Shown: positions 1 through 64,000 of the stretch, one piece after another
How positions within the stretch are numbered: the stretch's first letter is position 1
How the letters are laid out: each line of letters begins with the position of its first letter
Source: Dehalococcoidia bacterium
Lineage (GTDB): Bacteria; Chloroflexota; Dehalococcoidia; Lucifugimonadales; DAOUAM01
Length of the DNA stretch: 64,000 nt
Reading direction: 5' to 3'
Assembly: GCA_034433305.1 (NCBI GenBank)
Contig: DAOUAM010000089.1
Span: 3,466-67,465, forward strand
Notes under the pieces: model-generated
Database searches by the model: none
The model's input: the letters and a program-made list of their open reading frames with translations, nothing else
Told to the model about the DNA's origin: nothing
Translations under genes and position numbers: made by a program

Positions 1-974
1 CCACCGTTGACCCCGCCAGCAGGCCCAGGGCCAGCGGCCCTCGCCTGGACACGTCCCTGACCGAGGCCAGCACCACGGTCCCCACCAGGGCACCTATGCC
101 AAAGGCCGAGGACAGCAGGCCCAGCACCTGTGGCCCGGCGTCAAAGACCCTGGCCGTCACCACCGGCAACTGCTGGATGGTGGGCATGATGAAGAAGGAA
201 GGTATGAAGGCCATGGCGATAAGCGCCAGCAGCACCGTGTCCTTCATCACGTACTGGAAGCCCTCTTTCAGGTCTCCGCCCACGGAGTGAGCGCCTGCCT
301 TGTGGCCGGCCTCTCGGTAAGGCATCTTGAGGGGCACTACCAGCAGGATGATAATGATGTACAGGGACGCCTGGATGACGAAGTTGCCGCCCATGCCGGC
401 CAGCACAATGAGAAAGCCGCCTATCATGGGCGCGATGGTCCGCGTGAGGTTGAAGGCCATGGACTGCAGGGCGATGGCGTTCATCAGGTCCTGCTTGGGG
501 ACTGTGTTAGCCACGAGGGACTGGCGCAGCGGCCCCAGGATAGACCAGCATGTAAATGGCGGCGTGCCAGACCTTCACCCAGTTGCCCATGACCAGCACG
601 GCGAAGGCTATGGCCGACAGGGCCATGATGCCCTGGACGGCCATCAGCATCTTCCTCCTGTCCACGCGGTCTATGGCTACCCCGGCCAGCGGGCCGACCA
701 GCAGGAAGGGTAGCGCCCGGGTGGCGCTCACCACTCCCACCAGCACCGCCGACTCGGACAGGGTCCACACCAGCCAGCCCACGGTGACCTGCTGGATCCA
801 CTGGGCCGCGCCGTTGAGCATGGTGGTGCCCCAGAGGAGGCGGAAATCGGTGTGCTGGAGGGCGGTGAAGGTGGCGAGGTTGATACCTTTGTGGCTACGC
901 CTGGCTACTGAGGCGGTGTCGGAGGCGACGATGTCCTGGGGGTTGCTGGCAATGCGCTCGTGCTGAACAGACAT
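1..974 (-). pseudogene. MFS transporter (MFS_3/EntS-like); C-terminal end lies beyond the window edge; reading frame broken near 540-575
   Basis: ATG at 974 opens MSVQHERIASN...FRLLWGTTMLNGAAQWIQQVTVGWLVW...LLVGPLAGVAIDRVDRRKML, typical of MFS TM1-TM3. This frame stops at 507 (...AAIYMLVYPGAAAPVPRG*). The +1 frame then reads stop-free to position 2 as LGPLRQSLVANTVPKQDLMNAIALQSMAFNLTRTIAPMIGGFL...GIGALVGTVVLASV, a clear continuation of the same transporter. Confidence 0.6.
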
Positions 975-1159
975 GTCTTTTATCTTGTACCAGCGCGGCG
1001 TACTCGCCGCGCACGCTATGCCCGGGAAAGCCCCGGGATGTAAGGGCAATTATATTTTCCGCCAGCATGCCTGTCAACGGCGCTCGCACCAGTAGCATGC
1101 GCTCTGGCAAACGGTGGGGCAAGCCTTGTCGTCACTCCGGGCCTGGGCCTGCCCGGGGA

Positions 1160-1519
1160 TCAGGAGTGGCCCTCCAGCAGACGCTCCAGCGCCTTCCGGT
1201 CTGCTCCAATGATGAGTTGCTCGCCCACCTGTACCAGCGGCCGGCGGATAAGTCGTGGCTCACCCAGCATCAGCCGCAGTAGCTGGCCGTCGTCAAGCTC
1301 CTCTCGCTTCAGGCCCAGCGCCTTGAAGGACGGGCTGTTCCACGAAAAGACCTCGGCGGGGGAGCGGCCGCCTATCAGGCGGCGCAGTTCATCCTCGCTG
1401 AACCTCTCCTGGAAAAAGTCCCGCTCCTCGACAATCTCGGCGCCCTTCTGTAAGAGCAACGCTCTTACGTCGCGGCAGGTGGTTCAGCGCTTCCAGGTGT
1501 AAAATCGTACCTGGGCCAT
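1160..1519 (-). CDS. ArsC/Spx/YffB-family thioredoxin-fold protein with in-frame UGA at codon 12 (candidate selenocysteine, U-T-T-C motif)
   Basis: ATG 1519..1517 opens MAQVRFYTWKR, then TGA (1486..1484). The same frame continues TTCRDVRALLLQKGAEIVEERDFF...RLIRRPLVQVGEQLIIGADRKALERLLEGHS* to the stop at 1160. The family N-terminus normally carries CxxC or a single Cys at this spacing. A SECIS-like hairpin lies 15 nt downstream of the TGA. Confidence 0.7.
1450..1468 (-). promoter_or_regulatory. candidate bacterial SECIS hairpin (GUAAGAGC-GUU-GCUCUUAC)
   Basis: Perfect 8-bp stem with a 3-nt GUU loop (or 7 bp with loop CGUUG). It starts 15 nt after the in-frame UGA at 1486..1484. G-U in the apical loop matches known bacterial SECIS elements. 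Confidence 0.55.
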
Positions 1520-1672
1520 GGCAAACCCCCAGAGGATGGTAGCAAATGGACGAGCGGGAGGCAATGCCGGCTGCTGTTGACAGGCCCGTGGGGCATCCCT
1601 ATATTTCAGCGAGGGCCTGGCACCAGGCCAGCGCCTTCCGGTATGCCAGATCTGACAAGGAGTAGCAAGACT

Positions 1673-2851
1673 ATGGCAGGGCCGCTTCGAGTAGGCGTGG
1701 CAGGCGTGGGGCAGCGCGGGCTGCAGCACCTGAACGCCCTGGCGCAGCTCCAGCAGGAGGAGGTGGTGCGCATCGCCGCGCTGGCGGACCCCTTCCCCGA
1801 CAACCTGGCCGAGGACAAGATACGCAAGGCCGCTCCCTCTTACTCCCAGAGGGACGTTAAGCTCTACACCAGCGTGCGGGAGATGATTGACGACGCCAAT
1901 CTGGATGCCATCTGGTTCGCCATCCCGCCCAACCAGCACCGGGGCGAGGTCGAGTACGCCGCCCAGCATGGCCTGCACATCCTGGCCGAGAAGCCCCAGT
2001 CCCTGTTCCTGGACGAGGTGCTGCGCCAGGACGAGGCTATCACCAGGGCGGGTGTGCTGTCCATGGTCGGTTTCCAGATGCGCTACGACCGGGGCTACAC
2101 GGACATTCGCGACTACCTGGCGGGCAAGTGGGTGGCATCCATGGTCATGGTCTCGGAGGGCGCGGTGGAAGGCCACGGCGTCAAGCACACCCACACCGAG
2201 AAGCTGGGCGGCCCCAGGGACCGCGTCTGGACGGCCGACCGGCGCTGGTCGGGGACGTCCATCGTCGAGGCGGGCATTCACCAGACGGACATCATGCGCT
2301 ACTGGTCGGACGATGACGTGGCCTGGGTCCGGGCGGACTACGTGGAGAGGCCACGGGAGCTATGGGACTCCGAGGGCGACAACCCCATCTTCTACACGGT
2401 CACCTATGGCTTCAGGAAGGGTGCGGTGGGCAACCTGATATTCACCAAGCCGGCCCGCTCCTACTACACAGGCCGCTTCGATGGCATTATCTGGACCCAC
2501 GGCACCATAAAGCTGGAAGAAGACTATGTGGACTACCACTACGACGGCGCTGACTGGCCGCCAGCCAGGAAACCGACGCGGGCCGAAGTCCGCAAGGTCG
2601 TCTCAAAAGGCCCCCACACGGTGGCCATGGGCGCCGAGAACACCAGGGCGCTGTCCCGTAGCTTCGCCGAGGCCGTCACGCTGGGCAGGCCCGAGCTGCT
2701 GCGCAACACCTTCCACTCCTCCATCAACTCCCTGGCGGCGGTGCTGGCCGCCAACGCGTCCAATGAGCTGGGCGGCGAGAAGGTGGACATAGAGGAGTTC
2801 ATCCACGGCGACCGCTACGCCGGGTCCCGGCGCCGGCCAGCGGAGAAATAG
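1673..2851 (+). CDS. Gfo/Idh/MocA family NAD(P)-dependent oxidoreductase
   Basis: ATG at 1673 is preceded by AAGGAG. The N-terminus MAGPLRVGVAGVGQRGLQHLNAL is a Rossmann motif, and EKP is present (HILAEKPQS). I trimmed the start from the track ORF 1577. Confidence 0.8.
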   Translation: MAGPLRVGVAGVGQRGLQHLNALAQLQQEEVVRIAALADPFPDNLAEDKIRKAAPSYSQRDVKLYTSVREMIDDANLDAIWFAIPPNQHRGEVEYAAQHGLHILAEKPQSLFLDEVLRQDEAITRAGVLSMVGFQMRYDRGYTDIRDYLAGKWVASMVMVSEGAVEGHGVKHTHTEKLGGPRDRVWTADRRWSGTSIVEAGIHQTDIMRYWSDDDVAWVRADYVERPRELWDSEGDNPIFYTVTYGFRKGAVGNLIFTKPARSYYTGRFDGIIWTHGTIKLEEDYVDYHYDGADWPPARKPTRAEVRKVVSKGPHTVAMGAENTRALSRSFAEAVTLGRPELLRNTFHSSINSLAAVLAANASNELGGEKVDIEEFIHGDRYAGSRRRPAEK

Positions 2852-3020
2852 CGGCTCCTGGCGTGGTCAGTGGCCGGCGCACGTGATGGCGCTGGCGCGA
2901 AGCCTGCGATGACGCGCCGGGGCAAAGGGTATACTGTTACCCGCGCGGGGCGCGCGGAGACTGTGCGGGGCCTGTCAGGGAGAGCCACACTCTCCTGGCT
3001 GCCCCATCGAAAGGCCAGCT

Positions 3021-4322
3021 ATGAGCACAAGCACCAGGGGGGTAGAGACCCGGAAAAAGGGCCGCCTGTTCTATGGCTGGTGGGTAGTTGCGGCGGCATC
3101 GCTGCAGGGGATGTTTGGCAATGGCGTTGTATCTAACGGCTTCTCCATATACTTCCAGCCCATCCGGCAAGACCTGGGCATCAGCTACACGGCCATGTCG
3201 CTGGTGTTCAGCCTGGCCCGCGCCGAAGGAGGCATAGCCGGCCCACTGGTGGGCTGGCTGGTGGACCGTTTCGGTGCCAGGCGCATGGTGTTCCTGGGCG
3301 GACTCATGGCCGGGCTGGGGCTTATAGCCATCTCCCGCGCCAGCGCCTACTGGCAACTGCTGGTGCTCTTCGCTGGTATCGTCTCCGTAGGCAAGTCCTC
3401 GGGCCTGGGGCAGACGCTGATGGCCGCCGTCAACCAGTGGTTCATCCGGCGCAAGGGGCTGGCCATGTCCATCCTCATGACCAGCTTCGCCGGAGGTGGC
3501 GCCATCGTGGTGCCCCTCATGAGCCAGGGCATCACCCATCTGGGATGGCGCGACACGGTGTTCTATACCGGCATCTTTGTGCTGCTGCTGACCCTGCCCA
3601 TTTCGCTGGTCATTCACAGCAGGCCGGAGGACCTGGGCCTGCGGCCAGATGGCGATGACGAGCCTGCGCCGGCGAAGCCAGGGGAGAAGGCTGGGGCGGG
3701 CCACGCTTCCCAGGAGTTCACGCTAAAGCAGGCGGTGCGGACTTCCGCCTTCTGGTTGCTGCTGGTGGGCCTCACGGCCCGGATCTCGGCCACCAACGCC
3801 ATGATAATCCACATATTCCCCATGCTGGAGGGCGAAGGCATCCCCAGCGAGACGGCGGCGTTCCTGGTGTCCGGCATGTTCTTCCTGGCCATCCCCCTGC
3901 GGTTCGGCCTGGGCGTGGCCGGTGACTTCCTGTCGCCGCGCAAGGTCCTGGTGACAGGCATGGGGGCCGTGACGCTGGGCCTGGTGGCCCTGCTGCTCTT
4001 CCAGGGCATGGCCGGGGTGGCCGTGTTCATGCTGGGGCTGGCCCTGGTGGAAGGCATCACCTCGGTCAACTGGATACTGGTGGGCCAGTACTTTGGCCGT
4101 GGCCGGTTTGCCAGCATCATGGGCCTGATGAGCATGGCCCACAACGTGGGCATGATGGTCTCGCCCATCTTCAGTGGCTGGGTGAAGGACCAGACGGGCA
4201 GCTACAACCTGGTGATGGTGACCTTCATACCCCTGTACATAATCGGCGCCATCGCCTTCGCGCTGGCCCGCAAGCCCAGCCTGCCCGTGGCGGAGCAGGG
4301 GCTGCCTGCTCACTCGCCCTGA
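3021..4322 (+). CDS. MFS transporter, oxalate/formate antiporter (OFA)-like
   Basis: 433 aa and polytopic. It contains FYGWWVVAAASLQGMFGNGV...GPLVGWLVDRFGARRMVFLGG (MFS signature loop) and has about 12 hydrophobic segments. Confidence 0.8.
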   Translation: MSTSTRGVETRKKGRLFYGWWVVAAASLQGMFGNGVVSNGFSIYFQPIRQDLGISYTAMSLVFSLARAEGGIAGPLVGWLVDRFGARRMVFLGGLMAGLGLIAISRASAYWQLLVLFAGIVSVGKSSGLGQTLMAAVNQWFIRRKGLAMSILMTSFAGGGAIVVPLMSQGITHLGWRDTVFYTGIFVLLLTLPISLVIHSRPEDLGLRPDGDDEPAPAKPGEKAGAGHASQEFTLKQAVRTSAFWLLLVGLTARISATNAMIIHIFPMLEGEGIPSETAAFLVSGMFFLAIPLRFGLGVAGDFLSPRKVLVTGMGAVTLGLVALLLFQGMAGVAVFMLGLALVEGITSVNWILVGQYFGRGRFASIMGLMSMAHNVGMMVSPIFSGWVKDQTGSYNLVMVTFIPLYIIGAIAFALARKPSLPVAEQGLPAHSP

Positions 4323-4503
4323 AAACGTGCAGGGGCGCCTGCCGCGTAAGGCGCCCCTGCTGTGGCCTGTTCGGCCGGGTATTGTCCGGCCGGGGAGGGC
4401 GCCGGCTATGGGGCCGGCGCCTGGTTATCTATGTGAAACGCTGTGAGTTGGAGTAGAATAAATAGTACCAATTAACAGCGGCTTCACAAATCCTGCTGCA
4501 CTT

Positions 4504-4671
4504 CTAGAGAGCGAAGGGCAGATCGAGTCGCACGATAGCCTGGTAGTCCCTCTTGGCCTCTTCCACCGTCGGAGCGACGGAGGGGCAATGGCGCTGGACG
4601 TTGGCCAGGTAGAGCTCGAACCCGCTGAGCTGATTCAGACCACGGATGCTATGTATAAACCGGTTCAGCAT
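4504..4671 (-). CDS. small 55-aa protein, weakly YbdD/YjiX (DUF466)-like
   Basis: Hand translation gives MLNRFIHSIRGLNQLSGFELYLANVQRHCPSVAPTVEEAKRDYQAIVRLDLPFAL*. The pattern L-x2-L-S-G-x3-Y-x3-V-x-R-H-x-P...P..EE resembles the DUF466 core. It falls below the 60-aa track cutoff and sits in an AT-rich spacer. Confidence 0.3.
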   Translation of the reverse strand: MLNRFIHSIRGLNQLSGFELYLANVQRHCPSVAPTVEEAKRDYQAIVRLDLPFAL

Positions 4672-4763
4672 TTTGGTCTACACCTCCTGTGCTGTGAACT
4701 GTCCCGCCGGGAGTGCTGCTGCGCCGGCGTGACTTGTTCCACAGTTTTGATTATCCCTCTTAG

Positions 4764-4793
4764 ATGACATCATGTAAAGAGATATAGTATAAT
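4764..4793 (+). promoter_or_regulatory. sigma70-like promoter upstream of the LysR-family gene (-35 ATGACA, 18-bp spacer, -10 TATAAT)
   Basis: ATGACA at 4764..4769 and a perfect TATAAT at 4788..4793, about 45 nt upstream of the TTG start at 4837. Confidence 0.45.
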
Positions 4794-4800
4794 AGAGGCC

Positions 4801-4815
4801 ATCAGAGATAATGAT
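4801..4815. promoter_or_regulatory. dyad ATCA-N7-TGAT (LysR-type T-N11-A-like box)
   Basis: The sequence atcagagataatgat lies between the putative -10 and the LysR start codon, a position typical of autoregulatory LTTR sites. Confidence 0.35.
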
Positions 4816-4836
4816 AGTCACTGGGAGGCAAGAATT

Positions 4837-5739
4837 TTGGAGCTACGCGAGCTGAGAAGTTTTTGCGCGGCGGCCAAGCTGAGGAGCATATCCAAGGCAG
4901 CGGAGTACCTGGGAATCGGGCAGCCCACGGTCACCATGCACATCAAGAAGCTGGAGGAAGAGCTGGGGGTGATGCTGTTCGACAGGATCAAGCGGCCCAT
5001 CCAGCTTACCCTATCGGGCGCCACGCTGGCGCGTCTGGCCACCCCTCTGGTGGAGGGCATAGACGCTCTGGCTGCCAGGACAACGCTGGCCGAAGCCGAA
5101 GGCCCGGTCTACATTGCCGCGCCTCACGACATTATCCCCCACACGCTCCTGAGAGTAGTGAGGGCCTTCCGCTCTCTCTATCCCAACGTCCACCTGCGCA
5201 TCCGCTCCGGCCTGAGGACGGACGTGCTGCACATGGTGGCGGAGGGCGAAGTAGATATTGGCATCGTGCCTGGCCCTGAGAAAAGTCCCGCGTTCGACTT
5301 CCTGCCCATGTTCGGGTACGAAAGAGTGCTCATCACCCCCCTGGGCCATCTCCTCACCCAGGAGCCTCTCAGGTCACTGGACCAGATCGCCCGCTGGCCT
5401 CTCATCCTCATGGGACCGCGGACCTATACGCGGACACTGCTGGAGACCGAGTTCCGACGCAAGGGCCTGAGCTACGACATTATCATGGAGTTGGGGGACA
5501 TGGACACCATCAAGCGCTATGTCTCCCTGGGCATGGGTGTGTCCGTGGGGCCCAGTCTGGCCATCGAGCCTGAGGACGAGGAGCAACTGGGCGTCCTCAG
5601 CATGGCGAACCTGCTGCCGGTGGAGCAGGCTGGCATCGTGGTCCTGCGGGGCAAGACCCTCTCCACGCCAGCCCAGAACTTCATCAAGGTGATGCGCGAT
5701 ACCCTTATGCCGGCCCTGCCGGTCGCCAGCAGGAGATAA
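4837..5739 (+). CDS. LysR family transcriptional regulator
   Basis: TTG start. The N-terminal wHTH is MELRELRSFCAAAKLRSISKAAEYLGIGQPTVTMHIKKLEEELGVMLFDR, followed by a substrate-binding domain of about 200 aa. Confidence 0.9.
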   Translation: MELRELRSFCAAAKLRSISKAAEYLGIGQPTVTMHIKKLEEELGVMLFDRIKRPIQLTLSGATLARLATPLVEGIDALAARTTLAEAEGPVYIAAPHDIIPHTLLRVVRAFRSLYPNVHLRIRSGLRTDVLHMVAEGEVDIGIVPGPEKSPAFDFLPMFGYERVLITPLGHLLTQEPLRSLDQIARWPLILMGPRTYTRTLLETEFRRKGLSYDIIMELGDMDTIKRYVSLGMGVSVGPSLAIEPEDEEQLGVLSMANLLPVEQAGIVVLRGKTLSTPAQNFIKVMRDTLMPALPVASRR

Positions 5740-5861
5740 GACCAGCGCAGCGCCACGCCGACAAAGGGAGTCCTCACGGAAAGTCCCTATTCATGGGGCA
5801 GGTGCCAGGCCTGTGCCTCATGACCGGGGTAGCCAGGTCTGGAAGGCGGGCTGCCTGGCTA

Positions 5862-6854
5862 TCACTTCCTGACGCCGACCAGCCTGGCCGTCACCAGTTG
5901 CCGGTGGTCGTAGTAGGGCCTGCGGGCACAGGTCACCAGCGTGATGGTAGCCTCGTCAGAGTCGTAGAGGGTCAACTCGTCCTGGTGGACTACTCTGGAC
6001 GATACAGCCTGGTACAGGTATTCTCCGTCCTCACTGTTGAGGATGATATAGACTGGCGTCCCGTTGACCAGTAGCTGAGGGATTTCGGGCAGCCTGTGAA
6101 AGACGTTGCCTTCTCCTTTGAAGGGGCTTTCCAGGTGGCCGAAAAGCCAGCCGTTGCCAAGCTCTCCGGGGTTGGCCGTGACCGGGATGTGGCCGACGAC
6201 GTGCTTGGGGGTCTCGTATTCCTTGCGGCCATTGCGCTCGATGATGGCCAGAGGCTTGACAGGCGAGTCCACGTCTATAAGGGGAATGCGGATGCGCACC
6301 CCGGCCGACCTGTCGCCGTGGGCCAGCCCAACGTCTGCGGGGGTCACGGGCCTGTAGCCCTCGGGCAGGCCGCGCTCCTGGGGCACATAAACATCCGTGC
6401 CGGCCCAGAGCGGCTGGTGCCAGTCCTTGGGATGGATCAGGTACCCGGGATATATAGATGCATAGCTGCTAGCCGGGAAGTCCAACGCATCAGGCCCTGC
6501 CTGTGGGGCCTGGGAGCCTGGCTGCCCGGGGGATGGCTGGGCCTCGTGCTCCGGTGGCGTGACGCCACCTTCAGGGGAAGAGTGGGCCGAGGCTGGTGGC
6601 TGAGGCCATTGCTCCCAGGCACCAGCCCCGACCGGTACGGGCAAGGAGGGTACGGGGCCTTCTATGGAAACGTTAAGCTTATCAAGCTGTGCGCCAGTAT
6701 AGGCCCCGTAAGCGTGGTAAGCGCCGACGCCAAGCAAAAGCAGCAGGCCGGTGAAAACCAACACCAGGCCTATGATTCCGCTGAGACGTCCTTGACCTCG
6801 GACTGCTGTTATCGGCACCGTCTTTCCCAAAGCAATCGTTACCTGCTGCCCCAC
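5862..6854 (-). CDS. sortase-family transpeptidase, N-terminally membrane anchored with a Pro-rich linker
   Basis: TM segment IIGLVLVFTGLLLLLGVGAY. The catalytic region has WLFGHLE (His) and ITLVTCARRP (TLxTC Cys), followed by Arg (LVTARLV). Confidence 0.8.
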   Translation of the reverse strand: MGQQVTIALGKTVPITAVRGQGRLSGIIGLVLVFTGLLLLLGVGAYHAYGAYTGAQLDKLNVSIEGPVPSLPVPVGAGAWEQWPQPPASAHSSPEGGVTPPEHEAQPSPGQPGSQAPQAGPDALDFPASSYASIYPGYLIHPKDWHQPLWAGTDVYVPQERGLPEGYRPVTPADVGLAHGDRSAGVRIRIPLIDVDSPVKPLAIIERNGRKEYETPKHVVGHIPVTANPGELGNGWLFGHLESPFKGEGNVFHRLPEIPQLLVNGTPVYIILNSEDGEYLYQAVSSRVVHQDELTLYDSDEATITLVTCARRPYYDHRQLVTARLVGVRK

Positions 6855-7004
6855 CTCTTCACAACCCTTGAGTCAGCCGGCGGCTTTATATGGCAGGAGA
6901 ATGAGTGGCTAAAGTCAGTCTAACAGACCGGGGAGATAGCCGCCAACTGTGCTTGTGGGACCCCTCCAACGAAGCCCGCTCTCACCCAGGGTGCCCAGCC
7001 CGAA

Positions 7005-7217
7005 TCAGCGCACGCGAGGAGAGTGCATCGCCCCGCTGGCGATGGGTTCGTTCAGGTATACATCGCCATTACGGATCTTGATGTTGAACCCGCACTCCGG
7101 ATTGCTACATACCCACGCTTTATAGTGGATCGGCGCACCCTGGCTTCCGAAGTCGGATAAAGGTAGCAAATTCCCACTAAGACACCTGCGGCACTGTGGC
7201 CAAGTATTCTGCTCCAC
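7005..7217 (-). CDS. small C4 zinc-ribbon protein (hypothetical)
   Basis: GTG at 7217 lies 6 nt after GAGGAGG. The product MEQNTWPQCRRCLSGN...WVCSNPECGFNIKIRNG has CxxC...Cx4C. Local G+C is visibly lower than in the neighbouring genes. Confidence 0.5.
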   Translation of the reverse strand: MEQNTWPQCRRCLSGNLLPLSDFGSQGAPIHYKAWVCSNPECGFNIKIRNGDVYLNEPIASGAMHSPRVR

Positions 7218-7294
7218 TGATTCCTCCTCTAATTCCACCCCACTTGGGTAAGGGCGCGGCAAGTATAGCATTATGATATGAGATTAAACAAGTC

Positions 7295-7903
7295 CTATTT
7301 AGGTGTTCCCTCGCCCGACCCGCTGCCCAGTGTCACCGACGCCAGTCGCTGGTAAATGGCCCCATCGGGCTTCAGGATACTTTTCATCAGGCTGACCGAG
7401 CCTACCTCTATGGGCACCCTGGGGCTGGCCCACGCTGACATCAGCGCCCGCTCCGCCTCGCGTCTTTCGGCGGGAGGAGTCCCCTCCTTGATGCGCCCTA
7501 TGGTAAGGTGCGGCTGGAAGCCCCTCTCCTCCCTGGGGAAGCCCAGTGCCTCCAGGGCTGCCTCCACGTCCCGCTGAAGGGAGCGCAGCGGCCCTACATC
7601 CCCTTCGATGCCCACCCACAAGACCCTTGGCGCCGAGCGCTCCGGGAACACGCCAGCGCCGGACAGCCCCAGCACGAAGGGCGTGTGAGCGCTGGCGACG
7701 CGGGCCAGGGCACTGGTTATGGCATCCACCTGGGCCACCTGGACAACGCCCAGGAACTTCAGAGTCAGGTGCACGCCCTCGGGCCTCACCAGCCTGACGC
7801 CGCGCAGCCTAGCCCGCGAAAGGGCCTGCACCAGCTCCCCCAGGGCTTCCCTGGCCTGAGTGGAAAGCTCTATGGCAACGAAAGCGCGCACCTGCTCCGT
7901 CAT
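7295..7903 (-). CDS. thpR: RNA 2',3'-cyclic phosphodiesterase (2H phosphoesterase, LigT/ThpR)
   Basis: Two H-x-T-x motifs are present: VHLTLKFLG and PHLTIGRI. Its start overlaps the mug stop (ATGA). Confidence 0.85.
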   Translation of the reverse strand: MTEQVRAFVAIELSTQAREALGELVQALSRARLRGVRLVRPEGVHLTLKFLGVVQVAQVDAITSALARVASAHTPFVLGLSGAGVFPERSAPRVLWVGIEGDVGPLRSLQRDVEAALEALGFPREERGFQPHLTIGRIKEGTPPAERREAERALMSAWASPRVPIEVGSVSLMKSILKPDGAIYQRLASVTLGSGSGEGTPK

Positions 7904-8433
7904 TGGCGTTTCAGCTCATCTCTCAGGTCCTTCAGCCGCCTGTACCAGGAGGCCAACTCGTCCAGGGAAGTGCTGGCGTTGGCCGCGCTGGGGCTTGGCA
8001 CAAGGAACACCTTTGAGCCTCCGATAGCGTGCGGCTGAAGACCTGTGCGTGGTGCCTCCTCCACCTCCTCCGCGTACCTGAGGTAGCTGCGGTAGGCCGT
8101 GTACCCATTGAAGCAGACTATGCGCGGCTGGGACTGCTCCAGCTTGGCCTGGAGGACCGGCGCTCCCTGGCGGAAGTCGCTGGCCCTGAGTTCAGAGGCG
8201 CTGCGGGTAGGGCGCTTCACGATATCGGTGAAGCCAATCCCCTGCTGCAGCGCCATCCAGTCCCTGCTGGCATCCAGTGGCCAGGCCAGCAGCCCAGCGC
8301 GGTTGATGGCCGGCCAGAACCTGTTGCTGGGAGAGGCGAAGTAATGGCCTACCTGCGCCGAGTACAGCCCCGGGTTAATGCCCACGAATACGATGTCCAG
8401 CCCTGGGGCGAGGTAGTCGGGCAGGGTATTCAT
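7900..8433 (-). CDS. mug: G/U mismatch-specific DNA glycosylase (Mug/TDG family)
   Basis: DIVFVGINPGLYSAQVGHYFASPSNRFWP contains the GINPG motif. Length is 177 aa. Confidence 0.85.
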   Translation of the reverse strand: MNTLPDYLAPGLDIVFVGINPGLYSAQVGHYFASPSNRFWPAINRAGLLAWPLDASRDWMALQQGIGFTDIVKRPTRSASELRASDFRQGAPVLQAKLEQSQPRIVCFNGYTAYRSYLRYAEEVEEAPRTGLQPHAIGGSKVFLVPSPSAANASTSLDELASWYRRLKDLRDELKRQ

Positions 8434-8702
8434 CTGCCACCCCTATGCCGGTGAACACATGCCCTCAAGCACAAGTTTAAAAGAATTACCATGGTTTAAA
8501 CAAGCGGTCTAACCATGTTTGCTTAGCGCAATCAGGGGAGCGTGTTACACCCTTTGCTCAATGGAGGGCCGACAGGGGCAGGTGTCCAGTGGCAGCCTGC
8601 CTCTTGACTTAGTGAGGCATAGGGTGGGAGGGTGGGAAAAGCCACGTTTGCCTCAACAAGACTGCACAGGCGTGCTGGAGGAAGACACCTACCCCTGTCT
8701 GC

Positions 8703-9536
8703 TCAGTAGGGCAGTTGGGTCTCGGGGTGCGCCCGTATGTAGTGCGCCTGGTGGACGCCGAAGTTCTCCTGGAGCTGAATGCTCAGGCCGCCATCCACCA
8801 CCAGGGCGTGGCCCGTGATGAAGGATGCCTCGTCAGAGCACAGGAACACTATGGCGTTGGCGATGTCCACGGGGCGCCCGACCCTGCGCAGCGGGTACTG
8901 GTCCTCGAAGAAGCGCAGCCCGGTGGGGTTCTGTGCCCAGCGTTCCTGCATCCTCTCGGTGACTATGTGGCCTGGGCATATGGCGTTGACCCTGATGCCC
9001 ATGGGGCCAAAGTCAGTTGCCATCTGCCGCGTGACCCCTATGACCGCCGACTTGCCCGCTTCGTACACCAGGGAGCCGGGCGCCATGAGCAGCCCGTGGA
9101 CAGACGAGATGTTCACGATGCTGCCGCCGCCGACCTTCTGCATTTCCGGCACGGCGTACTTCACGGCCAGGAAGATGGACTTCACCAGCAGCGTCATGCC
9201 GGCGTCCCAGGTCTCTTCGGACACCTCCAGGGCGCTGCCGTGGCCGCCGGCGGTGGGGCTGTAGGCGTTGTTCACCAGGATGTCCAGCCTGCCCCAGAGC
9301 TGCACTGCCTTCTCTACCATCGCCCTGATGTCGGCGTGCCTGGACACGTCGGCGTGGAAGGCTACCGCCGTGTTGCCGGCCTCGCGTATGCGCGCGACGT
9401 TGGCCTCGGCTGCCTTGGTCTCTATGTCGGCGATGAGCACCCTGGCCCCCTCCTCGGCCAGCCGGCGCGCGGTGGCGCCGCCTATCCCCAGCGCCCCTCC
9501 CGTTACAATGGCGACCCTGTCCTTTAGCCTTTGCAC
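8703..9536 (-). CDS. SDR family oxidoreductase
   Basis: Motifs TGGALGIGGATARRLAEEG (TGxxxGxG), NNAY and YEAGK (YxxxK). I prefer GTG at 9536 (MQRLKDRVAIVTGG, GGAG 8 nt upstream) over the track start 9608, but the start is uncertain. Confidence 0.85.
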   Translation of the reverse strand: MQRLKDRVAIVTGGALGIGGATARRLAEEGARVLIADIETKAAEANVARIREAGNTAVAFHADVSRHADIRAMVEKAVQLWGRLDILVNNAYSPTAGGHGSALEVSEETWDAGMTLLVKSIFLAVKYAVPEMQKVGGGSIVNISSVHGLLMAPGSLVYEAGKSAVIGVTRQMATDFGPMGIRVNAICPGHIVTERMQERWAQNPTGLRFFEDQYPLRRVGRPVDIANAIVFLCSDEASFITGHALVVDGGLSIQLQENFGVHQAHYIRAHPETQLPY

Positions 9537-9707
9537 TTCAGGTACTCCATGTGATAATAGTTGGCGACTTTGCCACAACATCTTTGCACAAAGCCCCTCA
9601 GACCGCAATTGCTGGCCAGGGGCTGGGCCTGTGCCGTCCCCGCGAGGCGCCTCGCGGGGTATGCACGCCGGCAGCCGCAGTCCCTGCTACGCGGGAGCGT
9701 GTACCTT

Positions 9708-9959
9708 ATGCCTGACGATATCATCGGCATGGACGACATGATGGCCGTATTCGAGGTCACAGACCGCTTTGGCATAGACCGGGAGCAGATAAGCGTGCTC
9801 CTGGAGAAGTCCGGGCTGGGCGCCGTCAGGAAGGACGCCTCGGGCGGCGTGGAGATCGTGGTCCCGGCCCAGGTGCCCACGCGAGAGTGGCTGCCGACGC
9901 TGCAGGCCGAGCTGGAGCGCCTGGGTTTCCAGTTGCAGGAGGAGGATGGCCAGTTTTGA
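9708..9959 (+). CDS. hypothetical 83-aa protein
   Basis: ATG at 9708. G+C-rich third codon positions run through MPDDIIGMDDMMAVFEVTDRFGIDREQISVLLEKSGLG...ERLGFQLQEEDGQF. I recognise no family. Confidence 0.4.
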   Translation: MPDDIIGMDDMMAVFEVTDRFGIDREQISVLLEKSGLGAVRKDASGGVEIVVPAQVPTREWLPTLQAELERLGFQLQEEDGQF

Positions 9960-10088
9960 GGAGGCTGGTATCCTGCCAGCAGCTATAAGCCGCTCCGGTG
10001 CCTTCTGCTACAATATATGGGACCCAAAGCTACGACGGTTGGGACCGGGGAAGCAGAGCAGGTCCGCTTTCAGGACGGAGGTGAACAG

Positions 10089-11279
10089 ATGAAGTGGACT
10101 TCCGCAGTGTCCGACAGGCCTTCTCTAGCTGATGCCGTTGCCGAGTGCGCCGCCCGGCTCCAGGAGGAGCTAGGCGGCCTCAAGACCGACCTCCTGGTTG
10201 CCTTTCCCTCGGCCCACCACGCGAAGGAGTACAGCCGAGTCCCACAACTGGTGCGCCAGCACGTCAGCACGGGCCTGCTGGTGGGCTGCTCAGGCGGAGG
10301 CGTTATTGGCGCTGGACGTGAGATAGAGCACCGCCCTGGGTTCGCCCTGGCCGCCGCGCACCTGCCCAACGTGCGCCTGGTGCCGCTCCGCATGGAGGAC
10401 GCGGCGCTGCCCGACGAAGATGCCGCGCCGGAACGCTGGGAGGCCCTGCTGGGCGTGCAGGCCAGCCAGGCGCCACACTTCCTGCTCCTGGCCGACCCCT
10501 TCAGCATCCGGGGCGAGGTGATGCTCTCTGGGCTGGACTACGCCTTCCCTCGCAGCGTCAAGATAGGTGGCCTCGCCAGCGGCGCTCACCAGCCTGGCGG
10601 CAACGCCCTGTACCTGGACAGCGAGGTCTATCGCGTGGGCGCTGTCGGCGTGGCCTTATACGGAGATATTGAGGTGGACACCATCGTCGCCCAGGGCTGC
10701 CGCCCCATCGGCAAGCCAATGCAGGTGACGGCATGCCACCGCAACCTGCTGCTGGAGCTGGACGGCCAGACGCCCTTCGAGGCACTCAAGGAGGTCTTCG
10801 AGGGACTGAGCGAGCGGGACCGGCAACTGGCCCAGCACTCCCTTTTCCTGGGCGTGGTCATGGACGAGTTCAACGACAGCCCGCAACTGGGCGACTTCCT
10901 GGTGCGCAACATCATAGGCGTTGATCCCCAGCGTGGCATCCTCGCCATCGGCGAGATGCTCAGGGAAGGGCAGACGGTGCAGTTCCACCTGAGGGACGCC
11001 CTGACCTCGTCCCAGGACCTGGACGCCATGCTCAGCAGGTACGTGGAGGCCCATCCCAGCCACCAGGACGCCGGGGCCTTGCTGTTCTCCTGCCTTGGCC
11101 GCGGCTCATACCTTTATGGCCGGCCCGACCACGATACCGAGATGTTCAAGCAGAAGGTGGGCAACCTCCCCCTGACCGGCTTCTTCTGCAACGGCGAGAT
11201 CGGCCCGGTGGGAGGCATGACCTTCCTGCACGGCTACACCAGTTCCTTCGGTATCTTCCACTCCAGGCGCGGGGAGTAG
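10089..11279 (+). CDS. FIST (N and C) domain sensory protein
   Basis: ATG at 10089 follows GGAGGTG. The product MKWTSAVS...DLLVAFPSAHH...LLFSCLGRG...FFCNGEIGPVGG.TFLHGYTSSF has typical FIST_C motifs. Confidence 0.8.
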   Translation: MKWTSAVSDRPSLADAVAECAARLQEELGGLKTDLLVAFPSAHHAKEYSRVPQLVRQHVSTGLLVGCSGGGVIGAGREIEHRPGFALAAAHLPNVRLVPLRMEDAALPDEDAAPERWEALLGVQASQAPHFLLLADPFSIRGEVMLSGLDYAFPRSVKIGGLASGAHQPGGNALYLDSEVYRVGAVGVALYGDIEVDTIVAQGCRPIGKPMQVTACHRNLLLELDGQTPFEALKEVFEGLSERDRQLAQHSLFLGVVMDEFNDSPQLGDFLVRNIIGVDPQRGILAIGEMLREGQTVQFHLRDALTSSQDLDAMLSRYVEAHPSHQDAGALLFSCLGRGSYLYGRPDHDTEMFKQKVGNLPLTGFFCNGEIGPVGGMTFLHGYTSSFGIFHSRRGE

Positions 11280-11499
11280 CCAGCCTGCGGGGTGCCTGTG
11301 GAGCAGTCCCAGGACTCATCAACCTGGTCTGACACCGGCCCTGCCTGAAAGTGACAGGTTTCCGCTCGCCCCTTCGGCTCCTCTCAGGGCAGCTCTGGGC
11401 CTGTGGAAAGGCGCGCTCGTGGTCCGACAAGCCCGTCCTGAGCCTGCCGAAGGACTCACCACGAGCAGCCTTATGGGCAAATCTGTCCGCTTTTGGACT

Positions 11500-12825
11500 C
11501 TACCTGGCGCGGCTGGCCTCGAGCCGGTCGAAGAGGGTGTCCCTGGACTCCCTGGAGAAGAGGCCCACTTGCGTGGCGCCGCTGGCGTCGCTGGCTGTGA
11601 CGCGGAGGATGGTCTCGCCGTCTATTGCCACGGCTAGCTGGTGGCCCCTGGCCGTTACCTGGAAGCGCCGCGTGGTGCCTGGCGCGCCCCAGTGGTAGGC
11701 TGTGCGGCCAAGCTCCCTGAACTCGCCATTGAGACGTTGGCCCACGACCATGTCGCCGACGCCGTCGAACCAGGCCATAAGCCAGTTGGCCTCGTCCTGG
11801 TAGCGGGCCACCAGGCCGGCGTAGCCGCTGCGCCAGGTTATTTCGGCCTCCACCATCACATCGGCCTCGCCTGAGTCTATGACCGCCCGCTGGTCGGTGT
11901 CGGCGGCGGTGGTCTCGACGAGCATGCCCGTGCCGCTGGCCTGCGGCGGGTGCGTGGCAATCTTCCATATGCCCCTGGCTTCCCACCAGGCGCGGCCCTC
12001 GGGGGCGACGTCGGGCGCGTGGAGCGACAGGCTGGTGCCATCCCTGTCCTTGAAGTCGTCAGAGACCAGCACGCCGCTGGGCCTGGGCGGGGACTTCGGC
12101 CCGGCCGCCGAGAGCACCCGGAAGCTATCGAAGGAGGTATTCACGGACTCCCTGGAGAACAGGCCCACGGATGTACCGGCCTGTAGCTCCGGGGCCGTCC
12201 GGCGGAGGAGCGTCGCGCCGTCCACGGCGACCACGACCGCCGGGCCGATGGCCGCCACCTGGAACAGCCGCGTGGTGCCTGGCGCGCCCCAGTGGTAGGC
12301 TGTACGGCCAAGCTCACTGAACTCGCCATTGAGACGTTGGCCCACGACCACGTCGCCGACGCCGTCGAACCAGGCCATGAGCCAGTTGGCCTCGTCCTGG
12401 TAGCGGGCCACCAGGCCGGCGTAGCCGCTGCGCCAGGTTATTTCGGCCTCCACCATCACATCGGCCTCGCCTGAGTCTATGACCGCCCGCTGGTCGGTGT
12501 CGGCGCCCGTCAGCTCCACCACGCGGCCCTTGCCTGCTGCCTGGGGAGGGCTGGCCGAGATGCGCCACACGCCCCGGACCTCGGTCCAGGCGCTGCCCTC
12601 AGGGGCCTCGTCGGGGGCGTGGTCGGCCAGGCGCGTCCTGTCCCGGCCCTTGAAGGTGTCCAGGACCAGCAGGCCGCCTTCCGGGTCGCCCGACACGACG
12701 GCGGGCCGAGGGCCGCCCCCGGGCCACGGCAAGGCCCACGCCAGGGCAAGCAGCGCCCCGGCGGCCGTCAGGGCGAGCAGAAGGCGCAGCATCGTCCCGT
12801 GTACTTGCCTGGTGCCCCGGCGCAT
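11500..12825 (-). CDS. secreted protein with two tandem ~200-aa jelly-roll/LamG-like domains (function unknown)
   Basis: Signal-like N-terminus MLRLLLALTAAGALLALAWA; the start may be ATG at 12792. Two homologous halves each contain DTDQRAVIDSGEADVMVEAEITWRSGYAGLVARYQDEANWLMAWFDGVGD. Confidence 0.75.
   Translation of the reverse strand: MRRGTRQVHGTMLRLLLALTAAGALLALAWALPWPGGGPRPAVVSGDPEGGLLVLDTFKGRDRTRLADHAPDEAPEGSAWTEVRGVWRISASPPQAAGKGRVVELTGADTDQRAVIDSGEADVMVEAEITWRSGYAGLVARYQDEANWLMAWFDGVGDVVVGQRLNGEFSELGRTAYHWGAPGTTRLFQVAAIGPAVVVAVDGATLLRRTAPELQAGTSVGLFSRESVNTSFDSFRVLSAAGPKSPPRPSGVLVSDDFKDRDGTSLSLHAPDVAPEGRAWWEARGIWKIATHPPQASGTGMLVETTAADTDQRAVIDSGEADVMVEAEITWRSGYAGLVARYQDEANWLMAWFDGVGDMVVGQRLNGEFRELGRTAYHWGAPGTTRRFQVTARGHQLAVAIDGETILRVTASDASGATQVGLFSRESRDTLFDRLEASRAR
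11667..11905. repeat. intragenic direct repeat, unit 1 (partner 12267..12505, offset exactly 600 bp)
   Basis: Manual alignment gives 4 mismatches in 239 bp (at 11704, 11716, 11751, 11779). The flanks of the duplicated domain are much more diverged. Confidence 0.9.
12267..12505. repeat. intragenic direct repeat, unit 2 (partner 11667..11905)
   Basis: Same alignment as unit 1. Confidence 0.9.
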
Positions 12826-12970
12826 TGCAGACCTCCGCTGGCGTGATGGCTATGTGTATAGCATATTCGTCGCCAGGCGTGCCAGGGGCATGCAAATACG
12901 AAGGAGGGCGCCCGGGCCGGGAGCCTGGCCCGAACGCCCTCCGTGCCACAAGGAGGCGCGTGCGCCGACA

Positions 12971-12992
12971 GGCCGGCGTCGTGTCGCCGGCC
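12971..12992 (-). terminator. GC-rich hairpin downstream of the alpha-2-macroglobulin gene
   Basis: ggccggcg-tcgtgt-cgccggcc forms an 8-bp stem about 20 nt after the stop at 13011. There is no U-tract. Confidence 0.35.
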
Positions 12993-13010
12993 GCCCTTTC
13001 ACCCCTCCCC

Positions 13011-16000
13011 TCAGTTGCCCTTACCCTGCTCCGCCACCGTCACGGGCACGCCCAGCGTCTCGCCCCTCCATTCTGGCCGATAGTAGGAGTAGGCCTGGGA
13101 GGCCACGCCTCTGGCCTGGACCGGGTACAGCGCCCGCGCCTGGAACTGGAAGGCCAGCGACTCGCCCGGCCCCATGTCCTCGATGTAGAAGATGACCTTG
13201 CGCCCGGCCACGTCGAAGCGCTTCACCTTCGGCTCGTCCTCCAGCACCGCCTCGATGGACTCGGTGACCGGCGCGAAGCCCGTGGGCACCGCGATGTCCA
13301 GCACCACCATGCCCGCCTCCATCGGCTCCGGCGGGTTGAAGCCGACCTCCACCTTCAGGGTGATGAGGTCGTCCACCTCCACGCGGTCGGTGTCGTACTC
13401 CACGCTTATGTCGAAGATGCTCTGGCTGGCCTCCCTGGCGCGGGGCAGGTTGTAGCGCAGCACCGCCTGGAGCACCACGTCGCCCTTGCCCCTGGCCTGG
13501 ACGCTCACCTTGCCACCTACCGGCGCCTGGATGACCTGGAGCACGTCGGCGTTTTCGGGCTTGACCCTGACCTCTTTGCTCCAGCCGTCGCCCTCCAGCG
13601 TCAGCGTCATGTCCACGTCGCTCCTGGAGCTGGTGGCGTAGGTGGTCAGGGCCTGGAGGCCCACCACCGTGTCCTGGGTGGAGCCGAAGCCGCCGAAGGC
13701 GTTGCGCTGGGACGCCAGCCAGCGCGAGGCGCGGGAGGCGTTGAGTCTGTCGCCGTGCTCCAGCAGCGCCAGGGTGGCGTAGCCGGTGGTCTCCACGGCG
13801 GCGCTGCGGCCAGGCTGCATGTCGTAGGGCATGGGCGGCCCGGAGCGCTGCGGCACAGGCTCCAGAATGGCAGGCTCATCGCCCCAGTACAGGCCCTCGT
13901 CGCTCTCCTTCGCCATGCCCATGAGCTTCTCGTAGGCGTCGTCGGCCCTGGGGTTGTCGGCCAGCTCCAGAGCGTAGGCCACAATGGCCATGGTGTAGGC
14001 GTCCTCGATATCGTCCAGTTGGCCCTCCAGGTACCCCACGGCCTTCTCGGCGGCGTCCGCCTCGCCGGCCTCCATGAGGGCCACGGCCACGAAGGCGGTC
14101 AGGGCGTTCTTGCCCTGCAGCCCGCCCAGCAGCTCCTGGTGGTGCAGGAAGCCCACTGGCTCGAAGGAGCCGTCCCGCAACTGGTGGTCTGTAATCCAGT
14201 CGGCGGCGTCATCCAGCACGGCCTGGTCAATGAACATCAGGCCCCTGGCCTGGGCTAAGGTCTTGAGGACGAAGGCGGTGAGCCACAGGCTGCCCTCCTC
14301 GTCGCTGTCGCCGAAGGCCGAGAAGCTGCCGTCGGCGCGGCGATAGGTCAGCTCCCGCTGGTAGCCGGTCATCATCAGCAGCTCGGCCCTGGCCATGACC
14401 TCGGGCTTGAGCTGGTTGGTCTCCTTCAGGTAGCGGGCTATGAAGACGTTGGGCGCGAACAGTACCATGTTCTGCTCGCCGCAGCCGAAGGGCATCTGGA
14501 GCAGCCCCTCCAGCCCCTCGATGGTCTGGGTGAGGTAGCTGCCCGTCACGGCGATGAAGGCCCGAGCCGAGCCTTCGATGACGTCGTCCGGCACGCCCAG
14601 GTCGAACTCGTGGGACTTGCCGGCGGCCAGCACCAGGTTCTGCACCGCCTCACGCTGCACGCCCTCCGGCTCCACCAGCAGGTCCTTGATGACGGCGTCG
14701 GCGGCCTCGCGGCTGCGGGCGGTGACCTTCAATGGGTTGCTGCCCAGTTCCTTTGGCCGGATGCGGAACTCCACGCCGCCAATGTCGCTGGCCCCCACGG
14801 TGACGGACTTGGCAGGCTCATCCAGCAGGTCGAACCAGTCGGCCTCCTCCAGCTCCACGAAGATTTCCTGGGGGCTGTCCAGGTAGTTGTACAGGGCCAC
14901 CCTCACCGGGAACTCCTCGCCCCGAATGGCCGAGTAGGGCAGGTCTACCTGGAGGAAGAAGGGCTGGAAGACCCTGAGCTGGCCCTCGGCGACGCCCAGG
15001 CCATGCTCCCTGGAGATGCCCACGGCGCGGAGCATCCAGGTGGTGATGCTGTCGGGGGCCTCCACCGGCACCGTCTTGGTGCCGTCGGCGTCTGTGTCCA
15101 CGTCCAGCCACAGCCAGGTCTCGGGGAAGAACTGGCGGACGCGCTGCACCTCGGCCAGCCCCTCGGGGGCCTGGCCGGCGGCCATGGTCGGCGCTGGCGC
15201 AGGGGTGGCCATCGGAGGCGCGGCCGGCGCGGCGACCGCATCGGCCAGCGCCCGCTCCATGAAGGGCCATCTATTGTTCGCCAGCTTCTCGCCCTCGGGC
15301 ACCGTCTTGTTGGTCATGACCACCACGCCGGCATCCTGGAAGGTCTCCCTGGCGCCCCGCGTGGTGATGGGGCCGATGGGCCTGGCCTCGTGCAGCTCCA
15401 CCTGGGGCTGCTGGTATAGCCGCTCCAGCTCGTCGAAGACCTGCTGGAGGTTGAGGCGGTTTTCGGCCAGGATGAAGACCGACCTGTCCACGGCCACCAG
15501 GCCGACCCTGGCCGGCCCCTGCGTCTGGAGCTGGATGCCCACGCTGTCGCCGGGCCTGACCTGCTCCTGGCTGAAGGCGACCTCCACCTGGTGGGGGTAA
15601 TCGGCCTCGACCTCGAAGGGCAGGAAGTCAGCCGCGACCTCGCTGTTGGGCAGCACCTGGTACACCAGCAGGCGCGACGAAGGCGCCATCAGGTGCGTCA
15701 CGGTGATGGCAATGTCCGGCGACCGGGAGACCTGGGAGAAGATGGCCCGGCCCCGCGATATGACCTCGTAGTAGAAGCTGGAAGCCTCCCGGGTGGAGTG
15801 GACGTGGAACCTGATGGCGTCGCCGACCCTTGGGGTGCCCTCGCTCACCTGCTCCAGGTGGATGAAGTTGCCCGAAGGCGAGTAGCCGGCCTGGAGGGCC
15901 AGCGTGGTGTAGGCCTGGGCCTCCTCGCCCTCGACGCGGCTGGTTGCCGTGGCCTCCAGGTTCAGCGAGACGCTGTCCTCCGGTGGCGTGGTCCTGGCTA

Positions 16001-17234
16001 TGGCCTTGCCCTGCTCCGTGGTGACCCGGACGGTCTCCTGCTCCAGGTTATCGAAGTCCCTGTCCATGTAGGACAGGTTGAGTTGCACCTGGGCGTCCAC
16101 CGGCTGCCCGTCGGGCGTCTCGGTGACCACCAGGAAGGAGAAGGGCAGGCCGGGCTTGAAGGCGTTGCTCTCGGGTATCACCTGGAGACTTACAGGAGTG
16201 GCTGCCACCGTCAGCAGGTGGGTGCTCTTCTCCTCGTAGCCGGTGGCCTTCTCCCTGACCGTGACCTCCAGGGTGACGTTGCCCATGCCCTGGGCGCCGG
16301 GTACGCCGGCCACGTAATGGACCGGCGGAAGCTCGAACTCCACCTGGCCGTCCAGGTCCCTGGTGAGGCGGGCGTACTCTTCCCACTGGCCCACGTAGCG
16401 GGAGGCGACAATCTCCACCTCGCCCACCACGGGCTTGCCGAAGGTGTACTCGGCGGCCACCTTGCCCCGGACAGGCTCGCTGGCCAGCACCCAGTCCTTC
16501 TCGGTCTGGACGTCCACCTCGTACTTGGGCAGCACGTACTCCTCCACCCGCACGTCCACCTCGGCCACGCGGTCGCCCAGCCTGGCGGTGACCTTCCAGG
16601 TGCCCAGGTTAGGTTCGGTGGACAGGGGCATGTCCAGGGACACCATGCCGTAGTCGTCGGTGGAAACGTCCTTCTTGAAGACCTTGGTGCCCTTGGCGTC
16701 CTGGACCTCCACGGTGACGTCGGCCGGCCAGGGCTTCAGGTCAATGTCCAGGGTTATGACGCGGATGTGGATGGTCTGGCCGGGCTTGTAGATGGGCTTG
16801 TCCGTCTCCACGAAGGCTAGGGTGCCGTCCTCGACCCTGAGCTTGGCCCTGTCGGCGAAGCCGGGGCCGCTGACCTCCAGTTCGTAGTCGCCCCGGGCCA
16901 TGCGAGGCACCTGCAGCGGGACGCTGGAGGTGCCCCTGACAACGGAGTAGGACTCGGACACGCGCTGGCCGTCCTTGAGCAGCGCCAGGCGCACGAGGCC
17001 GGCCGCGGGCGCGTTGCCGCTGAGCAGCGAGAGGGACACGTTTTCGGTATGGCCGGAGCGCAGCACGCTGGGCGCCAGCGCCACGTAGCTGTCAGGCTGC
17101 GGATAGCTGGACGGCTCAGGCTCCGGCGTAGCAGGCTGTGAAACATCCACGTGCTTCGTGAAAGGTGGCATGCACGCAGCCATGAATACGAGTACCAGGG
17201 ACGCGAGGGTAAGCAGCCTGGCAGGGGTGGACAT
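13011..17234 (-). CDS. alpha-2-macroglobulin family lipoprotein with intact thioester motif
   Basis: 1407 aa. Lipobox in LVLVFMAAC. Thioester CGEQ in MPFGCGEQNMVLF. It has multiple MG-like repeats and a C-terminal receptor-binding-like domain. Confidence 0.9.
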   Translation of the reverse strand: MSTPARLLTLASLVLVFMAACMPPFTKHVDVSQPATPEPEPSSYPQPDSYVALAPSVLRSGHTENVSLSLLSGNAPAAGLVRLALLKDGQRVSESYSVVRGTSSVPLQVPRMARGDYELEVSGPGFADRAKLRVEDGTLAFVETDKPIYKPGQTIHIRVITLDIDLKPWPADVTVEVQDAKGTKVFKKDVSTDDYGMVSLDMPLSTEPNLGTWKVTARLGDRVAEVDVRVEEYVLPKYEVDVQTEKDWVLASEPVRGKVAAEYTFGKPVVGEVEIVASRYVGQWEEYARLTRDLDGQVEFELPPVHYVAGVPGAQGMGNVTLEVTVREKATGYEEKSTHLLTVAATPVSLQVIPESNAFKPGLPFSFLVVTETPDGQPVDAQVQLNLSYMDRDFDNLEQETVRVTTEQGKAIARTTPPEDSVSLNLEATATSRVEGEEAQAYTTLALQAGYSPSGNFIHLEQVSEGTPRVGDAIRFHVHSTREASSFYYEVISRGRAIFSQVSRSPDIAITVTHLMAPSSRLLVYQVLPNSEVAADFLPFEVEADYPHQVEVAFSQEQVRPGDSVGIQLQTQGPARVGLVAVDRSVFILAENRLNLQQVFDELERLYQQPQVELHEARPIGPITTRGARETFQDAGVVVMTNKTVPEGEKLANNRWPFMERALADAVAAPAAPPMATPAPAPTMAAGQAPEGLAEVQRVRQFFPETWLWLDVDTDADGTKTVPVEAPDSITTWMLRAVGISREHGLGVAEGQLRVFQPFFLQVDLPYSAIRGEEFPVRVALYNYLDSPQEIFVELEEADWFDLLDEPAKSVTVGASDIGGVEFRIRPKELGSNPLKVTARSREAADAVIKDLLVEPEGVQREAVQNLVLAAGKSHEFDLGVPDDVIEGSARAFIAVTGSYLTQTIEGLEGLLQMPFGCGEQNMVLFAPNVFIARYLKETNQLKPEVMARAELLMMTGYQRELTYRRADGSFSAFGDSDEEGSLWLTAFVLKTLAQARGLMFIDQAVLDDAADWITDHQLRDGSFEPVGFLHHQELLGGLQGKNALTAFVAVALMEAGEADAAEKAVGYLEGQLDDIEDAYTMAIVAYALELADNPRADDAYEKLMGMAKESDEGLYWGDEPAILEPVPQRSGPPMPYDMQPGRSAAVETTGYATLALLEHGDRLNASRASRWLASQRNAFGGFGSTQDTVVGLQALTTYATSSRSDVDMTLTLEGDGWSKEVRVKPENADVLQVIQAPVGGKVSVQARGKGDVVLQAVLRYNLPRAREASQSIFDISVEYDTDRVEVDDLITLKVEVGFNPPEPMEAGMVVLDIAVPTGFAPVTESIEAVLEDEPKVKRFDVAGRKVIFYIEDMGPGESLAFQFQARALYPVQARGVASQAYSYYRPEWRGETLGVPVTVAEQGKGN

Positions 17235-17337
17235 AGGCCTTCCTCCCGCTGTGTTTTGATATTAAGACGCGCCCATTGGGCAAAAAGTTCCCGGCGAGTT
17301 GCAGGTACGGCTGGACAGGCGCGGACAGTCCATTAGG

Positions 17338-17406
17338 GGACAGGCCCGAGCCTGTCGAGGGGGCAAGCTGGAGAGAGGGCCATAGATTGGCCGAGGTATT
17401 GCCCTT
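17338..17406. repeat. dispersed intergenic repeat, copy A left half (matches 51275..51343)
   Basis: ggacaggcccgagcctgtcgagggggcaagctg.agag.gggccatagattggcc.....ttgccctt is shared with copy B, with about 6 mismatches in 69 bp. Confidence 0.8.
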
Positions 17407-17628
17407 AGAGGGTGTGTGAGAACTCGTTCCCCGCAGGGCTGGGACTTGGTCAAGGCAAGGCGCCTGGCCCCCTTCCTGGCCTTCCCCCACAGGGGGAAGG
17501 GAGGGTTCTCGCCCCCTCTGGGGGAGAGTCAGAGAGGGGGCTGGCCTTGCCACCAGCCCAGCATCAATATGCATCACGTCCCCACTTCTCCCGGTAAGGG
17601 CTAGAACAAGGCTTCTCACACACCCTCT
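17407..17628. mobile_element. 222-bp MITE-like element with 16-bp perfect terminal inverted repeats, nested in the dispersed repeat
   Basis: Left end AGAGGGTGTGTGAGAA (17407..17422) and right end TTCTCACACACCCTCT (17613..17628) are exact reverse complements. There is no ORF inside. The element is absent from the otherwise collinear copy at 51275..51405. Confidence 0.6.
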
Positions 17629-17636
17629 TAAAGACC

Positions 17637-17692
17637 GGGGGTGAGGTCGGCCTGGCCTGGCTGCCTCCCAGCTACCCTCAAATACCGTCCGC
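17637..17692. repeat. dispersed intergenic repeat, copy A right half (matches 51351..51405)
   Basis: gggggtgaggtcggcc.ggcc.gg..gcctcccagctac.ct.aaa.a..tccgc is shared with copy B. Confidence 0.75.
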
Positions 17693-17762
17693 TTTTGGAC
17701 TGGGTGGGAGGGCTGTCCTCTTTTATTGCTCAAGAGGCGTGATCTGTTCTTGCGAGTCCGCG

Positions 17763-17792
17763 TTGTAGCGTGTTCCCTGGGCATGCTATAAT
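17763..17792 (+). promoter_or_regulatory. candidate promoter of the rpsF-ssb-rpsR operon (extended -10 TGcTATAAT)
   Basis: TTGTAG at 17763..17768 and TGC+TATAAT at 17784..17792, about 35 nt upstream of the rpsF start. Confidence 0.4.
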
Positions 17793-17827
17793 TCTCTGAA
17801 TTCATTTGAGAGCCAGGGGAGACAAGC

Positions 17828-18124
17828 TTGGTAATCCAGCGAACACGCGATTACGAACTGGTCCTGGTCCTCAGGCCCGAGGCCAACGAAGAGGACATCA
17901 ACGCCACCATCAGCCGCGTGGACAATTTCATCACCTCGCGCGGTGGGACTATAGGAGAGCACGAGAACTGGGGTGTGCGCAAGCTGGCCTACCCCATCAG
18001 GAAGTTCATCGAGGGACACTACATCCTGACCAGGTTCAGCCTGGACCCCAGGGATGTAATTGAGCTGGACCGCAATCTCAAGACTTCAGAGGATGTGCTG
18101 AGACATCTGGTAGTAAAGCGCTGA
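17828..18124 (+). CDS. rpsF: 30S ribosomal protein S6
   Basis: TTG start. RDYELVLVLRPE...GGTIGEHENWGVRKLAYPIRK...GHYILTRF is the canonical S6 sequence. Confidence 0.95.
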   Translation: MVIQRTRDYELVLVLRPEANEEDINATISRVDNFITSRGGTIGEHENWGVRKLAYPIRKFIEGHYILTRFSLDPRDVIELDRNLKTSEDVLRHLVVKR

Positions 18125-18183
18125 TTTGCCGGAGTGAAGGACTATGCTGCAAAGGACCTCTTGCCGAAAAGGAGGTGGCTGAC

Positions 18184-18588
18184 ATGGTGGGGTTGAACAA
18201 GATGATCGTCATCGGGAACGTGGGCACCGACCCCGAGATGCGCTATACCCCCAACGGCAACCCCGTCACGTCCTTCCGGCTGGCTACCGGCCGGACCTAT
18301 ACCACCTCTGACGGAGAACGTCGCCAGGAGACGGAGTGGTTCACCGTTGTGGCATGGAACCAGTTGGCCGAGCAGTGCAACCAGTACCTTACCAAGGGCA
18401 GACGGGTGTACGTGGAGGGCAGACTCAAGAGCCGCACCTGGACAGGCATGGACGGCCAGCAGCGGTTCAGTAACGAAATCATCGCCAGCCGCGTGCTCTT
18501 CCTGGACCGGACAGCCCCTGCCACCTCCGAAGAGGATGCCGGCGTTCCCGCCGAGGACTCGGCGGAGGTCGAAAACCTCCCCTGGTAG
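18184..18588 (+). CDS. ssb: single-stranded DNA-binding protein
   Basis: ATG at 18184 lies 8 nt after AAGGAGG. The OB fold is LNKMIVIGNVGTDPEMRYTPNGNPVTSFRLAT...TEWFTVVAWNQLAE, and the acidic tail ends in ENLPW. Confidence 0.95.
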   Translation: MVGLNKMIVIGNVGTDPEMRYTPNGNPVTSFRLATGRTYTTSDGERRQETEWFTVVAWNQLAEQCNQYLTKGRRVYVEGRLKSRTWTGMDGQQRFSNEIIASRVLFLDRTAPATSEEDAGVPAEDSAEVENLPW

Positions 18589-18622
18589 CTACTCGTAATA
18601 CTCTAGGGATGGACTATCTACA

Positions 18623-18934
18623 ATGACAACCGCACCAAGACACGAAGGAGCGCCCAGACCAGGGCCAGCCAGAAGAGGCGGCAGGCCGCGCTTCTATGCC
18701 CGCCGAAAGCTGTGTTCTTTCTGCGTTGACCACATCAAAGTGGTTGACTACAAGGACGTGGAGCGCCTGAAGAGGTACCTCTCGGACCGCTACAAGATCG
18801 AGGGCAGGCGCAAGACAGGCGCCTGCGCCAAGCACCAGCGGGCGCTGGCGACAGCCATCAAGCGGGCCAGGCACCTGGCCATGCTGCCCTTCAGCCCTGA
18901 GAACACCATGCGTGTCGGCGGCTGGAGCAGGTAG
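18623..18934 (+). CDS. rpsR: 30S ribosomal protein S18
   Basis: [64 protein letters not shown]. Confidence 0.95.
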
Positions 18935-19089
18935 CGCGGGCCTCCCCGCGCTCCAGGCCGACCTGACAGGGCCACGCCCTGGCCGGCTGATTTCACCCGG
19001 GCATGCACCAAGGGAGCACGCCGCACCCTTTCCGGAGGGGAAGTGTGGAGCAAGCAAGAAAGTCCCCAACGCGGGCGCGGCCTGCCAGA

Positions 19090-20160
19090 ATGGACAGACG
19101 CCGCGAGTTCTCCCGCCGGCTGCGCGAGCAGAAGAGGCAACGTGTCGCCATGGCCCTCATGGGCCTGCTGCTGCTTCTCATACTGGGCATCATCATCGCC
19201 GGGTACGTCATGATCTTCGTCATGCCGCCCAGGCAACTGGTGGTCAGGGTCAACGACGTCCGCTATACCCGGGGCGACATGGTGAAGCTGCTGCGTGTCC
19301 AGCAGCGGGGTGCTGAGTTCTTTGGTCAGCAGTTCAGCGCCGGCACCGAGGTATTCCAGGCCCTCAACACCATCGTTGAGAACGAGATCATCTCCCAGTC
19401 GGCGCCCAAGTACGGCATCATTGTACCGGACGAGGAGATAGACCAGTACATCAGGACGCTGCTGGCGCCTCCACTGGGCGACTCCCAGGACCCGGCCCAG
19501 GTGGAGCGGGAGTTCCGGGAGCGCTACCGGGCCTACCTTAACACCATCCAGCTCAGCGAGGACGAGCACCGCCAGCTTGTCCGGAAGTCCCTCACCAGGG
19601 AGAGGCTGCGGCAGGTCATCGGCGAGAGCGTGCCCAGCGTGGCGCCCCAGGTGCATCTCAACCGCCTCATAATGACGCCCGATGGCGAGATGGATGTCAT
19701 GCAGATCAAGTTCAAGGACACTGTCGCCCCAAAGCAGACCGACGACGAGCGCCGGGAGGCCTTCAAGGCCCTGGTCCGCGAGTTCTCCATGGACAACCCC
19801 GAGGTCATCAGGAAGGGTGGCGACCTGGGCTGGGTGCCCAGGGGCGTATACAGTGACTATGACCATGTCATCTTCGACCTGGAGGTGGGCAAGCTCAGCG
19901 CCCCGGTGCCCAGCGTGGACAACCCCAGGCAGCTTATCTTCTTCCTGGTGTCGGACAAGCAGGAGGCCCGGGAGGTCGAGCCAGAGGACAGGGATGCCCT
20001 CAAGACCCGCGCCCTCCAGGAGTGGATCAACAACGAGCGCAACAGCAACGACGTGTACGCCGTCTTCAACTCGGACATCTATACCTGGATAATCAAGCAA
20101 CTGGGCATATCCTCCACCATCACCCCCACTCCCACCGAGCCCAGCCTGTTCGGGTTCTAG
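19090..20160 (+). CDS. membrane-anchored peptidylprolyl isomerase (SurA/PrsA-like, parvulin domain)
   Basis: ATG at 19090. TM segment MALMGLLLLLILGIIIAGYVMIF. Parvulin-like region GGDLGWVPRGVYSDYDHVIFDLEVGKLSAPV. Confidence 0.75.
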   Translation: MDRRREFSRRLREQKRQRVAMALMGLLLLLILGIIIAGYVMIFVMPPRQLVVRVNDVRYTRGDMVKLLRVQQRGAEFFGQQFSAGTEVFQALNTIVENEIISQSAPKYGIIVPDEEIDQYIRTLLAPPLGDSQDPAQVEREFRERYRAYLNTIQLSEDEHRQLVRKSLTRERLRQVIGESVPSVAPQVHLNRLIMTPDGEMDVMQIKFKDTVAPKQTDDERREAFKALVREFSMDNPEVIRKGGDLGWVPRGVYSDYDHVIFDLEVGKLSAPVPSVDNPRQLIFFLVSDKQEAREVEPEDRDALKTRALQEWINNERNSNDVYAVFNSDIYTWIIKQLGISSTITPTPTEPSLFGF

Positions 20161-20179
20161 AGGCAGCGAGGTCAGGGCT

Positions 20180-21490
20180 ATGGGGGACTCGGCTGACATA
20201 GGCATAGGGCTTCTGGGCATGGGCGTGGTGGGTAGCGGTGTGGCCAGGGTGCTGTGCGAGAAGCAGGAGGAGCTGGCCAGGCTGGTGGGTCGTCCGCTCT
20301 CCCTCAAGGGCGTCCTGGTGCGGGACCCGCGCAAGCCCCGCGCCTACGACCTGCCCCACCTGCTGACCACCAGCATTGAGGACATCCTGAACAACCCGGA
20401 CATCCGCATCGTGGTGGAGGTCATGGGCGGCCAGGACCCGGCGCTGGACTACATTCTCAAGAGCATCTCCCTGGGCAAGCACGTGGTCACAGCTAACAAG
20501 GAGGTCATGGCCCGCCACGGGCCGGACATTCTGACGCTGGCCCGCAAGAAGGGCGTCCAGGTGCTATTCGAGGCGACGGTGGCCGGCGGCACGCCCATCA
20601 TCGCGCCGCTGCTGCGCGACCTGGTAGCCAACGACATCCTCAGCATCCACGCCATCATCAACGGCACCACCAACTACATCCTGACCAAGATGGCCTACGA
20701 GGGCCTGGACTTCGGCGTCGCCCTGAAGCAGGCCCAGGAGCTTGGCTACGCCGAGGCCGACCCCACCAACGACGTGGAGGGCATTGACGCCGCCTACAAG
20801 CTGGCTATACTGTCCACCCTGGCCTTCCGCGCCAGGGTGAAAGACGTGGACGTGTACCGTGAGGGCATCACCCGCCTGGCTGCCCGCGACTTCCTGTACG
20901 CCCAGGAGCTGGGCTATGCCATCAAGCTGCTGGCCATCGCCAGCAAACATGATGGGGCTGTGCAACTGCGCGTCCACCCGGCTTTTGTGCCTTCTGAAGT
21001 CATGATTGCCAAGGTGGACGGCGTCCTCAACGCCGTGGAGGTGGAGACAGACCTGGCCGGCCGCGTGCTGTTCCACGGGCGGGGTGCTGGCTCGCTGCCC
21101 ACCACCAGCGCCGTCATGGCCGACGTGGTCAATATCGCCCGCAACGTGGCGGGTAACGTGGTGCCGCCTGCGCCCCTCAGGCTGTCAGAGGACGTGCGCA
21201 TCAGGCCCATTGACGAGCTGGAGACCAAGTACTACCTGCGTATCGCCGTGGCCGACAGGCCGGGTGTGCTGGCCCAGATTGCCAGGGTGCTGGGCGACCG
21301 GCAGATAAGCATCGCCTCGGTCATCCAGAAGGAGACGGACGAAAAGGCCCAGCGCGCCGAGATCGTGCTCATGACCCACCGCGCCAGGGAGGCCGCCGTG
21401 CAGACGGCGCTGCGCCTCCTCCAGGGGCTGGACGTGGTGTATGAGATAGGCAACGTGGTGCGCGTTGAGGAGTGGGCCAACGCACAGTAG
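20180..21490 (+). CDS. hom: homoserine dehydrogenase with C-terminal ACT domain
   Basis: GIGLLGMGVVGSGV, VVTANKEV, INGTTNYILTKM, GYAEADPTNDVEG.DAAYKLAIL, then an ACT domain (YYLRIAVADRPGVLAQIARVLG). Confidence 0.95.
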   Translation: MGDSADIGIGLLGMGVVGSGVARVLCEKQEELARLVGRPLSLKGVLVRDPRKPRAYDLPHLLTTSIEDILNNPDIRIVVEVMGGQDPALDYILKSISLGKHVVTANKEVMARHGPDILTLARKKGVQVLFEATVAGGTPIIAPLLRDLVANDILSIHAIINGTTNYILTKMAYEGLDFGVALKQAQELGYAEADPTNDVEGIDAAYKLAILSTLAFRARVKDVDVYREGITRLAARDFLYAQELGYAIKLLAIASKHDGAVQLRVHPAFVPSEVMIAKVDGVLNAVEVETDLAGRVLFHGRGAGSLPTTSAVMADVVNIARNVAGNVVPPAPLRLSEDVRIRPIDELETKYYLRIAVADRPGVLAQIARVLGDRQISIASVIQKETDEKAQRAEIVLMTHRAREAAVQTALRLLQGLDVVYEIGNVVRVEEWANAQ

Positions 21491-21517
21491 ACGGCGCCGC
21501 TGACACGGAGGCCCGGA

Positions 21518-23299
21518 ATGAGGCTTCTTGTCATCGCTTTGCTGGCTGTGCTACTCCTGGCGTGTGGCCGCCCCGGCCCGGAGCAGAAGGCCGCCGTGAT
21601 GCACGTCCCCCAGGACATGGTAGTCCCCAGGCCCCAGTACGATACCTCTCGCCCCTTCCGCGACCTGGTGAAGCCCCACTTCTACGCCACGTCCAGCCGT
21701 GGGGAGCTGGTGGAGGCCAGCGGAGAGCCTGACCTGGTCCTGGTCCGCGAAGGCAAGGTCAAGGTGCGCCTGCGGGACGGCGGCCAGGAGCGCTACCTGG
21801 ACCTGCTGGCCCTGGAGTCCGAGGCCCTGGGCGAGCACCCGGTCCACAAGGTCTTCCGCCTTCAGGCCATGGGCGTGCGCCTGGAGGAGAGGCTGGCCAG
21901 GAGGCTCCAGCCGGAGGACTTCGACGACAGCCTGTTCCACACGCTGCGCTTCCAGTACCTCCAGGGCAAGGAGACGTCCGGCGTCATCGCCGAGGTCTTC
22001 CATGACGGCACGTTCCTGGTCATCCCCTTCGAGACGCCAGAGGAGTGGCGCAGCAGCCAGCCGTCCATCGCCTCCCCGACGCATTTCCACGTGGACCCCA
22101 GGGCGCTCATCGCCGGGGACTCGGCCCTGGCCGCCGAGTTCGAGCGGGAAATCCTGGCCCTGCCCTTTAACGACCAGCGTTACCCACCTGCATCCATTAC
22201 CAGGAAGGAGTGCGACCTCTACCGGCAGGGCCGCGAAGGGCAGGCCTACCAGGACATACTCTCGGCTATCGGCTACCGGTTCACCCCCGCGCACGCCATC
22301 AGCAGGGCCGAGGCCGCGCCCGCATCATTCCCCGAAGAGCTATCGCTGCTGCTGTGGGAGGGCGCTGGCCGCCAGACGCGCTACTTCGGCTTCGACGGCT
22401 ACTGGATAGCCGACCGGTTGAGAGACCTGAAGGCGTCGTGGATAGGCGAGTGCGACACCGCCGGCGGCATGGCCAGCTACCAGGCGGCCCCCGGCCAGAA
22501 TGGCCACTACATCACCGTCCGGCGCTCCCTGGAGCCTGACATAAAGCGCAGGTACCAGGTGGTGTCCATCGCTGGCGATGGCTCGGGCCGCGTGCTTTAC
22601 ACCGCGCCGGGCATCATCCTCATGTCCCAGCCCCTGCCCTTCGATTCAGACCGCTGGGTCATGAGCGTGGAAGGCTGGGGCGGCCCTGGCGAGAACAGCC
22701 CCGCCGACCCGCGCTGGCAGTCAGTCTATATCGTCAACATGGCCTCTCCGGAGGAGTACCGGGTCGTCAGCTACCCTCTGTCCCAGTTCCCTAGGGCGCC
22801 AGCGGGTGGCCTCTACGGAGCGTCAGTCCTGGTAACCGCCGACGGAAAGTTTATGTTCAATACCCTCTATGGCTTCAAGGACGAGGGCGGCGGGCTGTGG
22901 GTGACGGACCTTTCCAGGCGGGACTTCTTCACGGACCCGAGCGCCTTCTCCCGGCTTATAGCCTGGGACCATGCCCTGAGCTGGTTTGTCCTGGAGGTGG
23001 AGGAAGGCGCTTCGCACAGGGCCATGTACATCTTCCTGACCGGCAAGGAGGTGGCCGACGACTTCGCCATGACCGCCAACATTTTGCGGGTGAAGCTGGC
23101 TGGCCTCCAGTCCAGCGTTGAGCGCGCCCAGCGCATCCTGCAGATGGTCGGCTGGAACCCGGTCCCCTTTGCCATCCAGCGCCTGGGCGACCACACGTCG
23201 CTGGTGGCCGTCGAAGCCAACCTGAGCTTCCAGGACTCGCTGCTGCCCCGCGCTACCGGCGTGTACATCGTGCCGGTGGACACCGAGCAGTACCAGTGA
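21518..23299 (+). CDS. hypothetical lipoprotein (593 aa)
   Basis: Lipobox in MRLLVIALLAVLLLACG. I recognise no family. The C-terminal half looks beta-propeller-like. Confidence 0.7.
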   Translation: MRLLVIALLAVLLLACGRPGPEQKAAVMHVPQDMVVPRPQYDTSRPFRDLVKPHFYATSSRGELVEASGEPDLVLVREGKVKVRLRDGGQERYLDLLALESEALGEHPVHKVFRLQAMGVRLEERLARRLQPEDFDDSLFHTLRFQYLQGKETSGVIAEVFHDGTFLVIPFETPEEWRSSQPSIASPTHFHVDPRALIAGDSALAAEFEREILALPFNDQRYPPASITRKECDLYRQGREGQAYQDILSAIGYRFTPAHAISRAEAAPASFPEELSLLLWEGAGRQTRYFGFDGYWIADRLRDLKASWIGECDTAGGMASYQAAPGQNGHYITVRRSLEPDIKRRYQVVSIAGDGSGRVLYTAPGIILMSQPLPFDSDRWVMSVEGWGGPGENSPADPRWQSVYIVNMASPEEYRVVSYPLSQFPRAPAGGLYGASVLVTADGKFMFNTLYGFKDEGGGLWVTDLSRRDFFTDPSAFSRLIAWDHALSWFVLEVEEGASHRAMYIFLTGKEVADDFAMTANILRVKLAGLQSSVERAQRILQMVGWNPVPFAIQRLGDHTSLVAVEANLSFQDSLLPRATGVYIVPVDTEQYQ

Positions 23300-23570
23300 C
23301 AGAGTGCTTCCACGCCCTTCTTTACCGGTCCTGTGCGATAACGCCGTATTTCGTGGGGGCAGGCCTTGCCGAAGGGCTCAGTACGAGCGGGTGTTCAGGG
23401 CTACGTACAGCCAGGTATCCTGGCTTGTTCTGTCTATATCTATCTTGGGTTGATGCCTAAGGGGCAGGCACAAGGCCTGCCCCTACAAAATCGTGGCACC
23501 ATCATGGCAGCCTGGTATAAGGAAGTCTGAGGAGGTCACGCGTTGCTCATAGAGCGCCTTCGACCGCGCA

Positions 23571-23602
23571 AGACACAGGGAGCGCCAGCGCTCCCTGTGT
23601 CT
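23571..23602. terminator. perfect 14-bp hairpin between convergent genes
   Basis: agacacagggagcg-ccag-cgctccctgtgtct lies between the stop at 23299 (+) and the stop at 23626 (-). Confidence 0.55.
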
Positions 23603-23625
23603 TCAGGCTGCTGGGCCTCCGATAG

Positions 23626-26403
23626 CTAGTCCGCCGCGGCGGGCACGGGCGCCTTCTCCAGCCGCACTGGCACCAGCGGCAGGCCGGGCACCTTGAGCAT
23701 GGGGTCTACGTCGGTGCTGCGGTCCAGCTCCGTGGCTAGCTGGCCGAAGAGGCCTGTGACCGACACCATGCCGCGATTAGGCCCCGTCAAGCTTACCCTG
23801 GCCCGGAAGCGCTGGCTGGCTGACACGACCTCCACCCAGTCGCCGTCGGCGACGCCCAGGGCGCGGGCGTCCTCGGGGTGGACCTCTACTACCTCGTCCC
23901 GCCGTATGACGTTCCTGCCGTCCAGCTTCTCCAGCGTCACCTGGCGCTCGGGCTGGTGCAGGACGCGGCCCCTGGCCAGCACCAGCGGGTAGCTCCGGTC
24001 CTGGCGGGGCTGCGTTTCGCCCAACTTTACCTCGGCCAGCCGGGCCTTGCCGCTCGGGAAGCCGCTGGCATAGAGGATGGGCGTATCGTCCATGTCGGCG
24101 GCCAGGCAGGGCCACTGCACCGTGCGGGCACGCATCCTCTCATAGGAAATGCCGCCGTAGATGTCCACCACACTGCTTAGCTCGGCGAATATGTCCTCTG
24201 TCGTCTCATAATCGAAGCCGCTGGCCCCCATGCGCCGGGCAATCTGGCAAAGGGTCTTCCAGTCAGGCTCCTCCTCCGCCCTGGGCAGGACGGCGGGGCG
24301 CAGGAACTGCAGCCGGCGCTCCATGTTGGTGTAGGTGCCGTCCTTCTGGGCGAAGGTCGCCGATGGCAGCACCACGTGGGCATGCTCGGTAAGCTCGCTG
24401 GCGAAGGTGTCCTGTACCACCAGGAAATCGAGCTTCGCCAGGGCGCCCAGGAAGTCGCCCAACTCCCCGCTGCTGAAGTGAGGGCTGTTGCCCATGACCT
24501 GGAGGGCCTTGACCCGCCCTTCGTTGATGGCCGCTGTCAGTTGCCGCAGCGACAGGCCCGGCGTCGCAGGCACGTCGGCGTTCCAGGTCCTCTTGAGGGC
24601 GTTGCGGCCCTTCTCGTCGGACACAGGCTTGTAGCCGGGCAGGTACTCCGGCGTGCAACCCACGTCCCTAGCGCCCTGCTCGTTGGCACCCAGGTAGAGG
24701 GGGTACAGGCCGCCGGAGGGCTTGCCGACGTTGCCCGTGGCCAGGGCCAGGTCTACCAGCGCCCGCACGCACTCGGCGCGGCGCTCCGGTGGCACCGTCT
24801 CCAGGGCATACAGTACCGCCGCCGGCTTGTTCCTGGCGAAAAGCCTCGCGGCTGCCTGCACCTGCGTCTGCTGGACGCCGGTCATGCGCTCCACCTTGAC
24901 CAGGTCGAAGTTCCAGAGGGAATTGCGCAGTGCGTCCACGCCCTCGCAGCGCTCAGACAGGAAGTCATGGTCGTCCAGGGACTCGTCGAAAATGACGCGG
25001 AGCATGCCGCCAATGACCGCCGTGGTGGTGCCCGGCCTGGGGCGCAGCCAGACAGTGGCGTACCGCGTCAGCTCTGTCTCCCGCTCGTCAATGACAATGA
25101 GGGAGGCGCCGCGCCTTGTCGCCATCTTTATGGGCACCGCCGCGACGTTCTGCTCCTCGGTGATGTTGCTGGAGACCACCAGGAAGCACCTGGACCTCTC
25201 CAGCTCCCAGATGGAGTTGGTGCCCGCCTGGTAGCCCAGCATCTCGCCCAGGGGCTGGACCAGTTCCGGGCGCACGTTGGAGGAGACGTCCACGCTGTTG
25301 CTGCCCATGACCGCGCGGGCGAACTTCTGGGCCAGGTAGCTCTCCTCGTTGGTGGCGCGGGGCGATACCAGCAGCGCAAACTGGCTGCCCCTGTACAGGG
25401 CCAACTGCTGGGCGGTGAAGTCCAGGGCCTCCAGCCAGGAGACCTCCTCCAGGGCGCCGTTGCGCCTGACCAGCGGCCTCTTGAGCTGCTCCTTGCGGTT
25501 CACGAAGTCCAGGCCGAACTTGCCCTTGAAGCAGAACTGGCCCCGGTTGGCCGGCGAGTGGATATTGGGCGTTGGCCGGATGACGCGGTTGCGCCGGTTG
25601 ACCTCCAGTTTCATCTCGCACCCCACGGGGCAGTGGGGGCAGATGGTGTTGACGGTCCTGGCGGCCTTCTCCCACTTGTACTGGCGCTCCACCAGGGTGC
25701 CCGTTGGGCAGACGTCTATGCACGCGCCGCAGAACTCGCAGCCCGACTCCAGCAGCGAGGTGCCGTGGGCCGTGCCGATGATGCCGCGCCCGGAGCGCTC
25801 ATTCAGGGACAGGGCGTAGTCGCCCCGCACCTCGTCGCACACCCGCACGCAGCGGGCGCAGACGATGCACAGGTTCAGATCCATGTCCCAGAAGGGGTCG
25901 TCAACCTTGATGGGCAGGTTGCGGTAGTTGTAAGGGAAGGGGCTTTCCAGCTTCATCTCAAGGAACCGCACGGTGTCCTTGAGCTCGCAGCGCTCGTTCT
26001 TGGGGCACATCACGCAGCGGTCGTTGACAGACCTGTGGCGGAGGCAGATGTCGCCGGGGCCGCACAGCTCGATGCGGTGGCAGTTCAGGCAGCCGTGGGG
26101 GTGCTCGGCGATGAGCATCTCCAGGATTCCCTTGCGCAGGCCCACCAGATTGGGCGTGTTGGTGCGCACCACCATGCCCTCGGTTACCGGCGTGGTGCAG
26201 GAAGCTGGCGTGCCGCGCCCTCCCTCGATCTCCACCACGCACATACGGCAGGCGCCCCAGGGCTTCATGCCCGGGTAGTAGCACAGGTAGGGAATGTACA
26301 GCCCGTGGTCAATGGCCGCCTGGAGCACCATGGTCCCCGGCCTGGTCTTGACCTCGACGCCATCTATGGTGAGGGTGACTTGGTCTGGCATATCATGCTC
26401 CAT
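23626..26403 (-). CDS. NuoG/FdhA-like molybdopterin-oxidoreductase-fold subunit with N-terminal 2Fe-2S and multiple 4Fe-4S domains; catalytic Sec/Cys-His absent
   Basis: 925 aa. The N-terminus VTLTIDGVEV...CYYPGMKPWGACRMC is a 2Fe-2S motif, followed by CxxCxxC clusters, CPHCPVGC (MopB 4Fe-4S) and a C-terminal barrel (VEVHPEDARALGVADGDWVEV). The position equivalent to FdhF ARVUHGPS reads SNVRPELV. Confidence 0.85.
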   Translation of the reverse strand: MEHDMPDQVTLTIDGVEVKTRPGTMVLQAAIDHGLYIPYLCYYPGMKPWGACRMCVVEIEGGRGTPASCTTPVTEGMVVRTNTPNLVGLRKGILEMLIAEHPHGCLNCHRIELCGPGDICLRHRSVNDRCVMCPKNERCELKDTVRFLEMKLESPFPYNYRNLPIKVDDPFWDMDLNLCIVCARCVRVCDEVRGDYALSLNERSGRGIIGTAHGTSLLESGCEFCGACIDVCPTGTLVERQYKWEKAARTVNTICPHCPVGCEMKLEVNRRNRVIRPTPNIHSPANRGQFCFKGKFGLDFVNRKEQLKRPLVRRNGALEEVSWLEALDFTAQQLALYRGSQFALLVSPRATNEESYLAQKFARAVMGSNSVDVSSNVRPELVQPLGEMLGYQAGTNSIWELERSRCFLVVSSNITEEQNVAAVPIKMATRRGASLIVIDERETELTRYATVWLRPRPGTTTAVIGGMLRVIFDESLDDHDFLSERCEGVDALRNSLWNFDLVKVERMTGVQQTQVQAAARLFARNKPAAVLYALETVPPERRAECVRALVDLALATGNVGKPSGGLYPLYLGANEQGARDVGCTPEYLPGYKPVSDEKGRNALKRTWNADVPATPGLSLRQLTAAINEGRVKALQVMGNSPHFSSGELGDFLGALAKLDFLVVQDTFASELTEHAHVVLPSATFAQKDGTYTNMERRLQFLRPAVLPRAEEEPDWKTLCQIARRMGASGFDYETTEDIFAELSSVVDIYGGISYERMRARTVQWPCLAADMDDTPILYASGFPSGKARLAEVKLGETQPRQDRSYPLVLARGRVLHQPERQVTLEKLDGRNVIRRDEVVEVHPEDARALGVADGDWVEVVSASQRFRARVSLTGPNRGMVSVTGLFGQLATELDRSTDVDPMLKVPGLPLVPVRLEKAPVPAAAD

Positions 26404-26491
26404 GAGTCAGGGCGGAGGCCCCTTCTCTAACTGCCCTGGACGGGAATGGCCCCAGGCCCCCGCGCTGGGAGCGGCCTGGAGTCAGATGCTG

Positions 26492-28261
26492 TCAATGCCG
26501 CGCCGCGGGTGTGCGCCCCCAGACGCTCAGCGTGCTGCCCGTGGCCCAGGCGTAGGGCCGGGTGTTCCTGGGCGCCAGCATGGGCCTCAGACAGCTACCG
26601 GTGGGGCAGCGCTTCTCCTCGATGTGGGCCTTGAAGTCGGCCTCGAAGTGCTGCAGGGCCGAGCGGATGGGGTTGAAGCCCAGTTGCCCGTGGCCGCAGA
26701 GCGACGCCGCCTGCATGTCCCGCCCCACGGCGCGCATCTTCTCGATGTCCTCCGGGTGCGCCTCGCAGCGGGCCACGCGCTCCACGATCTCCAGCAGGTG
26801 GCTCATGCCCAGCCTGCACGGGAAGCACTTGCTGCAGGACTCGAACTGGCAGAAGGACACCAGGATACGGGTCAGGTCCACGGCGCACACCGTCTCGTCC
26901 CCGACGATGATGCCGCCAGAGCCGAAGATGGCGCCGGCCTGGGCCATCTCCTCGAAGTCCAGGGTTATGCTCACGCTCTGGGCGCTGAGCACGCCGCCCA
27001 GCGGCCCACCGGTCTGGAGCAGCTTCAGCTTCTTGCCGCCGGGCACTCCGCCGCCTATGTCGTTGATAATCTGGCCCAGGGTCAGGCCGAAAGGTACTTC
27101 GTACAGTCCGGGATAGGTGATGTTGCCGCTGAGGCAGGCGATGGCCGTGCCCTTGCTCTTGTTGACGCCTATGGAGGCGAACCACGCGCCGCCCCGCGAG
27201 ATGACCTCCGGCACGTAGGACAGCGTTTTGACGTTGTTGATGTTGCTGGGCTTGCCCCACAGGCCGACCGCCGCCGGGAAGGGAGGGCGCGAGCGCGGCA
27301 TGGCGCGCTTGCCCTCGATGGCCTCCATCAGCGCCGTCTCCTCGCCGGCCACGTAGGAGTCGCCGGTCAGGGCCACCTCGATGTCGAAGCTGAATTTTGA
27401 ACCCAGGATGTTCTCACCCAGCAGCCCCAGCCTGTACGCCTGCTCGATGGCCTTCCTGGTCCTGTTGATAGGCCCATCGTGGCCGTGGCGAATGAACACG
27501 AAGCCGTTGGTGGCGCCGGTGGCGTAGCCCGCGATGGTCATTCCCTCCAGCAGCGTGTAGGGGTCGCTCTCCAGGATGCCCTTATCGTTGTAGGCGCCGG
27601 GGTCTCCCTCCTCGCAGTTGCACAGGATGTACTTCACAGGCGCCTGGGAGCGGGCCAGGAAGCTCCACTTGGTGCCGGTGGGGAAGGCGGCGCCGCCGCG
27701 GCCCCGCAGGCCGGAGTCAGTGACTTCCTTGAGGACGTCGGCGGGCTGCATCCCGGACAGCGCCTTGCTCAGGCCGGCGTAGCCGCCGTTGGCGATGTAC
27801 TGGTAGATGTCGTCGGGGGCGATGTGGCCGGCGTTGCGCAGGGCGATGCGCTGCTGGTACTTGATGCCGGGCAGTTCGGCGATGCTGGGGGCCTCGTCTA
27901 TGGGCGTGTCGCCCAGGTAGCCCAGCACCTTGTCCCTGGGCAGCCTGTCCCTGGCCAGGTAGCTCTCCACTATGGCCGGGACATCCTCGGGAGTGACGTT
28001 CCTGAAGAACAGGCGGGAGCGGCCCGGCTTGAGGATGTCCACCAGCGGCTCGGCGTAGCAGATGCCCAGGCAGCCCACCTCGTCAATCTCGGCGTCCACC
28101 TTGTGGCGCTTCAGTTCGGCCTTGAGGGCATCTATGACCTGGTAGGCGCCGGCGGCGTGGCCGCACATGGCCGTCCCGACCCTGATCCAGGGCTTGCCGC
28201 CCGCTACCAGCGCCTGCCACCTGCGGTCTGCCTCGGCCTTCAACTCCTGGTACGTTGGCAT
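26492..28261 (-). CDS. NuoF-like NAD(H)/FMN-binding FeS subunit (FdsB/HoxF/HydB type) with N-terminal thioredoxin-like 2Fe-2S domain
   Basis: LRGRGGAAFPTGTKW, CNCEEGDPGAYND, GAGAYVAGEETALMEAIEG-like (YVAGEETALMEAIEGK) and CGHGQ. Confidence 0.9.
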   Translation of the reverse strand: MPTYQELKAEADRRWQALVAGGKPWIRVGTAMCGHAAGAYQVIDALKAELKRHKVDAEIDEVGCLGICYAEPLVDILKPGRSRLFFRNVTPEDVPAIVESYLARDRLPRDKVLGYLGDTPIDEAPSIAELPGIKYQQRIALRNAGHIAPDDIYQYIANGGYAGLSKALSGMQPADVLKEVTDSGLRGRGGAAFPTGTKWSFLARSQAPVKYILCNCEEGDPGAYNDKGILESDPYTLLEGMTIAGYATGATNGFVFIRHGHDGPINRTRKAIEQAYRLGLLGENILGSKFSFDIEVALTGDSYVAGEETALMEAIEGKRAMPRSRPPFPAAVGLWGKPSNINNVKTLSYVPEVISRGGAWFASIGVNKSKGTAIACLSGNITYPGLYEVPFGLTLGQIINDIGGGVPGGKKLKLLQTGGPLGGVLSAQSVSITLDFEEMAQAGAIFGSGGIIVGDETVCAVDLTRILVSFCQFESCSKCFPCRLGMSHLLEIVERVARCEAHPEDIEKMRAVGRDMQAASLCGHGQLGFNPIRSALQHFEADFKAHIEEKRCPTGSCLRPMLAPRNTRPYAWATGSTLSVWGRTPAARH

Positions 28262-28302
28262 GCTGTTCCTCGAAGAGGGATACCCGGCTGTCCGTGGCCC
28301 GC

Positions 28303-28833
28303 CTAGTGGGCCTTCCTCCCGTCGTGGCTGGCCTCGCCGCTCCTGAGCGCGGAGACAGTTTCGTGGGCCTTCTCCGGGGTCATTCGGCCCATGAGGCGGT
28401 GGTCCACGCTGATGACAGGGGCCTGCGAGCAGGCGCCGAGGCAGGTATTGTACCTCAGGGTCACCTTCCCGTCCGGCGTGTCGCCCTCGCCCTCAAGGCC
28501 CAGGTCGTCCTGCACCTGCTTGAGGATATTGACGGCGCCCACCATGTGGCAGGTCGGCCCCCAGCAGACCTCCACGGTGTGCTCGCCCGGGGGCGTGGAC
28601 CTGAAGTTGGTATAGAAGGACGCGACGCCCCACACCTCGTTGAGAGTGGTCTTCATGCGCGTCGCCACTTCCTCGATGGCTTCCTGGGGGATATACCCCA
28701 GCTCGTCCTGGATAGCCAGCAGGGACGAAAGGACTGTGACGGTGGGCTGCTCCTGAGAGGCTATGGCCTTCCTCACCCGCTCGATGATGGCCTCATGCCC
28801 GGCGGTCAATGGCGCGGCCTCCGCAACTTGCAA
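28303..28833 (-). CDS. NuoE-like 2Fe-2S subunit
   Basis: TTG start. VEVCWGPTCHMVG...YNTCLGACSQAPV carries the NuoE Cys pattern. Confidence 0.9.
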   Translation of the reverse strand: MQVAEAAPLTAGHEAIIERVRKAIASQEQPTVTVLSSLLAIQDELGYIPQEAIEEVATRMKTTLNEVWGVASFYTNFRSTPPGEHTVEVCWGPTCHMVGAVNILKQVQDDLGLEGEGDTPDGKVTLRYNTCLGACSQAPVISVDHRLMGRMTPEKAHETVSALRSGEASHDGRKAH

Positions 28834-28958
28834 AAATCATCACAATCGTTCCAAAGAATGATAGCACAAAGGCGGGGTGGTCACAACTTCTATTCTTGCC
28901 TTGCCTCAGCCATGGGTAGCGGTCCAGTGTCGTGTCTTTCCCACGGCGCATAAACGTG

Positions 28959-28987
28959 TTGACGCCCTGACGACCAGCATGTAGTAT
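28959..28987 (+). promoter_or_regulatory. near-consensus sigma70 promoter (TTGACG-N17-TAGTAT) upstream of the low-GC two-gene islet
   Basis: TTGACG at 28959..28964, a 17-bp spacer, and TAGTAT at 28982..28987, about 85 nt upstream of ATG 29072. Confidence 0.5.
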
Positions 28988-29071
28988 TTAGCGGGCCTGT
29001 AGCAAGCAGGCCCTGCAAAGGCGCAGAGGCAGTACCGGAAAGAACCGCAGCACCGCTCCACGCGTAACATC

Positions 29072-29581
29072 ATGGTAGGCAGTTTCAATTCTGGACAGTC
29101 AGGTTACTCAGGAGGGGGAAAAGCATACACGACCAAGACCCTCCTCGCTGCTTGGGTGGACGAGCAGATATCCGTCATCGTCAGTCCCTCAGGGCAGCAG
29201 GGCTATTTCGTCTATTTTACGCTGGACTTTAACGCTTTCTACAATCCAGCAAGTTCGAACCCCCTGGAAATCTACAGGGAATTGGACGAGGCTATCAAGA
29301 AAGGCGATAGTGACAACACCAAGGTCAGGACGGTGCGAGAACAACTCTTGAAGACAGCGGCCAGCTATCTTGCTAGGCGCAACCCTGCACAATATCATTA
29401 CGTCATTCAGCAGGTATACGATGCCTCCCTTGAGCGTTTCGCCCCGCAGGTCTGGAGGATCAAGCTGGAGGAGTGGTCGGAAGACTGTTACGAGGTAGTC
29501 CCCACCGGCAGCGACAGGCGAGAATTCAGGGCTAAAGGCTACTCTGTGCGTAAAGAGCAGTTCGATGTAGCCATTCCCTAG
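29072..29581 (+). CDS. hypothetical protein (169 aa), low-GC islet gene 1
   Basis: Uninterrupted ORF MVGSFNSGQSGYSGGGKAYT...ISVIVSPSGQQGYFVYFTLDF...ARRNPAQYHYVIQQVY. I recognise no family. It has no obvious SD. Confidence 0.55.
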   Translation: MVGSFNSGQSGYSGGGKAYTTKTLLAAWVDEQISVIVSPSGQQGYFVYFTLDFNAFYNPASSNPLEIYRELDEAIKKGDSDNTKVRTVREQLLKTAASYLARRNPAQYHYVIQQVYDASLERFAPQVWRIKLEEWSEDCYEVVPTGSDRREFRAKGYSVRKEQFDVAIP

Positions 29582-29584
29582 GCA

Positions 29585-29941
29585 ATGAATCGCGAGAGCA
29601 GTGGTATGCCTGTGCTCCAGAACCCGCTACGAGACCTTTATCTTGTCCTCGCGGGCTTCCTCGACGAGGTCTACCGCGACTATGACATGTTGAGCGGGGG
29701 GCCTTTTGACATGGAAGGCTTTCCCGAGACGGCAAAGTATCTGCTGAAGATGCTTATGGGTACACCCGATATCTCCGAGGACGTCAAGAAGAAAGCCTCT
29801 GAGCACTACCATCTATGCCTGGCCATCTATGAGAAGTACTCGAAGTGGCGTAAAGCAGTGCCGGAGAGCGTACTGGCCAAGCACGCGGATAGCCGCAGAG
29901 ATATCGAGGAGATGGCCCTGAAGACGGCAGGACTCAATTAG
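29585..29941 (+). CDS. hypothetical protein (118 aa), low-GC islet gene 2
   Basis: It starts 3 nt after the gene 1 stop. The sequence looks predominantly helical and charged (DISEDVKKKASEHYHLCLAIYEKYSKWRK). I recognise no family. Confidence 0.55.
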   Translation: MNRESSGMPVLQNPLRDLYLVLAGFLDEVYRDYDMLSGGPFDMEGFPETAKYLLKMLMGTPDISEDVKKKASEHYHLCLAIYEKYSKWRKAVPESVLAKHADSRRDIEEMALKTAGLN

Positions 29942-29956
29942 GTTGCCGCCAGCCTG

Positions 29957-29975
29957 GAGCTGCAGGCCGCAGCTC
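29957..29975. terminator. short hairpin after the islet / between convergent genes
   Basis: gagctgc-aggcc-gcagctc, a 7-bp stem. Confidence 0.25.
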
Positions 29976-30001
29976 TCCTGAAGTACCTCCGCGGGGGGCC
30001 C

Positions 30002-31321
30002 TCACCCGAAGTCCTCCATCACCATCCGGGCGACGCGCTTGCCCATGCGGACGCTGTAGTTGGTGCCCCGGTCTTCGGGGTATATCTGGGTGGTGTTGGC
30101 CAGGTACACGCCCTTGATGGGCGTGCGGTGGTCAGGGATGCGCGCCGAGTAGTTGACGCCGATGATGGGCTGGGCGGCATCCACCCGATGGTGATAGCTG
30201 GTCTCGATCCAGGACAGCTCGAACCGGGGGTTGATCTTCTTCAGGTGGGGCAGGTACTCCTGCAATAGCTCCTCGTGGCCCAGCTTGTAGAGGTGATGGC
30301 TGGTGGCCAGGTAGTTGGACAGGTACACAATGTGCTTGCCGCCGTAGTGCTCCGGGCCGATGAAGTTGGTGTGCTCGATGACCCCCACGAAGGGTATGGA
30401 GCGGTCGGCCACGTTCAGCCAGTACACGTGGGACAGCGGATGCTTGAGCACCAGCACGATGAGCACCGCCGCCATGTAGTTGACGCCGGTGAGCTTGTCC
30501 AGATAGTCCTGGGGTAGCGACGGCACCAGCCTGGGGAACACGTAGGAAGGCGTGGTGGCTATGATGGCGTCGAACTCCCGCACCGAGGGAGCTTGCCCGG
30601 GAAGCTCCACCTCCAGGCCGGTGGCCCGCCCGTCCTCGACCGCGACGCGCCGCACGGCCGCCGAGATGTGCACCTCGTTGCCCTGCTGCCTGACCCTCTC
30701 GGCCAGGACGTCGAAGACCTCGCCGAAGCTGCCTACCGGGTAGCCCAGCAGCTCCTTCACCAGGCCCTTGCGCGACTTGACCCGTGTCTGGACCTTGCCC
30801 CAGACCCAGGCCATGCCCACCTGGCTGTAGTACTCCTCGCCAAACTTTCCCCGGAGCATCGGCCCCCAGAAGGCATCGTAGGCGCGCTGGCCGGCGTACC
30901 TGCGCAGCCACTGGGCGGCAGCCACTGGCTCGTACCGGCGCCAGTCCTTCACCCGCTGGAGGTACAGCGTCAGCAGCCCCAGGCGCACGCGGTCCACCAG
31001 CGGCAGGGGCCTGAACTTCAGCAGGTCCAGGGGCGTGACGAAGTTGTAAATCCTGCCGCCGTGGAAGGTCCCCACCCTGGACTCGATCCAGCGCATGCGG
31101 TCGCCCAGGCCGATCTCGTGGATGAGGTCCACGATATCCGTGTCGCTGGTGAACAGGTGGTGGTAGCCGCGCTCCAGCCGGGCGCCGCCCACGTCGAAGG
31201 TGGAGGCCTGGCCGCCCAGGAAGGGCGCCCGCTCGAAGACGGCCACCCTGTGCCCGCGCTTGCCCAGCTCATAGGCGGCGGCCAGCCCCGCCGCGCCCGC
31301 CCCGATGATTCCGACCCTCAC
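30002..31321 (-). CDS. FAD-dependent oxidoreductase (phytoene desaturase / amine oxidase superfamily)
   Basis: I prefer the GTG start at 31321, which overlaps the upstream stop as GTGA. MRVGIIGAGAAGLAAAYELGKRGHRVAVFERAPFLGGQ is the dinucleotide-binding motif. The track ORF start 31429 would overlap the upstream gene by 112 nt. Confidence 0.8.
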   Translation of the reverse strand: MRVGIIGAGAAGLAAAYELGKRGHRVAVFERAPFLGGQASTFDVGGARLERGYHHLFTSDTDIVDLIHEIGLGDRMRWIESRVGTFHGGRIYNFVTPLDLLKFRPLPLVDRVRLGLLTLYLQRVKDWRRYEPVAAAQWLRRYAGQRAYDAFWGPMLRGKFGEEYYSQVGMAWVWGKVQTRVKSRKGLVKELLGYPVGSFGEVFDVLAERVRQQGNEVHISAAVRRVAVEDGRATGLEVELPGQAPSVREFDAIIATTPSYVFPRLVPSLPQDYLDKLTGVNYMAAVLIVLVLKHPLSHVYWLNVADRSIPFVGVIEHTNFIGPEHYGGKHIVYLSNYLATSHHLYKLGHEELLQEYLPHLKKINPRFELSWIETSYHHRVDAAQPIIGVNYSARIPDHRTPIKGVYLANTTQIYPEDRGTNYSVRMGKRVARMVMEDFG

Positions 31322-32421
31322 TCCCGTTCCTCCTCGGCCACCGCCGCAGAGGCCAGTTCCTTCTGGCGCTGGGCTGAGAGCCGCTTTCCCGCTTGCGTCA
31401 GCCGGCGCAGCGACAGGTGCTCCGCCCACAGGAATAGCTGGCCCAGCCCTATCATGGGCAGGAGCAGCGCGGCATGCACCACGGCGGCGTACCCGCCTGC
31501 CACGGCCCGGTCCACCGATGCGAAGGGCATCAACACCAGCGTCTCCCGCGCTATCAGCTCAAACAGCCCGATGCCACCAGGGGCAGCCGGCACCGAGCTT
31601 CCCACGTTGGCGATGGCGGTAACCAGCACGCTGGCCACGGCCATCTGGCCTGGAGAGTTGTAAGTGTCGTCCAGGTCGAAGGAAAAGCCCACCATGAAGA
31701 ACAGCGACGACTCGAAGAGCCAGATGGGCACCGAAAGCAGGAACAGCGTGCCCAGGGTGCGCGGGCTGCGCAGGGGTATCAGCCCTTGCAGGAACATGGC
31801 GATGAGGTTACGTATGGCCTCCTCGAACCGCCGGGGCAGCGGCCTGAGCAGCGCCAGCGCCACCGTCGTCGTCCTGGCCGGAAAGAAGGCGAAGAGCAGC
31901 AGCGCTCCGAAGGCCGCCAGGAACGGGATACTCACCGCCGCCACCAGCAGGGGCCAGGCGACGCCAGACCTCTCCTGGAACCCCTCGGCCAGCCCCACCA
32001 TGGGCACAAACAGGGCAATGGCGAAGATGAAGAAGAGCAGCGTCAGGGCGTCCAGCACGCGCTCCACCAGGATGGTCGCCAGCGCCGAGGTCTTGCTGAC
32101 GCCCTCCCGCTCCCCCAGGTAGTAGCTGCGCACCAGCTCGCCCAGCCGCATGGGCAGCAGATTGTTGGCCATGTAGCCCACCACGACCACCGGGTACAGC
32201 CGCCGGACACTGACGCGCTTCATGTGGCGCAGCAGCACCTGCCAGCGCAGGGTGCGGAACAGCACGGACACCAGGTATAGCCCGATGCCGGGCACCAGGT
32301 AGATGTAGTTGGCATCGGACAGCGCCCGGGCCATGCGGCCAACGTCAACGGTGAGCAGGAAGAGGACCAGCAGCAGTATGCTGAGGCCGACACCCGCCCA
32401 GAACTTCAGACTCCCATTCAC
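31318..32421 (-). CDS. UPF0104 / lysylphosphatidylglycerol-synthase-TM-like (MprF flippase-like) membrane protein
   Basis: Polytopic. MNGSLKFWAGVGLSILLLVLFLLTVD...RTLRWQVLL...YMANNLLPMRLGELVR is typical of PF03706-type proteins. The start is GTG 32421 or 32451. Confidence 0.7.
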   Translation of the reverse strand: MNGSLKFWAGVGLSILLLVLFLLTVDVGRMARALSDANYIYLVPGIGLYLVSVLFRTLRWQVLLRHMKRVSVRRLYPVVVVGYMANNLLPMRLGELVRSYYLGEREGVSKTSALATILVERVLDALTLLFFIFAIALFVPMVGLAEGFQERSGVAWPLLVAAVSIPFLAAFGALLLFAFFPARTTTVALALLRPLPRRFEEAIRNLIAMFLQGLIPLRSPRTLGTLFLLSVPIWLFESSLFFMVGFSFDLDDTYNSPGQMAVASVLVTAIANVGSSVPAAPGGIGLFELIARETLVLMPFASVDRAVAGGYAAVVHAALLLPMIGLGQLFLWAEHLSLRRLTQAGKRLSAQRQKELASAAVAEEERE

Positions 32422-32460
32422 GCCATGTACCCCTTTCCCTCTCGGCAGCACCCCCTGAGT

Positions 32461-32541
32461 TAGCCATCAGCCGTCAGCTTTCAGCTTCTGCACCCTGCCC
32501 CAGGGTGGTGGGGCACTGATAGCTGACGGCTGATAGCTGAA
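32461..32541. repeat. intergenic composite inverted repeat rich in TCAGC/GCTGA pentamers
   Basis: Arms atcagccgtcagct (32466..32479) and agctgacggctgat (32521..32534) are perfect complements. TCAGC occurs 3 times on the left and GCTGA 4 times on the right. The centre holds its own hairpin, caccctg-ccc-cagggtg. Confidence 0.7.
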
Positions 32542-32547
32542 TGCTGT

Positions 32548-34800
32548 CTACCGCCACACCGGCGTGAAGCTGGTGTTAAGGTCTTTGGCAAAATACACGT
32601 ATGAGTCCTCGCTGCCGGTCTGCATGCCAAGCTTTCGGTACAGGAAGTAGTCCATGGCCCTGCGCCATGCCTGCCGGTCGCCGAAGGAGCGCAGGAACTT
32701 CCCTGGCGTGAGGCCCCGGTAGGTGTCCTCGGGGAACCACCAGCGGTGCTTTATCCTGACGCCCTCAGTATACAGGTCCCTGAGCAGCGGGTCTGACCTG
32801 GAGTAGTTGTTGGCATGCACCAGCAGCACGGAGGTATTGGGGGCCTCGTTCATGGGAGAGGTGTCATAGGCAGCGTAGCCCACGCCCGTGTAGTCGCGCA
32901 GGTACCATGCCCAGGGCCAGGTGAAGCCACTGGTGCTGTCTATCAGAACGGGCAACTGCATGCCTCTGCCAGTGTCTTTCGCTATCTGCTTGATGTGGTT
33001 GGACAGCCGTAGCAGGTCCGGCGAGGTCTGGGTGTACACAATCATCTCCACCGGCACGTCGCCGTTCTGGTAGGCGGCGCGCGCGCCTGTCCGGATGGTC
33101 AGGGCCAGCAGCACCAGCGCCACCGGTATAGCCGCGAAGGCGGCCAGGTCCCGTGCGCTGATGCGCCTCGCCAGGTAGGCCCCCAGGGCCGCCAGCGCCA
33201 GGAGGGATACCAGCAGGGACAGCAGCACGCCCACGTTGCCGCTCTGTCCGCTCACGCCGTAGAAGGCCAGTCGCCAGGCCACCGCCAGGAACAATGGCAC
33301 GCCCAGCAGCAGGAAGAGACCTCCCCCGGACACCAGCCGCTTCCACTGCACCTTCTGCACAATGTCCGCGATAAACTTCGCCGACAGGACTATGAGCGGC
33401 AGGGCGATGTTGACCAGCAGCCAGGGCATCTTCTCGCTGGCGATGGTGTACAGCAGGAACGTCACCCCGGCCCAGAAGACCAGGAAGTGACCGAAGACGT
33501 CCCTGCGCCTCAGGTAGTACACGCCGGCGACCACGCCAAAAATCAGGGGCAGGAACTCGTAGATGGACGTCAGCACGAAGTAGTAGTACCACGGTTGGTT
33601 GCCCCGTGCCTCGCCCTGCTGCACAATCCAGTAGCCCATGGACTGCCACATGCCGCTGCCGATGCCCACGATGTTGGTGAAGAAGGTCGTGTACAGCAGC
33701 ACCCAGATGACGTAGAAGATGATGGCGCAGCGCCACCACACAGGCCAGTCCCATCTGGCCCCGATAACTATGGAGGCGGCCAGCAGGGCCAGCACTACCA
33801 GGAAGGCGACGACAAGCCCGCCGCCCGACGGCGCGCCAATCTGCCCGAACCCAACGCCTCCTTCGGGCGTCGCCAGCACCAGGTGGGACCAGCTCAGCAG
33901 CGGCGTGTCCTGCAGCAGGCTCACCGCCGCCGACCACTGGGGCAGCATCAGGGTGATGATAAGCACCAGGAAGCCGGCCGGGCGCGACACCTGCGACAGC
34001 TTCAGCTCCCGCAGGGCTGCCCACACCGCGCCCACGACTCGCCCCAGGGCCACGGGCGGCGATACCCCTTCTATTGCTATCCGGCCCTGCATGGAAGGCC
34101 AGCCCCTGGAGACGAGCAGCAGGGCAAGGAAAAGACACAGGATGAAGGTGGCCAGGTAGGCCGTCTCCTTGGTGGCGAAGGCCAGGGCCAGGAGCGCCGA
34201 GCCTATGTACAGGTACCTGTGCTTGCCCTCGTCTATGTAGCGCCACATGCAGGCTACCAGCCCCAGCACCCAGAACGCCATGAGGATGTCGTTGCGGGCG
34301 AAGCGGCTGAAGTAGAACATGGCGGGCGAAAAGGTCAGCATCACCGCCGCCAGCAGAGCGCCCAGCCTGCCCAGCCTGTCGCGCAGGAAGTAGGGCAGTC
34401 CCACCAGCGCCGTGCCCATGATGACATAGAGCAGCCGGGCCGTGAAGTCCGTGTCGCCGAAGGCCAGGTAGATGGCCGCGTTGGCGTGGAACTGGAAGGG
34501 GCCGTGCATCATGGGGGTATGCTCGTAGCCCTTGCCCGTGGCCAAGTTCCAGGAGTAGTAGGCGTGGAGGCTCTCGTCGTGGTGCATGGCCCGCGCGCCC
34601 AGCTCCCACAGGCGCAGGCCAGCCGCCATGAGCACTAGCGTGCCATAGGCCGCCAGCTCCAGCCAGCGGGCCAGGGCGCCCGCCTCCGCGCCCACCTGAG
34701 CGCCTTCGGCGGTGGCCGTCGCGCCACGTTGCCACCACCTGGCCACTCTGGCCTTTATATCCGTCGGCCCGGGGGCCTCTGTCCTGCGTTCAGTCTCCAT
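32548..34800 (-). CDS. TIGR03663-family integral membrane protein (GT39/PMT/ArnT-like glycosyltransferase fold)
   Basis: 750 aa. The N-terminal invariant features are present: AMHHDESLH (DE) and MMHGPFQFH (HGP). It has many TM segments and a C-terminal soluble domain. Confidence 0.8.
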   Translation of the reverse strand: METERRTEAPGPTDIKARVARWWQRGATATAEGAQVGAEAGALARWLELAAYGTLVLMAAGLRLWELGARAMHHDESLHAYYSWNLATGKGYEHTPMMHGPFQFHANAAIYLAFGDTDFTARLLYVIMGTALVGLPYFLRDRLGRLGALLAAVMLTFSPAMFYFSRFARNDILMAFWVLGLVACMWRYIDEGKHRYLYIGSALLALAFATKETAYLATFILCLFLALLLVSRGWPSMQGRIAIEGVSPPVALGRVVGAVWAALRELKLSQVSRPAGFLVLIITLMLPQWSAAVSLLQDTPLLSWSHLVLATPEGGVGFGQIGAPSGGGLVVAFLVVLALLAASIVIGARWDWPVWWRCAIIFYVIWVLLYTTFFTNIVGIGSGMWQSMGYWIVQQGEARGNQPWYYYFVLTSIYEFLPLIFGVVAGVYYLRRRDVFGHFLVFWAGVTFLLYTIASEKMPWLLVNIALPLIVLSAKFIADIVQKVQWKRLVSGGGLFLLLGVPLFLAVAWRLAFYGVSGQSGNVGVLLSLLVSLLALAALGAYLARRISARDLAAFAAIPVALVLLALTIRTGARAAYQNGDVPVEMIVYTQTSPDLLRLSNHIKQIAKDTGRGMQLPVLIDSTSGFTWPWAWYLRDYTGVGYAAYDTSPMNEAPNTSVLLVHANNYSRSDPLLRDLYTEGVRIKHRWWFPEDTYRGLTPGKFLRSFGDRQAWRRAMDYFLYRKLGMQTGSEDSYVYFAKDLNTSFTPVWR

Positions 34801-34910
34801 CTGTAGCGCTCTACCCTGCCAGTCCCATCCTTCCTATCATAAACTACCGCCCCAGCTCTGCAACACATCCTGTGTGCCATGATTCACAAACCTCCACGGC
34901 CACCCCGGCC

Positions 34911-37235
34911 CTACTGCCGCAGACGGTATATGACCACGTCACCCTGCCGGAACACCTCGTCCATGAAGGCCGAGAACTTGTCCAGGCCCTCGACTCCGTA
35001 CTTCTCCCGCTCTCGCGGCCCCACATATACATAGTCTACGTCATACTTCGCCAGCAGGGTTTTCGCCTCCTCCGGGTCCAGGGTCTGATAAATTCGGGCG
35101 ACGTCAGCCTCTCGGCCCTCGAAGGAGGCGCTGGAGCCGCGCCACTGGACCTCATGGCCGGGCCAGTTGAGGATGGTGGGCACCCCCGCGCCCCGAGATA
35201 TGAGGCCCCAGTCGAACCACTCGCCCACGGCCTCCACGATGGCCGAATCAGGCCCGGCGGTGCGGCGCAGGAAGCGTATGGCCTCGTACTCGGCCTGCCT
35301 CGCGCCGGATAGGAAGGCCAGGCCATCGAGGGTGGGGCCCTGGCTGGAGTTCTCGGCCTTGCTGGCCGCTGCGGCGGGCGGGTAGTACAGCGCCCCGGCC
35401 AGCAGTGCCACGAACACGGCGGCCCATAGCGAAGTCCATACCCTGGCCCGCCGGGGCAGCGCCCAGCGCAGCGAGACCCAGTAATAGACTGCGAAGCCAC
35501 CGGCGGCGGACAGCAGCACCCACGCCTGGTAGTACAGCTTGAACACGGTGTTCATACGCTCGCTAGGAGGCCCGAAGCCATCGTTCACGTACATAAGGTC
35601 AGGCCCCATGATGAGCAGCAGGCCCAGAGCAGCCAGCAGCAGCGCGAAAGCCTTGCCGCCGGTATTCTCCTGGTGCCGGACCAGCCACAGTGCACTGTAA
35701 GTGGCGAAGCCGATGAGCAGGCCAAAGGGCAGGACGCGCAGCAGCCTGCCCGCCAGCAGGTCGTTGGTGCCGCCTGTCAGCAGGTGCAGGAACGCCCAGG
35801 CCACAAAAGGCAGAAAGCCCACCGCCAGGCCGATGGCCGAGAGCCTGCGCCAGTCAGGCTTCACTATGGTCTGACAGAAGGCGGCGATGACCATGGGCGC
35901 CACGGCGGCCAGGAGCACTGCCCAGACTATGAACATATGCACCGGCCTGGTCGCGGTCTCCACCGTACCTATCCCCTGTACTCCCGCCCTGAACTGCAGG
36001 TAGTAGGGGAGGAAGAGCAGGCCGGCCAGGGCTATCACCAGCGCGCTGGCCGGCGCCGCCTCCCTGGCCAGCGTCCGGACGTCGCCGTCGCGGTGCCTGT
36101 AGGCGCGCAGCGCCGCCACGCCCACGAACAGCGCCGTGTAGGTAGGCAGGTCCCACATGTTGACGAAGGCCAGCCCGCCCAGGGCCAGTCCAGCCACCGT
36201 CAGGTAAACGTACCTGTGGACGCGCCGCTGTGTGTCCTCTTCTGACCAGAAAAAGTTCAGGCAGATGACCAGGAACAGGATGCCAAAGGGTATGGACATG
36301 ACGTGGGGATGAAGGTCGCCCAGCATGAAGCTGAAGAAGGGGAACTCCTGGATAGTATAGTCCACGCCGGTCTCGCCCTGGAAGGTGTTGATGACGCGGG
36401 TGGCGCGGAACCACCACCAGAACTCCTGGGGCCGCCAGGTCTGGGTGGGCGTCTGGCTGGGGCCGTCCAGGCCGTCAATGCGTACCCAGTCGTAGAGGCC
36501 CTGGGGGCCCATGGCGTTGGCCCGCATGAACTCCAGGACGCCCTCCAGGTTGGCTACCACCACCAGCAGGACAGTCGCCGCGACGCCGGCCACCACCGCG
36601 TAGGGTAGCCTGGCCTGGTCCGCCCGCACCATGTTCCACACCAGGCCGAATATTCCGGCGGCGGCCATGGCCGGGATGAGGGCGAGGGAGAGGTTGTAGG
36701 CCATGCTGGACGTGATGCCAGTAAGCTCGGTAAGGGCGCCCATCATCCAGTAGCCGAAGTAGTAGTAGCTCACCGGCTCGCCCCTCAGCCAGAGGTCCTC
36801 GGGCGCGCCTGCTCGCGACCGCACCGCCGCGTTGAGGAACATCATGTCCATGGGTTCCTCGGTGTGGTCTATGAAGGGGTCATAGGCACGGTACAGGGCC
36901 CAGCCGAGGAAAAAGACCAGGAATACCGCCTCCATCATCAGGACGGTCTTGCCCTCCCGGGCGAAGAAGTCCTTCAGCTCCTGCCTGCGTCGCCAGGCAT
37001 ACCAGCCGGAGAGAGCGCCCATGAGGAGCAGCAGGCCGGCGATGGTGGGCCGCACGCTGGGGATGATGTGCAGCACGCTGAGTATCCAGGTGGTGTACCC
37101 CAGCACCAGGATGCCCAGCGGCCTGGTGACGCAGTACCCCCTGTCCTTGAGGGCTGGGAACAGGGAATACGCCAGAGGGAAAGCCACAAGGCCCACAGCT
37201 TCGGCTGTCAGCAGCCACCAGATGGTGTTGAGCAT
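34911..37235 (-). CDS. DUF2298 / Chlor_Arch_YYY (TIGR03662) integral membrane protein
   Basis: 774 aa and highly hydrophobic. The signature YYYxG is present (GEPVSYYYFGYWMMG). Confidence 0.8.
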   Translation of the reverse strand: MLNTIWWLLTAEAVGLVAFPLAYSLFPALKDRGYCVTRPLGILVLGYTTWILSVLHIIPSVRPTIAGLLLLMGALSGWYAWRRRQELKDFFAREGKTVLMMEAVFLVFFLGWALYRAYDPFIDHTEEPMDMMFLNAAVRSRAGAPEDLWLRGEPVSYYYFGYWMMGALTELTGITSSMAYNLSLALIPAMAAAGIFGLVWNMVRADQARLPYAVVAGVAATVLLVVVANLEGVLEFMRANAMGPQGLYDWVRIDGLDGPSQTPTQTWRPQEFWWWFRATRVINTFQGETGVDYTIQEFPFFSFMLGDLHPHVMSIPFGILFLVICLNFFWSEEDTQRRVHRYVYLTVAGLALGGLAFVNMWDLPTYTALFVGVAALRAYRHRDGDVRTLAREAAPASALVIALAGLLFLPYYLQFRAGVQGIGTVETATRPVHMFIVWAVLLAAVAPMVIAAFCQTIVKPDWRRLSAIGLAVGFLPFVAWAFLHLLTGGTNDLLAGRLLRVLPFGLLIGFATYSALWLVRHQENTGGKAFALLLAALGLLLIMGPDLMYVNDGFGPPSERMNTVFKLYYQAWVLLSAAGGFAVYYWVSLRWALPRRARVWTSLWAAVFVALLAGALYYPPAAAASKAENSSQGPTLDGLAFLSGARQAEYEAIRFLRRTAGPDSAIVEAVGEWFDWGLISRGAGVPTILNWPGHEVQWRGSSASFEGREADVARIYQTLDPEEAKTLLAKYDVDYVYVGPREREKYGVEGLDKFSAFMDEVFRQGDVVIYRLRQ

Positions 37236-37331
37236 TGCTAAGCTATCCGCGCAGGCACAGCCCGCGCCTGGCGTGCCAGGCGCGGGGTCTGTGAAGTGAT
37301 GGAAGGTGCCACGGAGGCATACCGCAGCGTC

Positions 37332-38291
37332 CTACTCGGACTCCGGCGACTGGAAGAGGCCCTCGACGAAGTCCCTGGGATCGAAGGGAGCCATGTCGTC
37401 GGGCCGCTCACCGGTGCCGATGTATAGCACAGGCAGCTTCAGCTCATCGGCGATGGCCAGGACGATGCCGCCCTTGGCCGTGCCGTCCAGCTTGGCCAGA
37501 AAGACGCCGTCGCACTTGACCGCGCCCAGGAAGGAGCGGGCCTGGATGAGGCCGTTCTGCCCGGTGGTGGCGTCCAGCGTCAGTATCACCCGCTGGGAGC
37601 TTTCGCTCACCTGGCGGGACAGGACCCGGCGTATCTTCTTCAGCTCTTCCATCAGGTTGAACTTGGTGTGCAGGCGTCCCGCCGTATCTATGATTACTAC
37701 GTCGGCGCCCCGGGACCTGGCTGCCTGAACAGCGTCGTAGGCGACGGCGCCCGGGTCGGCGCCCTGCTTGTGGGCGATGACCTCGGCCCCCAGGCGCTGC
37801 CCCCAGACCTGCAACTGCTCTATGGCCGCTGCCCGGAAGGTGTCCGCCGCGCCCAGCACCACCTGCTTCCCCGACTCCATGTACATTTGGGCCAGCTTGG
37901 CGACGCTGGTGGTCTTGCCGACCCCATTGACGCCCACCATGAGCAGCACCAGCGGAGGCTCCTGGGCATCCATGTCCTGGCCTGTCCCGTCCACGCTGAG
38001 GATGGAGACCATCTCCTCCTTCAGCAGCGTCAGGGCGTCCGCTGGGCTGCTGACGCCCTCTTCCCGGATGCGCTCCCGCAGGCGCTGTAGCAGCTTCTCG
38101 GTGGTGGCGACACCCACGTCCGCCGAGATAAGAAGCTCCTCCAGCTCATCCCATAGCTCATCGTCCAGTCGGGCGCGACGAAAGAGGGTCGTCACGCGGC
38201 CAAACCAGCTCTGCCGGGTCTTTTTGACCGCCTGCTCGGTCTTTTCCCTGTCCTTTTCCCTGTCGCGTCGCCGCAGGAACCCGAACACCAT
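37332..38291 (-). CDS. ftsY: signal recognition particle receptor FtsY
   Basis: LLMVGVNGVGKTTSVAKLA, DTAGRL and the TKLDGTAKGG-like LAKLDGTAKGG. Confidence 0.95.
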   Translation of the reverse strand: MVFGFLRRRDREKDREKTEQAVKKTRQSWFGRVTTLFRRARLDDELWDELEELLISADVGVATTEKLLQRLRERIREEGVSSPADALTLLKEEMVSILSVDGTGQDMDAQEPPLVLLMVGVNGVGKTTSVAKLAQMYMESGKQVVLGAADTFRAAAIEQLQVWGQRLGAEVIAHKQGADPGAVAYDAVQAARSRGADVVIIDTAGRLHTKFNLMEELKKIRRVLSRQVSESSQRVILTLDATTGQNGLIQARSFLGAVKCDGVFLAKLDGTAKGGIVLAIADELKLPVLYIGTGERPDDMAPFDPRDFVEGLFQSPESE

Positions 38292-38981
38292 TGCCGTCCC
38301 ACCTGGTACCAGGCCAGCCTCCAGTACAGCCAGTGCCGCGTCAACTTGCTTCTGATGGCGCGTCTCACCCCGCTCTGCCTTTCCCCATCAAGGGAGAGAG
38401 GCAGTCCCTTTCCCCTCAACTCCGCTCGGGGCAGGCCCTGGGCCTTCGGGCCGAGGGCTTCCGGGGTGGGGGTGAAACGTCTCTTCAGAATTACGTTGAC
38501 ACAGTACTGGTCACCGCCCGCAGACCGTGGCCCCGGTCAGCCCTGGATGTGGGGAGCCAGAGAGGGGCGAGGTCATGCGAGGCGCGCTCAGTGCCTCATT
38601 CACCAGATGCGGCGATGGTATGCGGCCAATATAGGAGAGGGTCTCAGACCCTCCTCAGGGGGACCACCTTGCCCATGCCCTGAAGGCAGGTGGAGCGCAT
38701 ACCACGGGAACTGGCAAATGACGCACTTAGAGCGTAACATGGCCCGTTTGAGGGAACAAGTCTTTGAGGTCGGGTCTTGAGCGGCCAATGTCGTTGCCAC
38801 CAACGCCATGAAGCATGACAATGCCTTGCCGTGCTGTCACACCAGGTCTGGCTGAAAGTGGCGGCAGGGACGTACACTCTTGCCTTGAGGCTACAGCCCA
38901 GGCATGCACGTCACCTCGGCTCCTGGGCACGCAACATGGAACTGACACGTTAGCCCCCTGTTGCGGCAGAGGCGGCAAGGG

Positions 38982-39497
38982 TCAAGTCGCACTGTGGTTC
39001 AGGCGGATAAGGGCCAGCATGCGCTCGTTGGTCAGCGTTTCCGTTATCTGCCGTAGTCTGCGCGAGACAATCCTGGAGAGGGCGGTCATGACCCTGTACC
39101 CTGTTTCGGGGTGCAGCTCAAGAAGCCGCCGCAGCCTGCTGGCTTCGATCTTGATGAGCCTGCTGGGCGCCCAGGATATGCCGGAAAGAGTGTACTTGTA
39201 AGGCTCCACGAGAGCGGACCAGCCGACTATCTCTCTGGGCTTGCACACGGTCACGGTGGTCCGGCGGGCACAGTTGGGGAGGGCCAGCGGCGCCCTCATG
39301 GCCTTTTGCAGCGCCACCTGTCCCTCCGCGATGAGGTACAGGTGCGTGGCCTCACGTCCCTCCACAAAGAGCACCGCATCCTCCGGGAAGATGCACTCGG
39401 CGCACAGAGGGACGACTCTTGCCAGCTCCTCCTCGGGAAGCATTTCGAAAAGCTCGTTCTGATGCAAGAGGTGTAAAAGGCCGCTACCACTCAGCAT
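38982..39497 (-). CDS. cyclic nucleotide-binding domain protein (stand-alone CNB)
   Basis: 171 aa. It contains FPEDAVLFVEGREATHLYLIAEGQV and PREIVGWSALV. I see no HTH. Confidence 0.7.
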   Translation of the reverse strand: MLSGSGLLHLLHQNELFEMLPEEELARVVPLCAECIFPEDAVLFVEGREATHLYLIAEGQVALQKAMRAPLALPNCARRTTVTVCKPREIVGWSALVEPYKYTLSGISWAPSRLIKIEASRLRRLLELHPETGYRVMTALSRIVSRRLRQITETLTNERMLALIRLNHSAT

Positions 39498-39568
39498 GGA
39501 TCACCATCCGTCCGCCGCGCAAGCCTTGCTGGCCGGGCCGTGCTGGAAATGGACTGCACGGAAGGCCG

Positions 39569-40282
39569 CTAAACATTTGCCCAGAACTCGGACTCTCTCA
39601 AAGCTCGTTCGGCGCTTGTAGTCAACTGGGACAGGGTCTTGCGATAGCGCTGCGCCAGGATGTCGGCCACCGAGGCATAGATGCGCATGCCTGTCTCGGG
39701 GTCCTCAGCGCACAGCGCAAGCAGGGAGGCGCGTGGCAACGCCAGCATTCTGGTGGGCGTCATGGCCCTGACTGAAGTGATCAGCGTTCCTATTCCCAGC
39801 ATGGCGGCCAGCGGGAAGGACTCCCTGGGGCCGGCCACGCGCACCGTAATGTCTCCGATGGCGGAGTGGGCAACGATTTCCACCTTGCCGTCCAGGATGA
39901 TGAAGACGTACCTGCCCATCTCGCCGGCACGGCCTATCTCCTGGCCCTCGGGGACTCGCACCAGCCGGCCCAGGGATACCACCTGGTCTAGCTGCTCATC
40001 CGACAGGTCTCTGAGGATGTCCACCGACCGCACCAGGTGCCTGTCCAGGTCTGCCAGAGTGGCATTTGCGGCGGACGCTGGCAGGGGCCAGCCTGACTCG
40101 CTGGCCCAGATGCGGCGGTGTACCCAGTACGCGAACAGGAAGACAAGCAGGAAACCCAGGTTAACAATGGCGGCGTAAGGCCCTATGCCGCCCCAGGTAG
40201 CCATTACCTGTGCCGTTGCCAGCAGGGCAACGCCTGCCGCCAGTACCCACTCTGCCAGTCCGAACCTTTTCCTCGTCCTCAT
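39569..40282 (-). CDS. membrane-anchored cyclic nucleotide-binding domain protein
   Basis: Two N-terminal TM segments, then VPEGQEIGRAGEMGRYVFIILDGKVEIV and a CNB fold. Confidence 0.7.
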   Translation of the reverse strand: MRTRKRFGLAEWVLAAGVALLATAQVMATWGGIGPYAAIVNLGFLLVFLFAYWVHRRIWASESGWPLPASAANATLADLDRHLVRSVDILRDLSDEQLDQVVSLGRLVRVPEGQEIGRAGEMGRYVFIILDGKVEIVAHSAIGDITVRVAGPRESFPLAAMLGIGTLITSVRAMTPTRMLALPRASLLALCAEDPETGMRIYASVADILAQRYRKTLSQLTTSAERALRESEFWANV

Positions 40283-40659
40283 CTGTCTGCCATTGGGAAG
40301 GCCCTGCTACCCGTGGCAAGCCGATGTCCTCAGGCGCCTGGCTAGCGTTCTCAGCCATGGGGCCGGCCTGCCGCGGGCTGCAGGCCCTTTCATTTCCTGG
40401 TGCCAGGGCGCCGGACTTCGCCGGCCCGCAAGGCAGACGTAGCCACTCACCCCAGGCTGGGATGCACATCCGCTCCGGCCAGCCGACGACGTGTGACGGG
40501 TTGCACACGTTCTGCCTCAAAGGGCCAGCAGGCCTTTGGCCCAGGGACAAGCCCTTGCCAGGCAGCGAGGAGGAATGCCAGGGCCTGCCTCTTCGACAGG
40601 CCCCAGGCAGATTACTGGCTTGCCGAAGGGAAGGGGGCGAGTAGGCCCGCCAGACACCG

Positions 40660-41112
40660 TCAGCCCACCACTGCCACTTCCTCGGGCTTGAACACCTTGA
40701 CTTCAATGGGGGCCTTGCGCTGCACGTCCCTGGCTATGCTGCCCTTGATGAGCCGGGCTATGCCCTTGCGGTCGTGGGTGTACATGGCAATCAGGTCCAC
40801 GTTCTCGCGCCGGGCGACGTCCAGGATGCCCTGGGCCACCGAGTCTGCCAGCGTGACCTCGCAGCGGCGCTGGCCGGGAAAGTCGGCCATCTGCCCCGCG
40901 ACACTCTGGAGATAGCTCATGGCTTTGGCCCGCTCCGCCTCTTCCATCTGGCTGCCCAGCAGGACCTGGTTACCTATAGTCTGGGTCCTGAAGGGCTTCA
41001 GAACGTGCAGCAGGACTACTTCCCCATCGGCGGCTATGTCGTTGCGCACCAGGGAAAGCACCCCCTCGGCCTCTCGGGACCTGTCCAGTGGTATCAGGAT
41101 CTTCCGGTACAT
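40660..41112 (-). CDS. universal stress protein (UspA family)
   Basis: MYRKILIPLDRSREAEGVL...DLIAMYTHDRKGIARLIKGSIARDV. Confidence 0.85.
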   Translation of the reverse strand: MYRKILIPLDRSREAEGVLSLVRNDIAADGEVVLLHVLKPFRTQTIGNQVLLGSQMEEAERAKAMSYLQSVAGQMADFPGQRRCEVTLADSVAQGILDVARRENVDLIAMYTHDRKGIARLIKGSIARDVQRKAPIEVKVFKPEEVAVVG

Positions 41113-41675
41113 AGGCTCCCCTCCTTCAGACTGATTTCCACCTCATTGAAAGACAGAAGCCGATGAAGCCGCACATGGCTTCATCGGCTCTTATCAGGCC
41201 TGAAAATCCCCCGCCAGACGGCGTCGCTCTGAAGGTCTGCTTTGTGCCGAGATAGTAACACCACCAGGAAAGCCCAGGTTACAGTTTGTCTATGTACCTA
41301 TCCTTGACTGAGGCAAGCTTAGCCTTTGTTCACGTATTTGTCAACATTGTGCCATATATCACAACCCTTTCCGTAATCCGACGCCCGTTGCCTCGTAAGC
41401 AATAGTCCAAATGAAGGCCGTACCTGGCGGGTTGGGACTAGTCAATTCAGACAAGCCCAAGCTGGCTCGAAGCTGGCAGGAGCAGGGGCCAGTGTCAGGC
41501 TTGCCATTCCTGCCGTACAAGGGCTGATGGGAGGTGCGAGCCTGGGCCGGCACCTCACCCACGAGGTCGGAGCGCGGGGGAAGAGGGGACAATGCCCCGG
41601 CTGGTTGAGGCCGACAGGCCGGCGGACTGCGGCGGGCCTGTGAGGGGATAGACCAAGATTGCGTGGACTGCCAGG

Positions 41676-41706
41676 AAGTCCCCTCCAGGGGCACTGGAGG
41701 GGACTT
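41676..41706 (-). terminator. 12-bp hairpin immediately after the dehydrogenase stop
   Basis: aagtcccctcca-ggggcac-tggaggggactt, 8 nt downstream of the stop at 41714..41716. Confidence 0.5.
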
Positions 41707-41713
41707 GCGCTGC

Positions 41714-42628
41714 TTACTTCCCGCTGATGGTGGTGTGGGCAATCTGCTCGAAGTAGGTGGCAATGCCCGAGTGGTCCCAGTCGCCCTTGCCCTCGTTCAT
41801 CAGGCCGCTGATGACCTGCTGTATGAGGGCGGTGAGGGGCAACGGCACGCCCAGGTCCTTGCCGGTCAGCAGGGCATTGTGAAGGTCCTTCTGGTGGAGC
41901 CGGATGCGGAAGCCGGGCTTGAAGTCGCCCTTGATCATCATGGGGGCCTTGGCGTTCATGACGGCGCTGCCGGCCAGGCCGCCCTTGATGGCGTCGAAGA
42001 CGGTGTTAGGGTCGAGGCCGGCCTTCTTGGCCAGCACGAAGGCCTCGCCCACCGCCGCGATGTTCACGGCAACAATGATCTGGTTGGCCAGCTTGGTGGT
42101 GTTGCCCGCGCCATAAGGGCCGCAGAGCACGATGCTCTTGCCCATGGCCTGCAGGAGTGGCACGTAGCGGTCAAAGACCTCCTTCTTGCCACCTACCATG
42201 ATGGCCAGGGTGCCGGCGATGGCACCAGGCTCACCGCCGCTCACCGGCGCATCCAGGAATTCCACTCCCTTGGCCTCGCAGGCCCTGGCTATCTTCTGCG
42301 ATGACGCCGGGGCTATGGAACTCATGTCTATGACCGTGGAGCCTCTGGAAGCGCCCTCCAGCACGCCATTAGCCCCCAGGATGGCGGCCTCCGAGTCCGC
42401 CGAGTCGGGGACCATGGTGATGACTACCGGGTTGCGTTGCGCCACTTCCCTGGATGACGAGGCGGGCTTGGCGCCCTCCAGCACCATCTGCTCCACCGCG
42501 GCACCGTTGATGTCGTATACCGTGACCGTGTAGCCGGCCTTCATCAGGTTGCGTACCATGGGCTTGCCCATGATGCCCAGGCCGATGAAGCCCACGTTCT
42601 TTCCGGGCGCTGTGCGTTGTCCGACCAC
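41714..42628 (-). CDS. NAD(P)-dependent beta-hydroxyacid dehydrogenase (2-hydroxy-3-oxopropionate reductase / 3-hydroxyisobutyrate dehydrogenase family)
   Basis: GTG at 42628 lies 6 nt after AAGGAG. It contains VGFIGLGIMGKPM, DAPVSGG and GAGNTTKLANQ. Confidence 0.85.
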   Translation of the reverse strand: MVGQRTAPGKNVGFIGLGIMGKPMVRNLMKAGYTVTVYDINGAAVEQMVLEGAKPASSSREVAQRNPVVITMVPDSADSEAAILGANGVLEGASRGSTVIDMSSIAPASSQKIARACEAKGVEFLDAPVSGGEPGAIAGTLAIMVGGKKEVFDRYVPLLQAMGKSIVLCGPYGAGNTTKLANQIIVAVNIAAVGEAFVLAKKAGLDPNTVFDAIKGGLAGSAVMNAKAPMMIKGDFKPGFRIRLHQKDLHNALLTGKDLGVPLPLTALIQQVISGLMNEGKGDWDHSGIATYFEQIAHTTISGK

Positions 42629-42895
42629 TGCCTTCTCCTTTCCTGGCCCCGTGGGTGCCCTGGCCAGAAGCGCCCACGGGAGCACAACAAGCTCTGGTTA
42701 CCGGGGACCACTGCTCATGTTGGCCTGGGCTGGAAGCAGGCCATGATGGCCCTGCCAGGCCGCGCGGGCCGGGTGTCCAGGGTAAGTTCCGGCGGGAAGG
42801 CCACTACCTCAGCCGCGAGGCCCTGGCACTACCCCCGGCCCAACGGAACACATTATTAGGTAACGGCAGGGTACGGTCAAGTGGCGCTACGGGCC

Positions 42896-43195
42896 TCAGG
42901 CCGTGCCGTTGGCAGAGGGCTGGCCGTCCTGGTAGCCCTTCAGGAAGGCCTGGATGGCACGGCTCACCAGGACGGAGCGCTCTGGCTTCTTGCCAGTGTG
43001 GCGGAACTCCTCGCTCTGGAGGTGGTCCAGGGCCAGGATGTCCTCTGGCTCCAGGTAGAAGGTGGCCTTGATGCGCTGGCGCTTGGGCGGCTGGCTGGCC
43101 TGCTGGGCGGCCTCTTCTATCTCCGGGATGCCCTCTTCGGTGCGGCGGAAGATGGTGCTCCTGGCGCGTAGTGTGCGCGGCTTGGGATCAGCCAT
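42896..43195 (-). CDS. 99-aa ribbon-helix-helix-like protein downstream of ParA (putative partition/adaptor protein)
   Basis: ATG at 43195 overlaps the ParA stop by 8 nt. A basic, low-complexity N-terminus is followed by KATFYLEPEDILALDHLQ...RSVLVSRAIQAFL, a strand-helix-helix pattern. Confidence 0.55.
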   Translation of the reverse strand: MADPKPRTLRARSTIFRRTEEGIPEIEEAAQQASQPPKRQRIKATFYLEPEDILALDHLQSEEFRHTGKKPERSVLVSRAIQAFLKGYQDGQPSANGTA

Positions 43196-43943
43196 GGCAA
43201 AGCTCCTCAGCGAGTTGTCGGTAGGCCCTGGCGCCGGCGATGTCCGGGGCGTACTCCAGGATGGTCTGGCCCAGGGCCGTGGCCTCCCGGAAGCGTACAC
43301 TCTCGCCGATGACGGTGCCAAAGACGTGGACGTGGCCGTCAAGCTCGGCCTGGGTCCGCTGGATGACCTCTCTGGAGTGGATGGTGCGCGTGGCCCGCGT
43401 TGGCAGGATGCCCAGCACGGTCAGCGCCGGGTTCAGCTCGGCCCGCATGTCCTCGATGGTCTGGAGCAGCAGGCTCACGCCAAGCATGGAGAAGAACTCG
43501 CAGGCCATGGGTATCAGGACTTTGTCCACGGCGGACAGGGCGTTCACCGTCAGCAGTCCCAGGCTGGGCGGGCAGTCAATGAGGATGACCTGGTAGCGGT
43601 CCTCCACGGCCCGCAGCGCGTTCTTCAGCTTGTCCTCGCGCCGGTTCTTCAGGAACAGCTTGGCCTCCACCGCGGACAGCCGTATGTTGCTGGGGGCAAG
43701 GTCCAGATTGGGGCGGATGTTGTGGATGATGTCCGTGATCTGGGCATCGCCACTCAGGACGGCGGAGATTTCCAGGTCAATATCCTCGGCGGGTATGCCG
43801 AAGCCCTCGGCCAGGTGGCCCTGCGGGTCCATGTCCACCAGCAGGACTCGCTTGCCCATCTCCGACATGGCGTGCCCCAGGGTGATGGCGGTGGTGGTCT
43901 TGGCTACGCCACCCTTCTGGTTGGCAACCGCGATCTTCAGCAT
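43188..43943 (-). CDS. ParA/Soj-family deviant Walker A ATPase
   Basis: MLKIAVANQKGGVAKTTTAITLGHAM..VLLVDMDPQGH. The start is trimmed to ATG 43943. Confidence 0.9.
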   Translation of the reverse strand: MLKIAVANQKGGVAKTTTAITLGHAMSEMGKRVLLVDMDPQGHLAEGFGIPAEDIDLEISAVLSGDAQITDIIHNIRPNLDLAPSNIRLSAVEAKLFLKNRREDKLKNALRAVEDRYQVILIDCPPSLGLLTVNALSAVDKVLIPMACEFFSMLGVSLLLQTIEDMRAELNPALTVLGILPTRATRTIHSREVIQRTQAELDGHVHVFGTVIGESVRFREATALGQTILEYAPDIAGARAYRQLAEELCHG

Positions 43944-44156
43944 TTTCCAGCACCTGAAACCTGCACTGCGCCCCAATGTAGCTATCTCCCCACGAACGGG
44001 TCAAGGCGTCTGGATGTCTTGATGTCTGGGATTTCGGGCGGCTGCACAGCCAGATGGCTGAACGTCTGGACGCCAGGACATCGGGGCGGCGCACAGGGAT
44101 TGACGCAAGCCGGCGCCTCCAGCTAACATGACGGGTACGGCGGGAGGGCAGCGAGC

Positions 44157-44489
44157 ATGGAGGCGCCAGATGGCGACAGGGCCGTAAGGTGGCCGCGTGT
44201 CAGACAACTGCTGGAAGGCGTCATGGCCCGCTGGGAGAAGCGCGAGGGCCGCAAAGGGTTGCCGGGCATCCACGGCTACCGCTGGGAGACTCCCCAGGAA
44301 CTGGCCAACGACGTCGCCATGGGCAAGAGGTTCATCGAGCCTGGCGTCCCCGCCGAGCAGACGGCGCTCATCATATCCCTTCGCAAGGGGTTCGGGAGCA
44401 TCCCGCGCATGCCCATGGGTGGCCCGTACCTCAAGCCTGAGGAGATAGACGAGATTGCCCGCTGGATTGACAGCGGGATGCCGGAGTAG
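44157..44489 (+). CDS. hypothetical protein (110 aa)
   Basis: ORF with coding-like G+C at third positions. The C-terminal MPMGGPYLKPEEIDEIARWIDSGMP resembles the tail of planctomycete-type cytochrome-like domains, but there is no CxxCH. Confidence 0.45.
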   Translation: MEAPDGDRAVRWPRVRQLLEGVMARWEKREGRKGLPGIHGYRWETPQELANDVAMGKRFIEPGVPAEQTALIISLRKGFGSIPRMPMGGPYLKPEEIDEIARWIDSGMPE

Positions 44490-44521
44490 TACTGGAAGAG
44501 ACCATACTTTAGGAGGAGTCC

Positions 44522-45208
44522 ATGGGAGACCTGACTCCCGAGCTTCTGGAGACGCTGCGCAACATCCCCACCTGCTCCATATCCAACGCCATCGAGACAT
44601 TCAACATCAGGCCCCGTAACCAGGGCTTCACGTCCCCAAAGGTCAGGTGCATGTTCCCGCAACTGGGAGGTATGGTCGGCTATGCCGTGACCGCGGTCAT
44701 TGCCGCCAACTTCCCGCCCAGCAGCCGCATGAACGTGTCCCGTGTGGACTGGGTGGACGAAATCCTCAAGGTGCCAGCGCCCCGGGTGCTGGTGATGAAG
44801 GACCTGGACTATCCCAACGTCATCGGCTCCTTCTGGGGCGAGGTGCAGAGCAACATCCACAAGGCGCTGGACTGCGTCGGCACTGTCACTGATGGCGGCG
44901 TGCGTGACCTGGACGAGATGCAGGCACTGGGCTTCCACGCCTTCGCCACTGAGGTGCTGGTGTCCCGCGCCTACGTACACCTGGTGGACATCGGCGTGCC
45001 GGTCACAGTAGGCGGCCTGACGGTCAAGCCTGGCGACATCATTCTGGGGGACAAGCACGGCGTCATAAACGTCCCGAAGGAGATAGCCGCTGACCTGCCT
45101 GCAGCGGTGAAGAAGGTGGAGGAGCGGGAGCGCGAGATGATAGACCTGTGCCACTCCCCCAGCTTTACCCCTGAGAAGCTCAAGGCGCTGCTGAGGCAGA
45201 GGTACTGA
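44522..45208 (+). CDS. RraA-family protein (4-hydroxy-4-methyl-2-oxoglutarate aldolase / RNase E inhibitor-like fold)
   Basis: VTDGGVRDLDEM, GDIILGDKHGVINVP. Confidence 0.8.
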   Translation: MGDLTPELLETLRNIPTCSISNAIETFNIRPRNQGFTSPKVRCMFPQLGGMVGYAVTAVIAANFPPSSRMNVSRVDWVDEILKVPAPRVLVMKDLDYPNVIGSFWGEVQSNIHKALDCVGTVTDGGVRDLDEMQALGFHAFATEVLVSRAYVHLVDIGVPVTVGGLTVKPGDIILGDKHGVINVPKEIAADLPAAVKKVEEREREMIDLCHSPSFTPEKLKALLRQRY

Positions 45209-45230
45209 GGCCCGGGGCAGGGGCCAACGG

Positions 45231-46178
45231 CTACTCCGGGGGCAGCACGCCCCTGTTTATCAGCGCGGCCAGGTAGCCGGCGCCGAAGCCGTTGTCTATG
45301 TTCACCACGCCCACTCCGGTGGCACAGCTATTGAGCATGGCCAGCAGCGCCGCCAGCCCGCCGAAGCTGGCGCCATAGCCCACGCTGGTGGGCACGGCAA
45401 TGACAGGCACCTGCACCATGCCAGCGACCACCGAAGGCAGGGCGCCCTCCATGCCGGCCACGACCACTATGACCCGGGCACTGTGAAGGGCGGGCAAGTG
45501 GTCCAGCAGCCGGTGCAGCCCGGCCACTCCCACGTCAAAGACCCGCTGGACCTGGCAGTCCATAAGCTCGGCGGTGATGGCCGCTTCGCAGGCTATGGGC
45601 ACGTCCGCCGTGCCGGCGCACAGGACGAGGACTCCGGGGATGCGGCGGACATTCTCGCGGCGGTCCACGGTTATGGCCCGCGCGGCCTGGTCGTAGGCAG
45701 CCTCTGGCACCCGGGCCTGGAGGGCGATGAAAGCCTCCTGGCTGGCCCTGGTGACCAGCAGCCGGTCCGAGTGCTGGAGCAGCGCGGCGGCTATGGCCGC
45801 GATCTGCTCCGGCGTCTTGCCCTGCCCGAAAATGACCTCCGGGAAACCCTTGCGAATGGCCCGGTGATGGTCAACCTTGGCGAAGCCCATGTCCTGGTAG
45901 GGCAGGACCCTTAGCTGGGCAATGACATCATCCACTGTCACGGAGCCATCTTTGAACTGGCGCAGCAGTGCCCTCAGGCGAGTCTCTTCGATGGTGGCCC
46001 TCCCGGGCCGGCGCGTCGCCGGAGGCGCTGGCCCCAGTGAGCGCCACGCCTCCTCCGGCTGGAAACGGCCCTTTCTGTCTTGAAGTATAAAGGCCTGTCG
46101 TAGCCAGAGTAAAGGCTGACTTTCTGCCAGCGACAGACGTGGTGCCTCGCCCCAAGGGCGGCTGGTCCCGGGCCACAT
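45231..46178 (-). CDS. larB: nickel-pincer cofactor biosynthesis protein LarB (AIR-carboxylase-like); start uncertain
   Basis: DMGFAKVDHHRAIRKGFPEVIFGQGKTPEQI...VLCAGTADVPIACEA...VVAGMEGALPSVVAGMV..PVIAVPTSVGYG. The homologous core begins near 46010, and the first upstream ATG in frame is at 46178. Confidence 0.75.
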   Translation of the reverse strand: MWPGTSRPWGEAPRLSLAESQPLLWLRQAFILQDRKGRFQPEEAWRSLGPAPPATRRPGRATIEETRLRALLRQFKDGSVTVDDVIAQLRVLPYQDMGFAKVDHHRAIRKGFPEVIFGQGKTPEQIAAIAAALLQHSDRLLVTRASQEAFIALQARVPEAAYDQAARAITVDRRENVRRIPGVLVLCAGTADVPIACEAAITAELMDCQVQRVFDVGVAGLHRLLDHLPALHSARVIVVVAGMEGALPSVVAGMVQVPVIAVPTSVGYGASFGGLAALLAMLNSCATGVGVVNIDNGFGAGYLAALINRGVLPPE

Positions 46179-46591
46179 GCTTGACAGCCCATTGTTGTGT
46201 GGTACACTGACGTTACCAGGCAGTCCATTTGCGCCTTTCAACTGTGCCGGCACTCCGGCGCGCGGCCCTGCAGCGCCGGTCCCCTTGCGCTCAAGCAGGA
46301 CGCCAGCGGCCCTTGGGTCTCTTGCTCGTGAGGCGCGTATGCTGAACCTCAGGCCAGGCCCATCTACCACCTCCACACCTCGCCCGAGCAAGGCTGGCGA
46401 GCCTTCTTCAATGGAGCCTTCCACGCTTGTGCTATGCTATCCCCTATCCATGTTATGCAGGCACAGGCCAGAGGGTATAATACTAGCGAGTCCTGGCGCG
46501 AAGTACAGGGTACCGCCTGCTCCAGTAAGGCTGGTGTGTCGGGCAGCCTGCACTTGTGGCGAAGAAAGTTGGCGAGTCTAAGGAGGATATC

Positions 46592-47761
46592 ATGAAGCTC
46601 ACACTATCTGTGATCAAAGCGGACGTAGGGTCCATAGGCGGGCACACCAAGCCTTCTGAGCGGATGCTGGAGGCGGTGCGGAAAGAGGTCGCCGACGCCA
46701 TCAAGCGGGGGCTGCTCATTGATGGCTTCGTGTCCCACACCGGGGACGACATTGCCATCATGATGTCCCACACCAATGGTGAAGGGAACAAGGATGTCCA
46801 CCAGTTCGCCTGGAACGCCTTCCTGAAGGCCACCGACATTGCCCGCAGCTACGGCCTGTACGGGGCGGGGCAGGACCTGCTGGTGGATGCCCCTTCGGGC
46901 AACGTCCGCGGCGCAGGCCCGGCGGTGGCCGAGATCGAGTTTGACCACACGCTTTCGGGCGCCAGGCCGGCCGAGTCCTTCATGCTGCTGGCCGCCGACA
47001 AGTGCGGCCCTGGCGCCTACAACCTGCCCCTGTTCCTGGGCTTCGCTGACCCCATGTACTGCGCCGGGCTGATGCTGCCCCAGATGATCAAGGGCTTCAC
47101 CTTCCACATCATAGACATGGACAACACCAAGGGCGACAGCATCATCCAGTTGAACGCGCCCGAGGACTACTACCACATCACCGCGCTGCTGCGGGACAAC
47201 GAGCGCTTCGGCATAGACTCCATCTACTCCCGCACGCACGGGATGAAGGCCGCCGCCGTCTCGGCCCAGCGGTTGCACTCCATCGCGGGCAAGTACACCG
47301 GCAAGGACGACCCGGTAGCCATTGTGCGCGACCAGGGCATCTTCCCGGCGCCGGAGGAGCTCATCTCGCCCTTCGCCAAGGCCCACTACGTGGGCGGCGA
47401 TGCTCGCGGCTCCCATGTCATGCCCCTCATGCCCGTGCCCCTGAACACGCCGGTCACGGGCCTGTACTGTCTGCCCATTGTGTCCTGCATCGGCTTCTCT
47501 GTGAGCAAGCAGGGCAAGTTCTCCGACTCTTACATAGACTTCTTCGCCAACCCTGCCTGGGACGAGGTGCGCCGGCGCGCCCAGGAGAAGGGCATCGAGA
47601 TGCGCAGCCAGGGCTGGTCTGGCGCGGCAATGCTGCCTTACAGCGAGCTGGAGTACGGCGGCTTCCGCGAGACAGTCACCAACCTGGTGAACCGCTTCGC
47701 CTTCAGGGACGGCGCCAAGGCCGAGTCCAGGGTGGCGTCCGGACACGGCGACGCCGGCTAG
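46592..47761 (+). CDS. fbp: fructose-1,6-bisphosphate aldolase/phosphatase (class V FBPase)
   Basis: ATG at 46592 follows AAGGAGG. MKLTLSVIKADVGSIGGHTKPSERMLE...GDDIAIMMSHT. Confidence 0.9.
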   Translation: MKLTLSVIKADVGSIGGHTKPSERMLEAVRKEVADAIKRGLLIDGFVSHTGDDIAIMMSHTNGEGNKDVHQFAWNAFLKATDIARSYGLYGAGQDLLVDAPSGNVRGAGPAVAEIEFDHTLSGARPAESFMLLAADKCGPGAYNLPLFLGFADPMYCAGLMLPQMIKGFTFHIIDMDNTKGDSIIQLNAPEDYYHITALLRDNERFGIDSIYSRTHGMKAAAVSAQRLHSIAGKYTGKDDPVAIVRDQGIFPAPEELISPFAKAHYVGGDARGSHVMPLMPVPLNTPVTGLYCLPIVSCIGFSVSKQGKFSDSYIDFFANPAWDEVRRRAQEKGIEMRSQGWSGAAMLPYSELEYGGFRETVTNLVNRFAFRDGAKAESRVASGHGDAG

Positions 47762-47800
47762 GGGCGTCCGGCTGCCGGGCCGAGCAGTCTTCTTATCCGG

Positions 47801-47848
47801 GCCTGCGGCCCGCCTGGTCTCTGTCGTCGAGGCCGGCGGGCCGCAGGC
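47801..47848 (+). terminator. 14-bp hairpin downstream of fbp
   Basis: gcctgcggcccgcc...(20-nt loop)...ggcgggccgcaggc. Confidence 0.4.
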
Positions 47849-47948
47849 TGTCAGGGCGTCGCCCAGGCCAGCGCCGCCGCTGCTATGCGCCGCTTGCCCC
47901 GTCCATCCACCCAGCCAGGCTGCGTCGCGCTCAGGAGATGCAAGAGCC

Positions 47949-48569
47949 TTGAACGCACAGAAGCTGCTGATAGCCACCAGGAACAGGGGCAAGCTCCGGG
48001 AGCTGAAGTCCCTCCTGGCAGGAGTCCCTTTCACCCTGGTTTCCCTGGACGACGTGGGAGTGGCCGAGGAGGTGGCCGAAACAGGCGCGACCCTGGAGGA
48101 GAACGCCGTTCTGAAGGCCACCACCTACGCCCGCCTCAGCGGCCTGCCAACACTGGCCGACGACTCGGGGCTGGAGGTGGACGCCCTGGGAGGCGAGCCG
48201 GGGCCTCTTTCCTCGCGCTACGCAGGAGAGGGAGCCACCGATGCCCAGCGAATTGCTTTCCTGCTCAAAAAGCTGGAAAATATTCCTGAGGAGTCGTGGA
48301 CTGCCCGGTTCCGCTGCGTCATAGCCATAGCCTGGCCCTCGGAGCCGGTGGAGCTTTACACAGGGGAGTGCCACGGCAGGATCACGCGGCACCCCAGAGG
48401 GACCAACGGGTTCGGCTACGACCCCGTATTCTTGCTGCCGATTCATGGCAGGACAATGGCAGAACTCTCCAGCGAGGAGAAGGACCGCATTAGCCACCGT
48501 GGAGCAGCGGCCCGCAAGGCTGCCGCCGCGCTCCAGCAGCGCGCAGCCAGGCAGGGCAAGCGCCCTTAA
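47949..48569 (+). CDS. rdgB: non-canonical purine NTP pyrophosphatase (RdgB/HAM1 family)
   Basis: TTG start. LLIATRNRGKLRELKSLL...ADDSGLEVDALGGEPG..S.RYAG...GFGYDPVF...MAELS.EEK..ISHRG. Confidence 0.9.
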   Translation: MNAQKLLIATRNRGKLRELKSLLAGVPFTLVSLDDVGVAEEVAETGATLEENAVLKATTYARLSGLPTLADDSGLEVDALGGEPGPLSSRYAGEGATDAQRIAFLLKKLENIPEESWTARFRCVIAIAWPSEPVELYTGECHGRITRHPRGTNGFGYDPVFLLPIHGRTMAELSSEEKDRISHRGAAARKAAAALQQRAARQGKRP

Positions 48570-48592
48570 GCCCTGCAGCAGGGACGATAATC

Positions 48593-49609
48593 ATGATGCT
48601 TGACAGGTTCCGCAGGCCCTTCCGAGACCTGAGAATATCCGTCACCGACAGGTGCAACTTCCGCTGCACCTATTGCATGCCTGCCGAGATTTTCGGCGAG
48701 CGCTACCACTTCCTGCCCAAAGAGGAGTTGCTGACCTTTGAGGAGATTACCCGGCTGGCAAGGGTCTTCGTGAAGCTGGGCGCCGTCAAGGTGCGCCTGA
48801 CAGGCGGCGAGCCGCTGGTACGCAATGAGATCGAGAAGCTGGTGGCCAGCCTCTCGGGCGTACAGGGCATCCAGGACCTGACCATGACCACCAACGGCTA
48901 CCTGCTGGCCCAGAAGGCCCAGGCCCTCAAGGACGCTGGCCTGCACAGGGTGACCGTGAGCCTGGACACCCTGGACGACGAGATTTTCAAGAAGATGAAC
49001 GGGCGCGGCTTCGGGACGCAGCGCGTGCTGGAAGGTATAGAGGCCGCCGAGAGGGTCGGCCTCAGGCCCATCAAGGTCAACGCCGTCGTACAGCGCGGTG
49101 TCAACGACCACACTATCGTGGACCTGGCCAGGTTCTGCAAGGAGCGGGGCTACATCGTCCGGTTCATCGAGTACATGGACGTGGGCACGCTCAACGGCTG
49201 GCGCATGGAGCACGTGGTGCCCGCCGAGGAGATCGTGGCGCGCATCGGTGCCGAGATACCCCTGGAACCCATCGAGAGCAACTATCGGGGCGAGGTCGCC
49301 CTGCGCTACCGCTACAGGGACGATGGCGGCGAGATAGGAATCATCGCCTCGGTGACAAAGCCCTTTTGCGGCGACTGCACCAGGCTCAGGCTCTCCCCGG
49401 AAGGCAAGCTGTTCACCTGCCTGTTCGCCAGCAACGGCCTGGACCTGCGCGCTCCGCTGCGCTCCGGCGCCACCGACGAGGAGCTGGAGTCCGTCATACG
49501 CGGCGTGTGGGCCAACCGCACCGACCGCTACTCCGAGGAGCGCGCCTTCCTGACCGAGCCTGTGCGCCAGGGACGCAAGCGCGTCCAGATGTACCACATC
49601 GGCGGCTGA
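48593..49609 (+). CDS. moaA: GTP 3',8-cyclase MoaA (radical SAM)
   Basis: LRISVTDRCNFRCTYCMP (CxxxCxxC), GGEPLVR, and a C-terminal CGDCTRLRLSPEGKLFTCLF. Confidence 0.95.
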   Translation: MMLDRFRRPFRDLRISVTDRCNFRCTYCMPAEIFGERYHFLPKEELLTFEEITRLARVFVKLGAVKVRLTGGEPLVRNEIEKLVASLSGVQGIQDLTMTTNGYLLAQKAQALKDAGLHRVTVSLDTLDDEIFKKMNGRGFGTQRVLEGIEAAERVGLRPIKVNAVVQRGVNDHTIVDLARFCKERGYIVRFIEYMDVGTLNGWRMEHVVPAEEIVARIGAEIPLEPIESNYRGEVALRYRYRDDGGEIGIIASVTKPFCGDCTRLRLSPEGKLFTCLFASNGLDLRAPLRSGATDEELESVIRGVWANRTDRYSEERAFLTEPVRQGRKRVQMYHIGG

Positions 49610-49622
49610 CGCAGGCCACCGA

Positions 49623-51119
49623 CTACACGCCGTACAGCACCTCGTACTCTGTCACGCGGCTGTCCCAGCAGTTGCGCTGCGCCAGGGCGTTGGCGATGAG
49701 CTGGTACATGCGCCCTGGCTGGTGGTAGGCGTCAATGGCCCGCTGGACCGCCTCCAGCATGGACTCCGCCGTCATGTCCCGGAAGGCGAAGCCGTTGGGC
49801 GAGGGGAAGTCCGGCTCCTGCCACTCGGAAACGGTATCCGCCAGCCCGCCCGTCTGGCGGACGATGGGGATGGCCCCGAAGCGCTGGCACTCCATCTGCA
49901 CCAGGCCGCAGGGCTCGTACTGCGATGGCATGAGCATAAAGTCGGAGAGGGCGTAGTGCCAGACCGTCTCCGATGGCTTGCCCAGGTTGCCGGGGTTGAC
50001 GCGCAGCCGGTCTGGCCTGGCCTCGGCCAACTGGTTGGCGCGCGCCCACAGGCTGCGCAGTCCTGGCGTGGTACCTGGCGTGCCCCAGGCGCACAGGACT
50101 ACCCTGGCGCGCTGCGTCAGCTGCTCCATGCACTCCACCAGCAGGGCGACGCCCTTCTGGTTGTCCCAGCGGCCCCGGAAGCCTATCAACGGCTCGCCAG
50201 TCTCCTGCCAGCCCCACTGGCTGAAGTACCGCTGGCGCGCTGCCCTCTTGGCAAGGGCCACAGTCTCGACGGAGTCATGGCCATCGTACTTCAGGCCGGG
50301 CATGCGCCAGCGGCCCGCGTCTATGCCGTTGACAATGCCGTATAGCTTGCCCTCGCTCCTGAGCCGGCGCAGCACGCCAGCCAGCCCGAAGCCAAACTCG
50401 TCGCTCTCGCAGATCTCGCGGGCATAGGTCCTGCTGACCGTGTTGACCACGTCCGCGGACATCAGGCCAGCCTTGAAGCAGTTGGCCTGCCCGAAGAACT
50501 CGAAGGCCTCGACGTTGAACCAGCCGGGTGGCAGGCCTGCGTAGGCCACCAGTCCCGGCGGCCCGAGGCCCTGGTTCAGCAGGTTGTGGATGGTCAGCAC
50601 CGTCCTGGCCGACGACACAAACCCGCCAGCGCCCTGGGCCTGTAGCTGCCTGACGTAGACGGGCACCAGGGCCGCCAGGGCGTCCTGGCAGTGGATGACG
50701 TCGGGCTGCCAGTTGTCGGCAGCCAGCAGGTCAATGATGGCGCGGGAGAAGGCGATCCATGGCTCGTGATTGGGCCACTGGTAGATTTCCCAGGGGGAGT
50801 GCACTGTGGAAAAGTGCCTGTGGTCGCCCACCAGAATGACCGGCAGTGGCCGGGAGCCAGCGCCGGCCGGCTCCAGCGTCGTCTCATAGACAGCCGTGAC
50901 CTCGGACGCGCCTACACCGAGCTGGACCACCAGGCGGTCCCTGACCTTCTTCAGCTTCAAGTCGTCCTGGGACAGCAGGTAGGCATAGGCCGGCATTGCC
51001 ACGCGCACGTCATGGCCCCGGCACAGCAGCGCCGAGGCCAGCCCGTACACGTACTCGGCGATGCCTCCGACTGGAGCTATTGGCACAATCTCCGGAGTCA
51101 CGAAGAGGACCCTGGCCAT
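49623..51119 (-). CDS. glgA: glycogen/starch synthase-like glycosyltransferase (GT5, GlgA family)
   Basis: MARVLFVTPEIVPIAPVGGIAEYVYGLASAL..RGHDVRVAMPAY...MPSQYEPCGLVQM...VRQTGGLADTV. Confidence 0.85.
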   Translation of the reverse strand: MARVLFVTPEIVPIAPVGGIAEYVYGLASALLCRGHDVRVAMPAYAYLLSQDDLKLKKVRDRLVVQLGVGASEVTAVYETTLEPAGAGSRPLPVILVGDHRHFSTVHSPWEIYQWPNHEPWIAFSRAIIDLLAADNWQPDVIHCQDALAALVPVYVRQLQAQGAGGFVSSARTVLTIHNLLNQGLGPPGLVAYAGLPPGWFNVEAFEFFGQANCFKAGLMSADVVNTVSRTYAREICESDEFGFGLAGVLRRLRSEGKLYGIVNGIDAGRWRMPGLKYDGHDSVETVALAKRAARQRYFSQWGWQETGEPLIGFRGRWDNQKGVALLVECMEQLTQRARVVLCAWGTPGTTPGLRSLWARANQLAEARPDRLRVNPGNLGKPSETVWHYALSDFMLMPSQYEPCGLVQMECQRFGAIPIVRQTGGLADTVSEWQEPDFPSPNGFAFRDMTAESMLEAVQRAIDAYHQPGRMYQLIANALAQRNCWDSRVTEYEVLYGV

Positions 51120-51274
51120 CTCTCATCTCCTCAAGAGCGCATAACAAGACCGCTCACCCGTCCATGGTCCCATAAAAATAGGTGTGTAGGGCGAGGGCAG
51201 ACGTCCAGACCTCACCCTCGTCGCCTCCTATCCACCCTTGGGCAAGCTCAGAGCCTGTCCCTTCGGCACGCTCA

Positions 51275-51405
51275 GGACAGGCCCGAGCCTGTCGAGGGGG
51301 CAAGCTGTAGAGGGGGCCATAGATTGGCCGGCGTCTTGCCCTTGAACGCTGGGGGTGAGGTCGGCCCGGCCGGGCCGCCTCCCAGCTACTCTAAAAGATG
51401 TCCGC
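51275..51405. repeat. dispersed intergenic repeat, copy B (uninterrupted; collinear with 17338..17406 + 17637..17692)
   Basis: See copy A. More degenerate relatives lie at about 11345..11495 and 38380..38470; they share ...gagcctg.cgaagg... and ...gtccgcttttggact... blocks. Confidence 0.8.
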
Positions 51406-51693
51406 CTGTGAACCCCTCAAAGGGAAGGAAGGTGAAAGCCAGTCGGGCGCCAGGTCTTGCCGGGACTCCAGGCCGCCCCGCAGGCATCACTGAGCGAGAT
51501 ATAAACTCCAGCAGGCCCTGGCAAATCCAGCGGCCTCGTCTGGCCAGTAGCAGGTTGACATTCGAGGGCATCATAAACGTGTCCCTTGCAGAGATGTCAA
51601 GGGGAATCCGGAAGAGCCGGATATAAACGGGTTTATTAACATAGGGCCATGCGGTACAATTGGCCCAGACCGTCGGCCAAGAGGGAAACTTGC

Positions 51694-52116
51694 ATGTACC
51701 AGTTGTACACAGATGGCGCTTGCATAGGCAATCCAGGGCCGGGTGGATGGGCGGCTATCGTGGTGTACAACGGCATCTTCAGGATGCTCAGCGGCGGAGA
51801 CCGTAGCACGACCAACAACCGCATGGAGATAACCGCCGTCATAGAAGGGCTGAAGGCTGTGCCCGAGTCCTCGGATGTGACGGTGTTCAGCGATAGCCAG
51901 TACGTGGTGTTTACCATGACCAGGGACTGGAAGCGTAACCGCAACCAGGACCTGTGGAAGGTGCTGGATGACCTGGTCAGCAAACGCCATGTGAAATGGG
52001 AGTGGGTACAGGGCCACGCCGGCCACCCGCTGAACGAGATGGCGGACAGGCTGGCCCATCAGGAGGCGAGAAATGGAGTCCGCAAGAAGAGCCGGCCCCG
52101 GCCTGACTCACGTTGA
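51694..52116 (+). CDS. rnhA: ribonuclease HI
   Basis: [23 protein letters not shown]...[14 protein letters not shown]...SDSQYV...[18 protein letters not shown]. Confidence 0.9.
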
Positions 52117-52573
52117 CGAGTCGGGCAAGGCAAGGATGGTGGATGTGGGCTGGAAGCCCGACACCCAGCGCCAGGCCGTGGCCCGAGGCTCGGTGGTCAT
52201 GAAGCCCGAGACGCTGGCCCTCATCAAGGCCAATGGCCTGGAGAAGGGCGATGTGCTGGGCGTGGCGCGCGTCGCCGGGATCATGGGCGCCAAGAGCACG
52301 TCCCAGCTAATACCCCTCTGCCATCCCCTGCCTCTCGACCACGTGGCCGTGGAATTCCAGCTAGATGAGCAGCGCAGCGCCGTGGACATCACCGCCACCG
52401 CCAGCACCACGGCCAGGACCGGAGTGGAGATGGAGGCCATGACGGCGGTGTGCGTCGCCGCGCTGACCATATATGACATGTGCAAGGCCGTTGACCGCGC
52501 CATGCGCATTGAGGCGGTCCGCCTGGTCAAGAAGACTGGCGGCAAGAGTGGCGACATCGTGCTGGAGGAGTAG
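52073..52573 (+). CDS. moaC: cyclic pyranopterin monophosphate synthase MoaC
   Basis: [25 protein letters not shown]...IPLCHPLPL...[22 protein letters not shown]. It overlaps the rnhA 3' end by 44 nt if ATG 52073 is used. Confidence 0.9.
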
Positions 52574-52660
52574 GCCCACATGGAGACCCGGCCCTCTTTC
52601 GACTCCATGACGCTGCAGGCGCTGCAAACCCTCTAGCAGGAGGCGACCTACCAGACGATC

Positions 52661-54685
52661 ATGCCGAGCTTGCGTTTTGGCGCGGAAGTCCTTGACCAGC
52701 CCCAGCAGTGGAGCGTCCATTTCCGAGGGCTGGAGTACTGCGGCGAGGTGATTGTTGCCCTGGCCTTCAGGCCGGCGCTGGGCATGCCGCTGCCGGAAGG
52801 CCTGGACTTCCGGCTGGTGTTCTTCACCATGCCACGGCGCATTCCTGTGGGACAGGTGCGGGACACGCGCATAGCCATGGCCGTGCCACGGCGTGCGCTG
52901 GAGCAGGCGGATGGCCTCAGCCGTGAGGCCCAGGCCATCCGCGAGGCCCAGGCGCGCTACCAGGCCACGGAGGACGTCGCCATGCAGGCGCTGGCCCGCT
53001 CCATGGAGGAGCGCGAGCAGCACCTGCTGAGGGAGGTGGCCCGTCGCCATGCGGCCCTCTACGCCCAGGGCCGCATCTACACCAGCCAGGGACTCACCAT
53101 CCCGGCCAGGGAGGTCTTCTTCGACGATGCTATGGACGCGTGGGCCAACCGCCTGGCCGCCGCTATTCTGGCCCAGGCGCACCCATCGGTGCCGCTGGAC
53201 TTCGCCCAGTTCCCCAGGGCCCTGGACGCCAGCAGCGTGCCGTTGCTTTACCATGGCCTGTTCCAGGGCGACTCCCACGGGACAGAGGCGGCGCGGGCCT
53301 TCGGGCCGGGCCTTGGCCTGACTCGGCCTGATGCTCCGGCCGTGTTCAACCCCCAGGGGTGCCGCGTCTTCCCCATCATTCAGGACGGACTGGACCAGCG
53401 GGACGGCCAGGCCCCAGCGGGCGAGGTGCTGGACTCCCTCATCCGCGTCCACGGCCTTACCAGGCCGCTGGCGCTGCTGTACCTCCTGGCCTTTGTGTGC
53501 CACGCCCGCGCCGAGGCCACCCTGAAAGCCGACCACCAGGCCAGGTCAGTGAATGGGGAGCCCTTCCTCAGCGACACCATCACGTGGGACCTGGTCCCGG
53601 AGGTAGCCTTCTCCGAGGCCCTGGCGGGCGACCTGGCGCTGCTCAGGCAGGGAGCATCGCCCACATGGAACGCGGCGCTGCCCTACATGGCCCTGCTGGT
53701 GCCCCACCTGGCCCAGGCCCACGACCCACGGGACATCGCCGAGCAGGAAAGGCGCCTCCTGGACTCCCTGGCCACGCTGTCGCGGCAGGCCGAGGCGACC
53801 GCTGCTGCCCTGGCGCCGCTGCGGCAGGGTGACTCCACGGCCCTCGTCCCTGGCGCGGAGGACCTGGAGCACCTGCGGGCTATCTGCGCCGCCGGCGGCT
53901 ACCTGGAGTTCCATGCGCTGGCGCTGCGCCACTTTGGCGGGCCGTCGGCGCTGAGGAAGGCCCTGGGCACCTTCGCCTACCTCCGACAACTGGCGGACCT
54001 GGCGCCGGCCATAGCCAGGGCCAGGCGCTACCTTGCCGGCATGACCTTCGGCCCCGGCCACGAGGCCATGGCGCTGGAACGAGATGCCCTGGCCGCCAGG
54101 GTGGACGTGGACAGCCTGGAGTTCAATCCCTCGCTGTGGGGCAGCATCGAGCAGGGAGTCCAGGGCCTGCGGCGCAGGTACGCCGCCGCCTACTCGGCCC
54201 ACCACGCCAGCTACCACGCGGAGGCGCGCAGGCTCAGGGGCAAGCTGGAGCAGGGCAGGCTGCAACTGGAGGCCTTCCTCAGGCTCCAGGACATCCCTGA
54301 GATGGGTGGGCCTTTCGGCACCGACCTCCCCGAGCGCTTCAAGGAAGTGGCCGCTTTCCTCAGGGCGTGCAGCCTGGCTGACCAGGGCCTGGACCTGGAG
54401 GAGGCCCCCTATTGCCAGGTGTGTCTGCTGCCCATGGGCGAGGATGCACCCTCCGGCGCCGTGGAGCACCTGCTGGCGGACCTGGACGCGGCCCTGCGCG
54501 AGTACCACCGCAGGCTTGGCTTCCACGCGGCGCACCAGGTCCTGGCCGAGCCTTCGGGGCAGCAACTGGAGAAGTTCATCCAGCTACTGCACGTGGCCGA
54601 CCCGTCTGCCCTGGGCAACGTGCTGGACCAGGAGGTAGTGGCGTTCCTGCGCCAGTTCCTGAGGAGGCAGGAGAGGGGCGCATGA
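52661..54685 (+). CDS. large uncharacterised protein (674 aa from ATG 52661; possibly starts at 52580 with an in-frame TAG at 52634)
   Basis: Long ORF with native composition. It is translationally coupled to pth (ATGA overlap at 54682..54685). It is Ala/Leu/Arg-rich and helical-looking, with C-x2-C near the C-terminus (PYCQVCLLP). I recognise no family confidently. Confidence 0.7.
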   Translation: MPSLRFGAEVLDQPQQWSVHFRGLEYCGEVIVALAFRPALGMPLPEGLDFRLVFFTMPRRIPVGQVRDTRIAMAVPRRALEQADGLSREAQAIREAQARYQATEDVAMQALARSMEEREQHLLREVARRHAALYAQGRIYTSQGLTIPAREVFFDDAMDAWANRLAAAILAQAHPSVPLDFAQFPRALDASSVPLLYHGLFQGDSHGTEAARAFGPGLGLTRPDAPAVFNPQGCRVFPIIQDGLDQRDGQAPAGEVLDSLIRVHGLTRPLALLYLLAFVCHARAEATLKADHQARSVNGEPFLSDTITWDLVPEVAFSEALAGDLALLRQGASPTWNAALPYMALLVPHLAQAHDPRDIAEQERRLLDSLATLSRQAEATAAALAPLRQGDSTALVPGAEDLEHLRAICAAGGYLEFHALALRHFGGPSALRKALGTFAYLRQLADLAPAIARARRYLAGMTFGPGHEAMALERDALAARVDVDSLEFNPSLWGSIEQGVQGLRRRYAAAYSAHHASYHAEARRLRGKLEQGRLQLEAFLRLQDIPEMGGPFGTDLPERFKEVAAFLRACSLADQGLDLEEAPYCQVCLLPMGEDAPSGAVEHLLADLDAALREYHRRLGFHAAHQVLAEPSGQQLEKFIQLLHVADPSALGNVLDQEVVAFLRQFLRRQERGA

Positions 54686-55308
54686 CAGAGGCACGCTGGC
54701 CTTTCCTGGGCGCCCTCCTGGGGCGCGGCGGCGGCCGGCCGCTCAGGCCCGCGCTGGTCATAGTCGGTCTGGGGAACCCCGGTAGCGAGTACGCCGACAC
54801 CCGGCACAACGTGGGCTTCTGGTGCGTGGACTACCTGGCGAGGGCTTACTCCATCACCTTCTCGCGCCGCCACAAGCTGGCCCAGGTCGGCGAGGGCGTC
54901 ATAGAGGGCCGCCAGGTGGCTCTGGCCAAGCCCCGCACCTACGTCAACCTCAGCGGCCAGGCCGTCAGGTACTTGCTGGACCGCTATGGGGTGACGCCTC
55001 AGGAGCTGCTGGTCATATACGACGACATGGACCTGCCGCCGGGCAAACTGCGCCTGCGGCCCAGGGGCAGCGCCGGCGGGCACAATGGCATCAAGTCCAT
55101 CATCGAGGCCACTGGCACCCAGGAGTTCCCGCGCCTGCGGATAGGCATCGGCCGGCCGGCCGAAGGCCAGGACTGGAAGGACTATGTGCTGGGCCAGATG
55201 TCGCCCGAGGAGCGAAAGCTCACGGAAGAGACCGTGGCACAAGCGGCCCAGGCTGTCGTCAGCGTGCTCACCGAGGGCGTCGCCGCCGCCATGAACAGGT
55301 TCAACTGA
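54682..55308 (+). CDS. pth: peptidyl-tRNA hydrolase
   Basis: LVIVGLGNPGSEYADTRHNVGF...YVNLSG.AV...DDMDLPPGKLRLRPRGSAGGHNG.KSI. Confidence 0.95.
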   Translation: MTEARWPFLGALLGRGGGRPLRPALVIVGLGNPGSEYADTRHNVGFWCVDYLARAYSITFSRRHKLAQVGEGVIEGRQVALAKPRTYVNLSGQAVRYLLDRYGVTPQELLVIYDDMDLPPGKLRLRPRGSAGGHNGIKSIIEATGTQEFPRLRIGIGRPAEGQDWKDYVLGQMSPEERKLTEETVAQAAQAVVSVLTEGVAAAMNRFN

Positions 55309-55317
55309 GGCAAAAGA

Positions 55318-55353
55318 AAGCCTGCGGCGAAGAGGCCTCTTCGCCGCAGGCTT
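55318..55353. terminator. perfect 16-bp hairpin between convergent pth and protease genes
   Basis: aagcctgcggcgaaga-ggcc-tcttcgccgcaggctt, preceded by an A-run on the + strand. Confidence 0.65.
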
Positions 55354-55360
55354 GACAGGG

Positions 55361-58300
55361 TTAGTCCAGTTCCACCTCCACCGCCGCGCTCTGGGGCTGG
55401 CCGGAAATGTTGTTGTAGAAGAGCACCAGTAGCTCGCCCTCCTCCACCGTGCCGGCCACGGGCACCTCGAAGCGGTCGCCCGGCGCCACTTCCACCAGGC
55501 TGACCACCGCCTCCAGTCCCGGCGTGACCGCGTTGAAGCGGACCGAGTCCGTAAAGTCGAAGGCCTCTGACAGCAGGTCAGTGGTGACCACGAAGTAGTC
55601 GAAGTCGGGGTTGTCCGGAGTTATGGTGGGCGCACCGGTGGCCTCGCCCAGGCTGTTCAGGTCCTCCAGCAGGATGGGGATGGTCTGCCAGGACACGTTG
55701 CGGTCGTTGGCGGTCAGGAACTCCAGCACGCCCGCGCCGGTCTCCAGCTCGAAGATGGCTGTAGCCATCCTGCCGTCGAAGTTGCCGGTGGTGAACAGGC
55801 CCAGGTCCGCGGCCACCACGTCATAGTCCGGCGTCCCGTCCTTGTCCACGTCCACCAGAACATCGGTGACCATGGGGTTGGAGGCGCTGCGGTTGCCGTG
55901 GACTGAGACGCCGAACTCCAGTATCCTGCCCAGGTCTGGCACGTTAAAGGCGTGGGCGCCAGCGTAGCGTATGTCGAACCAGTCGTCCGGCTCCTCGGGT
56001 GCGCCGGCAGGCTCGGGTATGAGGTCTTCATTGGCATCCGTCACGCCAAGCTGGTAGATGTCGGCCAGCGTGGGCGACAGCCCGGTGTTGCGCAGCTCCA
56101 CGGCGCTGTCCTTGCCCTTTGCCCTGGCGTCGGCCCTGGCAATGGGCACCACGTGGAAGGGCACGCGCAGCACATCACCGCCGGCCGTGGTCTCCGTCAG
56201 CGTGAGGAAGCCGTCGTACTCCTCGAAGGCGGACTCAGGCGAGAGCGCCTGGGCGTTTATTCGGGCAGTAAGGGTGAAGTCGCGGGACTTGCCCGCCGGT
56301 ACAGTGAGAGTGCCTGGATGCTGGAAGCTGATGCTGCCCTCGTCGTCGCTGGGGAACAGGAAGGCAGTGCTGAGGTTGAACCGCTTCTGCCTGTCGGACT
56401 TGTTGGTGACGGTCAGCTTCCTGTTGAGGGTGACCTGGCCGGGCTTGTCCCGCTGGACGACGCCAAAGGCAACGCTGCCGGGCACCGCCACCGACTCGGT
56501 GTCCACGGCCACGTCAACCTGGACGCGGCCTGAACCCATGCGGGACACAGGGTACGGCTCGCCATTGGGCGAGGCGTTGGTGGTGGTGTTCATCATAAGC
56601 GCCTTGGTCTCCTCCACGCTCCAGTCGGGATGGAGCTGGCGCAGCAGGGCAGCCACGCCGGCGATGTGGGGCGACGACATGGACGTCCCGGACAGGCTGA
56701 CAGCGTCAGTGCCCGTGCCGACGGCGGCTGACAGGATGCTGCCGCCCGGCGCCGTGATGTCCGGCTTCAGGGCTGAATCGTTGAATCTTGGCCCGCGAGA
56801 GGTGAAGTCCTGGAGCCTGTTGGGTATGGGCAGGACATTGTCCGGGTCCAGGGTGAAGGTGGTGCCAGCTTGCAGCGCCGCCCGGATGGCCAGGCCGTCC
56901 GCGTTGCCGACCATGACCGCCGGGATGTGGACGATGGGGTCGCCAGCGCCGGCGAAAGGCCCGCCGCCGGGCACGTTGTTGTAGATGACCGCCGCGACGG
57001 CGCCGGCCTGCTCCACGTTCTGGACCTTCTCATCGAAGCGGCAGACGCCACGGGTGATGAGGGGTACCTGCCCAGCCAGCGACCCGGGAGGGAAGGGGTT
57101 CGGGCCGCCGGGGCCGCCCTGGTCGCACGCCAGACCGACAAAGGTGGCTGGCCCGCTCACGGTGCCAACGGTGCTGAGGGGTGGCGTGAAGGAGAGCTCT
57201 ACAGACTCGTAGGACCCGTCGGCACCGCTGGAGCCGGAGACCTCCAGTAGCTGCACCAGCACGCCCGGGTCGTTGCCTGCGGCGACGCTGATGGCCTTGC
57301 TGGCCGCAGCCGGGGAGCCGGTGATGTAGGGTATGTCGCCCGAGTTGCCCGCCGAGGCCACCACGATGACGCCCAGGTCCACGGCGGCGTTGGCGGCCAC
57401 GGCGTCAGGCTCCGTGTCCCGCCCGAACTCCGATCCCAGGGACATGTTAATGACATCAACCGCGTCCGAGGTATCGCCGTCACCGTTGGGGTCAACGGCG
57501 ACCTCGATGGCTGCCACGACGATGGCATTGGTGGTGGAGGCGTTGCCATCGCCGAAGGCGTCGCTGAATACCTTGATGGCGAAAAGGGCCGCACCTGGCG
57601 CGACGCCCACAGGCACGTCGCCAGCGCCAATGCCGGCGGCGATGCCCGCCACGTGGGTGCCGTGGCCGTTGGTGTCCAGGGGATCGTCGTCAGGCGTGGG
57701 CACATCGGTGCAGGTGGGCAGGGCTGTGGGGTCAGGGCAGCGGGCATCGAAGAACTCGCCCACCAGGTCCACGCCGCCTGTGACCTTGGCGGTGGGGAAC
57801 GTCCCCGGCTCCACCACCAGCGGGTCGTTGTCAGCGTAGTCGTCGGGGTCGCCGCTGCCGCCCAGCGCCGCGTGGGTATAGTCAATGCCCGTGTCTATCA
57901 CCCCGATGGTGATGCCAGTGCCGTCAACGCCCAGTTCTTCGTGGGTCTGGCCGCCGAAGATAAAGGACACGCTATTGTCCAGGTGCAGGGCCACCAGCCT
58001 CACGGGATAGACGGCCTTGACGCCTGGCAGGGCCTCTATCTCCGCCAGCCTGGAAGCATCGGCCCGCACCGACAGACCGTTGAAGGCCTTCTGGTAGTTG
58101 TGGGTGACTTTCGCGCCCAGGCGCTCCAGCCTGCCCCTGACGTCTTCCTGTTTGCCCTTGAGGGCGCGGACGTACTCCTTCTGCTGGGCACTGTCCAGGT
58201 CAGGCAGGCCACGGCCACGCCTGGAGACGCGCTCAGCGGCCAGCGAGTTGTCCTGTAGCTCCACGATGACTTCCACCGACTCACGGCCCACGGCGCTGGC

Positions 58301-58465
58301 CGGGCGTCGCAGGCCATCAGGCCCGAGGCCGTCCGGCGCCACGGCCCGCTCCAGGGTGCGCGTCGGCGCAGGCCCCTGGGCGACCGCCGTCGTCGCGCCA
58401 TCGAAAAGCAACACGGCCAGCAATGTAGCCAGCAGTCCCAACAGAGCCATGGTCTTCATAGTCAC
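55361..58465 (-). CDS. secreted S8 (subtilisin-family) serine peptidase with PA-domain insert and long C-terminal region
   Basis: Signal peptide MKTMALLGLLATLLAVLL. Catalytic triad motifs VIDTGIDYTH (Asp), NGHGTHVAGIAAG (His) and LSGTSMSSPHIAG (Ser). Confidence 0.9.
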   Translation of the reverse strand: MTMKTMALLGLLATLLAVLLFDGATTAVAQGPAPTRTLERAVAPDGLGPDGLRRPASAVGRESVEVIVELQDNSLAAERVSRRGRGLPDLDSAQQKEYVRALKGKQEDVRGRLERLGAKVTHNYQKAFNGLSVRADASRLAEIEALPGVKAVYPVRLVALHLDNSVSFIFGGQTHEELGVDGTGITIGVIDTGIDYTHAALGGSGDPDDYADNDPLVVEPGTFPTAKVTGGVDLVGEFFDARCPDPTALPTCTDVPTPDDDPLDTNGHGTHVAGIAAGIGAGDVPVGVAPGAALFAIKVFSDAFGDGNASTTNAIVVAAIEVAVDPNGDGDTSDAVDVINMSLGSEFGRDTEPDAVAANAAVDLGVIVVASAGNSGDIPYITGSPAAASKAISVAAGNDPGVLVQLLEVSGSSGADGSYESVELSFTPPLSTVGTVSGPATFVGLACDQGGPGGPNPFPPGSLAGQVPLITRGVCRFDEKVQNVEQAGAVAAVIYNNVPGGGPFAGAGDPIVHIPAVMVGNADGLAIRAALQAGTTFTLDPDNVLPIPNRLQDFTSRGPRFNDSALKPDITAPGGSILSAAVGTGTDAVSLSGTSMSSPHIAGVAALLRQLHPDWSVEETKALMMNTTTNASPNGEPYPVSRMGSGRVQVDVAVDTESVAVPGSVAFGVVQRDKPGQVTLNRKLTVTNKSDRQKRFNLSTAFLFPSDDEGSISFQHPGTLTVPAGKSRDFTLTARINAQALSPESAFEEYDGFLTLTETTAGGDVLRVPFHVVPIARADARAKGKDSAVELRNTGLSPTLADIYQLGVTDANEDLIPEPAGAPEEPDDWFDIRYAGAHAFNVPDLGRILEFGVSVHGNRSASNPMVTDVLVDVDKDGTPDYDVVAADLGLFTTGNFDGRMATAIFELETGAGVLEFLTANDRNVSWQTIPILLEDLNSLGEATGAPTITPDNPDFDYFVVTTDLLSEAFDFTDSVRFNAVTPGLEAVVSLVEVAPGDRFEVPVAGTVEEGELLVLFYNNISGQPQSAAVEVELD

Positions 58466-58538
58466 GTCTCCTGTGAAATGGCATTCTCGCCCGGAGTGCC
58501 ACTGCCGGGCGCAGGCTGATGGGGCCTGACATGACCTG

Positions 58539-58580
58539 CTAGTCCAGAATGACTAGTGCAATTGTGCTAGTTTTAGTTTG
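58539..58580. promoter_or_regulatory. AT-rich block with CTAGT repeated at 14-bp spacing in the divergent protease promoter region
   Basis: CTAGT occurs at 58539, 58553 and 58567, plus TTAGT at 58573. The block includes the inverted repeat CTAGTC-N6-GACTAG and a CAATTG core. Confidence 0.35.
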
Positions 58581-58763
58581 GCAAATATAACAGGATGCCT
58601 GAACAGGGTCAAGGACTTGTGACGCCACACCATCTTCCCGGCGTGGTCGCTGGGGGATGAGCGCCTGCGCCGGCCCGGGCATGGGCCACGTGGGTGCCAT
58701 ATTCAAAGCGTCCGCCGGACTCTGCTATGCTGGAGCCATAGCTGTGATGGGAGGAGAAGTCCC

Positions 58764-60791
58764 TTGCGTGCTTGGAGACCAACGGTCTGTCTCGCGGTGC
58801 TGCTGATGGTGTTGCTGCTGGCTGCATGCTCCAGGCCATCGCCAGGGCTGACCACGCCGACGCCCGCGCCCACGGCGACGGAAGCCATCGCCGCGCCGAC
58901 GCAAACGCCAGCGCCGCCGACGCCGCAGGCGCAGCCTACCGCGACTGCCGCCGTGCCCACCGCCACGGCCACGCCCGTGCCCACTCCCACCCCTGTGCCG
59001 ACGCCGGCCCGCCCCGGAGGAGTGTCCCAGGTCACCGAGGCCGTCGTGCCTGAGCCGCCCGAGCGCGACCCCTTCGACCTGGCCCTCAGGCTTCGGCCCG
59101 GCCTGGCAGGCACACTGTCCCGGACTGTTAACCCGACGCCTGTAGCCTACCAGGAAGGCCACAGGGAGACCTTCTGGGTCTCGGACCTGGTGGAGGGCGG
59201 CGCCTACACCATACAGGCCACGCTCAGGCTGGTCAGCGAGCATGCCTACTGGTACGTGGACGATAACCTGGAGCTCTCCGCTGAGGACCTGCGCAGGGCC
59301 GCCGATGCCTTCGAGGGCCAGATACACCCGCGCATCACCAGCGCCGTGGGCGACATCTGGGACCCGGGCGTGGACAATGACCCGCACCTTACCATACTGC
59401 ACACCTCCATCAAGGCCGCCGACGGCTACTTCGGCTCCCAGGACGAGTACCCCAGGGAGGTACACCCTCACAGCAACCAGCGGGAGATCATCTACATGGA
59501 CGGCAGAAGGCTGAGGCCAGGCAGCCCGTCCTACCTGGGGGTGCTGGCCCACGAGTTCCAGCACGCAGTCCACTGGAACCTGGACTCCGGCGAGGACTCC
59601 TGGATCAACGAGGGCATGTCCGAGGTCGTCAAGGAGATGGCAGGGTACCGTGGCTCCTTCATTAATGCCTACCTGCAAAACACCGATATCCAGCTCAACT
59701 TCTGGCCCGATGACCTGAGGAACAGCCCTGCCCACTACGGGGCCGCGACACTCTTCCTCTCCTATGTCGTCCAGCACTACGGTGGCTTTGACAACCTGAA
59801 GTACCTTGTCCAGGAGCAGGGCGATGGCATCAACGGGGTCAACTCCTACCTGGCGCGCTACGGCAAGACCTTCCGCGAGGTCTTCGAGGACTGGGTAGTG
59901 GCCAACTACCTGGACGAGCCGCAAGGCCCCTACGGCTACCCGGACAGGGACGTGCGGGTGCTGGACCAGGAGATGCTCTTCGTCTACGGCGAGAAGACGG
60001 GCACGGTCCCTCAGTTCGCGGCACGCTACGTCAACCTGCGGCCCGGCCAGGGCGATGTCCTGGTCCGCTTCCAGGGCGGCCAGGAGGTCTCCCGGTTCGG
60101 GACGCGGTGCCACAGCGGCCAGCACTGCTGGTGGAGCAACCTGGGCGACTCCATAGACTCCAGGCTGACGCGGGAGTTCGACCTTTCGGGACTGGACAGG
60201 GCGACCCTGGAGTTCTGGACGTGGTTCCAGATCGAGGAGGACTGGGACTACGCCTACGTGGTGGTATCCACCGACGGCGGCGACACCTGGCAGACGCTGC
60301 CTGGCACTCGCACCACGTCCGAAAACCCCATCGGGAATAACTTCGGCTACGGCTACACCGGCAACTCCGCCGACTGGGTGCGGGAGACCGTGGACCTGTC
60401 GCCCTTCGCCGGCAAGAAGGTGCTGGTGCGCTTCGAGTACGTCACCGACGACGCCGTGTCCCTGGACGGCTTCGTGGTGGACGACATCGCCATCCCGGAG
60501 CTGGGCTTCTTCGACGACGCCGAGGAGGACCAGGGGTGGCAGGCCGAGGGCTTCCTGCGCACCGACAACAGGCTGGCCCAGGCCTACGCTGTCCAGGTCA
60601 TAGAGCAGGCCGCCGATGGCAGCGCCCAGGTGCGCGACATGCCCCTGGACAGCCAGAACCAGGGCAGCATGGTCATCGAGGGCCTTGGCACCAGGGTAGA
60701 GACCGCCGTGGTGGTCATATCGCCGGTCACGCCGGGCACATTCCAGCCCGCCCCCTACACCCTGGCCATCAGCCCGGCACCGGGGCCATGA
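58764..60791 (+). CDS. secreted zinc metalloprotease lipoprotein (HEFQH zincin; M30/hyicolysin-like by motif) with Pro/Thr-rich linker
   Basis: TTG start. Lipobox in LLMVLLLAAC. The PT-rich linker is followed by GVLAHEFQHAVHWN (HExxH). Confidence 0.75.
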   Translation: MRAWRPTVCLAVLLMVLLLAACSRPSPGLTTPTPAPTATEAIAAPTQTPAPPTPQAQPTATAAVPTATATPVPTPTPVPTPARPGGVSQVTEAVVPEPPERDPFDLALRLRPGLAGTLSRTVNPTPVAYQEGHRETFWVSDLVEGGAYTIQATLRLVSEHAYWYVDDNLELSAEDLRRAADAFEGQIHPRITSAVGDIWDPGVDNDPHLTILHTSIKAADGYFGSQDEYPREVHPHSNQREIIYMDGRRLRPGSPSYLGVLAHEFQHAVHWNLDSGEDSWINEGMSEVVKEMAGYRGSFINAYLQNTDIQLNFWPDDLRNSPAHYGAATLFLSYVVQHYGGFDNLKYLVQEQGDGINGVNSYLARYGKTFREVFEDWVVANYLDEPQGPYGYPDRDVRVLDQEMLFVYGEKTGTVPQFAARYVNLRPGQGDVLVRFQGGQEVSRFGTRCHSGQHCWWSNLGDSIDSRLTREFDLSGLDRATLEFWTWFQIEEDWDYAYVVVSTDGGDTWQTLPGTRTTSENPIGNNFGYGYTGNSADWVRETVDLSPFAGKKVLVRFEYVTDDAVSLDGFVVDDIAIPELGFFDDAEEDQGWQAEGFLRTDNRLAQAYAVQVIEQAADGSAQVRDMPLDSQNQGSMVIEGLGTRVETAVVVISPVTPGTFQPAPYTLAISPAPGP

Positions 60792-60804
60792 CGAGGCGCT
60801 GGCG

Positions 60805-61419
60805 ATGGCCCTGTGGGATATACTGTTAGCAGTAGTGCCCCTGATTGTGTTCCACGGACTGGTCATGTGGCTGTCCGTGGGGACACTGCCTGCCCGGCTC
60901 TTCGCCAGTGGCTATCTGCGCCTTGTCCTGTTCCTGCTTGCTCTGCTGAGCGGAGTCATCTTCTTTGCTGGCCTGTACGGCGTCCTGGCCCTCTACGGCA
61001 TATGGCTGGGTATGGCCCTCGGGCACATCAGGGCCAGGTGGTTTGGCAGGGCTTCCAGGACGACTGTGCTCGTGGGGATGGCCGTAGCCATGCTGCTCCT
61101 GGCGGGCGCGTCCCTGTGGTTCTGGAGCTACTACGGCTACGAGGGGGCCATCAGGGCCTCGCACCCTGAAGGATTTGAGGAGTTCATGGCGCATGCCCGG
61201 ACAGTCGGGAGGCTTGTCTACCTGCTACCGGCCATGGCGGGCCTGCTGGCCTCGGTGGTTACTGCCCTGTACCTGAGGGCGCACCTTGCCCACAGCCTTG
61301 CCTTCACCGTCGGCGCCCTTCTGGCGCTGGTTGCTTCGCCGCTACTGGTATGGTTTGATTTCGGGACTTCCTGCCGGGTAGGCGAGGCCACCTTCATGAC
61401 CTGGAGCACCTTCTGCTGA
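60805..61419 (+). CDS. hypothetical integral membrane protein
   Basis: 204 aa with about 5 hydrophobic segments. It starts 14 nt after the metalloprotease stop. Confidence 0.6.
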   Translation: MALWDILLAVVPLIVFHGLVMWLSVGTLPARLFASGYLRLVLFLLALLSGVIFFAGLYGVLALYGIWLGMALGHIRARWFGRASRTTVLVGMAVAMLLLAGASLWFWSYYGYEGAIRASHPEGFEEFMAHARTVGRLVYLLPAMAGLLASVVTALYLRAHLAHSLAFTVGALLALVASPLLVWFDFGTSCRVGEATFMTWSTFC

Positions 61420-61437
61420 GGGATTGCCCTCAGCCGG

Positions 61438-61878
61438 TCAGGCGCGGCGCGAGGGCAGGGATACCGTCGCCTGGCCTATGACCAGCCTGGCGCCCTGGGC
61501 GTCCTGGATGAAGACGTCGCAGTAAAGCAGGTGCTCGCCGCCCATCACAGCCTTGTCGGTGACCAGGCCCGTGAGCAGCAGCGGCGTGTTGTGCAGCACC
61601 ACCTGGCGGAAGACCACGTCCAGCTTCCTGAGCCTCGCCGAAGGCGACCAGGAGGTGATTAGCTGGGACAGCAGCGCCATGTTGATGGCCCCAGGCACCA
61701 TGGGGCCGGGCAGGCCCTCGCGCCGGGCGGCCTCGGCGTCCACGAAGCGGGCGTCGTTGCGCTCCCGCCTCCAGATGCCCAGGAACTCCCGCACCTGCTC
61801 CGTGGTGACAGTCCGCTCCAGGGGGCCGATGCTGTCCCCTACCTCCACGTCCTCGAAGTAGACCTCGCCCTCAGCCAT
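61438..61878 (-). CDS. MaoC-like (R)-hydratase hot-dog protein
   Basis: 146 aa with a hot-dog-fold pattern (PGPMVPGAINMALLSQLI...). It overlaps the upstream partner by 8 nt. Confidence 0.75.
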   Translation of the reverse strand: MAEGEVYFEDVEVGDSIGPLERTVTTEQVREFLGIWRRERNDARFVDAEAARREGLPGPMVPGAINMALLSQLITSWSPSARLRKLDVVFRQVVLHNTPLLLTGLVTDKAVMGGEHLLYCDVFIQDAQGARLVIGQATVSLPSRRA

Positions 61879-62344
61879 TGGCCCTGCCCGCGTGCCTCCT
61901 GACGTAAGACTCCTGTACCAGCGCCACGGCCTCGCCGCGCTGGTTGGTGAAGCTCGTCTCCCACACGATGAATACCATCTTGCCCGAGCGCCCGGTCTTG
62001 GCGTACACGTCCTTGAGCCTGGTCTTCACCACCAGCGTGTCGCCGGGCCGCACTGGGGCCAGGCACTGGATGGACTGGCCTGCGAACAGGCTGGCGTTGC
62101 CAAACTCCAGCTTGATGTCAGGGCGGGTGCTGGCCGAGGTCAGGACGTTGCAGAAGGTGGGCGGCGCCACCAGCCCTCCGTAAGGGCCTAGCTTCGCCTT
62201 CCCCTCGTCGGTGAAGAGGGGATTGCTCTCGCCGGTGCAGCTGGCAAAGCTCAGCAGCATCTCCCTGGTGACGTGGAAAGTGCCGACGTGGTGCTCCACG
62301 CCTAGGAGGCTGCGGTCGAACTGGACTTCGTTATCTGCTGGCAT
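61871..62344 (-). CDS. MaoC N-terminal-type (FAS1 DH-like, UPF0336) hot-dog protein
   Basis: 157 aa. GLVAPPTF...GDTLVVKTRLKDVY. It is paired with the downstream hot-dog gene, as in HadA/HadB-type two-subunit dehydratases. Confidence 0.7.
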   Translation of the reverse strand: MPADNEVQFDRSLLGVEHHVGTFHVTREMLLSFASCTGESNPLFTDEGKAKLGPYGGLVAPPTFCNVLTSASTRPDIKLEFGNASLFAGQSIQCLAPVRPGDTLVVKTRLKDVYAKTGRSGKMVFIVWETSFTNQRGEAVALVQESYVRRHAGRANG

Positions 62345-62362
62345 ATGCCTGGCCGGTGCTGG

Positions 62363-63019
62363 CTACGCCGGAAGGGCGGCCGTCTGCTCAAGGCGCAGGG
62401 CGCGAAAGCGGCCGGCCCTGAGCTCTCGCACCAGGTCCTCCTCGGTGGCGATATTGCCCTGGAACTCGGTGAGACAGGTGGCGATGGCGCTGGGCAGGTG
62501 GGCGTCGCTGCCGCCGGTGCCGAGGAAGCCGTACTTCTGGGCCAGCTCCTCGGCCCGCTTCTGCTCCGCCGGCCGGTTGCCTCCGTTCAGAAGCTCCACT
62601 ATCCTGATGGCCCCCAGGTCGGCCCGGCCCTCCAGGTACTCGCACAGGCCGATGCCGAAGCGCCCCGGGTGGGCCGGTATGGCGATGGCCCCGTGCTCCT
62701 CGGCGACGCTCATCAGCCTCACCGCGTCCATGCCCACGTGGCCCAGGTCAATGTGCCTGGTCATCTCCGGCGTGATGCCGTACACCAGGAAGTGGCCGCA
62801 GTCGGTGTCCACCTCGGAGCCTTTGAGGATGACCAGCCCGTGTTCCCGGGCAATGGCCGAGTAGTCCCTGTCCAGGTCGGACTTACGGTGCTCTGTGAGC
62901 ACGAAGCCGTCAACCCGGTAGCCCTTGCGCCGCAGCACGCCGGTCCACCTGGCGTACTGCTCCACCGTGGCCCGGGAGTCGTCGGAAGATACCGAGTGGG
63001 CGTGCAGGTCCAGCAGCAT
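62363..63019 (-). CDS. PHP-domain metal-dependent phosphoesterase
   Basis: MLLDLHAHSVSSDDS...AHPGR...GGSDAH. Confidence 0.85.
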   Translation of the reverse strand: MLLDLHAHSVSSDDSRATVEQYARWTGVLRRKGYRVDGFVLTEHRKSDLDRDYSAIAREHGLVILKGSEVDTDCGHFLVYGITPEMTRHIDLGHVGMDAVRLMSVAEEHGAIAIPAHPGRFGIGLCEYLEGRADLGAIRIVELLNGGNRPAEQKRAEELAQKYGFLGTGGSDAHLPSAIATCLTEFQGNIATEEDLVRELRAGRFRALRLEQTAALPA

Positions 63020-63120
63020 CAGCCTGAATGGTAGGGCAGGCCTGGAGTGGCGTCAAGGCTTGCCGCCGCCACTGGCGCGTGCTAGCCTATGGCCGGCAAT
63101 CAAGATGGAGGGCTTGCAGC

Positions 63121-63897
63121 ATGGACCTGGGCATCAAGGGCAAGGTGGCGCTGGTAACGGGAGGCAGCCGGGGCCTGGGGCGACAGGCGGCGTTGTCCCT
63201 GGCCGCCGAAGGGGCCAACGTGGCTATCTGCGGGCGCACCCGCGAGACCCTGGACGGCGCGGTGAAGGAGATCGAGGGCCGCGGCGTCAAGGCCATAAGC
63301 GTTGTGGCCGACGTGTCCGACGTGGCCGGCCTGGAGGCGTTGCACCAGCAGGTGGTCAGCGGCCTCGGCCCGGTGGACATCCTGGTGAACAACGTGGGCG
63401 GCAGCCGCGCCAGGGCCGACATCCTGGGCACCTCCCTGGAGGACTTCAAGGGCACCTTCGACCTGAACCTCTTCGGCAGCTTCCAGCTTATGAAGCTGGT
63501 CATTCCCCACATGCGCCAGCAGAAGTGGGGGCGCATCATCAATATCGCTTCCATCTGGGGCAGGGAGCACGGCGGCAACATAAGCTACATGGCGGCCAAG
63601 GCGGCGCTCATCGCCGCCACCAAGCACGCGGCCCTGTCGCTGGCCGGCGACGGCATACTGGTCAACAGCATCGCGCCTGGCTCCATCGCCCACCCGGGCG
63701 GGTCATGGGAGCGGTTCCAGCAGCAGAACCCGCCGGAGGTGGTACAGGACTTCATCAAGCACAACCTGCCCATGGGGCGCTTCGGCTGGCCCGAGCCTGT
63801 GGGCGACCTGGTGGCCTTCCTGGCCTCGCAGCGCGCCAGCCTCATCACGGGCGCCTGCATCAACATTGACGGCGGCCAGAGCAAGTCGCTGATCTAG
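63121..63897 (+). CDS. SDR family oxidoreductase (FabG-like)
   Basis: ATG at 63121. KGKVALVTGGSRGLGRQAAL, NNVG, YMAAKAAL (YxxxK). Confidence 0.85.
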   Translation: MDLGIKGKVALVTGGSRGLGRQAALSLAAEGANVAICGRTRETLDGAVKEIEGRGVKAISVVADVSDVAGLEALHQQVVSGLGPVDILVNNVGGSRARADILGTSLEDFKGTFDLNLFGSFQLMKLVIPHMRQQKWGRIINIASIWGREHGGNISYMAAKAALIAATKHAALSLAGDGILVNSIAPGSIAHPGGSWERFQQQNPPEVVQDFIKHNLPMGRFGWPEPVGDLVAFLASQRASLITGACINIDGGQSKSLI

Positions 63898-63925
63898 TGC
63901 TGTGTTGACGCTGTACTGGGGTGCC

Positions 63926-64000
63926 ATGCGGGACAGAGTTGAAATCGTTGAAGGCGACATCACCAGACAGGGGGTGGACGCCATAGTCAACGCCGCCAAC
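63926..64000 (+). CDS. macro-domain protein (O-acetyl-ADP-ribose deacetylase-like), 5' fragment truncated by the window end
   Basis: MRDRVEIVEGDITRQGVDAIVNAAN is the canonical macro-domain N-terminus. Confidence 0.7.
   Translation, partial: MRDRVEIVEGDITRQGVDAIVNAAN

Follow-up and report, generated by a model that had tools for sequence, protein, structure and literature searches.

An ArsC/Spx-fold gene divided by an in-frame UGA in Dehalococcoidia is a probable UxxC selenoprotein gene

Results

One ArsC/Spx-fold gene is annotated as two fragments

The stretch of Dehalococcoidia DNA analysed here, 64 kb long and referred to as the window, carries on its minus strand at 1160..1519 a complete coding sequence for a 119-residue protein of the ArsC/Spx fold, as judged from its translation, a Pfam ArsC match and alignment to Spx structures. 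The gene opens with an ATG at 1519..1517, which is separated by a 6-nt spacer from a GGGGG run (1530..1526, minus) that resembles a Shine-Dalgarno sequence and presumably acts as one. This run is partly kept in the closest relatives, as GGGGG in loci L088–L090 and as GGGAG in L091 and L092. Eleven N-terminal codons (1487..1519), reading MAQVRFYTWKR, lead to an in-frame TGA at 1484..1486, the predicted selenocysteine (Sec) codon and residue 12 of a putative U-T-T-C motif; a TGC at 1475..1477 encodes Cys15, the predicted resolving Cys of the UxxC pair. Past the TGA, the same frame continues for 107 codons, TTCRDVRALLLQKG...LEGHS, and ends at a second TGA (1162..1160). The ORF list cuts this gene in two, assigning its beginning to a 265-aa shadow ORF (1484..2281, minus) and the remainder to a 99-aa ORF with a TTG start (1160..1459, minus). 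A previous inspection of the DNA, hereafter the sequence-only reading, had proposed that one gene is hidden by this arrangement. When the sequence was re-read, the coordinates it gave for the start, the frame, the TGA and the stop were all reproduced, and its description of the split into the tail of the 265-aa ORF and the TTG-started ORF proved exact.

Directly downstream of the ArsC-like gene lies a gene for an MFS transporter (53..974, minus), which extends past the start of the window and is split over two frames. Residues 1–145 of a 433-aa orthologue match 974..540, and residues 147–313 match 553..53 in another frame; a frameshift is thus implied near 540–553, reflecting either a pseudogene or an assembly indel. 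Further away, the minus strand holds a three-gene cluster (23626..28833) that looks like a soluble NAD-linked formate dehydrogenase or NuoEFG module, with a NuoE-like gene (28303..28833), a NuoF-like gene (26492..28261) and a gene for a 925-aa NuoG/molybdopterin oxidoreductase (23626..26403). This large subunit is not a Sec form, because its reading frame is uninterrupted. A MoaA-like gene occupies 48593..49609. The window also encodes a 1407-residue bacterial alpha-2-macroglobulin (13011..17234, minus) whose set of MG, bait-region, TED and receptor-binding domains is complete, and large secreted proteases, namely a subtilase (55361..58465) and an InhA-like protein (58764..60791). Three ORFs of 441, 593 and 674 aa (11500..12825, minus; 21518..23299, plus; 52661..54685, plus) have a strong coding composition and gave no Pfam match at E 1e-5.

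The UGA codon and the sequence on both sides of it are conserved

Among 5.8 billion proteins searched, 244 homologues were found, and nearly all of those listed are 89–100 residues long and cover only about 80% of the query, which indicates gene calls begun downstream of an in-frame stop. Truncated database entries mostly begin with 'MRA...' or 'MKA...', about 18 nt past the TGA (L001–L080). At the DNA level, scanning bacterial genomes at one per species yielded 159 loci. The best 80 of these were examined; all come from metagenome-assembled genomes that carry the label Dehalococcoidia, SAR202 or Chloroflexota. In 79 of these best 80 loci a TGA stands opposite the window TGA, and in the remaining one (L005) a TGC. 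Complete Dehalococcoidia chromosomes with orthologues exist as well, OZ240240.1 and OZ244792.1 being examples. The TGA loci have a short open stretch upstream, mostly Met-started and of the type (F/Y/L)-Y-(T/W)-W-x-(R/K), and Tyr at −5 and Trp at −3 from the TGA are invariant across the 80 TGA loci. Over the six codons upstream of the TGA, entropy is 0.50, 0.67 and 1.23 at codon positions 1, 2 and 3, respectively. Because variation is concentrated at third positions, these codons appear to be translated, and the suggestion that the eleven upstream codons are a conserved part of the gene is borne out by this coding-like pattern of change together with the two fixed aromatic residues. A distant metagenome relative that also carries TGA, L087, has the motif U-T-T-C-S (about 1030..1090).

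Full-length Cys forms are rare; Cys occupies the TGA position in four relatives: the full-length proteins P0049 and P0121, which are the two full-length Cys forms of the clade among the database matches listed; locus L005; and L086, a further Cys form from the metagenome scan. The expectation that Cys-containing homologues would place Cys opposite the TGA was thus confirmed, and the family forms a Sec/Cys pair, in that Cys homologues exist and the sequence on both sides of the UGA is conserved. Moreover, near-identical relatives are represented by five independent assemblies (three sequencing runs and two NCBI metagenome assemblies), and all five retain the TGA along with the ATG and the downstream hairpin described below, even though their intergenic DNA upstream has diverged. 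A sequencing error is thereby excluded as the source of the TGA, and the concern that it might be a misread TGC or TGT can be set aside.

If the TGA were instead a true stop, the locus would hold a pseudogene, or an 11-residue peptide followed by a separate 99-residue protein starting at TTG 1459. Gene callers have annotated almost every database entry in this way, and the frameshifted MFS gene next door indicates either some decay of the genome or some error in the assembly. However, that 79 species retain the TGA at this codon, flanked on both sides by sequence under purifying selection, is not what this reading predicts, and the structural and RNA-level data presented below also speak against it.

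The upstream codons encode the first strand of a thioredoxin-type fold

For profile searches, the 119-residue product was translated with Cys at the UGA position. It matched Pfam ArsC (PF03960) over residues 7–112, which takes in the UGA position, with an E-value of 8.6e-15 and a score of 55.3 bits against the Pfam gathering threshold of 24. Among solved structures, Bacillus Spx proteins were the best matches (E about 4e-10, residues 3–115). In these alignments U12 and C15 coincide with the Spx redox pair C10/C13, and U12 also coincides with Cys12 of ArsC. Assignment to the ArsC/Spx family with the UGA at the position of the first redox Cys, as put forward in the sequence-only reading, is thus supported by both the Pfam match and the Spx alignment.

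In a confident AlphaFold model of P0049, the full-length homologue with Cys (mean pLDDT 92.4), β-strand 1 spans residues 4–8 and is followed immediately by the CxxC motif at the N-terminal end of helix 1. Foldseek comparison of this Cys-form model identified Spx, YffB and ArsC as the closest solved folds (TM 0.84–0.87). Together, the P0049 model and the alignment to Spx structures indicate that the eleven codons before the TGA form an integral core strand. The 99-aa ORF would lack both strand 1 and the active site; termination at the TGA would accordingly leave a truncated product without core strand 1 and without the whole active-site motif. Within the clade (87 sequences), the redox core is kept: U/C-x-x-C, including Cys15, and an Arg-Pro dipeptide are invariant, and the residue before Arg-Pro is Arg in 83 sequences and Lys in the others.

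The clade is set apart from curated Spx and ArsC families

The window protein and ten other diverse clade members were scored with curated family models. For the NCBIfam model NF041106, named ArsC family (seleno)protein, the window protein reached 40.4 bits and the ten others 35–42 bits, all under the curated cutoff of 85. TIGR01617 (Spx/MgsR) was the top-scoring model for the window protein and for all ten clade members, with 57.8 bits for the former and 56.6–73.8 bits for the latter, again all below the cutoff, which is 75.05. For TIGR00014 (glutaredoxin-coupled ArsC), with a cutoff of 106, the window protein scored 37.2 bits and the clade 36–49 bits. The clade therefore passes no curated selenoprotein, Spx or ArsC model tested.

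The Spx/MgsR proteins are the closest match in sequence and fold (B. subtilis Spx, PDB 1z3e and 3gfk; TM 0.84). They share with the clade the position of the CxxC switch, and the R-R-P motif beside the active site is conserved. However, the C-terminal extension found in Spx is missing from the window protein (about 119 versus 131 residues), and the clade, besides falling below the TIGR01617 cutoff, is without equivalents of two functional residues of Spx. In Spx, Gly52 is required for binding to the RNA polymerase α-CTD, and Arg60 and Lys62 are needed for transcriptional activation (PMC2801614). In the 87 clade sequences, Gly never occurs at the position aligned with Gly52, where Pro, Ser, Ala, Lys or other residues stand instead; the two residues preceding it are deleted in all 87. 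The position aligned with Lys62 is Pro in 86 of the 87. At the position aligned with Arg60 of Spx, 56 sequences have Arg, 25 have Asn and three have Lys, the window protein being among those with Asn. A role as a Spx-type transcription regulator was rejected on the grounds that the Gly52 and Lys62 determinants are missing from the clade. We know of no Spx-family member that contains Sec.

The glutaredoxin-coupled arsenate reductase of plasmid R773 (PDB 1i9d) likewise shares its fold with the window protein (TM 0.86). Its catalytic set we take to be Cys12 with the triad Arg60, Arg94 and Arg107. In an alignment with the R773 sequence, verified against PDB 1i9d, Cys12 coincides with U12 and Arg94-Pro95 with Arg93-Pro94 of the window protein, whereas Arg107 falls in a 12-residue segment that is missing from the clade, and Arg60 aligns with Ser. 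The active-site motifs also differ, being CxxS in ArsC, or UxxS in the Sargasso Sea selenoprotein form, and UxxC in the clade. There are no ars genes near the gene in the 64-kb window. A classical arsenate reductase was rejected as well, given the missing equivalents of Arg107 and Arg60.

A conserved hairpin follows the UGA

Starting 15 nt after the UGA, the mRNA can form a perfect 8-bp hairpin, GUAAGAGC-GUU-GCUCUUAC (1450..1468, minus), with its 5′ arm at 1468..1461, the GUU loop at 1460..1458 and the 3′ arm at 1457..1450, just as the sequence-only reading had described it. The hairpin alone has a folding energy of −9.0 kcal/mol, and a local 26-nt segment −10.5 kcal/mol. A single-sequence fold of a 61-nt window segment was no better than those of shuffled sequences (z = −0.19), and the MFE structure of the window favours a competing, overlapping hairpin, GCGACGU-AAGA-GCGUUGC. 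Searches against Rfam, at the gathering threshold and at E up to 10, gave no SECIS-type match. Because the window sequence alone is unremarkable, the significance of the hairpin has to be judged from comparative and recoding tests.

The comparative set comprised 80 TGA sequences (the window and 79 loci) in an ungapped alignment. Across this set, the offset of the hairpin from the UGA is constant while its sequence differs, with arm pairs such as GUAAGAGC/GCUCUUAC, GUGAAAGC/GCUUUCAC and GCGAGGG/CUCUCGC. Pairing was found in 89.1% of cells, versus 34–52% when the 3′ arm was slid by 1–3 columns. The 14–15 rows that appear unpaired belong to one subgroup of relatives with a bulged A in the 5′ arm and pair in a shifted register. 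Compensatory changes occur at four of the eight pairs; at one of these, 38 sequences have A-U and 37 have G-C. The loop opens with a base (+26) that is a third codon position and is G in all 80 sequences; the next is U in 57 and G in 23; and the third-codon base at +29 is G in 77. Third-position entropy drops to 0.71 within the hairpin, compared with 1.23–1.51 in the flanking codons.

Since the hairpin sits within conserved coding sequence, a synonymous-recoding control was used. Only one of 500 synonymous recodings of the window peptide reaches 8/8 pairs (mean 4.8), and the TGA loci show a median z of −2.2 for local stability against their recodings. The local stability of the Cys locus L005 is indistinguishable from that of its own recodings, and neither of the two Cys-form loci with readable DNA, L005 and L086, a small number of controls, has a hairpin at the matching position.

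The published bSECIS consensus specifies a loop of 3–9 nt, an upper stem of 4–16 bp, a G as the first or second loop base, with G or U usually next, a UGA-to-loop distance of 16–37 nt and an energy no higher than −7.5 kcal/mol (PMC13188914). The window hairpin fits all four bSECIS criteria (3-nt loop and 8-bp stem; GUU; 23 nt; −9.0 kcal/mol), as do 77 of the 80 loci overall, and the other three deviate in energy only (−6.9 to −7.4 kcal/mol). Hairpins of the relatives have loops of 3 or 5 nt, with G second in the 5-nt loops, and stems of 6–8 bp; the UGA lies 23 nt from the loop in the window, as in 70 loci overall, and 22 nt from it in 10. The earlier expectation that the hairpin would be conserved in orthologues carrying TGA is thus upheld by the compensatory changes and by the agreement with the published consensus. 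The clade element departs from the bacterial SECIS consensus in having no well-supported lower stem and, in one subgroup, in its bulged A. An extended lower stem, in which the Cys/Arg codons would pair with a segment about 40 nt downstream, was considered and discarded, as just 62.6% of cells pair. In the distant metagenome relative L085, which carries TGA, a two-hairpin arrangement after the UGA replaces the conserved one (about 1040..1100), and the SECIS may have been remodelled in the L085 and L087 branches. On the whole, the comparative data support a function of the hairpin as a SECIS, with predicted SelB binding and Sec insertion.

This RNA-level constraint would be needless for a plain stop codon. 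In addition, gene callers mostly place the internal start at a GTG codon inside the stem, and their choice varies between loci; as the GTG (Val) that callers use forms the first stem bases, the annotated start is an artefact that the hairpin sequence creates. Taken with the 79-species conservation of the TGA and the structural cost of truncation, these observations make termination at codon 12 most unlikely.

The UGA is probably decoded as selenocysteine

The evidence above leads us to regard the mis-annotated gene as real and as a single gene, with its UGA very probably recoded as Sec; the candidate UxxC selenoprotein of the sequence-only reading is supported by the TGA in 79 of 80 loci, the Cys alignment and the covarying hairpin. 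We propose a plausible mechanism for its synthesis. Translation would open at ATG 1519, and the ribosome would meet the UGA at codon 12. The hairpin located 15 nt downstream, with its 8-bp stem and GUU loop, would recruit SelB together with Sec-tRNA(Sec). Sec would then be inserted at codon 12, and translation would proceed to the ordinary UGA stop at 1162..1160, which is followed by no such hairpin; no notable structure was found downstream of this terminal UGA. The mature U12-T-T-C15 protein would most likely cycle between selenol/thiol and selenenylsulfide states. Sec insertion, the SelB mechanism and this redox role are what we infer from gene structure, conservation and fold.

UGA is reassigned in some uncultured bacterial lineages. 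A general reading of the codon, either through a reassigned code (Trp or Gly) or through SECIS-independent near-cognate read-through with the hairpin being incidental, would likewise give a full-length product. In the window, however, TGA acts as an ordinary stop that terminates 23 of 53 predicted genes, the ArsC-like gene included. Furthermore, the position aligns with Cys, not with Trp or Gly, in the Cys-form relatives, and the hairpin covaries and fits the SECIS consensus. We therefore give this reading hardly any weight.

A subtler possibility is that this hairpin and SelB do recode the UGA, but that a tRNA of the tRNA-ReC type inserts Cys, which would yield an ordinary CxxC protein. Such tRNA-ReC-like tRNAs are non-canonical, charged with Cys, read by SelB and decode UGA with a downstream SECIS, and they are described as a limitation inherent in calling Sec by bioinformatics (PMC13582414). 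Nothing in the window separates Cys from Sec insertion at the UGA. However, tRNA-ReC is present in a minority of genomes, where it occurs alongside canonical tRNA-Sec (PMC13582414), and the TGA and SECIS have been kept in 79 of 80 species even though one TGA-to-TGC change would yield Cys. Such retention suggests that the residue is not simply Cys, and we consider insertion of Cys improbable, if somewhat less so than a true stop. Sec insertion remains the preferred reading.

The Sec machinery was sought in the window and around related loci. ARAGORN found no tRNA genes in the 64-kb window; selA, selB and selD were absent among the 40 window ORFs scanned with Pfam, which included all size-matching ORFs; and a scan of the flanks of 60 related loci yielded no tRNA-Sec. 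The 64-kb window revealed no further convincing TGA of the Sec type. Chloroflexi have been reported to carry tRNA-Sec and selenoproteins (PMC5389517, PMC1794560, PMC13582414). An 8/4 acceptor/T-stem form of tRNA-Sec is also reported for Chloroflexi. Based on these reports for the phylum and on the conservation argument, the organism presumably decodes Sec.

Discussion

The sequence-only reading was correct in noting that ArsC-like selenoproteins had been predicted from metagenomes. The analysis of the GOS metagenomes in 2008 recorded 'Arsenate reductase 2' (cd03032, UxxC) with 42 Sec and 238 Cys sequences, and counted it among 51 families that it called previously described (PMC2398784). Later catalogues retain an 'arsenate reductase-like protein' (PMC9312934; PMC13188914), and one of them maps the 'arsenate reductase-like' selenoprotein to NCBIfam NF041106 (PMC13188914). 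The window protein has in common with 'Arsenate reductase 2' the ArsC/Spx thioredoxin fold, the N-terminal UxxC with its predicted Sec and the downstream SECIS, and both that family and the clade are known from sequence analysis alone. In the GOS family, however, Cys forms outnumber Sec forms (238 to 42), whereas the clade has the predicted Sec in 79 of 80 species. With scores of 35–42 bits against a cutoff of 85, the clade also lies outside the curated NF041106 model. The kind of protein is thus already known, and the clade is a member of that kind, at most a separate subfamily.

As to function, the best inference from fold and motif is that the window encodes a small redox protein of the selenol/thiol type, a predicted reductase or redox carrier, and the label 'oxidoreductase' is to be understood in the same sense. 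Gene neighbourhood is variable. In both the window and the closest relatives, the ArsC-like gene is flanked on one side by a divergently transcribed GFO/IDH/MocA oxidoreductase gene and on the other by the MFS transporter gene; in more distant relatives, it follows a SurA-like gene and a homoserine dehydrogenase gene and precedes one for a short-chain dehydrogenase (SDR). No consistent functional partner emerged across the neighbourhoods of the window and the relatives' loci.

Two further features of these neighbourhoods were observed. The SurA-like gene and the homoserine dehydrogenase gene following it stand immediately upstream of the ArsC-like selenoprotein gene in about 30 Dehalococcoidia loci; in the window this pair is found at 19003..21490 on the plus strand, about 18 kb from the ArsC-like gene, which appears to have been relocated. 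In L081 and L082, relatives of the Cys-form branch, the ArsC-like gene is immediately preceded on its own strand by a LysR-type regulator gene (1..361). The window has a LysR gene at 4837..5739, three genes off and on the opposite strand from the ArsC-like gene, which may be a coincidence.

We also entertain, with considerable reserve, the idea that the clade is a distinct Spx-like subfamily, separate from the catalogued ArsC-like selenoproteins, that has lost the RNA-polymerase-binding determinants, has nearly fixed Sec in Dehalococcoidia/SAR202 and performs a lineage-specific, selenium-dependent redox function. Such a subfamily is possible, although we would not presume it.

The finding leaves the mechanism of selenoprotein synthesis, as it is understood, unchanged. 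Its practical consequence concerns annotation: almost all clade members listed in the searches are annotated as 89–100-residue fragments without the active site, and because NF041106 does not reach them, these genes will stay mis-called. The 80-species alignment provides a natural example of a SECIS inside conserved coding sequence, in which RNA-level and protein-level constraint can be separated at single-nucleotide resolution. For the organisms themselves, the gene probably marks a wide range of Dehalococcoidia/SAR202 genomes as Sec users, which bears on selenium requirement, as these bacteria are abundant in the oceans and the subsurface. If the clade does prove to be a distinct subfamily, its members could sense redox state through Sec or act as a dedicated reductase in this abundant, largely uncultured lineage.

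Follow-up and report, generated by a model that had tools for sequence, protein, structure and literature searches.

A compositionally foreign two-gene islet, possibly a toxin-antidote module, in a Dehalococcoidia genome

Introduction

In most type II toxin-antitoxin (TA) systems the antitoxin is encoded by the upstream gene, and most type II antitoxins carry a DNA-binding domain. The toxin-first gene order is treated as an exception (PMC6929052), and partner swapping has been described for TA systems (PMC8832971, PMC10440598). The islet analysed here resembles the toxin-first systems of the HigBA, MqsRA and HicAB type. It is a conserved pair of co-directional, translationally coupled genes for two small cytoplasmic proteins, with a patchy, horizontally mobile distribution and decaying chromosomal copies; the larger and better-conserved first gene is followed by a faster-evolving second gene, and the partner is replaced in distant relatives of the first. 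It differs from type II systems in that neither protein is similar in sequence or fold to known toxin or antitoxin superfamilies, the putative antidote lacks a DNA-binding domain of the HTH, RHH or AbrB type, and some relatives of the first gene are partnerless.

Three other systems are close enough for comparison. At the same variable junction of a related genome (locus L059) lies a DUF6364 + PIN_3 (VapBC-type) pair, likewise a small two-gene cassette; its proteins are unrelated to those of the islet, its antitoxin gene comes first, and PIN is a known RNase fold whereas the fold of our gene 1 product is without known relative. Xre-RES TA systems and KptA/Tpt1 rank among the top Foldseek matches of the gene 1 model and, like gene 1, are alpha/beta proteins of comparable length, but the islet has no Xre-type partner and gene 1 no conserved Arg or His on strand 1. 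The PDC two-gene candidate defence systems of PADLOC-DB are also small cassettes of uncharacterised proteins in variable genome regions; no islet family member gave more than scattered non-significant matches to any PADLOC model.

The islet belongs to a Dehalococcoidia metagenome-assembled genome (MAG) and was studied within a window of 64,000 nucleotides, the whole stretch of DNA that was analysed. Its source lineage (Dehalococcoidia / SAR202-like Chloroflexota) is uncultured and environmentally abundant, and systems of this kind are almost unstudied there. We show that the two genes are real and under selection, that they occur as a pair and move between contexts, and that they are foreign in composition, evolve fast and are often inactivated.

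Results

The two open reading frames of the original prediction exist as described, on the forward strand and separated by a 3-nt gap: gene 1 (29072..29581), coding for a predicted soluble alpha/beta protein of 169 aa, and gene 2 (29585..29941), coding for a predicted helical bundle of 118 aa. The junction reads TAG-GCA-ATG, and the gap between the two genes is also 3 nt long in the metagenome contig L084. In public gene calls gene 2 starts at Met8 (29606) and encodes 111 aa, but the family alignments and the tight coupling seen in other loci favour a probable start at 29585. Both genes share one reading frame in the window by coincidence, since the genes of relatives overlap by 4 nt in different frames. 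A single split gene or readthrough product was rejected: no homolog spans both frames, and the 4-nt overlap (ATGA, stop/start) occurs at six other loci. Compared with L084, dN/dS was 0.24 for gene 1 (p = 3.8e-6) and 0.33 for gene 2 (p = 0.008); both genes are under purifying selection.

A low G+C content had been proposed by eye, and the windowed calculation bore this out (0.53–0.55 against 0.65). The G+C fraction is 0.527 for gene 1, 0.546 for gene 2 and 0.548 for the whole islet (28834-30001), compared with a window mean of 0.652 (sd 0.030, 900-bp windows), and the islet is the lowest-G+C stretch of the entire 64 kb (z about -3.8). The deficit is concentrated at third codon positions, where G+C (GC3) is 0.64 and 0.71 in genes 1 and 2 versus 0.87-0.92 in seven flanking genes. 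In all five genomic contexts tested, the GC3 of the cassette was far under that of its neighbours.

Two reverse-strand genes lying outside the cassette form its boundaries. On the left is the gene for a NuoE-like 2Fe-2S thioredoxin-like ferredoxin (28303..28833), the first of a NuoE/NuoF/molybdopterin-oxidoreductase operon, and on the right a FAD amine-oxidase-like gene (30002..31429). The region that separates gene 1 from the divergently oriented nuoE-like gene (28834..29071) is low in G+C and 95% identical in L084. A sigma-70-type promoter-like site, TTGACG-N17-TAGTAT, is indeed present on the forward strand at 28959..28987, 84 nt upstream of the gene 1 start, but it matches 9/12 consensus positions and the earlier wording "near-consensus" was generous. 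Both hexamers are unchanged in L084, where the spacer carries three substitutions; this conservation is consistent with a promoter function and is not statistically significant. On the reverse strand, a second promoter-like site with an extended-10 TG, TTGTGA-N17-TATCAT (28858..28886), faces the nuoE-like operon from inside the low-G+C DNA and is kept in L084 save for one spacer change. We infer that it may serve this operon.

The hairpin expected in the 5' untranslated region proved to be real. It has a 10-bp stem, lies where the cassette mRNA is predicted to begin (28991..29016, forward strand; -17 kcal/mol, z = -2.9) and is retained in L084 (-15.2 kcal/mol, z = -3.5) with three substitutions compatible with the structure. 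The small downstream hairpin, a short G+C-rich element between the convergent gene 2 and amine-oxidase gene (about 29956..29976), is also present but folds no better than shuffled sequence (z about +1) and is weaker in L084; being not above chance and devoid of a U-tract, it was rejected as a terminator. The 60-nt 3' spacer contains only this short hairpin and, by eye, no attC-like imperfect palindrome. In the other contexts of the pair, the upstream regions are unrelated and no conserved cassette-borne promoter or hairpin was found. No convincing direct or inverted repeats flank the islet, no integrase or transposase was seen at the locus, no Rfam family was found, and the window contains neither a tRNA nor a paralog of gene 1 or gene 2.

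In relatives without the islet, the amine-oxidase gene is located directly upstream of the nuoE-like gene on the same strand; among 80 related Dehalococcoidia loci, the two are adjacent and co-directional in 17 relatives, with gaps of 52-295 nt. The pair is missing from all 80, each of which has the NuoE/NuoF/molybdopterin-oxidoreductase operon. It was found at the same site only in two metagenome contigs, L084 (FWPU01005984.1) and L083 (from JGI 3300037479), and on the amine-oxidase tree these group with the window in a single clade. The absence from 80 related loci and the grouping of the same-site carriers in one clade point to the islet having been acquired once and long ago. The acquisition is not recent: all three members of the clade share the islet, and its synonymous divergence between the window and L084 equals that of the flanks. 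These results, together with the unrelated contexts and the poor GC3, support the proposal of a horizontally acquired bicistronic cassette placed between conserved clusters. Syntenic conservation with the nuoE-like operon across the lineage, the expected sign of a core function, was not observed, the arrangement being confined to the three-member clade. An independent Logan assembly gave the same islet junctions. In other relatives, a DDE transposase also occupies this junction.

Word-indexed homology searches against 5.8 billion proteins returned self-matches only for both proteins. Exhaustive HMMER searches recovered remote relatives of both, about 42 for gene 1 and 6 for gene 2; with the 43-sequence alignment as a profile query, only a few further unnamed proteins came up. 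The products had been described as resembling no nameable family, and none was found in Pfam, NCBIfam, PADLOC or PHROGs, where nothing recurrent was obtained for the window proteins or any family member; they are not true orphans, however, each having a small family of remote relatives. For gene 1, the toxin superfamilies considered were RelE/ParE, MazF/CcdB, PIN, HipA, Fic/Doc, GNAT, RES, HEPN, Zeta and others, and the 43 family members gave no Pfam, NCBIfam or PADLOC match to a recognised one. Pfam revealed no domain in gene 2 or its six relatives, and gene 2 has no recognisable DNA-binding domain (HTH, RHH, AbrB, Phd/YefM). With PADLOC-DB v2 (5,027 models), only single-member, scattered and non-recurrent matches at E >= 0.01 were obtained, and a PHROG match in one member only (E = 0.0026) is not convincing. 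No relative was detected by tblastn against INPHARED (50,697 phage records) and PLSDB (72,556 plasmids), and IMG/VR scans found nothing.

Each gene 2 relative with a readable context has a gene 1 relative immediately upstream. Carriers of the pair are the window, L082-L085, L092, L099, L100 and L101, and the two protein families, both undescribed, move between genomes together. The contexts are unrelated and include a diderm-type genome; elsewhere the pair adjoins genes for QueF, an ABC transporter or an epimerase, and no consistent functional theme unites its neighbours. In distant gene 1 relatives, the partner gene begins 8-10 nt downstream and encodes a different helical protein (112-120 aa), for which hhalign gave a probability <1% of relationship to gene 2; the L090 and L097 partners are homologous to each other only. 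Some gene 1 relatives, on the P0010 contig and in L088 and L096, are without any partner gene. TA genes were seen beside some relatives: L101 has an MNT-type gene, L090 has MazE and the P0010 contig has a PIN pair. In L097, a group II intron reverse transcriptase and a Hypoth_Ymh gene adjoin the pair.

The AlphaFold model of gene 1 is confident (pLDDT 92.4). Its N-terminus is disordered and not conserved, residues 24-37 and the middle part are helical, and the C-terminal third is beta-rich. The earlier description, with a helical C-terminus, was partly wrong. Conserved polar residues (N54, N58, S62-N63-P64, D72, K84, R89 and E151) form a surface. The gene 2 product (pI 5.6) is modelled as a generic bundle of 4-5 helices (pLDDT 82), in agreement with its predicted helical nature. 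No significant fold match was found by Foldseek in the PDB or BFVD for either model, and PDB sequence-profile searches gave no match. KptA and RES were among the top Foldseek matches of gene 1, but the comparison with Xre-RES/KptA/Tpt1 is not significant (E 0.4-3.9, TM 0.27-0.31, rmsd 8.5-11 Å) and the R/H...S/Y...E triad of the ADP-ribosyltransferase fold was not found, strand 1 being without conserved Arg or His; this lead was treated as noise.

At equal dS, the dN of the islet is 2.3 times that of the flanks, and between the window and L083 the cassette proteins are about 40% identical compared with 66-79% for the flanking proteins. Gene 1 is interrupted by a nonsense codon at codon 43 in L084 and at codon 115 in L083; in both, the motifs downstream of the stop and gene 2 are all intact. 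L092 holds a decaying copy of the pair, so that gene 1 is disrupted in three of the seven complete loci. The nonsense codons next to an intact gene 2 and the decay in L092 suggest that gene 1 is dispensable and possibly harmful. It is unlikely that tolerance or readthrough of these in-frame stops in L084 and L083 serves to silence a harmful gene conditionally.

Discussion

From its architecture, we give a probability of roughly 40% to the islet being a module of the toxin (gene 1)-antidote (gene 2) type, used in addiction or defence. The islet itself is best explained as a dispensable, translationally coupled two-gene module that was acquired horizontally and, in the common ancestor of a small Dehalococcoidia clade, entered the junction of the amine-oxidase gene with the nuoE-like operon in reverse orientation. 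Its mRNA would be transcribed from a sigma-70-type promoter of its own and stabilised by the 5'-terminal stem-loop. Gene 1 would be an active, potentially harmful effector, and gene 2, made in fixed ratio from the same mRNA, would bind gene 1 and neutralise or control it. Toxicity, neutralisation, promoter use and hairpin function are what we infer in this scheme. The translational coupling, the gene 1 knock-outs with gene 2 intact, the fast evolution and the neighbouring TA genes are circumstantial support, and the last of these count for little because TA genes are common in such genomes. The recurrent knock-outs would fit any dispensable gene equally well. The toxin-antidote reading is weakened by the lack of homology of either protein to a known toxin, antitoxin or defence protein in the databases searched, by the want of a significant fold match in the PDB or BFVD, by a gene 2 product devoid of a recognisable DNA-binding domain, and by the failure to find a phage, plasmid or viral-contig copy; the partnerless gene 1 relatives are awkward if gene 1 is always toxic. 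That the islet represents a new TA or anti-phage defence family, with an effector fold unrepresented in the PDB, partner swapping between sublineages, long-kept AT-rich codons and repeated silencing by nonsense mutations, is a more tentative proposal.

Rather unlikely, but the strongest of the alternatives, is a non-toxic accessory module in which gene 1 would be a small enzyme or a ligand- or nucleic-acid-binding protein and gene 2 its adaptor, chaperone or regulator, the pair giving a niche benefit, spreading horizontally and being lost when unneeded. Such a role agrees with purifying selection on both genes, with the well-defined conserved polar surface of gene 1, with the existence of partnerless gene 1 relatives, with the lack of similarity to known toxins and with the maintenance of the islet at one site across the clade. 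It accounts poorly for the knock-out of gene 1 beside an intact gene 2 in 3/7 complete loci, for protein evolution that is very fast relative to the flanks, for the persistence of a foreign codon composition and for neighbours without a common functional theme.

We regard as improbable that the islet is a stranded, decaying piece of some larger mobile element, be it a prophage, an integrative element or transposon cargo, whose genes once served that element in anti-defence, exclusion or regulation. The low GC3 in every context, the decay in L084, L083 and L092, the reverse transcriptase and Hypoth_Ymh genes next to the L097 pair and the DDE transposase at the same junction in relatives are compatible with this origin. 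The phage, plasmid and IMG/VR collections nevertheless held no relative, no PHROG match was convincing, no convincing flanking repeats, tRNA, integrase or transposase were seen at the window locus, and dN/dS values below 1 indicate selection in the host lineage.

Reversed roles, with gene 1 as antitoxin or immunity protein and gene 2 as toxin, would restore the canonical type II order, and lone gene 1 relatives would then recall orphan antitoxins. This is very improbable: with gene 1 cut short by nonsense codons in L084 and L083, an intact gene 2 encoding an active toxin would be lethal, gene 1 is more widespread and better conserved than gene 2, as is typical of toxins, dN/dS is higher in gene 2, and gene 1 has no DNA-binding domain.

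The two gene products could also act with the adjacent NuoE/NuoF/molybdopterin-oxidoreductase operon, as its accessory subunits or assembly factors, a core function suggested by the proximity of pair and operon in the window, L084 and L083. Their distribution effectively refutes this, as none of the 80 related loci with the operon contains the pair, which elsewhere lies next to unrelated genes (QueF, ABC transporter, epimerase); it also lies on the strand opposite to the operon and has gene 1 inactivated in two of the three syntenic loci. An artefact, that is chance open reading frames in a non-coding or chimeric stretch, might be suspected in a MAG whose two proteins matched only themselves in the word-indexed search, but is already refuted by the homologs of both genes, dN/dS <1, the coding-like GC1/2/3 pattern, the confident AlphaFold models and the identical junctions in the independent Logan assembly and in L084.

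Should gene 1 prove to be a toxin or defence effector, as the toxin-antidote reading proposes, the TA and defence repertoire would gain a new protein fold and a new family; if the genes are merely a dispensable accessory pair, the islet would be ordinary, as orphan two-gene islets are common in metagenome-assembled genomes. The locus also illustrates cleanly how, in nature, a small foreign cassette enters the junction of conserved genes. This cassette separates the operon from its upstream neighbour and possibly supplies the DNA that holds the operon's present promoter, and it keeps its foreign composition although it evolves several times faster than the DNA around it.

An old low-G+C insertion beside the nuoE-like operon

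Two ORFs are encoded on the plus strand as originally predicted, gene 1 (29072..29581, 169 aa) and gene 2 (29585..29941, 118 aa), with TAG-GCA-ATG in between. The low G+C claimed for them was borne out by computation, with 0.527 for gene 1 and 0.546 for gene 2 versus a window mean of 0.652. No part of the 64 kb is lower in G+C than the islet lying between the flanking genes (28834-30001, G+C 0.548), which falls about 3.8 sd under the mean of 900-bp windows. The deficit is mainly found at third codon positions (GC3 of 0.64 and 0.71 versus 0.87-0.92 in seven flanking genes), and both ORFs have the codon-position pattern of the flanking genes (GC3 > GC1 > GC2). Milder low-G+C patches (0.565-0.584), which could contain further accessory DNA, were observed at window positions 4401-5150, 6751-7500, 8301-8850, 17551-18400, 40901-41600, 46401-46800 and 51451-52000.

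On the left, the islet is flanked by a NuoE-like/NuoF-like/molybdopterin-oxidoreductase operon on the minus strand and on the right, also on the minus strand, by a FAD amine-oxidase-like gene followed by LPG_synthase_TM, PMT_2 and DUF2298 genes. The longest amine-oxidase (30002..31429) and LPG_synthase_TM (31318..32451) ORFs overlap by 112 nt (window 31318-31429); since the Pfam matches of the amine oxidase set in near residue 39, it is probably translated from a start codon further downstream than the GTG at 31429. The GTDB species representatives (185,579) were scanned with the NuoE-like protein, yielding 80 loci, all in Dehalococcoidia, Chloroflexota or SAR202 MAGs. The best match shows only 72% identity, so that the lineage of the window, including its species and its own genome, has no close representative among them; the nearest sequences, L084 and L083, are unbinned metagenome contigs. 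When the window proteins were compared with the 80 loci by tblastn, the operon was found in all 80 and the amine-oxidase gene in 34, and gene 1 and gene 2 in none. In 17 loci, the end of the amine-oxidase gene and the start of the co-directional nuoE-like gene are 52-295 nt apart, and this tight junction indicates that about 1.1 kb, with its genes on the opposite strand, has been inserted in the window. Both islet junctions recur in a Logan assembly made independently from SRR11582170, which rules out an assembly chimera. Searches of the window for tRNAs, Rfam families, flanking repeats and paralogs were negative.

In related Dehalococcoidia, this junction repeatedly holds DNA that differs between loci. 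It contains a DUF6364 and PIN_3 (VapBC-type) pair in L059 (8095-8759), a DDE_Tnp_1_4 transposase with a two-component system in L013 (8293-9858), and an unrelated, oppositely oriented ORF (101 aa, coiled-coil/TM) in L040 (9511-9813), L048, L055, L068 and L074. Other ORFs of unknown function, with low GC3, occupy it at L010:548-1501, L044:8438-9715 and L079:9236-9622.

L084 and L083 carry the pair at the site that it has in the window. In L084, the flanking proteins are 93-97% identical to those of the window, compared with 87% for gene 1 and 89% for gene 2. Between these two sequences, islet and flanks have equal synonymous divergence (p = 0.41) and the non-synonymous divergence of the islet is 2.3 times higher (p = 7e-5), with dN/dS of 0.24 for gene 1 (below 1, p = 3.8e-6), 0.33 for gene 2 (p = 0.008) and 0.08-0.17 for the flanks. 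The flanks of L083 have diverged further (66% identity for NuoE, 79% for the amine oxidase), and its pair, which has the same orientation, is only about 40% identical. In the amine-oxidase tree, L083 is sister to the window and L084, and all relatives devoid of the islet fall outside. The simplest history is a single acquisition in the ancestor of the three, followed by vertical descent and rapid protein divergence. Amelioration has remained incomplete, the GC3 of the pair being 0.46-0.53 (L083) and 0.64-0.71 (window) and that of the host 0.83-0.92. The proposed horizontal acquisition of a bicistronic cassette is thus supported, but as an old and clade-wide event and not a recent one.

Two protein families encoded as a pair

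Neither gene product matched anything but itself in word-indexed searches of 5.8 billion proteins. Exhaustive phmmer searches against 1.84 billion cluster representatives gave 49 further proteins, one of which (P0048) is repetitive and spurious: about 42 gene 1 relatives (23-49% identity) and six gene 2 relatives (31-45% identity). The two genes are not true orphans, and all their relatives are unnamed metagenome proteins. Gene 1 homologs share the motifs GY..K..LA.W.DE, YF.WF, SSNP..IY..LD.AVK, K[IV]...R..L, F.PQ.WR..L and the C-terminal [DE]E/EF...V[IV], with an invariant P64; those of gene 2 share RDLY.LL.G.LDE.Y....LSGGPF and the C-terminal R..I......LL. In agreement with the original view that neither product belongs to a nameable family, no member of either family gave a recurrent Pfam, NCBIfam, PADLOC or PHROGs match, and PDB sequence profiles gave none for either family. 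Both proteins are soluble, mildly acidic and without membrane segment. AlphaFold2, run with the family alignments, yielded a confident alpha/beta model for gene 1 (pLDDT 92.4, pTM 0.86; b1-a1-b2-a2-a3-a4-b3-b4-b5-b6, the 16 N-terminal residues being disordered) and a 4-5-helix bundle for gene 2 (pLDDT 82).

All gene 2 relatives with a readable context, including that of L100, lie directly downstream of a gene 1 relative. Away from the site that it has in the window, the pair adjoins QueF and inositol phosphatase genes (L082), an ABC-2 permease (L099) or an MNT-type nucleotidyltransferase (L101), or follows a membrane-anchored protein (L085, L092). In all five contexts tested, its GC3 is far under that of its neighbours. 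The gene 1 stop and gene 2 start overlap (ATGA) in six loci and are separated by 3 nt in the window and L084. A split gene or a readthrough site at 29579-29587, where the ORFs share one frame with only TAG-GCA between them, was rejected: none of the 49 phmmer matches covers both genes, and at other loci the two overlap in separate frames, so that the shared frame is a coincidence.

Distant homologs of gene 1 are encoded in genomes of very different kinds, for instance alongside TonB-type outer-membrane proteins in L090. The low GC3 of all genes at L097:930-4911 marks a small mobile or variable region, in which a group II intron reverse transcriptase (RVT_1+GIIM) and Hypoth_Ymh (PF09509) immediately precede a distant gene 1 relative with a 112-aa partner. 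In L090 and L097, a helical protein of 112-120 aa begins 8-10 nt after the gene 1 relative; the two partners are mutually homologous (E = 3e-8) and have no detectable homology to gene 2. Such a partner is missing in L088, L096 and the contig of P0010, the last of which adjoins a PIN pair. At L089:197-1452, the gene of a very distant gene 1 homolog (184 aa) overlaps the next gene, which encodes a 237-aa protein. By eye, the C-terminal half of the latter is a putative response-regulator receiver domain (LILVVDDNES...DG...); such a domain, if real, would be a hint that the partner is under signalling control. In L096, an ORF starting 3 nt after gene 1 (P0011) and running from 726 off the contig end (726-1124, 133 codons read) resembles by eye the C-terminal part of a UvrD-type helicase (RAKGREFEYVYL...ERRLFYVALTRAK).

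Disruption of gene 1 and possible function

Gene 1 is interrupted by TAG at codon 43 in L084 (5654-5656) and by TGA at codon 115 in L083 (1198-1200); in both, the remainder of gene 1 is undamaged and retains its motifs, and gene 2 is intact. These stops are independent and may be fixed, polymorphic or consensus errors; that of L083 is recent, as all family motifs downstream of it are intact. L092 is a decaying copy, with a frameshift and a CGA>TGA change in gene 1 and an ATG to ATA change at the gene 2 start. The window, L082, L085 and L100 have an intact gene 1, which puts the disrupted copies at three of the seven complete close-subfamily loci.

It is securely established that the two genes are real, under selection and translationally coupled, that they represent two undescribed protein families, and that a small Dehalococcoidia clade acquired this cassette horizontally, in which it is foreign in composition, evolves fast and is dispensable. 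Comparable islets are common in MAGs and this one is unusually well defined. It is a small, mobile, toxin-antitoxin (TA)-like accessory cassette, both families of which are missing from current libraries. The leading interpretation, with a probability of roughly 40%, is a toxin (gene 1) and antidote (gene 2) module, a mechanism suggested by anatomy only. The cassette resembles conserved two-gene TA-like loci (PMC8832971, PMC10440598) in that its genes are obligately paired, with overlapping stop and start, the first is better conserved and the second evolves faster, the partner is replaced in distant relatives, gene 1 is recurrently inactivated beside an intact gene 2, and other TA genes and mobile elements are frequently close by. 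It offers a specific candidate, open to experiment, for a new toxin or defence fold. The toxin comes first in HigBA and MqsRA. This order is known but exceptional (PMC6929052).

Against the toxin-antidote interpretation, neither protein is similar to known toxins, antitoxins or defence proteins, gene 2 has no DNA-binding domain, partnerless gene 1 relatives exist, and searches of phage, plasmid and IMG/VR collections found no relatives, so that no vehicle is known. Weighing both sides, a non-toxic accessory function is a somewhat weaker contender than the toxin-antidote module, and a stranded mobile-element remnant is improbable. Reversed roles, a core function and an artefact share the remaining probability.

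Promoters and hairpins

A promoter-like site, TTGACG-N17-TAGTAT (28959..28987, plus strand), precedes gene 1; predicted as near-consensus, it is acceptable only, matching 9 of 12 consensus positions. Between the window and L084, the divergent 238-nt region has 95% identity, with both hexamers unchanged in L084 and three substitutions in the spacer; this conservation is suggestive of function, such a comparison of two sequences being not significant. The hairpin predicted in the 5'-UTR was confirmed (28991-29016, -17 kcal/mol, z = -2.9), and a transcript from this promoter would have its 5' end at the base of the stem-loop. Its three substitutions in L084 all leave the hairpin stable, among them U.G to U-A and a G>A that pairs with a formerly bulged U. 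The hairpin announced after gene 2 is present but not more stable than shuffled sequence and without U-tract. These regulatory elements are lineage-specific, the upstream regions in other contexts being unrelated.

On the minus strand, a promoter-like site with an extended -10 (28886..28858) faces the nuoE-like operon from inside the low-G+C DNA. As the insertion cut the operon off from its former upstream neighbour, this site may be its present promoter. In a 2.2-kb scan, all six sigma-70-like matches fell inside the islet (window 28858-29398), including matches within gene 1 on both strands, compared with 0.5 expected from shuffles. Such an excess tends to be a typical product of AT-richer foreign DNA, and these matches may lead to antisense or spurious transcription.
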